From Eledone cirrhosa (taxonomy: Eukaryota): DNA of 64,000 bases. Made by a program: the position numbers and the translations under genes. Positions within the stretch are counted from its first letter, which is position 1, and the number at the start of each line of letters is the position of its first letter. The DNA is taken from assembly GCA_964016885.1 (NCBI GenBank), contig OZ024740.1, positions 35,092,001 through 35,156,000 on the forward strand. The letters run 5' to 3'. The notes under the pieces were generated by a model. The model had not been told where the DNA came from. It saw only the letters and a list, made by a program, of their open reading frames with translations, and did not search any database. This document shows positions 1 to 64,000 of this stretch, one piece after another.

Positions 1-846
1 CCAGATATGGCAAGAGGTACAGGGAGATTCTTTAGTAAGGCATTCCGTTAAGACCCCTCATTGTGGGGTCCTACCCGAATGTTTGCCTTTATTCCTGTTA
101 CTTCCCTACTTAAAGCAGAAATCATAAGTTGCAATTCTGCAAAATCTGTACTGGTCGGTTGTTGTTGTTGTTGTTGTTGCTGCTGTTGCTGTTGTTGTTG
201 TTGGTGGTGGTGATGATGATGTTCCTCCACGGGAATGGTAGGGGAAGACAGAGTCGCAGGTTGTTGCTGCTGGTGCTGTTGTTGTTGCTGTTGTTGTTGG
301 TGATGATGATGTTCCTCCACAGGAATGGTAGGGGAAGACACAGTCGCAGGTTGTTGGCGGCGAGATGTACTGGGAGCTGAAGACATGGGTTGTTGTTGTT
401 TCTTATGTTCTCCCAAAGGAATAGCAGTAGAAGCCAGTGTCATAGGTTTTTGCCGTTGTTCAGTAACAATGGTAGACGAAGATACAGACATTGGTTTTTG
501 TTGTTGTTGTTGTTTTTCAATAAAATTAATGGAGGCAGGCACACAGGCCAGGCACTAAAAGGACCAAGATTTTAGCTGGACCATCTCCCAGATTCCATCC
601 ATCATAGCATTATGATGTCTCTTTTTTTTGTCCTGGGATCCTCCGGAAGCCTGTGGCGCATTGAAAGCAGACAGAGATGTGACAGGTTCCACATTCGACC
701 CAGCGATTACGGAACGAGTTTTCGGGTTCCGCACAGATATGGCAGATGTGGTTTTCTGGGCAATGTTCTATTTTGGAACATCGACCAGTTTTGTCGCATA
801 CTTCATCGATGGATTTCACCATGGCAATTTTGTTATTTCTACCCAT
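1..846 (-). pseudogene. Decayed LINE ORF1-like reading frame: PHD finger, polyQ/H linker, coiled coil (CR1/L2-type)
   Basis: Joining ORFs 610..999 and 48..542 across a frameshift at the T8 run (622-629) gives ICHIC..VECGTCHISVCFQC..WSF*CLAC, then Q/H tracts, FAELQLMISALSREV and *RNALLKNLP. Stops at 555-557 and 48-50. Confidence 0.5.
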
Positions 847-1698
847 CCGTAGAAAAACACAGAATGTAAACAATATAGGTTTAGCGCACTTGATTACGAT
901 AGAAATAAAATGTCTGTTTTTTGTTTTGTTTTTTTGTGTATTTTGTTTCCGTTTTCCTAAATGTTGTGTGTGTACAGAAGAGTCTGTGCATGTAAACAAA
1001 TAAATATGCTGCGTAAGTTAAATGAAACGTACTGTAGAAGGCAACAGTTTATTAACAGCGAAATAAGGTTTTTTTTTCCCTGATACTGCTTCTTTATAAT
1101 AAACTTTCAATAATATTTTTCAAATTATTAACTTTCAGCTGCTAGTATATATATATAATTAAAAGGTGTATGTGGGTTAGAAGCGAAGTCAATGTTCAGA
1201 GATATTTTACCAATGTACGTAAGATTGGCCGGTATAGTGTCTCACACGAAATAGTGTGGTTTCTTTTCACGTGTGTGTATATGCATATGGTATATATCTG
1301 TATATAAATCTGTGTGTATTTGTTGTTTATATGTTTTGTGGAGTACTTACTGCGATCCCTAAGGAATGTAGTGATTTGTTTTGTTTTTTCCCTTTTACCC
1401 CGTCCATGTCCACACGTGGTTTGTTGGCGAAAATCAAGTCAAATTAAATGTACTTCGTTAAAATAATTCTATGTTGAAGCTGGTACTAGTTGTCAGGGAA
1501 CAGTCAAAGTAATTGTAATAATGAATATTGTAATCCATCTGACATGTGTTTAAAGGGCAGTTTTGGGTGAAAATATTATATTTTGTTTGGTCAAGACGTG
1601 GTCAAGCGACCTTCCTTGTCGCCATCATTATCAGTAAGCGGGGAACACTTTAATTAAAAGAAATATGCGTAAGAAATCAAATGGGCATGAGCCCCACA

Positions 1699-1762
1699 CA
1701 TATATATATACTTTATATATATATATATATACTTTATATATACATATATATACAATATATAT

Positions 1763-1831
<69 letters not shown>

Positions 1832-1885
1832 TTTATATATACATATATATATGTACATATATATATATATATATACTTTATGTAT

Positions 1886-1941
<56 letters not shown>

Positions 1942-1952
1942 TTTATATATAC

Positions 1953-2006
<54 letters not shown>

Positions 2007-2050
2007 TTTATATATACATATATATATATACATATATATAATGTATATAT
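1699..2050. repeat. (TA)n microsatellite with TAC/CTT interruptions
   Basis: Direct reading. Confidence 0.95.
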
Positions 2051-2155
2051 TTTTCTATTGTTTCTACAACTTTTAAATGCCGTATACGTTTGTTATGTCT
2101 AGATTTTGTATATACATTGACATGAGATTAAATAGAAATTTAATTATTTATATAG

Positions 2156-2253
2156 AAACTGATGAAGATGGGAGACCTGGCAACAAACAGAAAATAGCGT
2201 CACAACTGTCCATAAAAGACGAGAAAATGGAAGATGAAATAGTGACGGATGAG
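2156..2253 (+). CDS. ABCB1: Probable ABCB1-like linker exon (E)TDEDGRPGNKQKIASQLSIKDEKMEDEIVTDE
   Basis: tatag acceptor and GAG|gtagtt donor. Ends in phase 0, matching the next exon. Charged sequence with SQLS resembles P-gp linkers, which are poorly conserved. Confidence 0.55.
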
Positions 2254-2257
2254 GTAG

Positions 2258-2440
2258 TTCATTATTGTCATCATCATCATCATCACTCCACGACGACGCC
2301 CTCCACCTTCACCACCACCGTTATCATCATCAACATCATCGTGGTCATTGTCATGATCATCATATTCATCATCATCATCACCACCATCACCAGCATCATC
2401 AGCTTCATCGTCGTCGTCGATCTCCTCCTCTTCATCCACA
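2258..2440. repeat. Degenerate (CAT/CAC)n low-complexity tract
   Basis: Direct reading. Confidence 0.85.
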
Positions 2441-2667
2441 TCTTACGTTCCCTTCCCACACTGGCATCGATTGAACAGGTTGTCTGAGTGAGCAATCTTG
2501 TGTGATACGTTCTATATTTGGTCAGGTTTCTACGGTTTTAACAGTTTGATACTTTTCCTACTATTAACCACCTTACAGATTGAGTTGAGTGCTTCGTTTC
2601 GTGAAACCGGACTAGATATATATAATGTGGCTGGCATTTTATTGGATGGAATAGGTTCATTTGATCG

Positions 2668-5170
2668 TGGTACCAGCCTAAGACTTTACTGGGTGTAGTG
2701 ATTGCATTTTATTGTAGTACCAACGCCAAGACTTTACTGGGTGTAGTGCGTACATTTTATTGTGGTACCAGCCTAATACTTTACTGGGTGTAGTGTTTAC
2801 ATTTTATTGAGGTACCAACACTAAGACTTTACTGGGGGTAGTGATTTCATTTTAATGTGATACCTACGCCAAGACTTTACTTGGTGTAGTGATTGCATTT
2901 TATTGTGGTACCAACACTAAGACTTTACTGGGTGTAGTGATTACATTTTATTGTGGTACCAACGCTAAGACTTTACTGGGTGTAGTGATTACATTTTATT
3001 GAGGTACCAATGCTAAGACTTTACTGGGTGTAGTGCGTACATTTTATTGTGGTACCAACACTAAGACTTTACTGGTCGTCGTGATTGCATTTTATTGTGG
3101 TACCAACGCTAAGACTTTACTGGGTGTAGTGATTGCATATTATTGTGGTACCAGCACCAAGAATTTACTGGGTGTAGTGTGTAGATTTTATTGAGGTACC
3201 AACATTAAGACTTTACTGGGTGTAGTGATTGCATTTTATTGTGGTACCAACGCCAAGACTTTAGTGGGTGTAGTGATTGCATTTTATTGTGGTACCAATG
3301 CCAAGACTTTACTGGGTGTAGTGCGTTCATTTTATTGTGGTACCAGCCTAATACTTTACTGGGTGTAGTGTTTACATTTTATTGAGGTACCAACACTAAG
3401 ACTTTACTGGGTGTAATGATTGCATTTTATTGTGGTACCAACGCTAAGACTTTACTGGGTGTAGTGTTTACATTTTATTGAGGTACCAACGCTAAGACTT
3501 TACTGGGTGTAATGATTGCATTTTATTGTGGTACCAATGCTAAGACTTTACTGGGTGTAGGGATTGCATTTTATTGTGGTACCAACTCTAACACTTTACT
3601 GGGTGTAGTGATTACAATTTATTGAGGTACCAACGCTAAGACTTTACTGGGTGTAGTGATTGCATTTTATTGTGGTACCAACACTAAGACTTTACTGGGT
3701 GTAGTGATTACAATTTATTGAGGTACCAACGCTAAGACTTTACTGGGTGTAGTGATTGCATTTTATTGTGGTACCAACACTAAGACTTTACTGGGTGTAG
3801 TGATTACAATTTATTGAGGTACCAACGCTAAGACTTTAATGGGTGTAGTGCGTACATTTTATTGTGGTACCAACGCTAAGACTTTACTGGGTGTAGTGAT
3901 TGCATATTATTGTGGTACCAACACCAAGAATTTACTGGGTGTAGTGCGTACATTTTAGTGAGGTACCAACACTAAGACTTTACTGGGTGTAGTGATTGCA
4001 TTTTATTGTGGTACCAACGCCAAGACTTTACTGGGTGTCGTGATTGCATTTTATTGTGGTACCAACGCCAAGCCTTTACTGGGTGTAGTGATTGCATTTT
4101 ATTGTGGTACCAGCGCTAAGACTTTACTGGGTGTGGTGATTGCATTTTATTGTGGTACCAACGCTAAGACTTTACTGGGTGTAGTGATTACAATTTATTG
4201 TGGTACCAACGCTAAAACTTTACTGGGTGTAGTGATTACATTTTATTGTGGTTCCAACACTAAGACTTTACTGGGTGTAGTGATTACATTTTATTGACGT
4301 ACCAACACTAAGACTTTACTGGGTGCAGTGATTGTATTTTATTGTGGTTCCAACGCTAAGACTTTACTGGGTGTAGTGATTACATTTTATTGTGGTTCCA
4401 ACGCTAAGACTTTACTGTGTGTAGTGATTACATTTTATTGTGGTACCAACGCTAAGACTTTACTGGGTGTCGTGATTGCATTATATTGTGGTACCAACAC
4501 TAAGACTTTACTGGGTGCAGTCATTGCATTATATTGTGGTACCAACACTAAGACTTTACTGGGTGCAGTGATTGCATTATATTGTGGTACCAACTCTAAG
4601 ACTTTACTGGGTGTAGTGATTACATTTTATTGTGGTTCCAACACTAAGACTTTACTGGGTGTAGTGATTGTATTTTATTGTGGTACCAACGCTAAGACTT
4701 TACTGGGTGTCGTGATTGCATTATATTGTGGTACCAACACTAAGACTTTACTGGGTGCAGTGATTGCATTATATTGTGGTACCCACTCTAAGACTTTACT
4801 GGGTGTAGTGATTACATTTTATTGTGGTACCAACGCTAAGACTTTACTGGGTGTAGTGATTATATTTTATTGTGGTACCAACGCTAAGACTTTACTGGGT
4901 GTAGTGATTACATTTTATTGTGGTACCAACGCTAAGACTTTACTAGGTGTAGTGATTGTATTTTATTGTGGTACCAACGCTAAGACTTTACTGGGTGTAG
5001 TGATTACATTTTATTGTGGTACCAACGCTAAGACTTTACTGGGTGTAGTGATTACATTTTATTGTGGTACCAACGCTAAGACTTTACTGGGTGTAGTGAT
5101 TACATTTTATTGTGGTACCAACTCTAAGACTTTACTGGGTGTAGTGATTGCATTTTATTGAGGTACCAAT
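2668..5170. repeat. 48-bp minisatellite, about 52 copies
   Basis: Unit GGTACCAACGCTAAGACTTTACTGGGTGTAGTGATTRCATTTTATTGT repeated head to tail. Confidence 0.97.
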
Positions 5171-5294
5171 GGTAGCGTTGTTGTCATATGCTAAGCCCGA
5201 ATGGAGAGTCCTGTCTTCTTCATTCCTATAATATTTCTGTTGTACTTCTATTGCCAAACTCTATAGTTTCCAGTCTGTCACCTTGTTTACTTTA

Positions 5295-5822
5295 GTCTCC
5301 CAGTTCTTGTGCTGGTGGACAAGTCTTTTCTATTATGTCATATCACCGGTAAGCTCAGTCCTGTGTCATCTCTATCACAGTACTTGTACTGGTGGAGAGG
5401 TCTTTTGCATTCTGCCATATTACCAATCAGCTCAGTTCTGTGTCATCTGTCACAGTTCCTGTATTGGTAGATCGGTTTTTTGTTTTATGCCATGTCACCT
5501 GTTAATTTAGCTCTGCATCATCTCTGTCGCAGTTTTTGTACTGATGGATTCGTCTTTCGTATTATGTCATACAATCATCCAGCTCAGTTCAGTGTCACAT
5601 TTGTCACAGTTCTTGTACTGGTGAACGGGTCTTTTGTCCTGTCATCACTCAGCTTGGTCCTGTGTCATCACTGTCGCAGTGCTTGTACAGGTGGGCGAAT
5701 CTTTTGTGTTATGGTATATCACCAGTTAGCCGTCCTGTGTCATCTCTGTCACAGTTCTTATACTGGTGGACGGGTCTTTTGTATTATGGTATATCGCTTC
5801 CTAGCTCAGTCCTGTACCATCT
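5295..5822. repeat. Degenerate tandem repeat, unit about 70-77 bp, about 7 copies
   Basis: Recurring CAGTTCTTGTACTGGTGGA..GTCTTTTG..GCTCAGTCCTGTGTCATCTCTGTCA. Confidence 0.8.
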
Positions 5823-6994
5823 CCTTCATTTCAAAGGGAAAATGTTTATTTATGATGTGTCAGTTCTCAAAAATTTGTTTTCGCATAATTCCTGCCCATC
5901 TGGAAGCATAAGAAAATCACACATCTCCCTGGTTTATTTTCAGAATGAATAAGAGATAAACTAGAAGAACCATTTAACACATAAAGATAACGTTACTGTT
6001 TCTAAAATAATTAGTTTGTCTCCCTCAGCCAACCAGTTGTACTCTTCATAAAATACTTCCACCTCTATCAATGGGAAGAAACGACTTGTCCGAAACGTAT
6101 AAAAGCGCATTTCCACGTGGTACTCGAATTTACTTTACGAATTTTATTAACTGTTTGCTTTTCCAAGGGACTTCATCATTAGTTTTCTCACCACTCTTTA
6201 GAGTCCTCTCTAGGTAAACCCACTGTTTAGAGCCTGTCCTTTATGTCACTACATTTCTATACTACGTTCAAAATCATACTTAATAATATATTTCTGGTTT
6301 CTTTTGATTAGATGCAGGATTATAGGAAAGAGAATTGGGATGCTGTGTTGTTGATGCTTTCATAAAGCTAATAATGACATATAAAATAAAAGTAGAAAAA
6401 ATGTGTCGCTGACTTAGCTGGTCAACGCCTTCTGTTTTTTTCGGTGCTCTCCACTTCATGAACCTTTAATTATGGTTCTCTTTATAGTCAGAAAGTGGAT
6501 TATATTTACAATTATTTTCTAGGTCTGGGTTTCCTACATTTCCTATGAATTTCATTACTCTTCAGCTCTTCGAAAGTTCGCTACTTTACATACAAAATTG
6601 TTTACAATCAAATTTTCTAATTTCGATGAAGATTGCTGCCAGAGGTCTCTTAGTTCAATGATGAGAGCACTCTTTTCCGTTCACAGGCGTATTTTACTTG
6701 ATGTTTCTATTATCTATAGCAACCGTCTGTATTTACAGTTATTTTCTGGATCTGTTTCCTACATTTTTTATGAATTTATTATATTTTAGTGATGTGAAAA
6801 AACGTCACTTGTTATGTTCGTGCCTTTCCAGAAGTTATTAGCAATGTAAGTAAACTATAATGCAAAATATTGTTCCCTGAGAAGTTACATCTTCTTCTAT
6901 GGCGCTCCCAACGCTAATCAGCCTGATAATATGTAATAATGTAATATGTTCAGTTAACGATATCTTTAATTATCGTTGCTTTTCTTAACTTCAG

Positions 6995-7141
6995 GATAAA
7001 AATCTCCCCGAAGCGAGTACACTCCGGATTTTCAAAATGAATGCACCAGAATGGCCTTATATTCTCATGGGACTTCTTGGTGCCGCTATGAGTGGTGCCG
7101 CTATACCAGCATTTGCAGTAATTTTTAGTGAATTTATAGCA
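6995..7141 (+). CDS. ABCB1: ABCB1-like exon, 147 nt (TM7): DKNLPEASTLRIFKMNAPEWPYILMGLLGAAMSGAAIPAFAVIFSEFIA
   Basis: tcag/gtaagt boundaries; N.PEWPY and PAFAVIFS motifs of P-gp. Confidence 0.93.
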
Positions 7142-7618
7142 GTAAGTACAATTGAATCAAATGAAGTATACATTGACCAATACTTGAAGAAGTTACTTTT
7201 TATGAAATAAATTGTAATAATTTTTTCCGAAAGATAAAAATAATTAAAAGTAATTATATCAAAAATACTTTTTTTAAGTTTAGTAAATCATTTCAGCACT
7301 TTAACTGATGTATAAAGATCCTTGTATTTCATCGGCATAAGGAATTGCAAACCAACGTCCTCTTAATATTTCACATTGCCCTATGCTATACATAAGTAGA
7401 CTTCTAAAACTAAATGTACTCTTATTGAAATATAAGAAAAACATTAAAGGGTTTCTATTAGTATTTTATGATACCTGGAATATTAGCCCAAATTCTCATG
7501 TTTATATTTTTGTTTATTTAACTGATTGTTTTGAGGTGGCCTATTTCTATACATATACATGTGTTTGATACCAGAACTTTTATTTCATAATAAAAACTGA
7601 GTATATATTTTGTTGCAG

Positions 7619-7711
7619 GCATTTGCAAGTGCTGATAGTGGTATATTTGATATGTACGCTTTGTATATTGTTTTGGTCGCTGTATTGGTGTTTATTGGTT
7701 ATACAGTACAG
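7619..7711 (+). CDS. ABCB1: ABCB1-like exon, 93 nt (TM8): AFASADSGIFDMYALYIVLVAVLVFIGYTVQ
   Basis: gcag/gtaag boundaries, in frame, hydrophobic helix ending in Q. Confidence 0.87.
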
Positions 7712-7821
7712 GTAAGACACTTTTTCATGCCTATTATTTCTATGGATCGATAATTATATGTACTTCTACTTAGATTATTTTTTTAATTTTGTAACTAGAC
7801 ACAACACTAACTGGGTGGTAC

Positions 7822-7940
7822 GAATAATCCAGAGGAGACCATCTATGCTAAGCTATATCTAGAGAAAATGTTAAATAATCTAGAGGAGACCATCTCACTT
7901 AAGCTAGAGAAAATGTTAAATAATCTAATGGAGACCATCC
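7822..7940. repeat. Short tandem repeat, unit about 45-50 bp, 2.5 copies
   Basis: AATAATCTAGAGGAGACCATCT..AAGCTA..GAGAAAATGTTA recurring. Confidence 0.75.
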
Positions 7941-8175
7941 AACTAAAGCCATACATCAATACAAAATAATTTTACAATGAAAGTAGTTTTTTTTTCATCT
8001 GAATTGATCCATCGAAAGCTAAATGTCTAAACTATGGACAGATCATAATTCTGATCAACTTCGGGCCATCTACTATTCATTTTACCACTAAGGTTATCAT
8101 GTTTCATGTCAGCTATGGCGATAGTTTCTAAAGTAAAACTACTGATTTAAAGCATATAAATTCAGTTCTTGAAGA

Positions 8176-8335
8176 TAGGTGGTGAATTGGCAGAATCATT
8201 GGAACGTCTGATAGAATGCTTTGCAATATTGGTTCCAGCTCTCTGTTCTCTGAGTTCATATCTCGCCGAAGTTAGCGTTGCTTTTCATCCTTTCGAGGTC
8301 GATGAAAAAAAGGACAGTCCAGTACTGGGATCAAT
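8176..8335 (+). mobile_element. Decayed copy of the main tRNA-like SINE
   Basis: GGTGGTGAATTGGCAGAA..CTGAGTTCA..CGCCGAAGTTA..TTTCATCCTTTCGAGGTCGAT. Confidence 0.7.
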
Positions 8336-8766
8336 TCTTCCTTTTCGTTTTCTCTCTATCACCATCTCTCTCTCCTTTTCTGAAAGAAATCGATTGTGTT
8401 CAGACCTGGTGAGGGATGGGTGTTTCGGTAGGTTTTAAAAATGCCGTATGTCACGACGACACCACTACTACTCCATCATACATACGTACATACATACATA
8501 CATGATGGCTGCCCCCTCGTTATCGAGTATGGCCATTGCACGATATACCATTATTAATATTTCGTTTCTGAATTTGTTTAGCAAGATTCTTTATCTGAAA
8601 TCGTGTGTTGAAACCGATATTGTTATACTTTGGGAGGGTCATGTTGCCAATAAGAAACACACGCACCAGTTGCTTTCACTTCAATTTATTATATATTTAT
8701 AAATTTACAAATTTACAAATTTCTGGTTGGTTGGTTGGTTCCACAACCAGATAGTTGTTTATATAT

Positions 8767-8811
8767 AGTCATAGTTCTTTCGTCACACACTCTGTGACCT
8801 CTTCAGTGACT
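8767..8811 (-). ncRNA. Minimal type I hammerhead-like motif in a PLE remnant
   Basis: AGTCA-CTGAAGA-G-GTCACA-GAGTG-TGTGAC-GAAA-GAAC-TA-TGACT. Confidence 0.65.
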
Positions 8812-9059
8812 GGGGATTCCTTTCTTTGTTTCTGTGCCTCTCCTTTGTTCTGTCCTACGCCATTTTGTTTCTATCGTGCAGTGCCTGTGCATGAAGATAT
8901 TTTTTAAAGTGAGGAAAGACTGTCCAGCCCGACTATTTCTATGTCCCCACGCATACATACATACATACATGATATACTATTATTAATAACTATCAATTAA
9001 TTCTATCGTGCAATACCTGTGCGTGAAGATATTTATAAAAGTGAGGAAAGACTGCACTG

Positions 9060-9487
9060 AGCCAATCCTAGCGACTGTAGCTATAATCCGAAAGAAGAAA
9101 AGATCAACATCATCGGTAACTACTGAGCCACAGGTTTTATTTCGGATTCATCCCAGTTTCCTGAGTTGCCTTCTCCTAGAAGAATGCCCTGACAAAGTCT
9201 AGGGGTCCTTCACTCCCACTGGTTTAACCGGGCGGTACATGTGTATATACATATTTACACACTTTCAGATGGCCGTTGACTCTTATGAATTCTTCCGCCC
9301 TTTGTCAGGTTTTGTTTTTGTCCTGCAGGGTGTCCAAAATCACTCTCCTCACCAAGTAAACTTGGTGGGGTTGCCGGTTTAGTCGCCTACGACCCGACCA
9401 TGCGACAGGTTGTACTGGGTTACATGTTAACAGTAGCACACAAGAGTGACCAGACATAATACATACATACATACATACATACATACA

Positions 9488-9521
<34 letters not shown>

Positions 9522-10000
9522 CATACATACACTCAAGAGTGATCCGACATACACACATACATACATACATGGTGGCTGCCAACTCATTTTCGAGTACGGC
9601 CACTACTTTATATCCATGTAGGAGAACCCCTGCCGATGCGCTGAACGAGTGTGACTTTTTAGTCCAGCCAGCAACTTGAAAACTCTGGTACAAACACTAC
9701 ACTTGTGACAATTATTGACCATAGTGCTGGGCCCATGGTACCATGTGACGACAAGTGCAGAGAGATCTCCAGATGATATAAAGCAATGCCTGTGCCGTGA
9801 AGCTTTTATAGTGAGTAGAGGCACTGCACAAAGCCAGTCCCACTCTCTTAACCAAGATGATATTTACCAAAAAGAAGAACAAGTCAACATCATTGGATAC
9901 CATCAGGGTTGCAGGTGTTATATCAGAGTTTTCCTTCTCCTAGAATTCTGCCTTGACAAAGGCTAAGGCGTCATCTCTCCCGGTGATTTGGGATGGCCAT
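9060..10000 (-). mobile_element. RTE-derived non-autonomous element with (ATGT)n tails, permuted partial tandem copies
   Basis: Reverse complement of 19861-21115; C2H2 remnant CSVCTRVFKLLAGLKSHTRSAH. Confidence 0.75.
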
Positions 10001-10084
10001 TCATTCATTCATTCATTCATTCATACTGTTTCTAATTTCATGGTTGATTTCAAATCCTGATATTGAATTCTATACATGAAAACT

Positions 10085-10250
10085 TTTGTTATATTCCAAA
10101 CATCAGCGAAATGATGAGCAAGTTAGTTACATTATTAAATGCTCCTTTTGGGGTCAATAAAATAAAGTGCCAGTAAAGCACTGTGGTCGAATCAATAGAT
10201 TTTCCCCTTACCCCAAATCGTTGGCCTTGTGCCTAATTCAGAATCTATTA
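10085..10250 (+). mobile_element. Decayed main SINE
   Basis: GGGGTCAATAAAATAAAGTGCCAGT..TGGCCTTGTGCCTAATTCAGAATCTATT. Confidence 0.65.
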
Positions 10251-11744
10251 TTAAATCCTTACAGCTTCCCGATATTTTCAAAATTATTTTATATCATAGA
10301 CAGTGTCATTGATTATAAATATGAGGATTGAGTTAAATCTGTAGTGTTACTGCATACTAGTGGTCCCGTATTAACAAACACACGGATCTTGTGGGGCTTT
10401 TTATTAACAATACTTTACATAGGAAAATACCGGAGATGACCGGTGGTTTATATCGTGACGATATGCTATTACTTATTGAAAATAATAATAATTATGAAAT
10501 AAATAAGAAAAGAAAAGAAATTATACAATTTTTTAATAGCGTTAATCTTAAAGTAGAAGTAGAGAATAATTATAAAATAGTTAATTTTTTAGATGTAACT
10601 TTAAACCTTAACACTGGTATTTATTATCCATTTCATAAAATAAACGAGAATTTAAACTATGTTAACTTTAATTCCAATCACCCCAGATCCGTTAAAAACA
10701 CTATTGTAAATTCTGTGCAACAACGTATTTCTAGACTTTCAGCGAATAAAAATATATTTGAAGATAAGGCACAATATTATAACGAAGCGTTAAGTAGAGC
10801 AGGCTATAGTAATGAAATTAAATACATTGACAATAGGATGTGCCAATTAACCATAACTATAAATATAATTATAATAGAAAACCTTGCACTAACTCGAAAA
10901 CCAAAAGAAAAAATAGAACTAGAAATATATTATGGTTCGCTCCCCCTTTCTCATCAAGTATTAAAACTCCTATTGCTAAATTATTCTTTAAAGCTCTAGA
11001 CAGGTGCTTTCCTAAGACACACAGGTATTACTCAATCTTTAATAGACATACTATTAAACTCTCATATTCCACCACTATGAATTTAGCGCAGAATATTAAT
11101 AGAATTAATAATAGAAACTTAAAACCTAACCAGAATAACATTAATACCCCTAGCAATATCCAATATAATGTTACGACTCCCAATAATATAAATTCAGATA
11201 AATGTAATTGTAGAAATAAATCTAACTGTCCTCTAAATAATAATTGTTTAGTTAAAAATATAGTATACAATTGTAATGTCAAAACAAATGAAAATTCCTT
11301 TAACTATGTCGGCTCTACTTCCACAGACTTCAAATCTCGTTTTAATAACCATAAATATTCCTTTACGAATATTGGTAAAAGAATCTTCAACTTCTCTATC
11401 TAACTTATTATGGGACTTGAAATCCAAGAATATTTAACTATTCTTTACTATGGAAAATTATTCCCAAAGCTCCTTCATACACTGCTTTATCCTAAAATTG
11501 CTCACTTTGCGTTGAAGAAATATTCTTTATACTAAAAAGTAAGAACTCTATTCATTTGCGAAATAATTTATTTAGTTCCTGCAAACATCGTTTAAACTCA
11601 ACTTTTAAATATATATATAAAATGTAATATATGATTTATCTCCTTTACATAATGTCTTCTATATGATTCATATATTTAATTTACTTTCTATTATCTCTAC
11701 CTCACATATATATACTATATACTTTATATTATTACACCTATCGA

Positions 11745-11932
11745 AAGGCGGTGGATTGGCAGTATCGGTAGAGGATCGGATGCCATGCTTTGAAGCATAG
11801 AGTTACCTCCCTGTATGATCTGAGTTCAAATCCCGCCGAGGTTAACTTTGCCTTTCATCCTTCCGGGGTCGATAGCATAAAGTACCAGTAATGCATTGGG
11901 TAATTGCTGGCCTTGTGCCAAAAGTAGAAACA
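11745..11932 (+). mobile_element. Main SINE with 17-bp TSD
   Basis: TSD ATTATTACACCTATCGA at 11728-11744 and 11933-11949; A-box-like TGGCAGTATCGGT and B-box-like GAGTTCAAATCC. Confidence 0.92.
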
Positions 11933-13154
11933 ATTATTACACCTATCGATAGATTATAACATTTTTTTATATGACTGCTTGAAACTCCTTTAAGGAAAGA
12001 AAATTTTTTCTTGAAAAACTTACGGAAGGTTTTAAGAAAAATCTTTTGAAAATTCCTTTGAAAGATATAGAAATACCATTATTTTCATACCTTCCAATAT
12101 TTTTATATTTTTATATCTTCAAACGTTTTTAATATATATATGTGGAAAAACATGATTTTTATATATAGGTTTTTTTTTTTATACATATGTGGAATAATCT
12201 ATGGTTTATGCTTTAAATATATTCTTAAGATAAATTTTTTATTTTTTAACTTTATAGCAAGTAAATTTATGACTTCGTATAAAATAACATATGGTTCATG
12301 TTTTAATTATATTCTTAAGATAAACATTTTTTAACTTTTTAACTTTATAATATTTAATCCTTAGAGTCATATGAGTTCTTAAAAAATCACTTAAAAAATC
12401 ACTTCTAACTTCCTTTACACTTCCTTACTGTTTTTATAATATAATTAAGTGGTTATTCCTTTGTAAACTCTCGTAAACTTTTCATAAATTTAGAATTATT
12501 TGGATGTTTAAATTTTGACTTACAACTTTTAATAAAATAAACTATACTAGATTTGCTCTAATGTAAAATACTATATATTTATCTAAATAATTTATAATCC
12601 TTAACATAGACATTTAAACTAATTATTAATATTAAATTATTAAATTAAATCTTTAATATTAAGGTAAATTTTAATCTTTAATTTTCATTTCTAATTTTTA
12701 ATTTTAATTTAATTTTAATCTAATTTTTCAACCTATCATTATAATCAAAACGTAATGAACCCTGCATTATAAATATTATTCTTCCACGTTAATCTCATTT
12801 CTTCTCTCACTTAGATATACTTACGCTGTGTATATTTATCCTTTGAAACTTATTTCTTCATGCACTCTATTTTCACTATCAATATATATAATCGTTCTTT
12901 CTTTCCTCTTCTATCTTTCTCCTTTCTTTTTTCTTTTTTTCTTTTTCTCTCTTTCCCTTACATATCTTCTTCCAACAGTTTAATTTAAATAAACCGTTAT
13001 TTTTTCAACCTTTCGGACACTCATTTGCATACTCACTCATAACTTTGTATTACCCTCAATAAAGTATTATCTCCACTATCCAGGAAGCTCCAACCGTTAA
13101 GGTTGTCTGTTTTTTTTCCGGGTATGTCAATATTTATTTATAAAACAAATCTGT

Positions 13155-13218
13155 ATTTTATCTGATGAAAGCGCACCATAATTTGCCTTGGTTACCCTTG
13201 AAATATGTGTAATAAAAT
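13155..13218 (+). ncRNA. Type I hammerhead ribozyme motif at the PLE 3' end
   Basis: ATTTTAT-CTGATGA-AAG..CTT-GAAA-TATGTG-TA-ATAAAAT. Confidence 0.75.
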
Positions 13219-13350
13219 AAATATGGTTTTATAAATATAGTTTCCATTTATTAATATATTGTGTATTTACTCCACTAATCTGTTGAGTGCTTTATATCAG
13301 TTATAAAAATGTTTAAGCTTGTTGAATCCCAACAAATTAAATATAACCTC

Positions 13351-13389
<39 letters not shown>

Positions 13390-13973
13390 CTTAGAGTTTA
13401 GACTCAATGGGGTCATTTACAATGATTTCAGCTCTAAGAATCGCTTCTGAGCAGAATATATTAATATTTGATGAACATTTACATGTTTTAGTTGCAATTG
13501 ACTAATAAAATCGCTAGAATGAAATATCTTAATTCAACAACATAAAGTTTGCCTGTACGATCTAAAAAATAATAAATCAATACTCACAGACTCATATGGG
13601 CAAAAAGCCTTGGTACCTAGACACGTTTAAAATTCAAAATACAAACTTTTTCCGCAGATCGGTCAGAACTTCAAACTTCAAGCATGTTTCACAAAGGATG
13701 GTATAATAGTGAAATAATTAATTAATTAGCAGTGAGTTAATCAACTTTTTCTGTGTTTATCAATAGGTACCCAGATAAAATTAAATAACTCCACCTCAGA
13801 AAAATATCTAAGGTCTGGTTAGCGTAGCGAAAATACACGAGGTTTTGCACACGGCTTATTCCAGTCCTCTAACGTCCCACACATAGTGCTAGAAATAACA
13901 GCCGTTTATATGGGATTACAAATTCAGCTCACTTGGGGGAGCAGTGATAAATAGCTTAGAGTTTAGACTCAAT

Positions 13974-16329
13974 AAGGTGGAGGAATCAATTAAGGCCAAA
14001 AAGCAGGCTTGGAAAGTATGGCGGGAGGCGGGTAGAGAAGACTATCAAGTGGCCAGGAGGGAAGCTAGGAGACAAGTGTACTTCGCAAGAAGGGAAACAG
14101 AGGAAAGAAAGTTCAAGCATGTTCTACAACGCGAGGACCAAAAACGTGTTCAGGATTGCTAGGCAATGTGTCAAGGAAAACCGTGATATTGTCGGCGAGA
14201 AGTGTGTCTTGAATGATGATGGTGTACTTGCCATCACTGACGCTGATAAGAAGGTAGCTTGGAAGTGTCACTACGAAAGGCTACTAAATGAGGAGAATAA
14301 ATGGGAGAAAGACAGTCTCCCCCACATCGATCCAATAGAGGGACCAGCAGTGCAAGTTGAAGGTAGTATAATAAGTAAGGCAATCAAAGATATGAAGACG
14401 GGTAAGGCGGCTGGGCCTTCGGAAATAGTTGCTGAAATGCTGAAAGCATCTGGAACGGTGGGACACACTATGGTCCCCCGGATAGTAAACCAAGTCATAC
14501 AGGATGGGGTCGTTCCGAAGTACTGGCGTAGCAGTATCATCATTAACTGCTACAAGGGTAAAGGAGATGCCCTAGATAGGGGTAACTATAGAGGCATTAA
14601 ATTAATCGACCAGGTCATGAAGGTCACAGAAAAAGTAATAGCGCAACTAATCAGAGAGCGAATTGATCTAGATGAAATGCAGTTCGGGTTTGTGTCAGGT
14701 AAAAGTACCACAGACGCTCTTTTCATTGTACGACAACTACAGGAGAAGTACCTAGTTAAAAGTAAACCCCTATACTTAGCTTTTGTTGACTTGGAGAAAG
14801 CCTTTGACAGAGTCCCCCGCTCCATTATCTGGTGGGCGCTTAGAAAACTAGGTGTTGATGAATGGCTTGTGAGAGCTATACAAGCCATGTATAAAGAAAC
14901 AGTCAGCAAGGTTAGAATTAACAACGAATATAGTGAAGAGTTTAGCGTAAAAGTTGGTGTTCATCAGGGCTCCGTTCTTAGCTCCCTACTATTTATTATT
15001 GCCCTTCAGGCTATAACAGAGGAGTTCAAGACCGGCTGCCCATGGGAACTCCTATATGCAGATGATCTAACGCTCATAGCTGAATCAATGGAAGCATGGC
15101 CTAGAATCAAAAGGCCTTAAAATTAACCTGTCTAAGACTAAAGTTCTAGTTTGTAGGAAAGAAAATGGCCATGCTCAGTGTGTAGGAAAGGAGTAGGCAG
15201 AAACTCCATTTTATGTCCCAAATGCAAAGTATGGGTGCATAAAAGATGTAGTGGGATCACAGGTAAGCTAACTAAGAATATAGATTTTATATGTGGCCGG
15301 TGCTCAGGTGCAATAAGTAGCAGCAAGTGCCCACAGAATACTAGCTCATTCCATTGCACTGATGGTTCTATAGAAATAGTGGACACCTTCCGTTACCTGG
15401 GTGACAAAATCAGCAGTGGTGGAGGGTGCTCTGAAAGTACAGTAGCTAGAGTCAGAACAAGATGGAAAAAGTTCAGAGAGATTATACCACTATTGGCCGC
15501 TAAAGGGTTCTCTCTAAAAATGAAAGGCAGGCTGTATGATGCCTGCATACGAACAGCAATGTTACATGGCAGTGAGACTTGGGAATTGTGTGCAGAGGAT
15601 ATACGCAGACTGGAGAGGAACGAAGCTTGCATGCTCCGCTGGATATGTAATAGTAATATACGTGAACGGCAAAGCATAAACGAACTAAGGGAGAAATTAG
15701 AAATAAGAGGGATCAGATGTTGTTTACTCGAGAGAAGACTACGTTGGTATGGTCACGTGATGCGCATGAAAGACGACAGCTGTATAAAAAAGTGCAGGGC
15801 GATAAAAATAGACGGTAGCCACGGAGTAGGCAGACCCAGAAAAACCTGGGACGATTTGATAAATTCCTACCTCACACACTTACACCTCTCCAAGACAATG
15901 TCACTGGACCGAGATCGTTGGCGCTACACAGTAATACAGAAGATCCGCCTTGCCTAAGTACAAAGCGAAACCTACAGTCAGTAGGCACCTCTAAAAAAAA
16001 TACACCCCGTCCCACTACCCCCACCCCATCCACACCACCCCTTTCAATGTAAAGTTATGTTGGTACCACAACATCCAGGTCGAAACAAATGAGGTCGTGA
16101 AGGTGTCACGACAAAAAAAAACACACAGTCCACGCTGCAATGTGGCCGTGTAGGTAACACGGTAAAAACCTCCCAGCCCCACACTGTAAACGTGGTTGGT
16201 GTTAGGAAGGGCATCCAATCGTAGAAAACCCGCCAGACAGTCCTATACGAGCAAGTCAACCAATCTTGCATCAAGTGGGAAAATTCCCGTCCAAACCTAT
16301 GCAAGCGTTTAAGATGATGATGATGATGA
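13974..16329 (+). mobile_element. 5'-truncated RTE-clade LINE with deletions and (GAT)n tail
   Basis: NYRGIKL, AFVDLEKAFD, GVHQGS, LLYADD, Cys-rich CRKGVGRNSILCPKC..HKRC, GRPRKTW; paralogous to 58998-62120. Confidence 0.93.
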
Positions 16330-16375
16330 CACACATAATTACATATATGTATGCATACATACATATATATATATA

Positions 16376-16431
<56 letters not shown>

Positions 16432-16658
16432 TATAAAAAACATACACACACATATACATACTCACATGCATACACATTGATACGCACGCATATACTCACA
16501 ATCACACGTATAGGTACATATATATAAATGTAGGTGAGGAGGTGAGATTTATTGTAGCACAATAAAACAATGCAAATATCGGATAAGTAGCACTCAACTG
16601 TTTATTGGACTGGAGTATATATAAGAAGAAATTAAAAGATGGTTAAAAAAGTTCCATG

Positions 16659-16729
16659 TATTTTATTATGCGCATTTCAAAAACAAATATCATCTAGGGA
16701 CGATATTTGCGTTCTCATCAGATAAAATA
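16659..16729 (-). ncRNA. Canonical minimal hammerhead ribozyme
   Basis: TATTTTAT-CTGATGA-long stem II-GAAA-TGCGCA-TA-ATAAAATA, with palindromic stem III. Confidence 0.88.
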
Positions 16730-18788
16730 GGGAGACATTGTATGAAGCTTAAAAAAGACACTTGTGAGCAAGGTAGTGTCGAAACAACATATGATAAATA
16801 AAATTAAAAGGATATAGGAGATTAGAAAAAGGAAAGGAAGGGGAGAAGGGTAAGGAAGATGAAGAAAGGAAAAAGAAAAAAGAAGGAAAGGATAACGAAG
16901 AAAGATTATAAGAAGGAGGAAGGAGAGAGAAAGAGAGAGGAGATACAAGAGAGAGATAAACATTTAAACTGAGAAATGCTGTCCCACACAGAGAGATGAC
17001 TGAAAAAAACGGTTGTAAAATTTATAAATAAATTAAATAAATTAATAAGATTTTAAATTTAAAAGTTAATAAGGTTTATGGATGATGATGCTTATGATTA
17101 CAGATATAGAAATTAAGTATACTATTTATTTAGGGTTTAAATAGTGAAGGATTTATTAAGAAGTGCAAAAAATTTATTAAAAAAGTATTATTAACATAAA
17201 ATTTAGTGAAATAAGATAAGGTGAATGAAAATAAAGTTAGATGATTTATAAGCATAGAAGACGATATAGGGTCCTAGTTTGTTTCAATAGATTGTATTAT
17301 AAAAAGTAATTATTTAAGTTTATACAGGCTGGAAAGAGAGAAAAAACGAAAAAATACGAGGAAGAATAAAACATTACATTTTAATCCTAATTATAGAGAA
17401 AGAATTAGCTATATACTTTGTGAAATGACCTAAGCGATTTGTGGATACAAAGCGAAAATAAATCTGTGCGTCTATTTATTATAGAATTAAAATTAGAGAT
17501 AATGGTAAATTATTCCGCTAAGCATAAATTACATGTTCTGGATAGGGAACCATTAAAATAGGGAGAGGCGTTGCAAATTTTTCTTCAATAAATTTTGTAA
17601 TTAATGTTTTTGTCTTTTAAGGACCAGATGAGTTCTGAGAGAGAAGTGTTTGTTCTTTTAAGTGGGTATTTAAAAGATGAAGAATGGTTATATAATCTCG
17701 CCTTAAAGGAAATAGAAGTAGATCCATTTAGATTTATTTTCGCTTTGTATCCACAAATCGCTTAGGTCATTTCACAAAGTATATAGCTAATTCTTTCTCT
17801 ATAATTAGGATTAAAATCTTTTTCTCACACAGATATATTTCTTTTACACCTATATCCCTTTTTCTACCATATCTCAGTGCATTCTACAAAAGTTCATTCA
17901 TACTATAACATTTTTGGTCCCCTAATTGTATAATTTTTTAATTTCTTTTAATAATTTTTTGTAATTTTTAACCTTTTAATTCACTATAGCAAATTTCTTC
18001 TTGGCGATAGAAATTTTTTTCTTTTAAATAGTTCATCTTTATATCATTTTTATCAACATTACTTTTTAGTAGCTTTATCTCCCAATTTTTTACTTCAAAT
18101 CTATTAATATTAGCATTAGGTGCATTTTGTAAACAAATTTTGACGTAATGTTTTTTCTTCCTCGTACTTTTTCGTTTTTCTCTCTTTCCATGCTTGTATA
18201 AATTTAAATAATTACCTTTTGTATTACAATCTATTGAAACAAACTAGGACCCTATATCGTCTTCTATGCTTATAAATCATCTAACTTTATTTTCATTCAC
18301 CTTATCTTATTTCACTAAATTTTATCTTAATACTTTTTTTATAAATTTTTTGCACTTCTTAATAAATCCTTCACTATTTAAACCCTAAATAAATAGTATA
18401 CTTAATTTCTATATCTGTAATCATAAGCATCATCATCCATAAACCTCATTAACTTTTAAATTTAAAATCTTATTAATTTATTTAATTTATTTATAAATTT
18501 TACAACCGTTTTTTTCAGTCATCTCTCTGTGTGAGACAGCGTTTCTCAGTTTAAATGTTTATCTCTCTCTTGTATCTCCTCTCTCTTTCTCTCTCCTTCC
18601 TCCTTCTTATAATCTTTCTTCGTTATCCTTTCCTTCTTTTTTCTTTTTCCTTTCTTCATCTTCCTTACCCTTCTCCCCTTCCTTTCCTTTTTCTAATCTC
18701 CTATATCCTTTTAATTTTATTTATCATATGTTGTTTCGACACTACCTTGCTCACAAGTGTCTTTTTTAAGCTTCATATCATGTCTCCC

Positions 18789-18859
18789 TATTTTATCTGA
18801 TGAGAACGCAAATATCGTCCCTGGATGATATTTGTTTTTGAAATGTGCATAATAAAATA
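18789..18859 (+). ncRNA. Canonical minimal hammerhead ribozyme (mirror copy)
   Basis: TATTTTAT-CTGATGA-GAACGCAAATATCGTC-CCTG-GATGATATTTGTTTTT-GAAA-TGTGCA-TA-ATAAAATA. Confidence 0.85.
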
Positions 18860-18895
18860 CATGGAACTTTTTTAACCATCTTTTAATTTCTTCTT

Positions 18896-18929
<34 letters not shown>

Positions 18930-18937
<8 letters not shown>

Positions 18938-19390
18938 TAAACGGAATAGAAAATGGTAACAAATTGTTCACAGTTGAAAAATGGTTTAATTAGGAATAAA
19001 AGAGTATTAGTAATTGTATGGGTTAGTATTCAGTTGTGGTTTTAAGTTTTTACCGGTTGCGCATTTCTAAATGCTTTTCAAAAATAATTTTGAGTGTCCG
19101 TGTTGTTTGCTCTGATCTGATTAGTTTTGGGAATTCTACCTATTTTTATGTTTAACATAAAAAGAGGTAGAATTCCCAAAACTAATCAGATCAGAGCAAA
19201 CAACACGGACACTCTATCTCAAAATTATTTTTGAAAAGCATTTAGAAATGCGAAACCGGTAAAAACTTAAAAACTTAAAACCACAACTGAATACTAACCC
19301 ATACAATTACTAATACTCTTTTATTCCTAATTAAACCATTTTTCAACTGTGAACAATTTGTCAGCATTTTCAATTCCGTTTACCAATATA
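18930..19390. repeat. Foldback palindrome, arms about 220-235 bp, PLE terminal sequence
   Basis: Axis TTTTTATGTT-T-AACATAAAAA near 19152; same family as 48068-49120. Confidence 0.9.
19228..19264 (+). ncRNA. Hammerhead motif with variant core UUGAAAA
   Basis: TTT-TTGAAAA-GCATTT-AG-AAATGC-GAAA-CCGG-TA-AAA; helix I is weak. Confidence 0.55.
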
Positions 19391-19421
19391 TAATAACTTG
19401 TGTGTTACACCTCTATTCTTT

Positions 19422-19473
<52 letters not shown>

Positions 19474-19625
19474 AGGTGAAATTGGAAATAGCACGGAAAA
19501 TATATTTAAGGATCTGTTTTTCTTCTTTTTTCCTTTCTTTGATATGTCAAAGTGACATTATTGAAAAAATGAAAGGGACAGCTCTTTTAAAAAAGAGTTT
19601 TATAATGTAGATGAAATATATATAT

Positions 19626-19668
19626 TATAACCGGTTTCGATGTATTAGTAAAATCTATCTTATCAAAT
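19626..19668 (-). ncRNA. Degenerate hammerhead motif with core UUGAUAA
   Basis: AT-TTGATAA-GAT..ATC-GAAA-CCGG-TT-AT. Confidence 0.5.
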
Positions 19669-19860
19669 GTTGAGTATTACAATTAAAAAGACTTAATAAG
19701 AATTAAAAATTAAAGATTTAAGATTTAGTGTTGAGGCAAATTTTCTCATCTTACTTGTTGAGAGGGAGACTGGAAAAAATATGCACGCATGTATGTATGT
19801 ATGTATGTATGTATGTATGTATGTATGTATGTATGTATGTATGTATGTATGTATGTATGT

Positions 19861-21115
19861 CAGGTCACCAGTTGGTGCTACTGGTAACATGTATCCCAGT
19901 ACAACCTGTCTCATGGTCGGGTCGTTGGCGACTAAACTGGCAACCCCACCAAGGTTTCTTGGTGAGGTGGGTGACTTTGGAGATCCTGCAGGACTAAAAA
20001 CAAAACCTGTCAAAGGGCAAAGGAGCTCTTAAGAGTCAATGGCCATCCAAAATCACCGGGAGAGATGACCCCTTAGCCTTTGTCAAGGCAGAATTCTAGG
20101 AGAAGGAAAACTCTGATATAACACCTGCAACCCTGATGGTATCCAATGATGTTGACTTGTTCTTCTTTTTGGTAAATATCATCTTGGTTAAGAGAGTGGG
20201 ACTGGCTTTATGCAGTGCCTTTGCTCACTATAAAAGCTTCACGGCACAGGCATTGCTTTATGTCTGGAGATCTCTCTACACTTGTCGTGACATGATACCA
20301 TGGGCCCAGCACTATGTGCCAATAATTGTCACAAGTATAGTGTTTGTACCAGAGTTTTCAAGTCGCTGGCTGGACTAAAAAGTCACTCGTTCAGCGCATC
20401 GGTAGGGGTTCTCCTACATGGATATAAAGTAGTAGCCGTACTCGAAAACGAGTTGGCAGCCACCATGTATGTATGTATGTATGTATGTATGTATGTATGT
20501 ATGTACGTATGCGTGTATGTATATAATGGTAACATGTATCCCAGTACAACCTGGCTCATGGTCGGGTCGTTGGCGACTAAACTGGCAACCCCACCAAGGT
20601 TTCTTGGTGAGGAGGGTGACTTTGAACATCCTGCAGGACTAAAAACAAAACCTGTCAAAGGGCAAAGGAGCTCTTAAGAGTCAATGACCATCCAAAATCA
20701 CCGGGAGAGATGACCCCTTAGCCTTTGTCAAGGCAGAATTCTAGGAGAAGAAAAACTCTGATATAACACCTGCAATCCTGATGGTATCCAATGATGTTGA
20801 CTTGTTCTTCTTTTTGGTAAATATCATCTTGGTTAAGAGAGTGGGACTGGCTCTGTGCAGTGCCTTTGTTCACTATAAAAGCTTCACGGCACAGGCATTG
20901 CTTTATATCTGGAGATCTCTCTGCACTTGTCGTCACATGGTACCATGGGCCCAGCACTATGTGTCAGTAATTGTCACAAGTGTAGTGTTTGTACCAGAGT
21001 TTTCAAGTCGCTGGCTGGACTAAAAAGTCACACTCGTTCAGCGCATCGGTAGGGGTTCTCCTACATGGATATAAAGTAGTGGCCGTACTCGAAAACGAGT
21101 TGGCAGCCACCATGT
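19861..21115 (+). mobile_element. Tandem dimer of a roughly 600-bp RTE-derived non-autonomous element
   Basis: Units about 19861-20466 and 20526-21115, separated and flanked by (ATGT)n; RTE-type 5' motif CTAGGAGAAGGAAAACTCTGA and terminal zinc-finger remnant. Confidence 0.78.
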
Positions 21116-21479
21116 ATATATGTATATATGTATGTGTATGAGTGCCGCGCGCGCGTGTACATGTATATATATATTTCTATAGATTGAAGGACTAACTTGT
21201 ATGTTAAATATTTTTTGGGGGGTGTTACAAAAAATGAAATAATACTCAGTACAAAGATAATAAAGGTGCATGTCCAATGTTAATAAATAACTCTGTATGA
21301 GCTGGGATGTAAAATATGGCATATAAACTGTTAATGTAAGATAGTTTGAAGTGCTCTAGTACTAGAGTCTAGCACAAGAATGAATATTTAAATAATTGCA
21401 ATGGTAGAAGATTCTTTCTCTGAAAATGGGTCTTATATGAAAACCAACTTTAAAATTCTTTTTCCTCCAAAGGGTCTTT

Positions 21480-21897
21480 GGAGTAACGTTACTCGATAGA
21501 ATGCAGAGCTGGGAGATCAGAGAGTCGCTCCAGGTAGAGTCGCTATTTCTCCAAATTCAGAGATCCCAGTTTTGATATTACGGATTTGTTATTAGAACGT
21601 CTCAGGAAAGAATCGCTGGACAGATTTTACGGTCAAAATCAACCGGTAAGATACCCAGGGGTAGACCCCAAGCAAGATCGTTGGATAACACCCAAAATCT
21701 CGGTTGGTCTCATTTGGAGATCCAGCCGGCTCAATTGGAGACGGTTGCTTTTGACAGGACCCGTTGGAAAGAGTGTTTGAGGAGTCCGCCTCTACGAACC
21801 TCACAGAAATAAGTGGGCGAAGAAGAAGCAGAAGAAGAAGAAGAAGAAGAAGAAGAAGAAGAAGAAGAAGAAGAAGAAGAAGAAGAAGAAGAAGAAA
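21480..21897 (+). mobile_element. Decayed RTE-like 3' end with (GAA)n tail
   Basis: Frameshifted PRGRP..W..A.DR..W type C-terminus followed by about 25 GAA. Confidence 0.5.
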
Positions 21898-22256
21898 TCT
21901 TAGAATTGTTGAAAAAAGTTTTATTTAATATAACTGCTAGAGTAAAAATGGTTTCTAATTTTGACACAAGACCGGTATTTGTTTGGGGGCAAGGGGAGTC
22001 GAATATATCAACCCGAGAACTTGTCTGGAAACTTTACTCTCTTGACTGGGTAGCATGTCTCAGCTGCACCCTCACAGACAAGATGGCAGAGAAATTATCA
22101 TTACCTTTATAATGTGTTTTAGTTTTTTTGTAATATTGTCAACAAATATATACATTTCTTTTGCCAAATAATTTTACGTTAACCATTACTTTTGCGACTA
22201 TAAATGAATTGCAATTCAAAACAATTTTCATGAGAAATATTTTATAATTTTTCAAG

Positions 22257-22334
22257 TATGCAATGTTTGGAATATCTGGTGAAAAGTTAACCATGAAGTT
22301 ACGATCTGGATTATTCAAGGCCATACTACGTCAA
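22257..22334 (+). CDS. ABCB1: ABCB1-like exon, 78 nt: YAMFGISGEKLTMKLRSGLFKAILRQ
   Basis: caag/gtaag boundaries; GE.LT..LR...F.A.LRQ motif. Confidence 0.93.
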
Positions 22335-22539
22335 GTAAGAGAATATAACACTTTTTCCTTTCATAGATAGTAATAACTTTGTCCTAGATATTAATAACCT
22401 TTTACATATGACAGTCCCAAATTATCAAAAAATATGACGGTTGTTAATCTTAAGTACCTAGAATACATATTTTACTAATTGGCAGACGAACATTCCATCA
22501 ATACTCTTTTATATTATGTATGAATATATCCCCCACATC

Positions 22540-23500
22540 ACTAACTTTTTACATATTTATTCTCAAAGCTATCCTTTCTACGGATTGTATTGTATAGAGT
22601 TTTGGCCACTCCATCATGTCTCATAGGTAGATAGTATCGTGATGAAAACTTTGGACAGATGTTTATGATGTGGGTGACATCTTCGATGTTTATTCCAGGG
22701 TCTGCATCCGTTGTCATATTTAGGTGTTTTCTTTGCATCACCATCTCTTTTGTGTATTTCGTTATTTCCTGTTTTGGGATTGCAATATATCGGTTGTTGG
22801 TCCAAGATAGATTCTTTATCTATATTACTCCCGCTTAGAAGTTTTCTGGCAACATAGTCATGAATGACGTTTTGCTGATAAGCATGCAGATTTTTCATTC
22901 ATGGAATTTTTGCGGTATTGCGTTGCAATTTCTCTGGGTGTGAGATTTTGGTTATCATGTAGGGACTATTTCTCAATGAGCTCCTTCCCAATTATCATGA
23001 TGTTATCTGTCTCATGTAGACAGATTTATTCTATGGATGGGCTTCTACGTTTGGTGGTTCGTAGATGTCGGTGGAATATGATGTGATAGTTAAATGCTGT
23101 TAAGTCCCTGCCTTCCTGTTTACGTTTCAGGTAGAGGCGATCTAAGTCGCTGTTGATATGGAAATTTCCTGAACCGTTTAGAACTTTTCGCGTTGTAACA
23201 TCAATGGCTCGGATTTCATCTAGCGTCCAGTCAAGAAGTCCTCTAACAACGATTTTGTTAGTTAGGAGTTGCTCAACACAGCACCAAACTCCTTTCTTCT
23301 CAGCTGCTTGTTCCTCTGTCATGATTTTATTATTGTCAGAGTGATTGACAGGCTGTATATAGTTTATACATTAGTTTCTGGAATGAAATAATTCGGTAGC
23401 TTTATGCCGAGGATTTCTTTGTATTGGGGGACCAATCTTGTTTCTGCTAATGTCAGCCAGCTGGGTATATATGTATCTCCTTTGAGAGCTTGTTGATAGA
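22540..23500 (-). mobile_element. Heavily decayed R4/Dong-clade LINE fragments
   Basis: W..DEIRAIDVTTRKVL, HINSDLDRLYLKRKQEGR, EDVTHIINICP..RHD. Confidence 0.75.
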
Positions 23501-23542
23501 TAGGTACATCCGATTGAAATGTATTTTAAATGTATTTTGAAG

Positions 23543-23626
23543 GATATCTCTTGGTTCGATAAAGAAATAAACAATACTGGAACGCTGTGTACACGTTTAG
23601 CCGTTGATTCTGCTCGGGTGAAAGCG
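23543..23626 (+). CDS. ABCB1: ABCB1-like exon, 84 nt: DISWFDKEINNTGTLCTRLAVDSARVKA
   Basis: aag/gtaagt boundaries; D.SWFD...N.TG.L.TRLA.D motif. Confidence 0.95.
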
Positions 23627-23670
23627 GTAAGTTATTTAAGATTATTATTATTATTATTATTATTATTATT

Positions 23671-26600
23671 GGCGACCTACGTAGTAAATCGTATCATCGT
23701 GAGCTCCGCAAAGGTTTGTTATTTCCGTTTGTTAAAAATTGCCATTTATGGAAAATTTTTATTGTTAACCATATATAAGCGCACATACATTGTTTTCCGA
23801 AAAGGACACCCAAAAAGATTGGGGACTTGTGCCCAACATTTAAACTTTTATTATTATCAAAAAATTTCTTTGAAATAATTGGCTAATTCACCTCTGCACC
23901 AAGCGAAAGCCTTCCTCACAAATTAACACCTCACACCGACACCACCATTGTAAATGTTACTACGTTTGCCAACACTACAAAAAATATAAGCACTAGCAAT
24001 ATTTTAAATTTGTCTCAGGCAGACATTCATTTCCCGCCATTACCAATGACTGCAGGTGTTAAAGCCTCCACCACCGCGACAACCCCCACCCCCACCACCA
24101 CCGCGACAACCACCACCCCCACCACCACCGCGACAACAGAAACAAAAGAAGAAAAAATAAATTAACTCGTGATGTCGAAATGAAATCAAGCAAAATGGAC
24201 TCTTCTCCACCAAAGACGACTGACGTCACCACCACCACAACTGAAACTAAAATTAATATTAACACAAATAACGATAGCAACAACAACAACAATGACATTA
24301 TAAAAACCACCCTCAGTTTTGCCAGAGTAGCAAAACAGTTCGAAGCATTTACGGTAACTCAGGAGGATTTAGAAAATGCCAAACAAATGGTAAAGAAAGA
24401 TGGGTACAGGGTCAGCCCCCCCCACACCTAATACAATGGAGCATCGGCGCCTATGCATCGTGTCGTATCGAACAATAAATGTAAAATCGCGCCGAGTGGA
24501 ACGGGCATCCGAGTCCCAAATCCAAAAAGCTTTGGGACATGTGTGGGCAAGAAAAACCCACATCAGACGTGGGCAGAAGTATGGAACCGTGGACGTGTTC
24601 TTTGTAACACCAGAGGAGGCTAGAGAACACTCCATGGCCCCATTAAGAAGTGACGACTTCACACTCGTCCCAAGCTATTGTGGCCAGAGACTCGTAAAGA
24701 TCAGGGTGACCCACGTTCCACCGGCCATCGAAATTCCCTGGCTAATAGCGGCCGTCTTCGCCGGCATCGAAGCCAACACAAAAATAATAGCAATAGCAAA
24801 AGAAAAGCAGGAGAACTGGTCCGGATCTGGGATGGAGCTCCTGATCCAAGCGGACCAAAAAAGCATTGAGGAGATCCCAGAGGTAATAGACCTCACTGAC
24901 GGCAGCCACCTCACGGTAATTGTCGAGGGCAGAAGACCTAGGTGTGTCGTTTGTGGTGAAGGAACCCACCTAAGCGCTTTCTACCCTCAGGCTAAAAGGT
25001 TGAGGCCACCTCTCCTACCCACCCCAGTGACACAACCACCAACACCACCAGTAGCAGAGATGGCAGCAACAACTGTAGCAGCAACAACAGAAGCAACTAT
25101 AACAGCAACAACCCCAGCAACAGTAGCAAAACCAACACCACCACCACCATCAGCAAAACCAACACCACCACCACCCAACGCTTCAGAACTAGCACCAGCG
25201 CCTACACCATCCACCACGCCACAAGCAAAACTAACGCCTGTGGAGGATTTTCCACTCCCCGGCCTATCACAACTGGAGACAGATTGTGACGACGAGGAGT
25301 GGGAAACGATATCCGGAAAAAAAAAGAAATCAAAAAAGAAAAAATTCTCTTCCTTCCCCCTCCAAAAACAAAATACAGAGGGAAACAAATAAATTAAGAA
25401 ACAAAAAAGTTAGGACAGATATGCCACCATCCACACCAGCATCACCAACCCCATCAACCCAAACACCAACACCATCACCATCATTAACCCCAACACCACC
25501 ATCACCTACATCACAAAAGTCACCAAAATGCGAAACAGAAACAAACCCACAACAAACGCAAACAAAACAAAACAACCAAAACGATACACACTACACAGAA
25601 TTAAATCTGAACAACAAGCAATTATTACACTACATCCAACACAACACCAGCATCACAGAAAAAGACTACACAACAACCCAAAAATTCGCACCACCTCCAC
25701 ACATACAAATCACTCGCATCACACAGAAAACGTACATGACACTGAAAAAAAAAATTCCCCAAAGACATCGGAGACTTCCGACAAGCACTCTCCAGGAGGA
25801 TTTATAAGGACATCCTTCCTGAGGAGGCCACAAGCAGTGAAAAGGATGGAAAAACCGTCCTTCCCCTACGAGAAGTAAGGTAAGTGGTCTTTCCCATCTT
25901 TTCCACTCCTTTTCAACATGACCTCACTCAGAATAGGCAGCATAAATGCGCGTGGCTTGGGGTCGTCATGGAAGCAGGGCCACCTGCTCAACGACCTCAG
26001 GTCACTAAACATAGATGTAGTGGCCATCAGCGAGACCAGAATCTCCGAAGCACAGGCTTTCGCACCGATCTTCGGCGGCTACGATATGTACGCATCTCCC
26101 AGCCGTCCGGGATCGGGGGGGAGGAGTTGCTGTGCTTTTTCGGAGAGGTTTGGATCTTGCCATACGGGCCATCTTCCTGGACCCAGAAGGTAAGTTGGTG
26201 GTGCTGGACGTGACCAGCGGAGACGGGCAAGCTTTCAGGTTAGTGGCCGTCTATGCCCCGACAGGAGCAGGGCGGCCTGATTTCTTCCGGCGTCTGGAGA
26301 CCTTTCTTGGAACGTCCCGCTCTTTAGTGTTAGTGGGCGACTGGAACGGGATCTTAGATGCACGCTGGGATTGTGTGGGATTAGTGGGTAGGGAAGGCGG
26401 GTGCAAGAGTCTCACCAACCTGCTCAGACGTTTTGAACTGTCTGACAGGTACCGAATGGATTTCCCGAATGTACCAATGTGGACTTGGACAAATCGCATA
26501 GGGTCATCCAGATCATATCTAGATAGAGTATTTTGTAGGGAAATAGATAGGTCTAGCATAGGCTGTCCACAATTCAAGATAGTCAGCTACACGGACCACA

Positions 26601-29156
26601 AATTCGTGATCTGTGTGCTTGACTTAGATAGGCTTCATAGACGAGGACCCGGCTACTGGAAGCTAAACGCGTCCTTACCAGCGCGCAAGGCCTACAGAGA
26701 CCGGATTAGCGAACTAGTTAAGCGGGCGTTGACGGGGGCCATCGTCAACAACAAGTGGTGGTTTGCTCTGAAAAGAGCAATTAGAATAGAGTCCATTAGG
26801 TTTAGTAAGACTTTAGCAATAGAGAAAAATATAGCAGAGGGAGAATTAGTTAGAAAATTAGATGAGGCGCTTAGCAAAGGCATCGCGACCGACGTACTTG
26901 CGGCGAAATTGGCCCTTGACCAATTCTTCAATGCAAAGCACGAAGGCTGCGTTGTCAGAGCTAGGGTGCGTGCTCTCAGACACGAGGGGACGAAAGCCGT
27001 TCAATGGGCCCGAGTGGCGGAGGCGCGTCAAGGCAACTAAGCCACGATCCGGTCTTTGGTGGACCACGACGGGCGCACGCTACTCGATCCCGGGCAAATG
27101 TGTGAAGCTTTTCAGCGACACTTCGCTCAACTGTTCGGGGGAAGTGGCGGGCCGGATCGAGGGATGGACTTTAGTGTCTACCTCGACGGACTGCCGCGGC
27201 TTTCGGCCACTGAGGCGGAGTGTTGCGAAAAGCCGATAACAACCGCTGAAGTACGGGATGCAATGACTAGTTGCACAAGGGGTAAATCGCCTGGTTTGGA
27301 TGGTCTGCCCTATGAACTTTACGTACAAATGCCAGACTTGTTCGGAGGCCTCTTGGCGGACGTCTACTGCAACTGGCAACAGAACGGGAGAATTCCCAGC
27401 TCTGTGAGCCGAGGAGCGGTGGCGCTGCTGAGAAAGGATCCGAACGAGGGGGATAACATAGATAATTTTAGGCCCATAACTCTGCTAAAAACAGAGTTCA
27501 AGATTTTGGCCAAGGTGCTAGCAAAGAGGTTGGCGCTTGTCGTTGGTGGTCTGGTGGGAGAGGCACAGACATGCGCCATTCCCGACAGATCCATCCACGA
27601 CAACCTCCACCTCATGCGATACATCGTAGAGAGGGTAGCTAGGGAACCTGGCACGGGTGGGTCTTTGATCAATTTAGATCAGTCGAAAGCCTTCGATAGG
27701 GTCGACCATCGTTACCTAGCGGCAGTCCTGAGGGCGGCTGGCTTTGTGCCCGTCTTCAGAGGCTGGATCGCTGCCATGCGGACAAAAACTGGGACGAGGT
27801 GACGTGCAGGGTGGCTTCTCTCACCCAGAAATGGGCCGAGAGGAAGCTATCCCTGAAAGGTCTAGCGGAGGTGGCTAACGCGTACATCGCGTCCGTCATC
27901 TACTACCGCCTGACCGTCGTACCTTGTCCTAAGCCCCGCCTGACTGCGCTGGAGCGTTTGCTCTTTCGCTTCTTGTGGAAGGGACGCGCTCCGATGGTCA
28001 GGCGGTCCATATGCTGTCAACACCCGCTACGTGGAAGGCTGGGCATGCCGTGGCTGATGATGCGCAGACACGCGCTCAGGCTACGACATCTCCACCTCTT
28101 CCTCGACGGTGATCAGGTGTGGTCGCCGTTTGCTAGACACGTTTTTCCCCAGCTCGTCTCCTTGACGGAGCTGCAGTCCTGGGTCAAGCGAAGACCGAGA
28201 GGGAGCGCTTGGAGACTGGAATGTCTTCAGGCGCTCACAGCCCTCGACCAATCGGGCAATGTAATCGGTGGAAACTCCACCTTGGCGTTCTATAGGGGAT
28301 TAGTGGAGGGGAAGAGCGACGACGTACTTGGAGAAACTCTAGGCGTCGATGAAAATCAACTAGCCAATCTCTTCGGAAGGACTTTCGGGCCGGGGCCTAA
28401 TGACAACTTTCAGAAATCCCTGGCCTGGCAGTGCTACCGGTGTGCTTTGCCAGTTCGGGATAAACTTTACAGGCATGGAGGTGCCGTCAGCCGGGCATGT
28501 CCCAGATGCGCACAGGGCGACGAAACCGTCCTGCACGCACTCGTCCAGTGTCCGAGCATTGCTGACTTGTGGGTTTATGTCGAACACCTGCTGTCACGTG
28601 TAGGACGGATCCAGCTATCAGCTGAGTCCATCGTGAGGATTGCCCCGCCCTCTTCCTTTAGCCGGGAAGGGCGGGCAGTTTTTATCTGTCTTGTGGCCAT
28701 GGCGAAAGAGATAGTATGGTGGACACGTTTGAAAGGGCTGAAGACGAGCACTTACCTCTTCGGTGATGCCCTGATTAACTTATTCAAATTTCATCTGAAA
28801 AGGAAAATCAGAGTAGAGAGGGAAGTGCTCTCTTCCCAGCATTTTGTTGAAAGATGGGTGAGAGAAGCAAGTATGGCCCGAATGAATGGGCCTTCTCTGA
28901 GTATGTGTCTGTAAATTAAAGGTGGAAAACTGGGAGAGGGCACTTGCCCTGGTGGTCAGGGCCACTGTGGTCTTTTAATGGGCTTTCTCCACAAATGTCC
29001 CTTGGAAGTCTCCCCCCTATTGGGGAATTTTTCTTTGTTATTTTATTTCAACCTCTGTTTTTTTACACGCAGAAATGCCCATTTGTACCGTCCTGTATTG
29101 TCCTGTACTGTCCTTAATGTCTACTTTATGTGAACCCTTGTGGTTAATAAAGAAAC

Positions 29157-29157
<1 letters not shown>
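23671..29157 (+). mobile_element. Tx1/L1-clade LINE with both ends, inserted in (ATT)n; ORF2 internally deleted
   Basis: ORF1 (about 24180-25392) with knuckle CVVCGEGTH. ORF2 from 25918: SINARG, VYAP, GDWN, TDH (APE); KSPGLDG, FRPITLL, DQSKAFD (RT); CPRC..ETVLHALVQC. (ATT)10 on the left and (ATT)16 on the right. Confidence 0.95.
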
Positions 29158-29206
<49 letters not shown>

Positions 29207-29207
<1 letters not shown>

Positions 29208-30338
29208 AGCTGCATTTATCTTGCTTTATGTTCATACGAGTTATCACCAAGTCACAACCAGTGACCTGAAGAGACAACAAGGTCCGCCATGTTCAAGAAA
29301 GAACATACATACTCACACATGCATCTTTAATGTTTAGACTTGTGATGTACTTATATTGACAGAATCTTCCTTAGTATATGGACAGTTCCCATTAGTACTA
29401 TCTTTTGTATTTCTCCTATACGCGGGTTTCCTGGGATTTGCGATAAGTAATCATTAGACCCCTTAGGTATCATTCCTAGAGCGTCTACAACCACTGGTAT
29501 TGTTTTAGTTCTCAATTTCCACATTTTTCCAATTTCTATCTCCAGGTCCTTATACTTGCTCAATTTTTCAAATGTTTTTATAGATACATTCTTGTCTATT
29601 GGAACGGACATATCAATTAGCAGGCATACCCTCTTTTTAAAGTCCTTCAGTATTATATCAGGTCTATTTGCATCTATTTTTCGGTCTGTTTGGATGCTAA
29701 AGTTCCACAAGATTGAGATGTGATCTTTTTCAAGTATGGGAGGTGGTTGATGCTCCCACCAATTCTTTTGATGGGGCAGGTCAAAATGCTTACACATTAT
29801 CCAATGTATGTATTGTGCAGCTCTGTCATGCCTGTTTAGGTATTCGGTTGGAGCTATAGGACTGCACATTGAAATTATATGGTCAATGGTCTCTGGTTGT
29901 TTTTTACATACACGGCATAATGGGCTGCATCCATTTTTTATTATGTTGGCTTGGTAATTCTTTGTTGGCAGACACTGATCTTGTGCTGATATAATCAGTC
30001 CTTCAGTCTCCGATTTCAGTCCAGAGGATGCCAACCACTGATGGGTTAAAGTTTTGTCAACATCAGGATTGTTAGCTCGTTCTGGGTATTTTCCATACAG
30101 AGACTTTTCTTGCCATTTCTTAGCCAGTTTCTGTAGCAGTTCTTTCTTTGCAGTTACTTTATACCTGCTTTGCTTTTTCTGTGTTTTCCATTTCAGCAGT
30201 AAATGGGACTTCTGAAATGTGTAGTCCATTACTGTATCTTTGTGCATCTTTTGTAATGGAGTATGATCTTTTGATGCTTTCGTGTTTCAAAACGAGTTTG
30301 ATCATCCAATCATGTGATTCCCTTAGATATGTAGATAA
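29207..30338 (-). mobile_element. 5'-truncated R4/Dong-clade LINE (restriction-like endonuclease) ending in (TAA)n
   Basis: ETEGLIISAQDQ, CRVC..ETIDHIISMC, RHD, NRPDI..IDMSVP, KLSKY. Confidence 0.93.
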
Positions 30339-30460
30339 TCTTCTTCTTCTTCTTCTTCTTCTTCTTCTTCTTCTTCTTCTTCTTCTTCTTCTTCTTCTTC
30401 TTCTTCTTCTTCTTCTTCTTCTTCTTCTTCTTCTTCTTCTTCTTCTTCTTCTTCTTCTTC
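30339..30460. repeat. (CTT)n microsatellite, about 40 units
   Basis: Direct reading. Confidence 0.97.
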
Positions 30461-30809
30461 AAACATTCCTTCCTGTCATCGGTAACATGAAACTAGGAAT
30501 AAATATTTGAGTCATGATTTGTATCATTGTCAAGCAATCTAATTCTTTTACTGAAGTTTTTCCTTAAACAGACACACACACACACACACACACATACATA
30601 CATATATACACACACACACACACACACATACTTACACACATACACACACATACATACGTACATACATACATACATATTGAAGTGGGATAAACAAAATTGG
30701 TGCAGCGACCAAAAATATCTTCAGATATATCGTTCTGAATGAATTATACTCATTTACTGCAGGCACTCTTGCTTTTTGTCTATTATGAAATAGATGAAAT
30801 ATGTAAAAA

Positions 30810-31090
30810 GGTCAAAACTCCCTATGGTTACGAATGACCATGGGATTTGGACCAAAAAAGTTTCCCTTCGAAGGCAAAGTGTTTTTGTGGAAGACCAGCA
30901 GTCGCTCATGCATACCAGTCTCCTCTCCACGCCACCGATGTTGTCTAAGGGAAAGGCAAAGGCGGATACAACTTGGCACCAATGAGGCCACCACTCATTT
31001 CTACAGCTGAGTCAATTGAAACACCGTGAAATAAAGTGTCCTATTCAATAACACAACACATCGCTTTGTCCGGGAATCGAACTTAAAACA
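30810..31090 (-). mobile_element. Second SINE family (CORE/Meta-like), decayed
   Basis: Similar to 35300-35625; minus-strand B-box-like GTTCGATTCCC. Confidence 0.65.
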
Positions 31091-31693
31091 AAAAATCCGA
31101 CGCTTTTCCGAATCCCATATATTCAAATATAATATATTTAGAATCATATTTTGACATTTATAATTCAATTTAAAGATGGCAAGCTGTGATATCAGTGAGA
31201 CTTGGTGCATTTTATGCAGATCAAACAGTTAAGTAGAGACTCTTGCGTTGCTTCGTAACTTTGATGGTAACAGCATGTGGAACTGAACACGTCCAGAAGT
31301 GCCGACAAATTTGTAAAAAAAGGACTGATCAGCCACTCCTAGATACACCATCTTGCGAGCCATGAAGTAGTGTTATATTCAACATCCAGATTGGTCAACC
31401 ACACCAAGACAGACCATCATGGGAGCTATGAATGATGTTATGGTCAGTATCCATAGAGATGAACGAGGAGTAACATATAAACGAAGATTAGTAGAAACAC
31501 GGAGAAAGTTTTCTAGATATTCTCGTTCTGGGTAATTTTCTATTATATTCTTAAATGAAGAAGACATAGAGAGAATTAGAAAACGTGTGGCAGGTATTTG
31601 TAAGTAAAGTTTCAGAATTTAGATAGAATCAAACAAGATTTGAATAACTCTAGATATACATTACATTCTAATTTCTTTTTCTTCTTTAATCAG

Positions 31694-31897
31694 GCAACTG
31701 GAACAAAATTGGGACTGCTTTTACAGAGCATTGCAAATATTGGAACTGGAATAATTATTGCCTTTATATACGGATGGCGTTTAGCGTTATTTATTATTGG
31801 TTTCTTACCATTTATGGCTCTAGCAGCTGTACTTGAAACTAAACTGTTGACAAATACAATGAGTCAAGGTACTTCAGCACTGGAAGAGGCAACACAG
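31694..31897 (+). CDS. ABCB1: ABCB1-like exon, 204 nt (TM9-10): ATGTKLGLLLQSIANIGTGIIIAFIYGWRLAL..ALEEATQ
   Basis: cag/gtaagt boundaries; IANIGTGIII.FIYGW motif. Confidence 0.96.
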
Positions 31898-32385
31898 GTA
31901 AGTCGTATTTTCGATTCATTAATGTAGAAAATAAATAACAGTTTTAAAAATGCAACATTTCGACTACTATGACGACGACGGTGACGGAGGAAGGGAACAG
32001 GTCTCTTGGTATAGCACAACGTTTGAAACATCGAAATAATAATAATATGGTAGATAAAGAAACAGAAAAAGTTACAACAAACACAGTCTTACAAGTGTTT
32101 CGCAATCAATAAACTAAATAGTGTACGACACGCACAAATGAAAGAAAATTCCAGAAGGCATATTATAGATTTATTATAAGAAAAAAAGACAAACACATAT
32201 ATATAAACGGGAATCGTTACTGCCGGTTTCTTTGTAATAGTTAGAAAGATCAGACAAAATAAAATCGAAAAAATGACTGCCATTAAAATACACCCTACAA
32301 AATCTGACATAGGGGAGGATAATGTTTACCCCGAATACAGGCCAAGGGGCAGATCCAACTAGAAAAGTATTATTAGGTAAGACTA

Positions 32386-32601
32386 GGGCGGTGGATTGGC
32401 AGTATCGGTAGAGGGTCGGACGCCATGCTTTGCAACATAGATTTACGGCTCTTTATGATCTGAGTTAAAATCCCGCCGAGGTTAACTTTGCCTTTCATTC
32501 TTACGGGGTTGATAAAATAAAGTACCAGTCACGCATTGGAGTCGATTTAATCAACTGTCCCCTCCCCCAAAATTTCTGGCCTTGTGCTTATATAAGAAAC
32601 C
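32386..32601 (+). mobile_element. Main SINE with 17-bp TSD
   Basis: TSD ATTATTAGGTAAGACTA at 32369-32385 and 32602-32618. Confidence 0.92.
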
Positions 32602-32858
32602 ATTATTAGGTAAGACTACAAAAATATACAGTAAAAACTAATGGAAAAAAATGACAACAAAACACGAATGAACAAAAATCATTCTGTTTTCAAGGAAGCC
32701 AACAAATACAAGACAGAAACTGAAATTACAGATAGTTGTGATGGGAAAAGAAAATACAACAGAAATTGTGAAAAAGATAAAACCTAAATTAAAAATAGGA
32801 TTTCAGAATGTTTCATTAGTAATGTTTAATATTATTATTTCTTAATTAATTATTGCAG

Positions 32859-32959
32859 TTATCGATGGAAACATTCCAGAATATCAAGACTGTACTATCA
32901 TTGTCAATTGAAAAGAAGATATATGATAAATTCCTTAGTAAAGTTACTCTCCCATTCAA
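32859..32959 (+). CDS. ABCB1: ABCB1-like exon, 101 nt: LSMETFQNIKTVLSLSIEKKIYDKFLSKVTLPF(K)
   Basis: gcag/gtaag boundaries; E...NI.TV.SL..E; ends in phase 2. Confidence 0.92.
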
Positions 32960-33163
32960 GTAAGAACATAATGTTACATAATGTTATTTCCGTATATCTA
33001 TAAACCTAAAGGAACATCTTATCCTTGAATATAACATATCTTGTGTTTAGCATATTACATGCTATAATATAGAACAGTCGTATTATCGTCATTTCTTCAG
33101 CTAGAGTAACACAATTGGAGCTGAAAATCTTCGAATAGAATCTCTTCATTTAATGACATTTTA

Positions 33164-33380
33164 AGTGCGGTGGTATGGCAGTATCGGTAGAGCATGGGTC
33201 AATATTCTGTGCGGCAGAGAGTTACGGCACCCTATGTTCTGAGTTCAAATCTTGTCGAGGTTAGATTTGCCTTTCCTCTTTACAAGGTCGATGAAATAAA
33301 GTACCAGTAACGCACTGAGGTCGATTTAATCGACTTTCACCTTCCCTTCAAATCGCTGGCCTTGTGCCTAAAGTAGAAAC
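33164..33380 (+). mobile_element. Main SINE with imperfect TSD ATTTAATGWCATTTYAA
   Basis: Matches the other copies. Confidence 0.85.
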
Positions 33381-33620
33381 ATTTAATGTCATTTCAACTA
33401 GACATCTACTACAAAGTTGTGCGTATGCCAATTGCCTTTCAGTATTTTAAGATATTTTTCACTGTTATATATATATGCGTTATGTCCTTGAGCAAGACAC
33501 TTTATTTCACGTTACTCCTTCTACCTCGAGTTGCGACCGATAGATAGTACTAGCAACTGGAAAGACCGACGAAAACATTGTTTCCTCGGTTCGATTTGAC
33601 GAAAGTCAATCGATCCTAGA

Positions 33621-33673
<53 letters not shown>

Positions 33674-33846
33674 ACTAACTTTTTCATAGTCTCCATCTAT
33701 AACATAGTATCACAATAGATTCCATGAGAAACTCTCTTCCTTAAAGATAAATTCTTTTTATAGAATATTAACATCCTATTATATATATACCTCCGCCCAA
33801 CAGGTTGTGATGTTATAGCTACTTAATACTGCAATTGTATTCACAG

Positions 33847-33987
33847 GAATAATGTAAAAGGAGCTTTTAAAGTTGGGATAGCTTTTGCCATAACCCAATC
33901 ACTCGTGTTTCTGTGTTATGCCGGTGCCTTCTATGTTGGAGCTGTATTGATAACTAAATGTTATATGGACTTTGTGGATTTGATGAA
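33847..33987 (+). CDS. ABCB1: ABCB1-like exon, 141 nt (TM11): NNVKGAFKVGIAFAITQSLVFLCYAGAFYVGAVLITKCYMDFVDLM(K)
   Basis: acag/gtaagt boundaries; phase 2 in and out. Confidence 0.94.
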
Positions 33988-34048
33988 GTAAGTAAGAAAC
34001 TTTCATTATGGATATTCCTCATTAACGGTAATTACAAGACTGATATGT

Positions 34049-34080
<32 letters not shown>

Positions 34081-34195
34081 CATACATACATACATACATA
34101 CATACATACATACATACATACATACATGATGGCTGCCCCCACGTTATCGAGTATGGCCATTGCACGAGCAAAAAAACAACATAATAATAATAATA

Positions 34196-34460
34196 ATAAT
34201 TATTATTTCTACTTTAGGCACAAGGCCAGCAATTACCCAGTGCATTACTGGTACTTTATTTTATCGACCCCGTAAGGATGAAAGGCAAAGTCAACCTCGG
34301 CGGGATTTGAACTCAGATCGTAAAGGGACGTGAGTTCAAATCCCGCCGAGGTTGACTTTGTCTTTCATCCTTACGGGGTCGATAAAATAAAGTACCAGTA
34401 ATGCACTGGGTAATTGCTGGCCTTGTGCCAAAAGTAGAAACAATTATTATTATTATTATT
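34196..34460. mobile_element. Head-to-head pair of truncated main SINEs forming a hairpin
   Basis: Minus copy about 34203-34330 and plus copy 34331-34442, each ending in ATT repeats. Confidence 0.88.
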
Positions 34461-34699
34461 ATTATGTTTTTTTTTAATAACAACAATAATAATAACGACA
34501 ACCACAACAATAATAATATACATATATATATACACACACACGCACACACACAAACATATCTATACACATACACACACGATAGCAATTAACAGCGCTACGA
34601 TCGAATGTCGCCCAGCCAATGATCTAAAATGTCTTGCACAGAGTCGGCAACCAAAACATTGACTGGGAATAGCCGGCTGTGGCTATGCATACGTACATA

Positions 34700-35015
34700 C
34701 ATACATGTTGGCTGCAAACTCTGCTAAGAGTAATGCAATCGCTTGTCAGATTACAGAAAATGGTGCACTTTTAGGCCACGGCCAGCCACACGAACCTGTA
34801 ACAGATCCTGAACAAGCAATGCCTGTGCTTTGAAGGTCTTTAAGTGAGGAAAGGCCTGCACTCGATCAATGCCACTCTCTGAGCATCGAAAACACTACCC
34901 GAAAAGGAGAACTGGTCAACATCATCGGATGCTTCGGAAGCCGCATATTTTCTTTCAGAGTTTCCCTCTCTTAGAAAGGTGTTGTGACAACAACTGGGGG
35001 CCTTTCACTCCCAGG
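34700..35015 (-). mobile_element. Diverged relative of the RTE-derived (ATGT)n element
   Basis: GCAATGCCTGTGC..GCCACTCTCT..GTCAACATCATCGGAT..CAGAGTTTCCCTCTC, similar to 9780-9945. Confidence 0.6.
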
Positions 35016-35049
35016 TAGAAAAAAAATACATACATACATACAGACAGAC

Positions 35050-35270
35050 CAGATATAATGATATGAGGCAGGGAAAAGAAGGCATGCACAGTAGTGGAAG
35101 TTAGCTGCCCAGCAGATGCCAATATAATATTAAAGATTAGCGAAAAAGAGAATATCTATGCAGAACTAATGAGAATTCTGCAGATACTCCTCCCTGACTA
35201 TACCGTCAGATTTATACCTGTGATTATTGGGGCAATTGGATATGTTAGTAACTGCCTCAGTACAAATAGA
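35050..35270 (+). mobile_element. R4/Dong endonuclease C-terminal fragment
   Basis: VVEVSCPAD.NI..K..EK...Y..L..FIPVIIGAIG. Confidence 0.7.
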
Positions 35271-35299
35271 TTTATATATGATGGTATGGTAAAAGGATA

Positions 35300-35625
35300 A
35301 ATACCCCCTACGGTCACGGGTTACCATGGGTTTTGCACCTAGAATATTCTCCTCTAAGGTACAAGTCCGGGCAAAGTTGTTTGTGGAAGACCAACAGTCA
35401 CCTATCTATACCAGTCTTCCCTCTCCACAATACTGATGTTATCAAAGGGAAAGACTGGTACAGCTTGGCACCAGTGACGTCGCAACTCATTTCTACAGCT
35501 GAATAAATCAGAGCAACGTGAAAATAATGTCTTGCTCAAGGACACAACGCATCACGGGGTCTGAGAATCAAACTCACAACTTCACGATTGCAAGCTCTAA
35601 CTACTAAGCCATACGTCTTCACTTA
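35300..35625 (-). mobile_element. Second SINE family with tRNA-like head
   Basis: Minus strand TGGCTTAGTAGTTAGAG..GAGTTTGATTCTC..GTGTCCTTGAGCAAGACA; a partial plus copy lies near 33480-33620. Confidence 0.75.
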
Positions 35626-35709
35626 GTTTGGTGCAATAGGTTAAGTATAATGTTTTCTCAATCATTATTGTTATCGGCAACAAAACTCTTTGTGTTCATA
35701 ATTTTGCAG

Positions 35710-35866
35710 AGTATTCTCAACCATTGTGTTTGGGGCTTTTGCTCTTGGACAGGTCGGTGCAATGGCACCTGATTTCGCAAAAGTAAAAATTTCTTCGGCT
35801 AGAATAATGGATCTACTTGATCGAGTCCCTACAATTGACAGTTATTCAGATAAAGGAGAGACACGA
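35710..35866 (+). CDS. ABCB1: ABCB1-like exon, 157 nt (TM12): VFSTIVFGAFALGQVGAMAPDFAKVKISSARIMDLLDRVPTIDSYSDKGETR
   Basis: gcag/gtgagt boundaries; VFGA..GQ..APD.AK and IDSYS motifs. Confidence 0.96.
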
Positions 35867-36085
35867 GTGAGTATTACTTTAGACTAATTTGTTTTCTGCT
35901 CCATATTTTGAAAATACTTGGGAAAATACGGCTCATTAATGCATTTATGTAACCTACTATGTGAGATCGAGAAATCAAATTCTAATTTTGTTTTTAATTT
36001 TCGGCAAAGCCAGCCGTATAATTGCTCGGTATGCAAATGAGGCTATTCAGTCGATGTATACTTTAGAAAATATTATATATTTCCA

Positions 36086-36270
36086 GGGCGGAGGATTGGC
36101 AGTATCAGTAGAAGGTCGGACACCATGCTTTCCAGCATAGTTACGTCCCTTTACGGTCTGAGTTCAAATCTCGCCAAGGTTAACTTTGCCTTTCATCCTT
36201 ACGGGATAGATAAAATAAAGTACCAGTTATGCACTGGGTAATTGCTGGCCTTGTGCCAAAAGTAGAAACA
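36086..36270 (+). mobile_element. Main SINE with 14-bp TSD
   Basis: TSD ATTATATATTTCCA at 36072-36085 and 36271-36284. Confidence 0.92.
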
Positions 36271-36442
36271 ATTATATATTTCCAACAGTTCAAGTTGACA
36301 CAGAAGACACAGAAAGACACAGAAAAATGTTAGTTGTTTCTCTATGCCATTTCTACAACGAACGGGTGATGGTGGTCATCTAAAAAACTTAGCGTAATGA
36401 AGATGTTTGCTTGCAAACGAATCGAATAATATTATTTGGTAG

Positions 36443-36790
36443 GTGGATTGGCAGTATCGGTAGAGGCTCGGACGCCGTATTTTGACGCATAGAGTTACGG
36501 CCCTTGCCATTCTGAGTTCAAATCCCGCCGAGGTTAACTTTGCCTTTCATCCTTACGGGGTCGATAAAATAAAGTACCAGTAATACACTGGGTAATTGCT
36601 GGCCTTGTGCCAAAAGTAGAAACAATTATTTGGTAGAGGGTCTGACGCCATCCTTTGAAGCAAAGAGTTACGGCCCTTTATGGTTTGAGTTCAAATCTTG
36701 CCGAGGTTAACTTTGTCTTTCATCCTTACGCGGTCGATAAAATAAAGTACCACTCGGATAATTGCTGGCCTTGTGCCAAAAGTAGAAACA
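36443..36790 (+). mobile_element. Two tandem main SINEs
   Basis: First copy 36443-36624 with TSD ATTATTTGGTAG; second copy about 36632-36790. Confidence 0.88.
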
Positions 36791-36809
36791 ATTATTATTC
36801 GATATAAAC

Positions 36810-36843
<34 letters not shown>

Positions 36844-37333
36844 AAGTTTGAGGAATTAGATGATCTAATGGCAGAGGCAGGGAAGCCAACGCAATTTATC
36901 GATGCAGCTTTCTACAAATTACTCTATGCAAGTTGAATCATGTTGGCGAGAAACATGCTACGGAGCTCATTATATTGAATCGTTGGTAGGAAAGCTTCAC
37001 GCATATAGAACAGACAGCTGGATATTATAAGGATTTCCGCAGTTAAATGAAATATATGTGTGTGTGTCTGTGAAGTATGCTATAACAAAGTTTCACTTTT
37101 AAATGATTTATATTTTCTATAGACAGCTACATATGTTTCACAAATGATTACTTCGACATCTTAAACGATGTGATAGCCATCGATCTACTTCTCAGACTTG
37201 TCGTCTCAATCAAAACAATTTTAAAGTGAATCTTCATTATATCATACTTCCTATACACACTCTGCTATAGCATTGAGTGCTCACATTGGTGTCGACTCCA
37301 GTAATCAACAAAATTACTACCTATATATATTTC

Positions 37334-37374
<41 letters not shown>

Positions 37375-37410
37375 TACACAATAATCAAAGCTATGTTCAA
37401 ATCATTTTAT

Positions 37411-37457
37411 TGCTGACAATCGTTTCTTCCAAACTTTCGTTTGGAATCATCGGAGCA
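37411..37457 (-). ncRNA. Hammerhead motif with U4C core change at the PLE 3' end
   Basis: TGCT-CCGATGA-TTCCAAAC-GAAA-GTTTGGAA-GAAA-CGATTG-TC-AGCA. Confidence 0.7.
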
Positions 37458-38355
37458 CTAGCAAAGTTTGGACATATAATTAACTTCCTATACGACTGAA
37501 CAATCATATAGATACATGGATATTAATGTTGTCATCAACAGTTTCGTATTTACTGAGTGGAATGGATGTGACAGAGATTACAACAGAATTGTACAATAAT
37601 TAAAGAGGCACAGAGTGGAATGCATGCGACAGAGATTACAAGGGAATAGTATAATAATTAAAGAGGCATTAATATAGAAGGTTACTCGTAAAACGAGGAC
37701 ACAAGTAGTACATGTGCAAGCGTATAGAGAGTGCAAATGCGTTAGGCATATACAGGAAGGAAACAAGCAATGGTACTAGGCATATATAATTACTGTATGG
37801 CAAAGGTATCACATAAAATAACACAGGTTTAGAAGCATATCAAGCAGGCAAAGATGTTTGTGTATTAAAATTATGAGTTTATGGTGGATGTAGTGTGGTA
37901 ATTGTTTCTGTAATGTTCAAATGTGTATGTGTTGAGAGTATCAATGTTATTGTTTTCTTTTCCATTACATTGGTTATATTTTATTTTAGTGAATGTTTTT
38001 AATTAGTTACAGCTATGGATTGTATATTGTTCCTATTATATTGTTATCCAGGGTTCGAGTTGTTCTGGGGTGATTCTTCTAATGGTTTAATTTCCGGAAT
38101 TGAGTTTGAGATCTATATTAGGGGGAGCTAATGTGAAAGGGGAGGTAATTAGCGATTAATTTGTATATGATAGAAAAAATAGAAAAAATGTATAGTTATT
38201 TACAGCTCCGATTAGTTAAATTCCTTGTGCTAATATACATTATATTGTGTTACAAGTGAATCCCTTTTATCTAATGTTATTTATTTATATTTAAATTTAA
38301 ATACAATCTATTTTCCTATAATACATTAAAGGTCTCATTATATTGTTATCTATCC

Positions 38356-40830
38356 TTGAACCTAAGCAGATGTGCGAGGCTTTTCAAAAGCACTTTGCCA
38401 GATAGTTCGGAAGGGGCGGGGAACCGGTTGGGGAAGTGGACTTCGGTCCATACCTCGACGGCCTGCCGCGTCTCTCGAACAGGGAGGCGAAGTCCTGCGA
38501 GGAGCCGATTTCAGCCGCTGAGATAGAGGACGTGCTGAGCCAATGCGGCAAACGCAAATCCCCGGGTCTCGATGGTCTTCCATACGAACTATATCTAGCT
38601 ATGCCGGACTTGTTCCCCGATCTCCTCGAGGCAGTCTACTGCAACTGGCAACAGAACGGGAGAATTCCCTGTGCTGTGACCAAGGGAGTAGTCACGCTAG
38701 TGAAGAAGGACGAAAACAAGGGGGACGATATAAATAATTTCAGGCCCATAACTCTTCTAAATACATAGTTACAGATTTTGGCCAAGGTGCTAGCAAAGAG
38801 GTTGGCGCTTGTCGTGGGCAACCTGGTGGGAGATGTGCAGACATGTGCTATCCCATCCAGGTCCATCCACGACAACCTTTACCTCATGCGATACATCATA
38901 GAGAGGGTTGAGAACGAACTCGGCTTTGGTGGGGCCCTGATCAACTTCGATCAATCTAAGGCGTTCGATAGGGTCGACGATGGTTACCTGGATGCGGTGC
39001 TAGCGGCGGCTGGCTTCGGACCCGTTTTCAGGGGTTGGATCAATGCCATGCACAGCGGCCGCGTCTGCTCTAGGGTCAAGGTGAACGGCTACCTCTCGGA
39101 GCCGTTCGAAATCGCGCGGTCCATCCGACAAGGGTGCCCTCTCTCCTCCCTTCTGTATGTAATGACTCTAGAGCCACTGCTGCGGAAGTTGGAGTTGTTG
39201 CAGGGCATCCCGTTGGAACAGTAATGGTGTCGACGGCCTCGGAAATCGGGGCGATCGGCACCTTACTGGAGGAGTACGAAAGGTTTACAGGGGCTAAGCT
39301 GAACCGGGACAAGTCGATCGGTCTGCAACTCGGCATGTGGAGGGGCAGATCGATGCCCTCTGATAGCGTCGTCGGGCGCTGGACGGAGGGCCCGGTGAAG
39401 TTGCTCGGGGTCTGGTTCGGACCAGACCTCCAGGTGGAGAAGAACTGGGGTGAGCTAACGAACAGGGTGTTTGCACTGACCCAGAAGTGGGCCGAGTGCA
39501 AACTGTCCCTGAAAGGTCGGGCAGAGGTGGCGAACACTTATATAGCATCCGTCATCTACTACTGCATGACCGTCGTGCCTTGCCCAAGGGAAACGCTCGC
39601 CAAAATGGAGCGCGCACTCTTCCAATTCCTTTGGAAGAAGCGGGCTCCTATGATGAGGAGATCCATCTGCTGTCAACACCCTTCGAAAGGAGGGCTGGGG
39701 ATTCCGTGGCTAATGATACGTAAACACACATTAGGGCTACGGCACCTCCAGGTATTCCTCACCGGTCAACCGGTGTGGGCCCCGTTTGTGAGGCGAGCCT
39801 TTCCCAGACTCATCTCACTCACCGAGCTGCAATCCTGGGTCAAGCAAAGACCGAGAAAACTGGGCGCCTGGCACACCGAGTGTGCCCAGGCGCTCACGGC
39901 TCTCTGGCAGGCGAACCCGGCTGTCAGTGGAGAATCCACCTCATCATTCTATAGAGGGCTGGTGGTTAGCAGGTGCGACGACGCCCTCGGAGCAGCCCTA
40001 GGCATGGAGGAAGACGAACTGGCCAACCTGTTCGGTAGGATATTCAGCCCGGGACCCATGGATAACTTCCAGAGGTCCCTGGCCTGGCAGTGCTACAGAA
40101 GAGCTCTGCCCGTTCGAGAAAGGCTCTACAGACACGGGGGCCCGGGTAGGGACCCCTTGAAAAAGATCTGTCCCAGATGCGTGTGCGACGAGGAAACCGT
40201 TGCACACTCATTGGTACACTGCTCGGGCATTGCCGATCTGTGGGGCTATGTCGAACAACTGCTGTCAAGTGTGGGACCGATCCGGTTCACCACCAAGTCT
40301 ATTGTAACGATCAAGCCGCCTCCCCTCTTCAAACACGAAGGAGAGGCGGTGTTTCTCTGCGTAATAGCCATGGCGAAAGAGGTTGTATGGTGGACGCGTC
40401 TGAAAGGACTGAGGTTAGACACCTTTCTCTCTGGCCATCAGACTATAGGTGAGGAAGAAGGATCAGGATGGAGAGAGAGGTGCTGCACCCCAGCCGTTTT
40501 TATGAAAGATAGGTGAAAGTGGCGAGAATGGCCCGTGTGAATGGGCCTTCACTCTACACCAGACTATAGGTGTGGAAGATGAAAGATCAAGGGAGCACCC
40601 CCTCTCTGTGCTCCTGAAGAGAAGGGTTGCACACTTTTTTCGGGGGTGTATGCGACCCCCAAGGCGCCTCTTCCCTATTGAGGACTTTGTTATAAAATTT
40701 ATTTTGTTATATTTTATTTTATTTTTATACTTTGTTATTGCCTCCTCCTTATTGAGGACGCCTTTTCATGTAAACTCCCCCATTGTACTTGTCCCACTTT
40801 TTGATGCCCTGGTGGCAAATAAAAAGAAAA
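38356..40830 (+). mobile_element. 5'-truncated Tx1/L1-clade LINE with 10-bp TSD
   Basis: TSD TTATCTATCC at 38346-38355 and 40831-40840; KSPGLDG, RQGCPLS, CPRC..HSLVHC. Confidence 0.94.
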
Positions 40831-40942
40831 TTATCTATCCATTACTGAATAAAAATATAAGTAAGCTATAGAAAAAAATGCACAGTTGTTTACAGGTCCA
40901 ATTAGTTAAATCTCTTCTGTTATTAATATACATTATATTATG

Positions 40943-41104
40943 AGGGTCGGACGCCATGCTTTGACGCATAGAGTTACGGCCCTTGCCATTCTGAGTTCAA
41001 ATCCCGCCGAGGTTAACTTTGCCTTTCATCCTTATGGGGTCGATAAAATAAAGTACCAGTAATGCACTGGGTAATTGCTGGCCTTGTGCCAAAAAGTAGA
41101 AACA
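40943..41104 (+). mobile_element. 5'-truncated main SINE with 11-bp TSD
   Basis: TSD ATTATATTATG at 40932-40942 and 41105-41115. Confidence 0.9.
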
Positions 41105-43251
41105 ATTATATTATGTTATAAGTGAATCCCTTATATATAATGCTATTAATTTATATATTTAATTATAAATATCATTTATTTTCCTATAATACATTAAATG
41201 TCCTATTATATTATTATCTATCCATTACTGAATATAATATAAGTAAGCTATAGTAGTTATATTAAATGGTGGTAACTTTATGTTTATTCCTAATAGTTAT
41301 TGTAGAGTATAAGGTTTGAGATAAATAGGAGTTAAGTAGAAGAATGAGCTGATCATAGAGTGTGATACTGTGGGGGTAATTATATGCTGATAAGACCTAG
41401 AGGTGAAGTGTTAATGGTGGTGAGAAATTCAGATCTGACATTGTTATATACTAGCAGCTAGGTTTAAAGTTATGGAAAGAGTGTCGGTGGTAGTGTTGGC
41501 ACATGGAAAAAAATCTCTGATTTTCTATTTAGGAGTTCTAGTTTCGAATAGATTATAGTGCGGGTCTCTAGAAGACAGAGGTTACATAATTTATTTGGTG
41601 GTTTATTCGATGCGGCCCTATCTATTACTTCCCATTGAAGTGTATATGGTCTATTCTTTGTTTTCAGAGAGTGTATGTAGTTAGATAAAGAAGTGGAGTT
41701 GGCTAGATTGCGAGTTTTGAAAGTGTGGAGATGCGAGTTATATCTCGTCTTGAAGTAGTTCGAAGTTGAACCGATATATGTTTTTGAAGAGTTGTTTGTG
41801 TTGACTGTGCATGAGTAAATGATGTCTTTGATTAAGCAATTTTTACCTAAGGGGCAAGTTCTATTTGTTCTACAGTTACAGTTATTCTGGTTGTTTGCTT
41901 GCCGGTTACTATGTTGTGTAGATGCCTGGTTGTTAGGGATAGCATTAGAGTAATGATGGTTGTCGTTCTCATTGTTATTAATTTCATTAGTGCTATTATC
42001 ATTATTATTATTGCTACCAGAAATCTCTGGTACTATGTTGTTATGTAAGTTTACCCTCTGTTGTGATTTAATTAGTTGGAAATAATTATTAATCTTCCTT
42101 TTATTACTACTAGCTATATGGTATGCGATGTTAGGTGTGGTAGAGTAAGAGATTTTAATGGTATTTTTATTGGTAAGATTATGGTATTTGTGGCCGACTG
42201 GGAAGTTTTTTTCCAGGATTGAGAAGAAAGCCTTATGCAAGTTGGTAGAGACGTTTAGATTGAAAGAGGGATTGAAAAATGTATTAGTTCTATTTTTTTT
42301 TTGTAATGTTATTTGAGGTATTGTTTATATTTCTGTTTATATTATTATTGTGCTGTTTATTCTGGTGCGAGTTAAGTTTGATATTACCCTTCGTATTAGA
42401 GTTAGAGCGGCTAGTACTATTAATATTTTTCCTCATGGCCATATTGTGAGAAATAATGTTGTAACTAGGTGATTTTATAGGTAGAAATTTAATCTCATTT
42501 TTATGGCCTGATTTAGCTAAGGCCTCATTATAGTATTGGGAATTATTGTTAAATATTGTTTCGTTATATGATAGATTAGAGATTCTATTTGATATTCCTT
42601 TAGTATTTGAGTTTAATATGGATTTAGGGTGGTTAGAGCTGATATCTACATAAAGTAGTTTTTCGTTTGGTTTATGAGAGGGTGTATATATTTTAGAGTC
42701 CAGGCAAAGGGTAGCATCAAGGAAGTTAACGTTTTTAGTGTGTTTATCTAAGGTAATACCTAAGTTGAAGTTTTTGAAAATTTTATGTAATTGTTTCCTA
42801 GTTCTTTCTATATTAAATTTTTTATAGTCAATAAGAAGTAGTGCTTCATCGCGGTATAAACCACCATTGAGGTAGGGTAGGTTCTTATGAATTTTATTTA
42901 AGAGATATAGGCCCACCAAATCAGTGACCTGCGCCGAGTCACTAGATTCCTTAGTTATGTCAAAGTTGTTATGTGTATCCTTGTGGGTCCATAATTGATC
43001 TTCAAATGTAATTATGGTTTTTCGGGCTGCAAGGATGACATCAATTTGGGATCTAGTAAGGTCATTATTGTTCATAGCCATAATTATTGCCTTATTTAAT
43101 AGGATAGGGGAAATAGAGGTGTAGTATGAGTTAATATCAAATTGTATAATTTTTTAATTTTTTATTCTCTTTAATATCATTGAACCATTCAATAACTTCA
43201 CCAGTATTTCCCCACTGGTTAAGATACATTTTATGCTTAAATTGGAGGATG

Positions 43252-43308
<57 letters not shown>

Positions 43309-43489
43309 GGAGAGAGAGAGAGAGAGAGAATCATCCCCCAATTTAAGCATAAAATTTATCTTAACCAGTGGGGAAATACTGGTGAAGTTATTGAATTAAT
43401 TATGGCTATGAACAATAGTGACCTTACTAGATCCCAAATTGATGTCATCCTTGCAGCCCGAAAAACCATAATTACACATATATATATGT

Positions 43490-44130
43490 ATATATATAAA
43501 GAAAAAGAGATGAAATCGAAAATGCAACTGGAGTCTTGTTTTTTTTTAAAATATATATATTTATTTGGTTCCTTTACCGGTTTCGCAGTTGTTCTGCTTT
43601 TCAAAAGGTGAGTTGAGATGGAGGGTCTGTGGCTTTTCTCACATCTGGTTGGTCTCTGAATGTTACTTGTTTTATATGGAAAAAGTGGCTCGAAATGCCA
43701 GGTTTTTCGAGAAGTAATTTGATTGGTTTGTCAATAATTATAATAAATTTCGCGCCAGTTCGCGTTACAATAGTTCTTCAAATAAGAGAGGGGGGGTTGT
43801 CACAGGTTGTTTTTTCATATATGAGTGTTTGAATTTCTTTTTACTTGAAAAAAGGAGGCTCACGAAGCCTTTTTTTTGGTTGGTTATAAATGAAATTATG
43901 GCTGTCACGTGAACAAATTTTCATTAAATTTTCGTGCCCTTATTTGGAAATCCATTCTGTAGCCTTTTTAGAGAATTTTTTGATAAGTGAAAGATAATGG
44001 TCAAGAGAAAGGGATGGGAGAATTGTTCTGGTTCAGTGAATATGGTTAGTTCGCTGGGGTGTCAGAATTCAGATTTTCTATTGAATAAAGAAAGTAAAGA
44101 TATGTGTGTTTATTTGTGTGCTTGTCTGTG

Positions 44131-44174
<44 letters not shown>

Positions 44175-44918
44175 TGTGTTTGAATTTCTTTACTTTCAAA
44201 AAAGGTGGCTCACAAAGGCTTTTTTTTAATAAACGTGATTTGATTGGTTATAAATGAAATTTGGCTGTCACGTGAACAAGTTTTCATTACATTTTTGCGC
44301 CCTTATTTGGAAAACTATTCTGTAGTCTTTATAGCGAATGTTATGACAATGGAAAGATAGTGGTCAAGAGAAATGGGATTGGGAGAATTGTTCTAGTTCA
44401 GTGAATATGGTTAGTTCGCTGGGGTGTCAGAGTTCAGATTTTCTATTGAAGTGAAGATATGTATGTATATTTGTGTGCTTGTGTGTGTGTATGTGTGTAT
44501 TGGAAGATGATTCTATTAGTAGAAATGGGGGAGGGAGTTGTGTGTGTGTGTATATGGGTGTTATGTGTGTGTGTGCGAGTATGTTAAGATGGAGAGAATA
44601 TATATTTTGTGTGTGTGTATATATATGTGTGTAGGAAAGTGGTTCTATTAGTACTAATAGAACCACTTTCCTACACACATATATATACACACACAAAATA
44701 TATATTCTCTCCATCTTAACTTACTCGCACACACACACATAACACCCATATACACACTAATTTCTACTAATAGAACCACTTTCCTACACACATATATACA
44801 CACACACAAAATATATATTCTCTCCATCTTAACATACTCGCACACACACACATAGCACCCATATACACACACACACAACTCCCTCCCCCATTTCTACTAA
44901 TAGAATCATCTTCCAATA

Positions 44919-44957
<39 letters not shown>

Positions 44958-44990
44958 ACACACAAGCACCTCGGTTATTTTTCATTTTGT
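43490..44990 (-). mobile_element. Non-coding PLE 3' segment with a roughly 350-bp internal duplication and a terminal foldback
   Basis: 43825-44090 is similar to 44178-44450; inverted repeat centred on CTATTAGTACTAATAG near 44652. Confidence 0.65.
43571..43608 (-). ncRNA. Minimal hammerhead ribozyme with compensatory U3-A8 core
   Basis: CCTT-TTGAAAA-GCAG-AACAA-CTGC-GAAA-CCGG-TA-AAGG; helices I and II fully paired, palindromic stem III. Confidence 0.8.
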
Positions 44991-45035
44991 AAAAAAAACC
45001 TCACTTTCTAATATATATATATATATATATATATT

Positions 45036-45220
45036 ATTATTATTAATAGTAATAAATGGAAAATATCACTATAGCATCATAGATATTTTTAATATATTTT
45101 TATTATACGTATTTCAAGGATACCAAATTTGGTATCCTTGAAATACGTATAATAAAAATATAATAAAAATATATATGATGCTATAGTGATATTTTCTATT
45201 TATTACTATTACTATTATTA
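45036..45220. repeat. Foldback palindrome centred on hammerhead stem II
   Basis: TTTTATTATACGTATTTC-AAGGATACC-AAATTT-GGTATCCTT-GAAATACGTATAATAAAA. Confidence 0.85.
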
Positions 45221-45329
45221 TAATACTCCAGATAAAATTTCCTCTGTAGAGTGCTACATATCTGTTATGAACATAACTCTGTTGAATAATCATCAACAAA
45301 GCATATAACTCATTGTTTATATATATATA

Positions 45330-47510
45330 TATATAAATAAATAAAAAAGTATAAAATTATAAAATAGGATAATAAAAATCTTTAGAGTCTAAATCAGCTG
45401 CTATATTTAGTTGTTATTGCGTTTTCGGCCAATGCTATAGAACAGGTATATAAATTGAGATTAGAAGATACTAAATATATAAAAAAATTATGAAATTGGA
45501 TAGTAAAAATTAATAAAAAAAAACTCTAGAGTCTAAAACAACTGTTATATTTAGTTGGTATTGAGTTTTCAGCCAATGCTATATATAATTTACTGGGGTG
45601 GGGGTACTGAGTCTACAAAAGCCCGATGGGCTGCCTCGGGTTAGGCGAAAGGGGAAAAAGGAAAAGGAAGAGGATAGGGAGTGGAAGGAAGTGATAGGAA
45701 GAGATAAAGGTAAGAAGAAAATGTTATACTTTTTTCTTTATTTATTATCTTCTCTTCTAATCTCATTTTATTTACCTGTTCTATAACGTCCCCTCTCTAT
45801 TTTCTCCAGAATCTTTTTTTCGCCTGCGTCCTATCTAGCCTATTGTCATCCACACTCCTTAGAATTTGCTGTATAGAATTCAATTTCTACGCTTGACCGG
45901 CTCCACCCACTCCCTCATTGTTCTACGGCAAGTTCAGCCACCCCACCTCCTACCCATTGCCATGAAAGATTTAATGGTGGTTACAAGAAATGTTGACCAA
46001 TCCTTTTGACAACTACAATCTTCCCATATAAAGAATTACCCCTTGAAAAGTTCGGCTTTTTATTTACCACACTAAAAATTCTCATCTAGTCCAGAAATAG
46101 TCGTCGAAACGGCTTGAGCTCTGCCGTCGAGGTTAAACTTTTTCCTATTACCCACTCTACTACCCTAAGTATTGAGTACTCTGGTGCGTTATGCTCTCTC
46201 TGGTTCCTTACCACAATTCCTTCGTTATATATTTATATATATATATATATTCTAAGGAGTGTGTATGACAATAGGCTAGATAGAACGCAGGCGAAAAAAG
46301 ATTCTGGAGAAAATAGAGAGGGGACGTTATAGAACAGGTAAATAAAATGAGATGAGAAGAGAAGATAATAAATAAAGAAAAAAGTATAACATTTTCTTCT
46401 TACCTTTATCTCTTCCTATCACTTCCTTCCACTCCCTATCCTCTTCCTTTTCCTTTTTCCCCTTTCCCCTTTCGCCTACCCCGAGGCAGCCCGATGGGCT
46501 GCCTCGGGGTAGGCGAAAGGGGAAAAAGGAAAAGGAAGAGGATAGCCTCAGTACCCCACCCCAGTAAATTATATATAGCATTGGCCGAAAACGCAATACC
46601 AACTAAATATAACAGTTGTTTTAGACTCTACAGATTTTTTAAATTAATTTTTACTATCCAATTTCATAATTTTTTTATATATTTAGTATCTTCTAATCTC
46701 AATTTATTAACCTGTTCTATAGCATTGGCCGAAAACGCAATAACAACTAAATATATATTTCTATTTATTGCCACGAGGGCGCAAAAGAAGAGGACAAATA
46801 CAAGGAGGGAGTTTACACAAAAAAGGCGAGTAAAGAAAACAAATAAATATAAAATTAACAATAAAGTCCTCAATAGGGAGGAGGCGTTTTGGGGGGTCGC
46901 CCCCCCCCCGAATAAAGTGTGCAACCCTTCTCCTCAGGAGCACAGAGAGAGGGTGCTCCCTCGTTCCTTCATCTTTTCCATCTACAGGCTGATGTAGAGA
47001 GAAGGCCCATTCACACGGGCCATTCTCGCCACTTTCACCCACCTTTCATAAAAACGACTGGGGTGGAGCACCTCTCTCTCCACCTTGATCCTTCTTCCGA
47101 AATGATATCGGAAGAAACGGATCAGTTGTTGGCCAGAGAGAAAGGTGCCTGACCTCAGTCCTTTCAGACGCGTCCACCATATAACCTCTTTCACCATGGC
47201 TATTACGCATAGAAACACCGCCTCTCCTTCATTTTTGAAGGGGGGAGGGGGCTTAATCATTACAATGGCTTCGGTGGTCAACCGGATCGGTCCCACCCGT
47301 GACAGTAGTCGTTAGTCATAGCCCCACAGATCGGCTACGCCCGAGCAGTGTACCAATGCGTGTGCAACGGTTTCCTCGTCGCACACGCATCTGGGACAGA
47401 TCTTTTTGGCGGGGTCCCTACCCGGGCGCCCTAAATATAGCAGCTGTTTTAAACTCTAGAGATTTTTATTATCCTATTTTATAATTTTATACTTTTTTAT
47501 TTATTTATTA
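45330..47510. repeat. Inverted repeat, probably PLE-derived: 45330-45863 vs 46250-47510, right arm interrupted by a Tx1
   Basis: ORFs 45598..45786(+) and 46327..46602(-) share an identical C-terminus. Confidence 0.85.
46756..47430 (-). mobile_element. Tx1/L1-clade 3' fragment with 9-bp TSD
   Basis: TSD CTAAATATA at 46747-46755 and 47431-47439; close to 40140-40830; the empty site is preserved in the opposite arm near 45400. Confidence 0.92.
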
Positions 47511-47514
47511 TCTC

Positions 47515-48037
47515 CTCTTCTAATCTGGAGCTTTGTAATTATGCAAGAGGTGTTTCCAGACGTGTGGACAAAGTGAAAAAAGCTGATACCTTGAATTTAG
47601 GCAATCGTTATTGCGTAACTTTTCACGATATTGATTCTTTTTTCAATGCACCGTCCACAAGACGGATTACCCCTTGCGTATGGCTTGGATTTAGTGATAG
47701 CTTTCCACTTGATGGAGTAGTCTACACCTGAGTCTTTGAGGCACCATATGTGGCTCGCGAGTTTCGTGGCTGATCGTTTGTCCGGGTATCTAAAGGTCGA
47801 CTGATGGTTCAGGAAGCGTTCCTTAAATGGGCCCTCCGCCATTATCTCCCTCCGCAGTTATCTCTCTTACACCTTTCGACGGTGAGTTTATATCGCCTAG
47901 GAGAAGTGACCGTTTTTGCGCATGCGTATTCATACGGTTGTTTTTAATTTTCCGTACAACTTCAGTCAGACCGACTGATGATCCGCATAAGGTGAAACAT
48001 TTGTTCTCGTTATGGTGAATTAACTGTTGTGGAACTA

Positions 48038-48040
<3 letters not shown>
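47515..48040 (-). mobile_element. PLE GIY-YIG fragment, plus a degenerate + strand hammerhead-like motif at about 47972-48010
   Basis: AEGPFKERFLNHQSTFRY..TKLASHIWCLK..IKW..CGRCIEK; CTGATGA-TCC..GGT-GAAA-CATTTG. Confidence 0.75.
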
Positions 48041-48067
<27 letters not shown>

Positions 48068-48074
<7 letters not shown>

Positions 48075-48769
48075 TAAAAGGAAAAGAAAATGCTGACAAT
48101 TTTTTCCCAGTGAAAAATAGTTTAATTAGGAATAAGTATAAATTAGTAATAAGTATTGGTTAGTATTCAGTTTTAGTTTTAAGTTTTTACCGGTTGCGCA
48201 TTTCTAATGCTTTTCAAAAATAATTTTGAGATAGAGCGCTCGTGATGGCTCTAATCTGATCAGTTTTGGAAATTCTTCCTGTTTTATGTGAAAAAAGTGG
48301 CTCCAGAGGTATTAAGATTTGGTTGGTTGTTGAATGTCACGTGAATGAGTACTATAAATTTCGCGCCAATTCGTGTTGCAAAAATTCTTGTAGTCAAAAC
48401 AATTTTGATTGGTCGGTAGAGGTCACGTGAATGTTAAAGATTGATTTTGCGCCAAATGTAGGTTTGTCGAAGAGTGTCCTTTTTCGCCTGATTGAGAAGT
48501 CACTGAAAAATAAGTTTATTAAGACAAATATGTGTGTGTGTGTAGTAAAGAGTTTCATTGTTGTGATAATGGTCAGTAGGGATGTGTGTGTGAATTGCAG
48601 TCATGTTGAAAGGTTAACAGTTCAGGTGTCTATTAAGACAAATATGTGTGTGTGTAGCAGTGTGGTTCGTGGTAGAGGAAATAAATTTGGTCAGTAGGAA
48701 TGTGTGTACGTGTGTGGGGGATATTTTAACATGTTGAAAGATATTTTTCAGCTCTTGTCTTATACGGAG

Positions 48770-48862
<93 letters not shown>

Positions 48863-48867
48863 TGTGT

Positions 48868-48920
<53 letters not shown>

Positions 48921-49120
48921 TATATTAGTGTACGCGTGTGTATCACGAGCGCTCTATCTCAAAATTATTTTTGAAAAGCATTAGAAATGCGCAACCGGTA
49001 AAAACTTAAAACTAAAACTGAATACTAACCAATACTTATTACTAATTTATACTTATTCCTAATTAAACTATTTTTCACTGGGAAAAATTTGTCAGCATTT
49101 TCTTTTCCTTTTACTAATAT
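48068..49120. mobile_element. PLE-derived element with inverted terminal arms of about 180 bp
   Basis: 48068-48246 is the reverse complement of 48942-49120; the arms carry TTGAAAA-GCATT-AGA-AATGC-GCAA-CCGG-TA. Confidence 0.85.
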
Positions 49121-49169
49121 ATCACAACTCGTGTGTTACACCTCTATTTTTTAATATATATATATATGT

Positions 49170-50600
49170 ACGTGTGTATAATGGTAGCTATGGTGCTTCC
49201 ATAGGCGGTATGCCAAAATTAGCACTCAATATTCATACAGAGCAGAGTGTGAATAGTATAAAAAAACGAAAAATCAGTGATGTATCCAGACTCAGTTTAT
49301 TGCGTGTTACAATTGTTTAGCCGGCATGTAGCTCGGGACATGATCACTGTATGGATCTGGCTGATTCTACGGCTGCAGGTTATTTCGGACACATGCAATT
49401 CGTTCGGAGAAAATGTTCTCACTATATGTATATATACTGTTTGGTTTGGATTGGTTTTCGCTTCTGTATTTTTTATATCTCCATAGTTAATTTATCTGGC
49501 AGTCAATGTTTATCATTGATTGACCAACGTTTAAAAATACAGATATAAGTATAGTCTATCAAAGTTCTTTCGTCACACATCTGTGACATCATCAGTGGTA
49601 CTTTAATGTTTCCTCCCGTTGTGTTGTAATGCCTACGCCATTTTTATTCAATTTATTTATTCTTGTCTCTGTCTCTGTTTGCGCATGCGTTTTCGTGTGT
49701 GTTTCCTGTTCGGTGTGTGTGTTCGTGTTTGAGTATATGTATTTTTGTATTCTATCGTTTTCACTAGTGTGTGTTTATGTGTGTTTGTTGTTATTGTACT
49801 TGTGTATATATTTATTTATATTTCCGTTAGGTCAGTATCGTGTGTTTGGGTATGGTTGTTGTTGTTATTCCATTCATTTTTTCTGTTCAACTTTGCTTTT
49901 CTTAGTTCTATCTCAGTTGCTTCTCTGATATAAATTAAGCTGGATTCAATTTGAAACTGGTTAGACCATTACTCAACTTGGGGTAATAGAGTATGGTGAT
50001 CCGACGGCTGAGCTCTTGCCGTTTAAACAGCTAGTTCCAGACTCATATATATGAAGAAATTACATGCTAATGGTAATGTGTATGGGATATGTTGTAGAGT
50101 TATTGGGGAGAATGTCTTATTCGTTTATGGAATATTATAAATCTAAAGTATTTCTATTTCGGGAAGGTTATCTACATTTTAGTTTGAAGAAAGGGATCTC
50201 ATAAAATTCAGAAGTGTAAAGTTGGTATCCCTTATTGTGAGTATATGACCTGGCAGATAATAGATTTGTTCATGCAATACTTGAATGTGTGTTGGACATT
50301 TTAACGACCAGATATCCAATGAGAGCAATGTTGCTGTTTTCCTATCCGGAATATATTCTTTTAAAGGAACTAACTCTTAATCGTATCCAAAAGTGGGAGG
50401 AAAAGTTCGTGTTAACTGTGGCACAATATATTTTTCTACTTGACAGTCACTTTGAAGTAGGTATAATAGGTGTTTGTAGAGTTAAAGTTAGGTGATTGTA
50501 GTTGGGTCTGTTCAGTTTTTTTATTTTCTTTTGAGAGGTTAGAAGTATCAGTTCTTTGCTCAAAGTTGTGAGTTGTGGAGTATTATATTTTTGTTCTGCA
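49170..50600 (-). mobile_element. Cluster of decayed PLE remnants with hammerhead-like relics
   Basis: CTGATGA-T-GTCACA-GATG-TGTGAC-GAAA at about 49568-49596(-); AAA-CGGC..GCCG-TC at about 50000-50030(-); residual GIY-YIG-like codons. Confidence 0.5.
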
Positions 50601-50621
50601 ATTAATGGTATTTCTACGTTG

Positions 50622-50820
50622 TATTGGATTAGCAGAGTTGGAGTGCGTCGGACAAATGCTTAGCAATATTAGTTCCAACTCTTTACGTTTTGAGTTGAAA
50701 TCCAGCCGAGGTAAACTTTGCATTTCATTCTTCCGAGGTGGATAAAATAAAGTACTAGTCAAATACTGGAGTCTATCTAATCGACTTTCCCTTACCCCAA
50801 ACTGCTGGCCTTGTGCCTAA
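50622..50820 (+). mobile_element. Older main SINE followed by (TG)n
   Basis: GAGTTGAAATCCAGCCGAGGT..GCTGGCCTTGTGCCTAA. Confidence 0.75.
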
Positions 50821-50821
50821 G

Positions 50822-50854
<33 letters not shown>

Positions 50855-50864
50855 GTGTGTGTGT

Positions 50865-50976
<112 letters not shown>

Positions 50977-51762
50977 TATCAACGCGATGTTGCTTTTTTT
51001 TGTATTCTATGTATTTTACTGTCAAACAACAACACAAACCTTGCTCTCTATTTTATATTTTACTGATTCCCTCTCATCGTCATGATGTACTTGTACTGTT
51101 GAACGTCTTGTGAGGTAGGTCTAGAGACAAATGTGTGAAATGATTGTAGTTAATTTCCAGTTTGTAATTTAATAACTAAGTGGTTAAGAAGTTACAAGAT
51201 ATACTAAGGTAAATAAGAAGTTTAAGCAGAAAAATAGATTATTAGTTATTTAACTCTCTCATTACCATATTTCTAATGTACACAGTATATGTGTTTCAAT
51301 GAAGACAACATATTAAGTAGAAAATCAAACTTTCCAGTTGTTGTCTTCCTGTTTCTTCTACAACTACAACGATACGCGATGGGGCCCACCAACAGCCTCG
51401 GCGGACAGAATGGAGAAGGCGTTTCCCCGGAGGACGGCAAGGGAGACGCGCTGGAAAAGCCACTCCAACTCGCGGGGCTCACACCTGCTCTGGCCAGCTC
51501 AGAGCCTATGGTGGTGAGTAAGGAGGTATCCCTGGTGCCAACTAAGTGGTTTAAGATTGATGTAGAGGTGGGATTGTTGTTGTAGTGCTTAGCATGTAAG
51601 CTGGAGGTTAGGAGCTATAGTGAAAAGAAATAGCTGGACATGATATTAAGTAGAGAAGTATGTAGACTGATTGAACTACTTGAGAGAGCGAGGGAGGAGA
51701 ATATAGGTTGTCAGCCGATAGTTGTACGCCATAAATATCCTTTTTGTTCTTTTTCATTATAG

Positions 51763-51960
51763 GACACTTTCAAGAGTAAGGTTGAGTTTAAAGAAGTTGA
51801 ATTTAACTATCCAAACCGTTCAAATATCAAGGTTCTCCAGGGTTTGGATTTAGAAGTGAATCAAGGTGAAACTTTGGCCCTTGTTGGTAAGAGTGGTTGT
51901 GGAAAAAGTACCTGTATGCAGTTAGTTGAAAAATTTTACAATCCCCTTAAAGGAGCAGTG
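51763..51960 (+). CDS. ABCB1: ABCB1-like exon, 198 nt (NBD2 A-loop and Walker A): [47 protein letters not shown]
   Basis: atag/gtaagt boundaries; FNYP and GKSGCGKST. Confidence 0.97.
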
Positions 51961-52485
51961 GTAAGTATTATATTTTTTCCTAATGTATTTAACTGCCCTT
52001 GTTCTATTTTCATTCCGTCTGCAAAAAGAAGATAAATATCTGTGTTAGGTTAAAGTGAAATGACAGACGTTTTTATCTGGTTAAAACAGATATTTAAGCT
52101 ACAAATAAATATTTTCTCTTTGTTCAAGAAAACATTTGTCTTACATTATATTTTACTAGCAGACCCCCTCCCCCCGCCCCCATTCTGGTGGTTTTCTGCT
52201 AGCATGTGTAGTGTGCATATTGATATTATACGCAAGTATATATGCATGTAGATATGATACATCAAATAAAATCGTAATTGACAATATACACAGAAATTGA
52301 ACGAAGACTACATTACACTGTCTTATGTAATCAGTAACGTAATCCATGATACATTAAAAAAAGACGATATTATATATAAACTGCATTAGGAGAAAATTAG
52401 TAACGGAAATATATCAATGTTTATTTAAGCGATCGCTAACCGGAAGTGTTGACATTTGAAAATGTTAAAGAAGTGAATCTTTAAA

Positions 52486-53158
52486 TCTAAACTATAATAA
52501 AGGGACTGCGTACGGTTTATAATTGTTTATCCCATTAGTAAAATAAGTTGGATTGCTTTGAATAAATAATTGTTTCTACTTTAGGCACAAGGCCAGCAAC
52601 TACCCAGTACATTACTGGTACTTTATTTTATCGACCCCGTAAGGATGAAAGGCAAAGTTAACCTCGGCGGGATTTGAACTCAGACTGTAAAGGGACGTAA
52701 CTATGCTAGAAAGCATGGCGTCCAACCCTCTACCGATACTGCCAATTCACCGCCCTTTGCTTTGAATAAATAATGAATGAATATTACATAATTTATCTAC
52801 TAAATTTCGTGGCTGTTGATTAAATATATTTTGTTTATTTAAAGATTCACTTCTTTAAAATTTCTGAAATGTCAACACTTCCGGTTGACGATCGCTTAAA
52901 TAAAACATACTAATTTTCTGTCACTAATTTTTTCCTAATGTAGTTTATATATAATATCGTCTTTTTTAATGTATTATGGATTACGTTACTGATTACATAA
53001 GACAGTGTAACACAGTCTTCGTTCAATTTCTGTGTATATTGTCAATTACGATTTTATTTGATGTATCATATCTACATGTATATATATTTGCGTATAATAT
53101 CAATATACACACTACACATGCTAGCAGAAAACCACCCGAAGAGTGGTTTTTCTGCTAG
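52486..53158 (+). mobile_element. Non-autonomous Helitron copy B nested in copy A
   Basis: A|TCTAAACTATAATAA ... AAAACCAC-CCGAAGA-GTGGTTTT-TCTGCTAG|T; the empty site GAATCTTAAAA/TAAACAA is seen in copy C. Confidence 0.85.
52571..52756 (-). mobile_element. Main SINE inside Helitron B, 18-bp TSD
   Basis: TSD TTGCTTTGAATAAATAAT at 52553-52570 and 52757-52774. Confidence 0.92.
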
Positions 53159-53518
53159 TAAACAATAAAATATATTTAATCAACAGCTACGAAATTTAGT
53201 AGATAAATTATGTAATATTCATTCATTATTTATTCAAAGTAATCCAACTTATTTTACTATTTAGTTTAGATAATTGACACAAAGAATATAAAAATGAGAA
53301 ATTTGAAATAACTGTTTTATGGTCAAAACGTATAAAGAGACTAGTAAATGTGTAGCTTGTTTTAAATCAATTTAAGAAATGTTTACTGAACAAATGTGGT
53401 CATGTTTGAACGCAATGATTTTCAGGCATTTACTGGTTACTGTAAATTTCAACATCATATGGAATTCGGTATTAGAGCACACAGAACCAGAACAGATACT
53501 GCAAAGCAGTTATAACAA

Positions 53519-53961
53519 CTAGCAGGAAAGCCACCCCACAGGCGGTTTTCTGCTAGCATGTGTTGTGTGCATATTGATATTATATGCAAATATATATACA
53601 TGTAGATATGATACGTCAAATAAAATCGTAATTGACAATATGCACAGAAATCGAAGAGAGTCTGTGTTACACTGTCTTTTGTAATCAGTAAAGTAATCCA
53701 TGATACATTTAAAAAAGACGATATTATATATAAACTGCGTTGCGGTGTATTGACATTTGAAAATTTTAAAAGAAGTGAATCTTAAAATAAACAATCATTA
53801 TATATAAGAATACTTATGTTTAATCAACAGCTGCGAAATTTAGTAGATAAATTATGTAATATTCATTCATTATTTATTGAAAATAATCCAACTTATTTTA
53901 CTAACGGGATTAAAAAATATATTCAGGACAGTACTGCACCCCTCCCTTTATTATATTATGA
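53519..53961 (-). mobile_element. Non-autonomous Helitron copy C
   Basis: Minus strand A|TCATAATATAATAAAGGG ... CCTGCTAG|T. Confidence 0.8.
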
Positions 53962-54070
53962 TTCCATCAAACATCTTGTCTGATGCTGCAACAATTCTAT
54001 CAAACATCTTGTTTGACGTTGTAACAATTCCATCAAACATCTCGTCTGACGTTAAAACAATTCCATCAAT
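53961..54070. repeat. 33-bp tandem repeat, about 3.3 copies
   Basis: ATTCCATCAAACATCTTGTCTGACGTTGTAACA. Confidence 0.8.
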
Positions 54071-54217
54071 CCATAGCCCCTTGGCTAATATTTATCGTTT
54101 CAAAAAGTATAAATTGCAAAGTTGACCCCATTGGCGTTCGAACTCAAAGTGCAAAGAGTCAGAGCAAAATGCCTCAAAACATTTTATTACGACGGTCTGG
54201 TGACCCTACCAGTTTTA

Positions 54218-54430
54218 CCACCTTAATCAGAAGGCATTACTAGATATTCCCCCGAATCAGAGTGTATTGTTAGCTATCGTCCCTTAATCAAAGTGTATTA
54301 CTAGTTATTTCCCCTTAACGAGAGTGTATTGCCAATTATTTCCCCTTAGTTATGTTATAATATTGCAGTAATGACCCTGCTGATTTTATTACCTTAATCA
54401 GAGTGTATTGCTAGTTATTTTCCGTTAGTC
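54218..54430. repeat. Degenerate tandem repeat, unit about 30 bp
   Basis: CCTTAATCAGAGTGTATTGCTAGTTATTTCC recurring about 5 times. Confidence 0.7.
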
Positions 54431-54820
54431 CTTATTTCCTATTATGATATCACTCTGCTTATACACACGAAAAATATATTCTTATTTCTCAAGCCATTAT
54501 TGTCTGGCAGTTCTGGTATTTTTCCCTAATATTTATACTCACAACAAATAATTCCACAATATTGCTAATTTTTATATAATTTCTAGATCCTATTCTCTTC
54601 CCAAAACCTCTACTTTGAGACGATAACATTCTAATGTCTTGTGTCCATGTTAATTCTCTTATTAGTATTTAACAAATATAATTATACATTTTCTACAAAT
54701 ATAGCAAATCTTTAACTTTGAAATACAGTTGGATTAATCTTTTTCTAATTTCTTCTTCGTAGATCTGAAGATTTGGTGGGCTCTATTTTAACATAAAAAA
54801 ATATTTTTCTGTGATTTCAG

Positions 54821-55027
54821 TTCCTTGACGGCAAAGATCTGAACGAATTAAATATTAAATGGCTCCGTCAACAGATTGCCATTGTCTCACAGGAACCAGT
54901 TCTATTTTCCTCTTCAATCCAAGAAAATATTGCTTATGGAGATTTGTCGAGGACAGTAACATTTGATGAAGTTGTTAATGCTGCTCAGAAAGCAAATATT
55001 CATTCATTTATACAATCTTTACCTGCG
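54821..55027 (+). CDS. ABCB1: ABCB1-like exon, 207 nt (Q-loop): [52 protein letters not shown]
   Basis: tcag/gtaagt boundaries; VSQEP.LF and ENIAYG. Confidence 0.97.
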
Positions 55028-55147
55028 GTAAGTTTACTGGGTTATTCATTGGTATGATGTTATCTTAATAACAATATGATGTTGTGGATGATGGTGATAA
55101 TCATGGATCCAGTTTTGATCTACCTTACTACTACTACTAATAATAAT

Positions 55148-55319
55148 TGTTTCTACTTTTGGCACAAGGCCAGCAATTATCCCAGTACTTTATTTTATCG
55201 ACCCTGTAAGGATGAAAGGCAAAGTTAACCTCGGCGGGATTTGAACTCAGAATGGCAAGGGCCGTAACTCTATGCGTCAAAGCATGGCGTCCGACCCTCT
55301 ATCAATACTGCCAATCCAG
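55148..55319 (-). mobile_element. Main SINE with 13-bp TSD
   Basis: TSD TACTAATAATAAT at 55135-55147 and 55320-55332. Confidence 0.9.
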
Positions 55320-56009
55320 TACTAATAATAATAATGAAAATTATTGTGTACAGTGCACTACAACTCATCAAAGGTGCATGTATAGTACATAGAATAATTT
55401 AATAATAATAATGAAATTATTATGTACAGTGCTCAAGTGCACTACAACAGAGACTGATATATAGAGATTTAGCCTTATAAAACTCAAGCTTTAGTTGTGT
55501 TAAGCTCTTTTAGATGCCACTAGATGTCTTTTCATTCATTCAAATCCTTCCACAAGAGTTTCACCCTCTCTTCAAATATTGGATTACATGTTTTCTAATG
55601 TCTAGGAATGTGGGTTTCAAGTTTTCAACAAATACAACAAACCCATAAATTTAGTTTATAGTACGGTTGGATTAATTTATTTCTGGTTTCTTTATCGTGG
55701 TTCTCTTGAAGATTTAGTGGATTATATTTGAGAGATATTAACACAATAAATTATATTTGGAAACATTGCATATGTTGTTTCTCATTTAGTACATTTATAC
55801 AGTTTTAATTTACAATTTTACATTGTTGTATGAAATTCTAATTGTTATTATTAATTCATCTTGTTTAGAGTACACTTGCTGTACTCTATCAAAGTTATAG
55901 TTATAAGTCTTACCATTTTATTGCTAATAAGTTTTGGAAAGTAAAGGCACTATCTTCGGAACTTTGTGCATGTAGGGTTTATTTGCTTTATATCAGGTTC
56001 CATTTATTG

Positions 56010-56260
56010 GTGTGTGACAGAATATGTTACTTCTAATGTAATGTCACTGGTTTTATCATATTTTTAGCCGTGTGTATCTTACTTCTAATGTGTTATTACT
56101 GGTTTTATCATATTTTTAGTTGTGTGTCAAGAGTATCTTACTTCTAATATAATGTTAGTGGTTTTATCATATTTTTAGTTATGTAACACCATATCTTCTA
56201 ATGTATTATTTCTGGTTTTGTTATATTTTTAAGCTGTGTGTAAAAGTGTTTTACTTTTAC
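56010..56260. repeat. Degenerate tandem repeat, unit about 51-60 bp, about 4 copies
   Basis: TTACTTCTAATGT..CTGGTTTTATCATATTTTTAG..GTGTG. Confidence 0.75.
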
Positions 56261-56705
56261 CTTTCCTGAATATAATTGTATAGTTCAATTTTAAAGGTTT
56301 TCATAAACCATCTTTAGCTGAACAAAGTATTTTCTCCTGCTCTTAGGATATATATACACTATGAACGTCACATTTCAGCAATGTAGTCTGAATTGATGTT
56401 TCACTGGTTTTGCTTTATCTTTTTTAACTCCTAGTTTACCAGACAGAAGCTATAATTTACTGCCTTAACTACTGGGATGTTTATTACACCCATCTTAGGG
56501 TTTTATTTAAATGTTGTCATGTATTGAACTCGTATTGAGTGTTGTATAATTGTTTAATCATTGAACGACAGCCAGTCATATCACAATCACATGATTCAAG
56601 TGTACTCATGTATTTTGCCTATGTATTATGCTTCAGCTAAACGGGGTACACAGTTCTTTCTGTCACCACAGAATTAGGCTCAGTGTTATTATTATATGCT
56701 TGCTT

Positions 56706-56910
56706 AGTGCAGTGGATTGGCAGAACTGGTAGAGCGTCGGATAACAAGCTTAGTGGCATAGAGTTACGGCCCTTTGCGTTCTGAGTTCAAATCCCGCCAA
56801 GGTTTCTTTTGCCTTTCATCAATAAAATCAAGTACCAGTAATGCACTGGGGTCAATTTAATGGACTCCCATCAAAAAATTTCTGGCCTTGTGCCTAAAGT
56901 AGGAATAATC
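56706..56910 (+). mobile_element. Main SINE with 15-bp TSD
   Basis: TSD ATTATATGCTTGCTT at 56691-56705 and 56911-56925. Confidence 0.9.
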
Positions 56911-57136
56911 ATTATATGCTTGCTTCAGTTCAATAATTCTATAGTTTGACAGTTCTACAGTTTATTGTGCTTCATTGTGTCGAAATAAACATTTATAAAT
57001 TACTCTTCCTCGTTCAATTACCTCTGCACATAGGGAAATAAACAAGACATAACAAATTTGTTACATTTGAATTATGCTACTGTGTCAGATATAGTTCAAA
57101 TGAATACTTTCATTTTTGTTTGCTTTTTAAATGTTT

Positions 57137-57515
57137 CATCATCACCATCATCATCACCGTTTTACGTCTGTTCTTCCATGCTAGCATGGGTTAGACGGGT
57201 TGTCCTGTTGTGGGCAGTGTCTGGTCAGCTGACCATGCCTTGCTCATACAGGAACTGATTTTGGCTTGATTTCTACAGCTGGACGCCCTTCCTAACACCA
57301 ACCTCATTTTCAGTGAGTGATGGGTGCTTTTTTTCCGTGGCGCCTACACGTCCACTTTACAGTGTGAGCTGGGTGCTTTTTTTTTGCCGTAGCACCTCCA
57401 CAACCACTTTTCAGTGGGAGGGTGTGGGGGCATATTGTCTATATGCTTCAGCTTGTACCCATGGCAGGTCGGGTACTCTGTATTACTGCGTGACGCCAGA
57501 GGTCACGGTCGTGTT
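57137..57515 (-). mobile_element. RTE 3' end fragment, same family as the downstream long copy
   Basis: Reverse complement of about 62055-62420, including the (GAT)n tail. Confidence 0.9.
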
Positions 57516-58048
57516 TATCTTTTCTGTATCAAACTATTTTATTGCACAGTAGATTTCATTCTCAGTGTTTACTACTTTGATTAACCTACTTCTACTGAAC
57601 TTCCTATAGACACATATGTTAACTTCAAACTTCAGCCGTATGAATGTCATTCATAAACTTATACACATTGTCACACAAAACCTAGGTCTCTTTCTGTACA
57701 ATTTAGGCAGATCTCCCTTGAATATTCAATTTCTGATTACACTGTGTCCATTTAATTATTTCTTCTATGTGATTTAACTGACTGACCAAAGGCTTACCGC
57801 TCTGAGTCAGAAGTCAGGAAAAGGTAATTTGTGGAAGACCAGCAATCACCCAAGCATGTAATTCTCCCCGTCCGCCTATATATACGGCAATACACAACAA
57901 AAATTAAAAGCAACACACACACTTACATGTTCCCCTTTTTCTCTATTTTCTTTTTCCAATCTTTCTATTTGTACTCTCCTGACGAAAGACTAAAGTCCGA
58001 TACATTGAACTTTTTTCTCTTTCATCCAAACCTAATAACATTAATTGT

Positions 58049-58228
58049 GGATTGGCAGTATCGGTAGATGGTCGGACGCCATGCTTTGCAGCAAAGAGTT
58101 ACGGCCCTTTATGGTCTGAGTTCAAATCCCGCCAAGGTCAACTTTGCCTTTTATCCTTACGGGGTCGATGAAATAAAGTACCAGTAATGTACTGGGTAAT
58201 TGCTGGCCTTGTGCCAAAAGTAGAAACA
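58049..58228 (+). mobile_element. Main SINE with 9-bp TSD
   Basis: TSD ATTAATTGT at 58040-58048 and 58229-58237. Confidence 0.88.
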
Positions 58229-58265
58229 ATTAATTGTTTTTGTATCTCTGTGTGTTTGTCATTAC

Positions 58266-58416
58266 ATATAATTGTTTCTACTTTAGGCACAAGGCCAGCA
58301 ATTACCCAGTACATTACTGGTACTTTATTTCATCCTTACAGGGTCGATAAAATAAAGTACCAGTAATGCACTGGGTAATTGCTGGCCTTGTGCCTAAAGT
58401 AGAAACAATTATATAT
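58266..58416. mobile_element. Head-to-head SINE 3' ends forming a hairpin
   Basis: Arms of about 65 bp, each ending AGAAACAATTATAT. Confidence 0.85.
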
Positions 58417-58552
58417 ATACTCCCCTATCTCTACCTATTCAACTCCATTCATCTTGAAACTATTGGACAGATAAGACCCTTTTTCCCTTATCTGCTAAAA
58501 TATATCATTAGAGTTGATTTCATTTCGTTCCGGCCACCCATCCATACAAATC

Positions 58553-61500
58553 TTCGAAGGTATCTTAGTTAGTTTTTATGACGTTATTATTGTTAATATT
58601 ACTACTGTTTTTCTGCTGTATTATTGATAAATTTTCGAAGGTATCTTAGTTCCTATGACGTTATTATTGTTAATATTACTGCTGTTTTAACTTCGGATAT
58701 TTACCATGCGGTATTCTAATTCTATCGTATCTCTCTCGGTTATTTACCATGCGATCCCCAGTGCCTACCTCACAATTTCCCTCACACCACCATAGCCTAT
58801 TCGACCAATCAAACCTCAGCATGCCATTTCCACGACTGCTGCTACTACTACCTAACTAACTCTCTCCTCCTCTGGCGCAGCCCAACACACCCTGCCATTA
58901 TCCCACCACCACTGTTCTTCTAGCCCTCAATTTTCCCACCGTTATGGATGGATGAGCTGAGAATAAATTTGAGCAACTCTGAATCAATAGATGAAATATG
59001 AATCTGCGAGCTACCAAGCACCCACGTGAAGCGCCAACCCAGAGACCCTCCCCTACGAGTGTCGACAAATGCCCAAAACTCCGAGTTGGTACCATCAATG
59101 TAGGCTCAATGAAAGGAAGAGCAGGAGAAATCGTAGAAATGCTAGAGCGAAAGGAAGTTGATGTATGCTGTGTGCAAGAGACAAGATGGAGAGGAGAGTC
59201 TGCCAGAGTCCTCGTAGGAAAAAGTCGGTGCTACAAATTTTTCTGGATGGGAAATGACGATGGGATGGGTGGTGTAGGTATACTACTAGCTGACAAGTGG
59301 GTAGATAAAGTAATCTCAGTGTACAGGGTAAACGCAAGAATCATTAAACTCAGACTAGTCCTGAATAAAACAATTACCACAATAATATCAGCTTACGCAC
59401 CCCAATCGGGGCTGCCAGACGAACTTAAGGATAGGTTTTACGAGTCCCTAATACACACTACTGCTCTAACAGACGACAAGGACTTCCTAATCATCGCAGG
59501 AGATTTTAACGGACACGTAGGTAAACACTGCGACGGCTACAATAGAGTACATGGAGGCCATGGGGTTGGCACAAGAAATGAGGAAGGATTCAGACTTCTA
59601 GAATTCTGCGACGCCAATGACATGTCGATATGTAACACAAACTTTAAAAAACCCGACAACTACCTGATCACCTATAGATCAGGGGAGCACTCTAGTCAGT
59701 TAGATTTTATCCTCATCAGAGGACGTGACAGATGGACGGTCGTAAACACAAAAGCCTTCCCTAGTGAGGAATGTACATCCCAACATAGCTTAGTTGTCAG
59801 CGACCTCACGGTCAGAACTAGACGAGCCCTGAAACAGAGGCCAACCTGGAGAAGAAAGATCTGGAAGCTGAAAGTCCCCTCAACCAGTAACAGATTTAAA
59901 GATATTTTACTCAACGCCTACGACAGTAAAGAAGAACAGATAGAGACATTTAATGTAGAAGAGAACTGGGAGTTCCTAAAAAATAATTTACTAGAGGCGA
60001 CGGACGAGGTCTGTGGCTGGAGTAAGACCTCAAGCAGGAGGAGAGTGACTTGGTGGTGGAACAATAAGGTAGATGAAGCAGTCAAGGCCAAGAGACAGGC
60101 ATGGAAAGAATGGAAGAACGGGGGGAGCAGGGTACATTACATAGAGACCAAGAGGGAAGCTAGGCGACAAGTATACTTAGCTAGGAGGGAAGCAGAGGAT
60201 AGAAAATTCAAGCATGTTTTACAACGTGAGGACCAGAAACAGGAGGTATTCAAGATTGCGAGGCAGTGTGTCAGAGATAGTTGTGATGTCATTGGAGAGA
60301 AGTGTATCCAGAATGATAAAGGTGAGCTTGCCCTCGCAAGTGCTGAGAAGAAAGATGCATGGAAGAGTCATTATGATAGATTACTAAATGAGGAGAATGC
60401 ATGAGAAGAAGAGACCCTACCCCAAGTAGACCCTATAGAGGGACCAGCAGTACAAGTCAGCGGCAGCGTAGTAAGTAAGGCAATCAGAGATATGAAGATG
60501 GGGAAGGCAACCGGTCCATCGGGTATAGCTGCCGAGATGCTGAAGGCATCTGGGTCTGTAGGTCACACTATAACCACACGTATCGTTAACCAGGTAATAC
60601 TAGAAGGGGCCATACCAAAAGATTGGTGCAGTAGCATCATTGTCAACTGCTACAAAGGTAAAGGCGATGCACTAGATAGAGGAAACTATAGAGGTATAAA
60701 GTTGATGGACCAGGTCATGAAAGTAACAGAAAGAGTTATAGCACAGCTGATTAGGGACCGGGTGAAAATAGACGAGATGCAATTTGGGTTTGTACCAGGA
60801 AGAGGCACCACTGATGCCCTCTTCCTTGTGAGGCAATTACAGGAAAAGTACCTAGCTAAAAGTAAGCCACTCTACCTGGCATTTGTCGACCTTGAGAAAG
60901 CCTTTGACAGAGTTCCACGCGCTGTAATCTGGTGGGCTCTTAGAAAACTAGGAGTAGATGAATGGCTTGTGAAAGCGGTACAAGCCATGTATAGGGGAGC
61001 AGTCAGCAAAGTTAGGATTAGCAATGAGTATAGCGAGGAATTTAGCGTACAGGTTGGGGTCCACCAGGGCTCTGTTCTTAGCCCTCTCCTGTTCATCATA
61101 GTCCTGCAGGCAATAACAGAGGAGTTTAAGACCGGATGCCCATGGGAACTCCTGTATGCTGATGACCTCGCACTCATAGCTGAATCTATGGTAGAACTAG
61201 AGAATAAATTCCAAACCTGGAAGCAGGGACTAGAAAGAAAGGGTCTCAAAGTCAACATGACAAAGACTAAGGTCCTTGTAAGTAGACGAGAAAACAGAAC
61301 CCAGATCCCCTCAGGGAAATGGCCTTGCTCAGTATGTAGGAAAGGTGTAGGTAGGAACTCCATTCTCTGCCCCAAATGCAAACAATGGGTACACAAGAGA
61401 TGTAGCGGGATCTCAGGAAGCTTAATTAAGAATGTAGGATTCACATGCAGCAGCTGTGCTGAGACAGCAAACAGCAAACAGCCACAGGAAACAAGTACCA

Positions 61501-62405
61501 CCAATCTCTGGGAGGGCCCTGTAGAAACAGTTGACAGCTTCTGCTACCTAGGTGACCGAATTAGCAACGGAGGTGGGTGTTCAGAAAGTGCAATAACTAG
61601 GGTAAGAACGGGATGGAAGAAGTTTAGGGAACTACTACCACTGCTAGCTGAAAAAGGCTTCTCCCTCAGAATGAAAGGCAGACTGTATGATGCGTGTATC
61701 CGAACAGCGATGTTGCATGGTAGTGAGACCTGGGCGCTGAAGTTGGAAGACTTACGTAGATTAGAGAGAAACGAAGCCTGCATGCTCCGATGGATGTGCA
61801 ACAATAATATACATGAACGACAAAGCATAAATGAATTGAGAGAGAGACTGAGCATAAGAGGAATCAAATGCTGTGTGCAGGAGAGGCGGTTGCGCTGGTA
61901 TGGACATGTGATACGTATGAAGGATGATAGCTGCATAAAAAGGTGCAGAGTACTAGAAGTTGATGGAAACCGCGGAGTGGGGAGACCCAAGATGACCTGG
62001 GATGAGGTGATAAAAGCCGACCTTACCCAATTACACCTCTCAAAGACAATGACACACGACCGTGAATTCTGGCGTCACGCAGTAATACAGAGTACCCGAC
62101 CTCCCATGGGTACAAGCTGAAGCATATAGACAATATGCCCCTACGCCCCCCACCGCAAGGTGGTCGTGGAGGTGCCACGGAAAAAAGCACCCAGCCCACA
62201 CTGTAAAGTGGACGTGTAGGCGCCACGGAAAAAATGTACCCAGCACTCACTGTAAATGAGGTTGGTGTTAGGAAGGGCATCCAGCTGTAGAAACCAAGCC
62301 AAATCAGTTCCTGTATGAGCAAGGCATGGTCAGCCGACCAGACACTGCCCACAACAGGACAACCCATCTAACCCATGCTAGCGTGGAAGAACGGACGTAA
62401 AACGG

Positions 62406-62438
<33 letters not shown>
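58553..62438 (+). mobile_element. Near full-length RTE-clade LINE: APE-RT ORF 58998-62120 broken by one TGA; (GAT)n tail; 5' boundary approximate
   Basis: TINVGS, VQETR, SAYAP, AGDFN, LDFI, SQH (APE); NYRGI, DLEKAFD, GVHQGS, YADD, YLG (RT). ORFs 58998..60404 and 60492..62120 are in the same frame. Confidence 0.96.
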
Positions 62439-62439
<1 letters not shown>

Positions 62440-62559
62440 AATATAGAAATGGCTTCTACAGGACTAGAACTGTTTCATTCGAAGGAAATCATCAGAGCTT
62501 TCCTGATGATTTCCTTCGAATAAAACAGTTCTAGTCCTGTAGAAGCCATTTCTATATTA
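62439..62559. repeat. Near-perfect hairpin, arms about 57 bp, each starting with CTGATGA
   Basis: TAATATAG..AATCATCAG-AGCTTTC-CTGATGATT..CTATATTA with one mismatch. Confidence 0.88.
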
Positions 62560-62621
62560 AATATTTTATATATACTACTGTGTATTCAGTACCTTACAGT
62601 GGTTACCCCCAATTGAACGCA

Positions 62622-62706
<85 letters not shown>

Positions 62707-62818
62707 GACACACTCACGAAGCATTATGATAATAACGAAAAGTCAATGAAAAGGAATTGCTCATTGCTTTACGAATTATATATCTTTAAATTTGTTAATT
62801 TCAATATTTCATCTTTAG

Positions 62819-62983
<165 letters not shown>

Positions 62984-63058
62984 TAGCTCTTTTCTTATTT
63001 GTTTTCATCTGCACACTTCTTACAAATAGTTACAATTCATTGCAGAGTTTTGCTTTAA

Positions 63059-63290
63059 CCCTTTAACATTCAAACCAGCCATATCCAGCCAAAATTCTCT
63101 CACCTTTTTCTGTTGAAACCGGCTGTAACCAGCCCCTCATACTGATGTTAAGCTATTGTTCTCAAAATAAATAATATCAAAATTTCATAGATTCAATATT
63201 ATGTGAAATAATATGCGAGATATTATGTGAGATAAAGCCTTTACTGTGAAAATATAATAGTAAATATAGAGTAATATGAATGCTAAAGGG
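63059..63290. mobile_element. piggyBac-type MITE
   Basis: TTAA|CCCTTTAACATTCA ... TGAATGCTAAAGGG|TTAA (13/14 TIR match). Confidence 0.88.
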
Positions 63291-64000
63291 TTAAAATTGG
63301 AATGAATGACATATCTTCCTTATCATATTTTACAGTTGTGTTCTCTTCAAATGAAGCGCCTTCCTTCCAATAAAACATGTACATTGAACATCAAATTAGT
63401 TTACAGAGGAAATGCAAGACATCTTCTAAAATCAAGTTATAATGTTTCCAAAAGTTGGAGAAAATATCTTTGATATGTGCAATACATAATTCATAGAGCA
63501 TTACATAGCGGTTTTAGGTAATTTGAAATGTAAGACATATCTTTTTAAAAAAAAACATACAGGAATATGCATCTTTGCAAGTATGGCAAAATGACCCTTA
63601 AAATAAATTTTATTGTGATGGTTGTTTGGTTGTATAAGATATCTTTGGGCGTTTTGCTTCACAAAACCCTTGATAAACCATGTGTATCTATTAGTCCACT
63701 CTCTACCCCCTTATCTACCTTATGATACCATAGGAGGACACTTGATTTATCCATTCACCAGCACTGTTTATCACACCTGTTATCATTACCACCCACTTCA
63801 TTCTTATACTCACCTTGTGTAACAAGGGTTGATGTTGGACCTACCCATATTCACCACTACCACCTTCTAACTAGCTGATATACTTCTCTGTTGCTAGTCA
63901 CCACTCAATATTATTGACCAAAGGGGTCAGTAGTCATATTTCACAAAGAAGAGAGTTTAGGAGAATGATTTGCATAACAGAATTCATTGCCATTATTACA

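What the first reader, a model, noticed from the sequence alone, without database searches (positions are those of the whole stretch)
43571..43608. Minimal hammerhead ribozymes with a compensatory U3-A8 core (UUGAnAA) recur in several Penelope-like termini
Seen: CCUU-UUGAAAA-GCAG(AACAA)CUGC-GAAA-CCGG-UA-AAGG. The same double change occurs with unrelated stem II sequences at 19228-19264 (UUGAAAA) and 19626-19668 (UUGAUAA), always with the palindromic ACCGGU stem III. It also occurs in the 48-49 kb arms. Established: positions 3 and 8 form a tertiary Watson-Crick pair (normally C3-G8), and PLEs carry minimal type I hammerheads thought to work as dimers. Inference: this is a selected, covarying PLE ribozyme lineage that searches for CUGAnGA would miss.
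Basis: partly seen in the sequence, partly recalled or inferred. Interest (0 to 1): 0.75.

Follow-up and report, generated by a model that had tools for sequence, protein, structure and literature searches.

The report
Variant hammerhead of Neptune retrotransposons
This is a real hammerhead-shaped RNA motif with an already published U-A swap in its core, at the end of a truncated Penelope-type jumping gene; the swap marks about a third of the roughly 75,000 such motifs counted in this genome, but self-cutting is only predicted and is likely slow.

Summary
Confirmed: a minimal type I hammerhead with U3-A8 lies at 43571-43608 (minus strand). It ends a 5'-truncated, inverted copy of the 3' region of a Neptune-clade Penelope-like element (PLE); the RT/GIY-YIG fragment beside it is an unrelated Hydra-clade PLE. 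Genome-wide, U3-A8 with ACCGGU gives 23,342 matches; U3-G8 201, C3-A8 249 and the decay control G17 194, so mismatches are sporadic decay. A second U3-A8 family (3,020) belongs to Hydra-clade PLEs whose sister families keep C3-G8 (about 48,500). The variant is published for PLEs (Schistosoma, PMC4209133), and this scan noted it before elsewhere in this and other genomes. Corrections: the 19.2-kb and 48-kb motifs are a sister family of this one, not unrelated, and 11 of its 13 arms seen read GCAA (A13C), a damaged core that still amplified. Copies of the focal family begin about 70 nt before the cut (1 of 67 at it), and U3 can pair with A17, so cleavage is likely slow or dispensable. Independent origin in two clades is inferred, not shown (p-AU 0.199). 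New member of a known kind.

The parts
43571..43608 (-). Minimal type I hammerhead motif, family A: stem I 4 bp, core U3-A8 (UUGAAAA), stem II 4 bp, GAAA, palindromic ACCGGU, A17; predicted cut between 43575 and 43574
43495..44653 (-). Main arm of the insertion: 5'-truncated 3' UTR/pLTR of a Neptune-type PLE (86% identical to the 3' UTR behind the RT/GIY-YIG ORF in L046); ends 80 nt after the predicted cut, at a (TA)n run
44646..45034 (+). Inverted second arm of the same insertion (44646-44969 upstream UTR, then 44967-45034 the family's 3' tail; the hammerhead part is missing), followed by (TA)n
41470..43244 (-). Adjacent but separate broken Hydra-clade PLE RT/GIY-YIG fragment (CxCX5C linker); not the carrier of the focal motif
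19231..19261 (+). Family C U3-A8 motif with GAAA (minority form of this family), right arm of inverted pair 18928-19392
19051..19081 (-). Family C motif, left arm, core reads GCAA (A13C)
48188..48217 (-). Family C motif with GCAA (A13C), left arm of inverted pair 48066-49122
48971..49000 (+). Family C motif with GCAA (A13C), right arm
19629..19666 (-). Family B U3-A8 motif (UUGAUAA, U17, 2-bp stem I) in a copy spanning about 19461-19727
16667..16721 (-). Canonical C3-G8 minimal hammerhead (family G, stem III AUGCGCAU) in the left arm of inverted pair 16616-18905; internal control for the variant
18797..18851 (+). Partner C3-G8 motif of family G in the right arm (stem III AUGUGCAU)

Best explanation
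The motif is a minimal type I hammerhead with a U3-A8 core at the 3' end of a truncated Neptune-clade Penelope-like retrotransposon, and it is predicted to cut RNA after GUA only as a dimer and likely slowly. Shown: the sequence, its fixation across several Neptune-type families whose RT proteins are 47-61% identical, its position about 1.0-1.8 kb behind the ORF end and again in front of the ORF in tandem copies, and compensatory changes in stem I across families. Inferred: the 3-8 tertiary pair was exchanged C-G to U-A (likely via U-G) in an ancestor of these families and kept by selection on master copies; two motifs in a tandem transcript would pair through the ACCGGU palindrome to build helix III; the short stem I, the possible U3-A17 pairing and the absence of copies starting at the cut suggest that most template RNA is reverse-transcribed uncut, so cleavage likely serves a late or accessory step. 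This copy is a non-coding, dead-on-arrival insertion.
For: Counts in G000: U3-A8 23,342 (control 63); U3-G8 201 (50); C3-A8 249 (30); G17 194 (8): each single change is about 0.8-1.1%. Position 7 is free (3,393 matches with a base other than A). Window arm aligns at 86% over 1,192 columns to the UTR that follows an RT/GIY-YIG ORF in L046; same link in L002/L047 (one locus) and L297. Family D motif lies on the ORF strand behind the ORF in 12 of 12 loci of a 98-99%-identical young family. Linker CX4CXXC, DKG and EN spacing match Neptune rows of PMC8557442 Fig. S2. In 19 hand-picked family representatives the first two stem I pairs, which were not in the search patterns, are Watson-Crick in 18 and 17 (shuffle means 6.1 and 7.1). 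Family X has flanks 68-77% identical to U3-A8 family F but reads C3-G8 in 2 and U3-G8 in 2 of 4 copies. Dimer helix ACCGGU -8.3 kcal/mol; closing helix III in the monomer costs 5.4 kcal/mol. U3-A8 is active in vitro according to PMC3088659 section 8.
Against: No cleavage datum for any of these motifs. Family C, a sister of family A, reads GCAA in 11 of 13 distinct arms seen, in two subfamilies, with copies 97-98% identical, so an intact core is not needed for amplification there. Family A copies start at the cut in 1 of 67 hits (0 of 15 incidental) but 62-74 nt upstream in 28 of 67 (7 of 15 incidental) (52 hits come from loci chosen for a whole motif, which biases against cut starts); C3-G8 families G and J lack cut starts too. 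Stem I is only 1-2 bp in families B, D, E. The 3-8 pairing score (18 of 19) is circular, as patterns selected those bases, and relatedness is not controlled. Family X copies were picked from G8 searches. Only 3 loci tie family A to an ORF; none ties family C.
Confidence: 0.8

Rival explanations
1. The fold is kept, but not for cutting: the palindrome and stems act as a dimerisation or protein-binding signal near the RNA start and RT start sites, and the core drifts as long as the shape holds.
For: A13C family C amplified; templates of family A mostly uncut; U3-A17 pair in the minimum-energy fold, the analogue of the inactive C3-G17 trap (PMC3884650 passages); in the Anolis element, ribozyme mutants did not affect insertion in vitro and no reads began at the cut (PMC11167929 section 3 part 2); the young 832-aa Hydra family shows no hammerhead under my descriptors.
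Against: G5, A6, A9, G12, A14, U16.1, a non-G17 and a pairable 3-8 are kept across families whose flanks do not align, which is the signature of catalysis; only family C departs. The core bases were also part of the search patterns, so other departing families would have been missed.
Confidence: 0.25
2. U3-A8 is plain AT drift: two transitions towards A/T happened once in a master copy and were multiplied passively.
For: Both changes go towards A/T in a window of mostly 30-45% GC; copy number reflects few masters; all ACCGGU families may descend from one event.
Against: U3 and A8 persist across Neptune families with RT identity of 47-61% while position 7, position 17, stems and flanks turn over; the same double change sits in a Hydra-clade family with a GC-rich stem II; the larger C3-G8 families in the same AT-rich genome did not drift.
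Confidence: 0.07
3. The U3-A8 ribozyme arose once and reached both Neptune-type and Hydra-type elements by descent or by swapping of the 3' module, rather than by two independent changes.
For: The RT tree does not reject holding all seven U3-A8 rows together (p-AU 0.199, quick tree, long branches).
Against: The best tree needs 2 changes, with family H inside the Hydra group; RT identity between the two groups is about 22%; flanks of H do not align with any Neptune-type family and stem III differs; canonical cores are reported for Hydra elements (PMC8557442 section 11) and fish Neptune elements (PMC4209133).
Confidence: 0.15

Closest known systems
U3-A8 minimal hammerheads of Schistosoma mansoni Cercyon PLEs (Cervera and de la Pena 2014, PMC4209133; parts 1-2 of 4 and supplement 2 part 2 read)
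   Same: PLE-borne minimal type I hammerhead, U3-A8 covariation, short helix I, palindromic helix III, mostly single or opposite-strand copies 100-700 bp apart.
   Different: About 26,400 copies here against about 1,300; carriers are Neptune-type and Hydra-type; 4- or 6-nt palindromic insert in helix III; family A lacks the extra base after A9; A17 here against U17 or G17 in the two listed S. mansoni motifs.
Neptune clade of C-terminal EN+ PLEs (Craig et al. 2021, PMC8557442; sections 3 and 11, passages, supplement part 54 read)
   Same: Single RT + GIY-YIG ORF, CX2-5CxxC linker with long spacer, two cysteines between GIY and YIG, inverted truncated copies, 3' tail, microsatellite targets, hammerhead near the 3' end.
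   Different: Tail of family A is about 90 nt (ends at +80 and +170) against the 30-40 nt given; hammerhead core is U3-A8 in all linked families seen.
Hydra clade of PLEs (PMC8557442 section 11)
   Same: DKT, RW[KR], CxCX5C linker, CxxC before the conserved E, (TA)n targets in families G, H, J and the window's 41.5-43.2 kb fragment.
   Different: The paper reports canonical hammerheads; here family H has U3-A8 and one young family shows none under my descriptors.
Natural U3-A8 hammerheads in Perreault et al. 2011 (PMC3088659; section 8 and passages read)
   Same: Same core covariation, stated to be active in vitro.
   Different: Not described there as PLE-linked dimeric minimal motifs.
Poseidon element of Anolis carolinensis, PAc (PMC11167929; passages and section 3 part 2 read)
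   Same: Two fixed 3' ends (tail), hammerhead close to them, uncut RNA as main template.
   Different: C3-G8 core, Penelope/Poseidon clade, activity shown (protein-assisted).

Membership tests
Minimal type I hammerhead of PLEs (min-HHR, incl. U3-A8 variant) | Core YUGANRA / GAAA / UH with a pairable 3-8 | tested here: met
   UUGAAAA...GAAA...UA at 43575-43604; not met by family C arms with GCAA
Minimal type I hammerhead of PLEs (min-HHR, incl. U3-A8 variant) | Helix I and helix II around the core, with compensatory changes between families | tested here: met
   4 + 4 bp in the focal copy; stem I pairs 1 and 2 Watson-Crick in 18 and 17 of 19 family representatives
Minimal type I hammerhead of PLEs (min-HHR, incl. 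U3-A8 variant) | Helix III too short for a monomer and palindromic | tested here: met
   ACCGGU; intermolecular duplex -8.3 kcal/mol, monomer closure +5.4 kcal/mol
Minimal type I hammerhead of PLEs (min-HHR, incl. U3-A8 variant) | G10.1-C11.1 pair, usually after one unpaired base | tested here: inconclusive
   G-C present in the focal copy, extra base absent; varies between families
Minimal type I hammerhead of PLEs (min-HHR, incl. U3-A8 variant) | Self-cleavage after position 17, as a dimer | not testable with these tools
   No assay possible; genomic copies rarely start at the cut
Minimal type I hammerhead of PLEs (min-HHR, incl. U3-A8 variant) | Match to an Rfam hammerhead model | tested here: not met
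   No hammerhead family among 72 matches at E up to 10, for this motif or for the canonical ones in the window; the models do not cover such minimal forms, so this is uninformative
Neptune-clade PLE (carrier) | RT followed by C-terminal GIY-YIG in one ORF | tested here: met
   L046: RVT_1 5.5e-07 and GIY-YIG 8.3e-07, both above cut-off; L117: RVT_1 only. The window copy itself has no ORF
Neptune-clade PLE (carrier) | CX2-5CxxC linker with long spacer, DKG, CxxC between GIY and YIG | tested here: met
   Motifs in L046, L117, L163, L223, compared by eye with Fig. S2 rows
Neptune-clade PLE (carrier) | Placement with reference Neptune RTs in a tree | not tested
   No reference proteins were in the script machine; trees hold only this genome's copies
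Neptune-clade PLE (carrier) | pLTR structure: tandem or inverted copies, tail, microsatellite target | tested here: met
   Inverted arms 43495-45034 between (TA)n runs; 3' ends at +80 (24) and +170 (27) of 67 hits; tandem motifs about 4.8 kb apart in family D
Hydra-clade PLE (families G, H, J; window fragment) | DKT, RWK-like motif, CxCX5C linker, CxxC before E, no CCHH | tested here: met
   Motif scan of L097, L214-L216, L219, L307, L312 (not every motif is readable in each broken copy); definition
Non-LTR retrozyme | Short non-coding tandem units of about 170-400 nt, each with a hammerhead | tested here: not met
   The 330-nt internal duplication (43822-44141 / 44173-44498) carries no hammerhead, and family A continues into an ORF in L046

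The most novel reading that the evidence does not exclude
One genome holds a natural dose series of the PLE ribozyme: canonical C3-G8 families, two independently arisen U3-A8 lineages that are self-braked by a U3-A17 pair, a family caught at C3-G8/U3-G8 on a U3-A8-like background, and a large sister family that amplified with a broken core (A13C). If so, PLE hammerheads are tuned down or dispensable for transposition, and the long-open question of what they are for can be tested with matched natural sequences.
Probability: 0.3. Interest if true: 0.5.

Novelty: new member of a known kind. Interest (0 to 1): 0.28.

Why it matters
The variant itself is published, so the finding mainly extends its range: about 26,400 of about 75,000 motifs counted in four stem III classes are invisible to CUGAnGA descriptors such as the one used in PMC8557442, which matters for claims that some PLE families lack hammerheads. 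The side results (A13C sister family, uncut templates, U3-A17 trap) supply natural constructs for asking whether PLEs need to cleave their RNA.

Tried and rejected
Rfam scan: no hammerhead model hit. The adjacent RT/GIY-YIG fragment as carrier: rejected; its relatives in loci L066-L115 (50 loci, some overlapping) show no motif at a fixed place behind the ORF. The 115 'C3-G8 + ACCGGU' matches: mostly one family in which GAAACCGGUC is part of stem II and the true stem III is AUGAUCAU. Recurrent C3-A8 strings CTGAAAACGTGTGTT and CTGAGAAAGGAG: no stem II or no stem I, not hammerheads; six identical C3-A8 family A copies about 9.6 kb apart on C1 look like one duplicated segment. Purine at position 3 with a 6-nt stem III insert: 2,058 matches against 2,249 control, no family seen in the first 100 (the 4-nt insert was not searched). 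An apparent link between families G and H was a microsatellite artefact. TTGATAAGGCTATGG strings are antisense ORF sequence. Sequencing runs: no RNA holder listed, so no reads were laid. Cut-site starts reported in note e1-9529586 for a Hydra-type family: 0 of 41 hits of family H start at the cut in my biased loci; not reproduced, not refuted. One-clade test for U3-A8 not rejected. Lunse et al. 2017 and Przybilski and Hammann 2007 were not held, so their tests of core variants are unseen; supplement 1 of PMC4209133 was not searchable. Paper searches: 'hammerhead'+'U3-A8' 1 paper, +'U3A8' 0, +'A13C' 0, +'octopus'+'Penelope' 1 listed.

Full report
Observation. The window comes from a 3.0-Gb animal genome (G000:C1:35092001-35156000) and is packed with retroelements and microsatellites. 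The pattern TTGANAA N8-30 GAAACCGGTH has 3 matches in the window and none in any of 100 shuffles. Three of the four family C motifs in the window (19051-, 48188-, 48971+) read GCAA, not GAAA, and family C is homologous to the focal family outside the motif (67-73%). Canonical C3-G8 motifs are also present at 16667- and 18797+. Rfam finds no hammerhead here, not even those.

Genome counts (forward plus reverse; reversed-pattern control in brackets). With ACCGGU: U3-A8 23,342 (63), C3-G8 115 (162), U3-G8 201 (50), C3-A8 249 (30), U3-A8 with G17 194 (8), U3-A8 with position 7 other than A 3,393 (45). The three single changes each amount to 0.8-1.1% of the main class and mostly sit in the same families, as decay after insertion would give. 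With a 6-nt insert YGYRCR: U3-A8 3,020 (135), C3-G8 24,455 (3,094). With AUAUAUAU and a stem II constraint: 24,109 (6), of which 99 of the first 100 listed are C3-G8. U3-A8 is thus about 26,400 of about 75,000 matches (35%), uncorrected for background and limited to these stem III classes. Of the first 100 matches, 82 belong to the focal family A.

Carrier. The motif lies 80 nt from the end of an insertion that spans 43495-45034 between (TA)n runs: a main arm 43495-44653 that is 86% identical to L046 2458-3610, and an inverted arm ending in the family's tail. In L046 this UTR follows an RT + GIY-YIG frame; two more loci link family A to such a frame. A related young family D (103 scored matches, 98-100% identical, many with 777-aa frames) carries its own U3-A8 motif on the ORF strand behind the ORF in 12 of 12 loci and again in front of it in tandem copies. 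Families E and E2 are linked likewise; B is linked only weakly, C not at all. These proteins have DKG, a CX4CXXC linker with a long spacer and two cysteines between GIY and YIG, as in the Neptune rows of PMC8557442 Fig. S2. The RT/EN fragment next to the motif (41470-43244) has the CxCX5C linker of the Hydra clade, and its relatives carry no motif at a fixed place; it is a neighbour only.

Second lineage. The ACGUACGU family H (U3-A8) and the large C3-G8 families G and J all follow Hydra-type frames. In RT trees of this genome's copies (19 rows, one row of 96 aa dropped; 14 rows, quick method) Neptune-type and Hydra-type groups are separated by a long, fully supported branch (about 22% identity), and the U3-A8 label needs 2 changes. 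The test that forces all U3-A8 rows together was not rejected (p-AU 0.199), so two origins are inferred from parsimony, non-alignable flanks and published canonical cores in both clades, not shown.

Selection. Copy counts do not test selection; families do. Across 19 hand-picked family representatives, stem I pairs 1, 2 and 3 are Watson-Crick in 18, 17 and 10 cases against shuffle means of 6.1, 7.1 and 5.4; these bases were not in the patterns, but relatedness is not controlled. The 3-8 score (13 U-A, 5 C-G, 1 U-G) is circular. Family X (four old copies, picked from the G8 searches) has flanks 68-77% identical to U3-A8 family F and reads C3-G8 twice and U3-G8 twice; I saw no X-type stem among the first 100 rows, which suggests a C3-G8 master and a true double change on a homologous background. 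Three further single C3-G8 copies of A- and E2-type are near the 1.6 expected from two independent 0.8% changes.

Mechanism. The monomer folds stems I and II; closing helix III within one molecule costs 5.4 kcal/mol, whereas two ACCGGU palindromes pair at -8.3 kcal/mol, in line with the dimer model and low in vitro activity of PLE motifs (PMC4209133; review PMC6765202 passages). The minimum-energy fold also pairs U3 with A17, the counterpart of the inactive C3-G17 trap (PMC3884650 passages); 11 of 14 U3 families and 5 of 5 C3 families have A17, so A17 is probably inherited rather than chosen, but it would brake only the U3 forms (inference). Family A hits start 62-74 nt before the cut in 28 of 67 cases and at the cut in 1; among 15 hits in loci fetched for other reasons, 7 and 0. 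The upstream pile likely marks the RNA start (inference; CCAAT-, E2F- and E-box-like words upstream are recalled motifs, untested). C3-G8 families G and J also lack starts at the cut. This fits the Anolis result that uncut RNA is the main template and that the ribozyme is protein-assisted (PMC11167929). Family C shows GCAA in 11 of 13 distinct arms, in both of its subfamilies (one of the two GAAA arms was selected by the pattern), so it amplified with a core expected to be damaged (the importance of A13 is recalled; the search for A13C found no paper).

Comparison. U3-A8 in PLE minimal hammerheads was described in 2014 for S. mansoni (about 1,300 hits, motifs), and natural U3-A8 covariation in 2011. 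In the searchable library only the 2014 paper holds 'U3-A8'; Lunse et al. 2017 could not be read and may cover more variants. Earlier notes of this scan report the same variant in this and other genomes.

Verdict. Real and conserved, ordinary in kind: a new member of a known variant. Interest 0.28.

Noticed in passing
window 18928-19392 and 48066-49122; L293, L060, L064, L182, L251: Family C reads GCAA (A13C) in 11 of 13 distinct arms; 8 incidental arms outside the window against 12 for family A suggest thousands of copies (rough). No ORF linked.
   Followed up: partly
family A copies in L001-L315: 5' starts pile up 62-74 nt before the predicted cut and 3' ends at +80 and +170; families B, G, H, J have their own fixed 5' starts (-106 to -123, -124, -196, -104/-85).
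   Followed up: partly
L284:4740+, L285:4966+, L286:847-, L287:4762+: Small old family X with flanks homologous to U3-A8 families F/E2 but C3-G8 or U3-G8 cores.
   Followed up: partly
L096-L098 (1.3 kb behind the 832-aa ORF); window 41470-43244: A young Hydra-clade family with many intact frames shows no hammerhead under strict or relaxed descriptors; its long 3' UTR may hold another structured RNA.
   Followed up: partly
L227-L232: Low-copy U3-A8 motifs with ACGUACGU or ACGCGCGU stem III and distinct stems; no PLE frame found within about 6 kb upstream.
   Followed up: partly
window 2677-about 5300: 48-bp tandem array of about 49 overlapping 300-nt matches.
   Followed up: no
window 13960-15957 and 58995-62120: LINE-type frames with RT and a PHD finger; further APE/RT/zf-RVT fragments at 26021-28914 and 38769-40516.
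   Followed up: no
window 23504-23878: Weak ABC_membrane match (E 1.7e-05, below cut-off), possibly a host exon.
   Followed up: no
window 45402-46755 and 46453-46535: Nested long inverted repeats around a GC-rich perfect hairpin.
   Followed up: no
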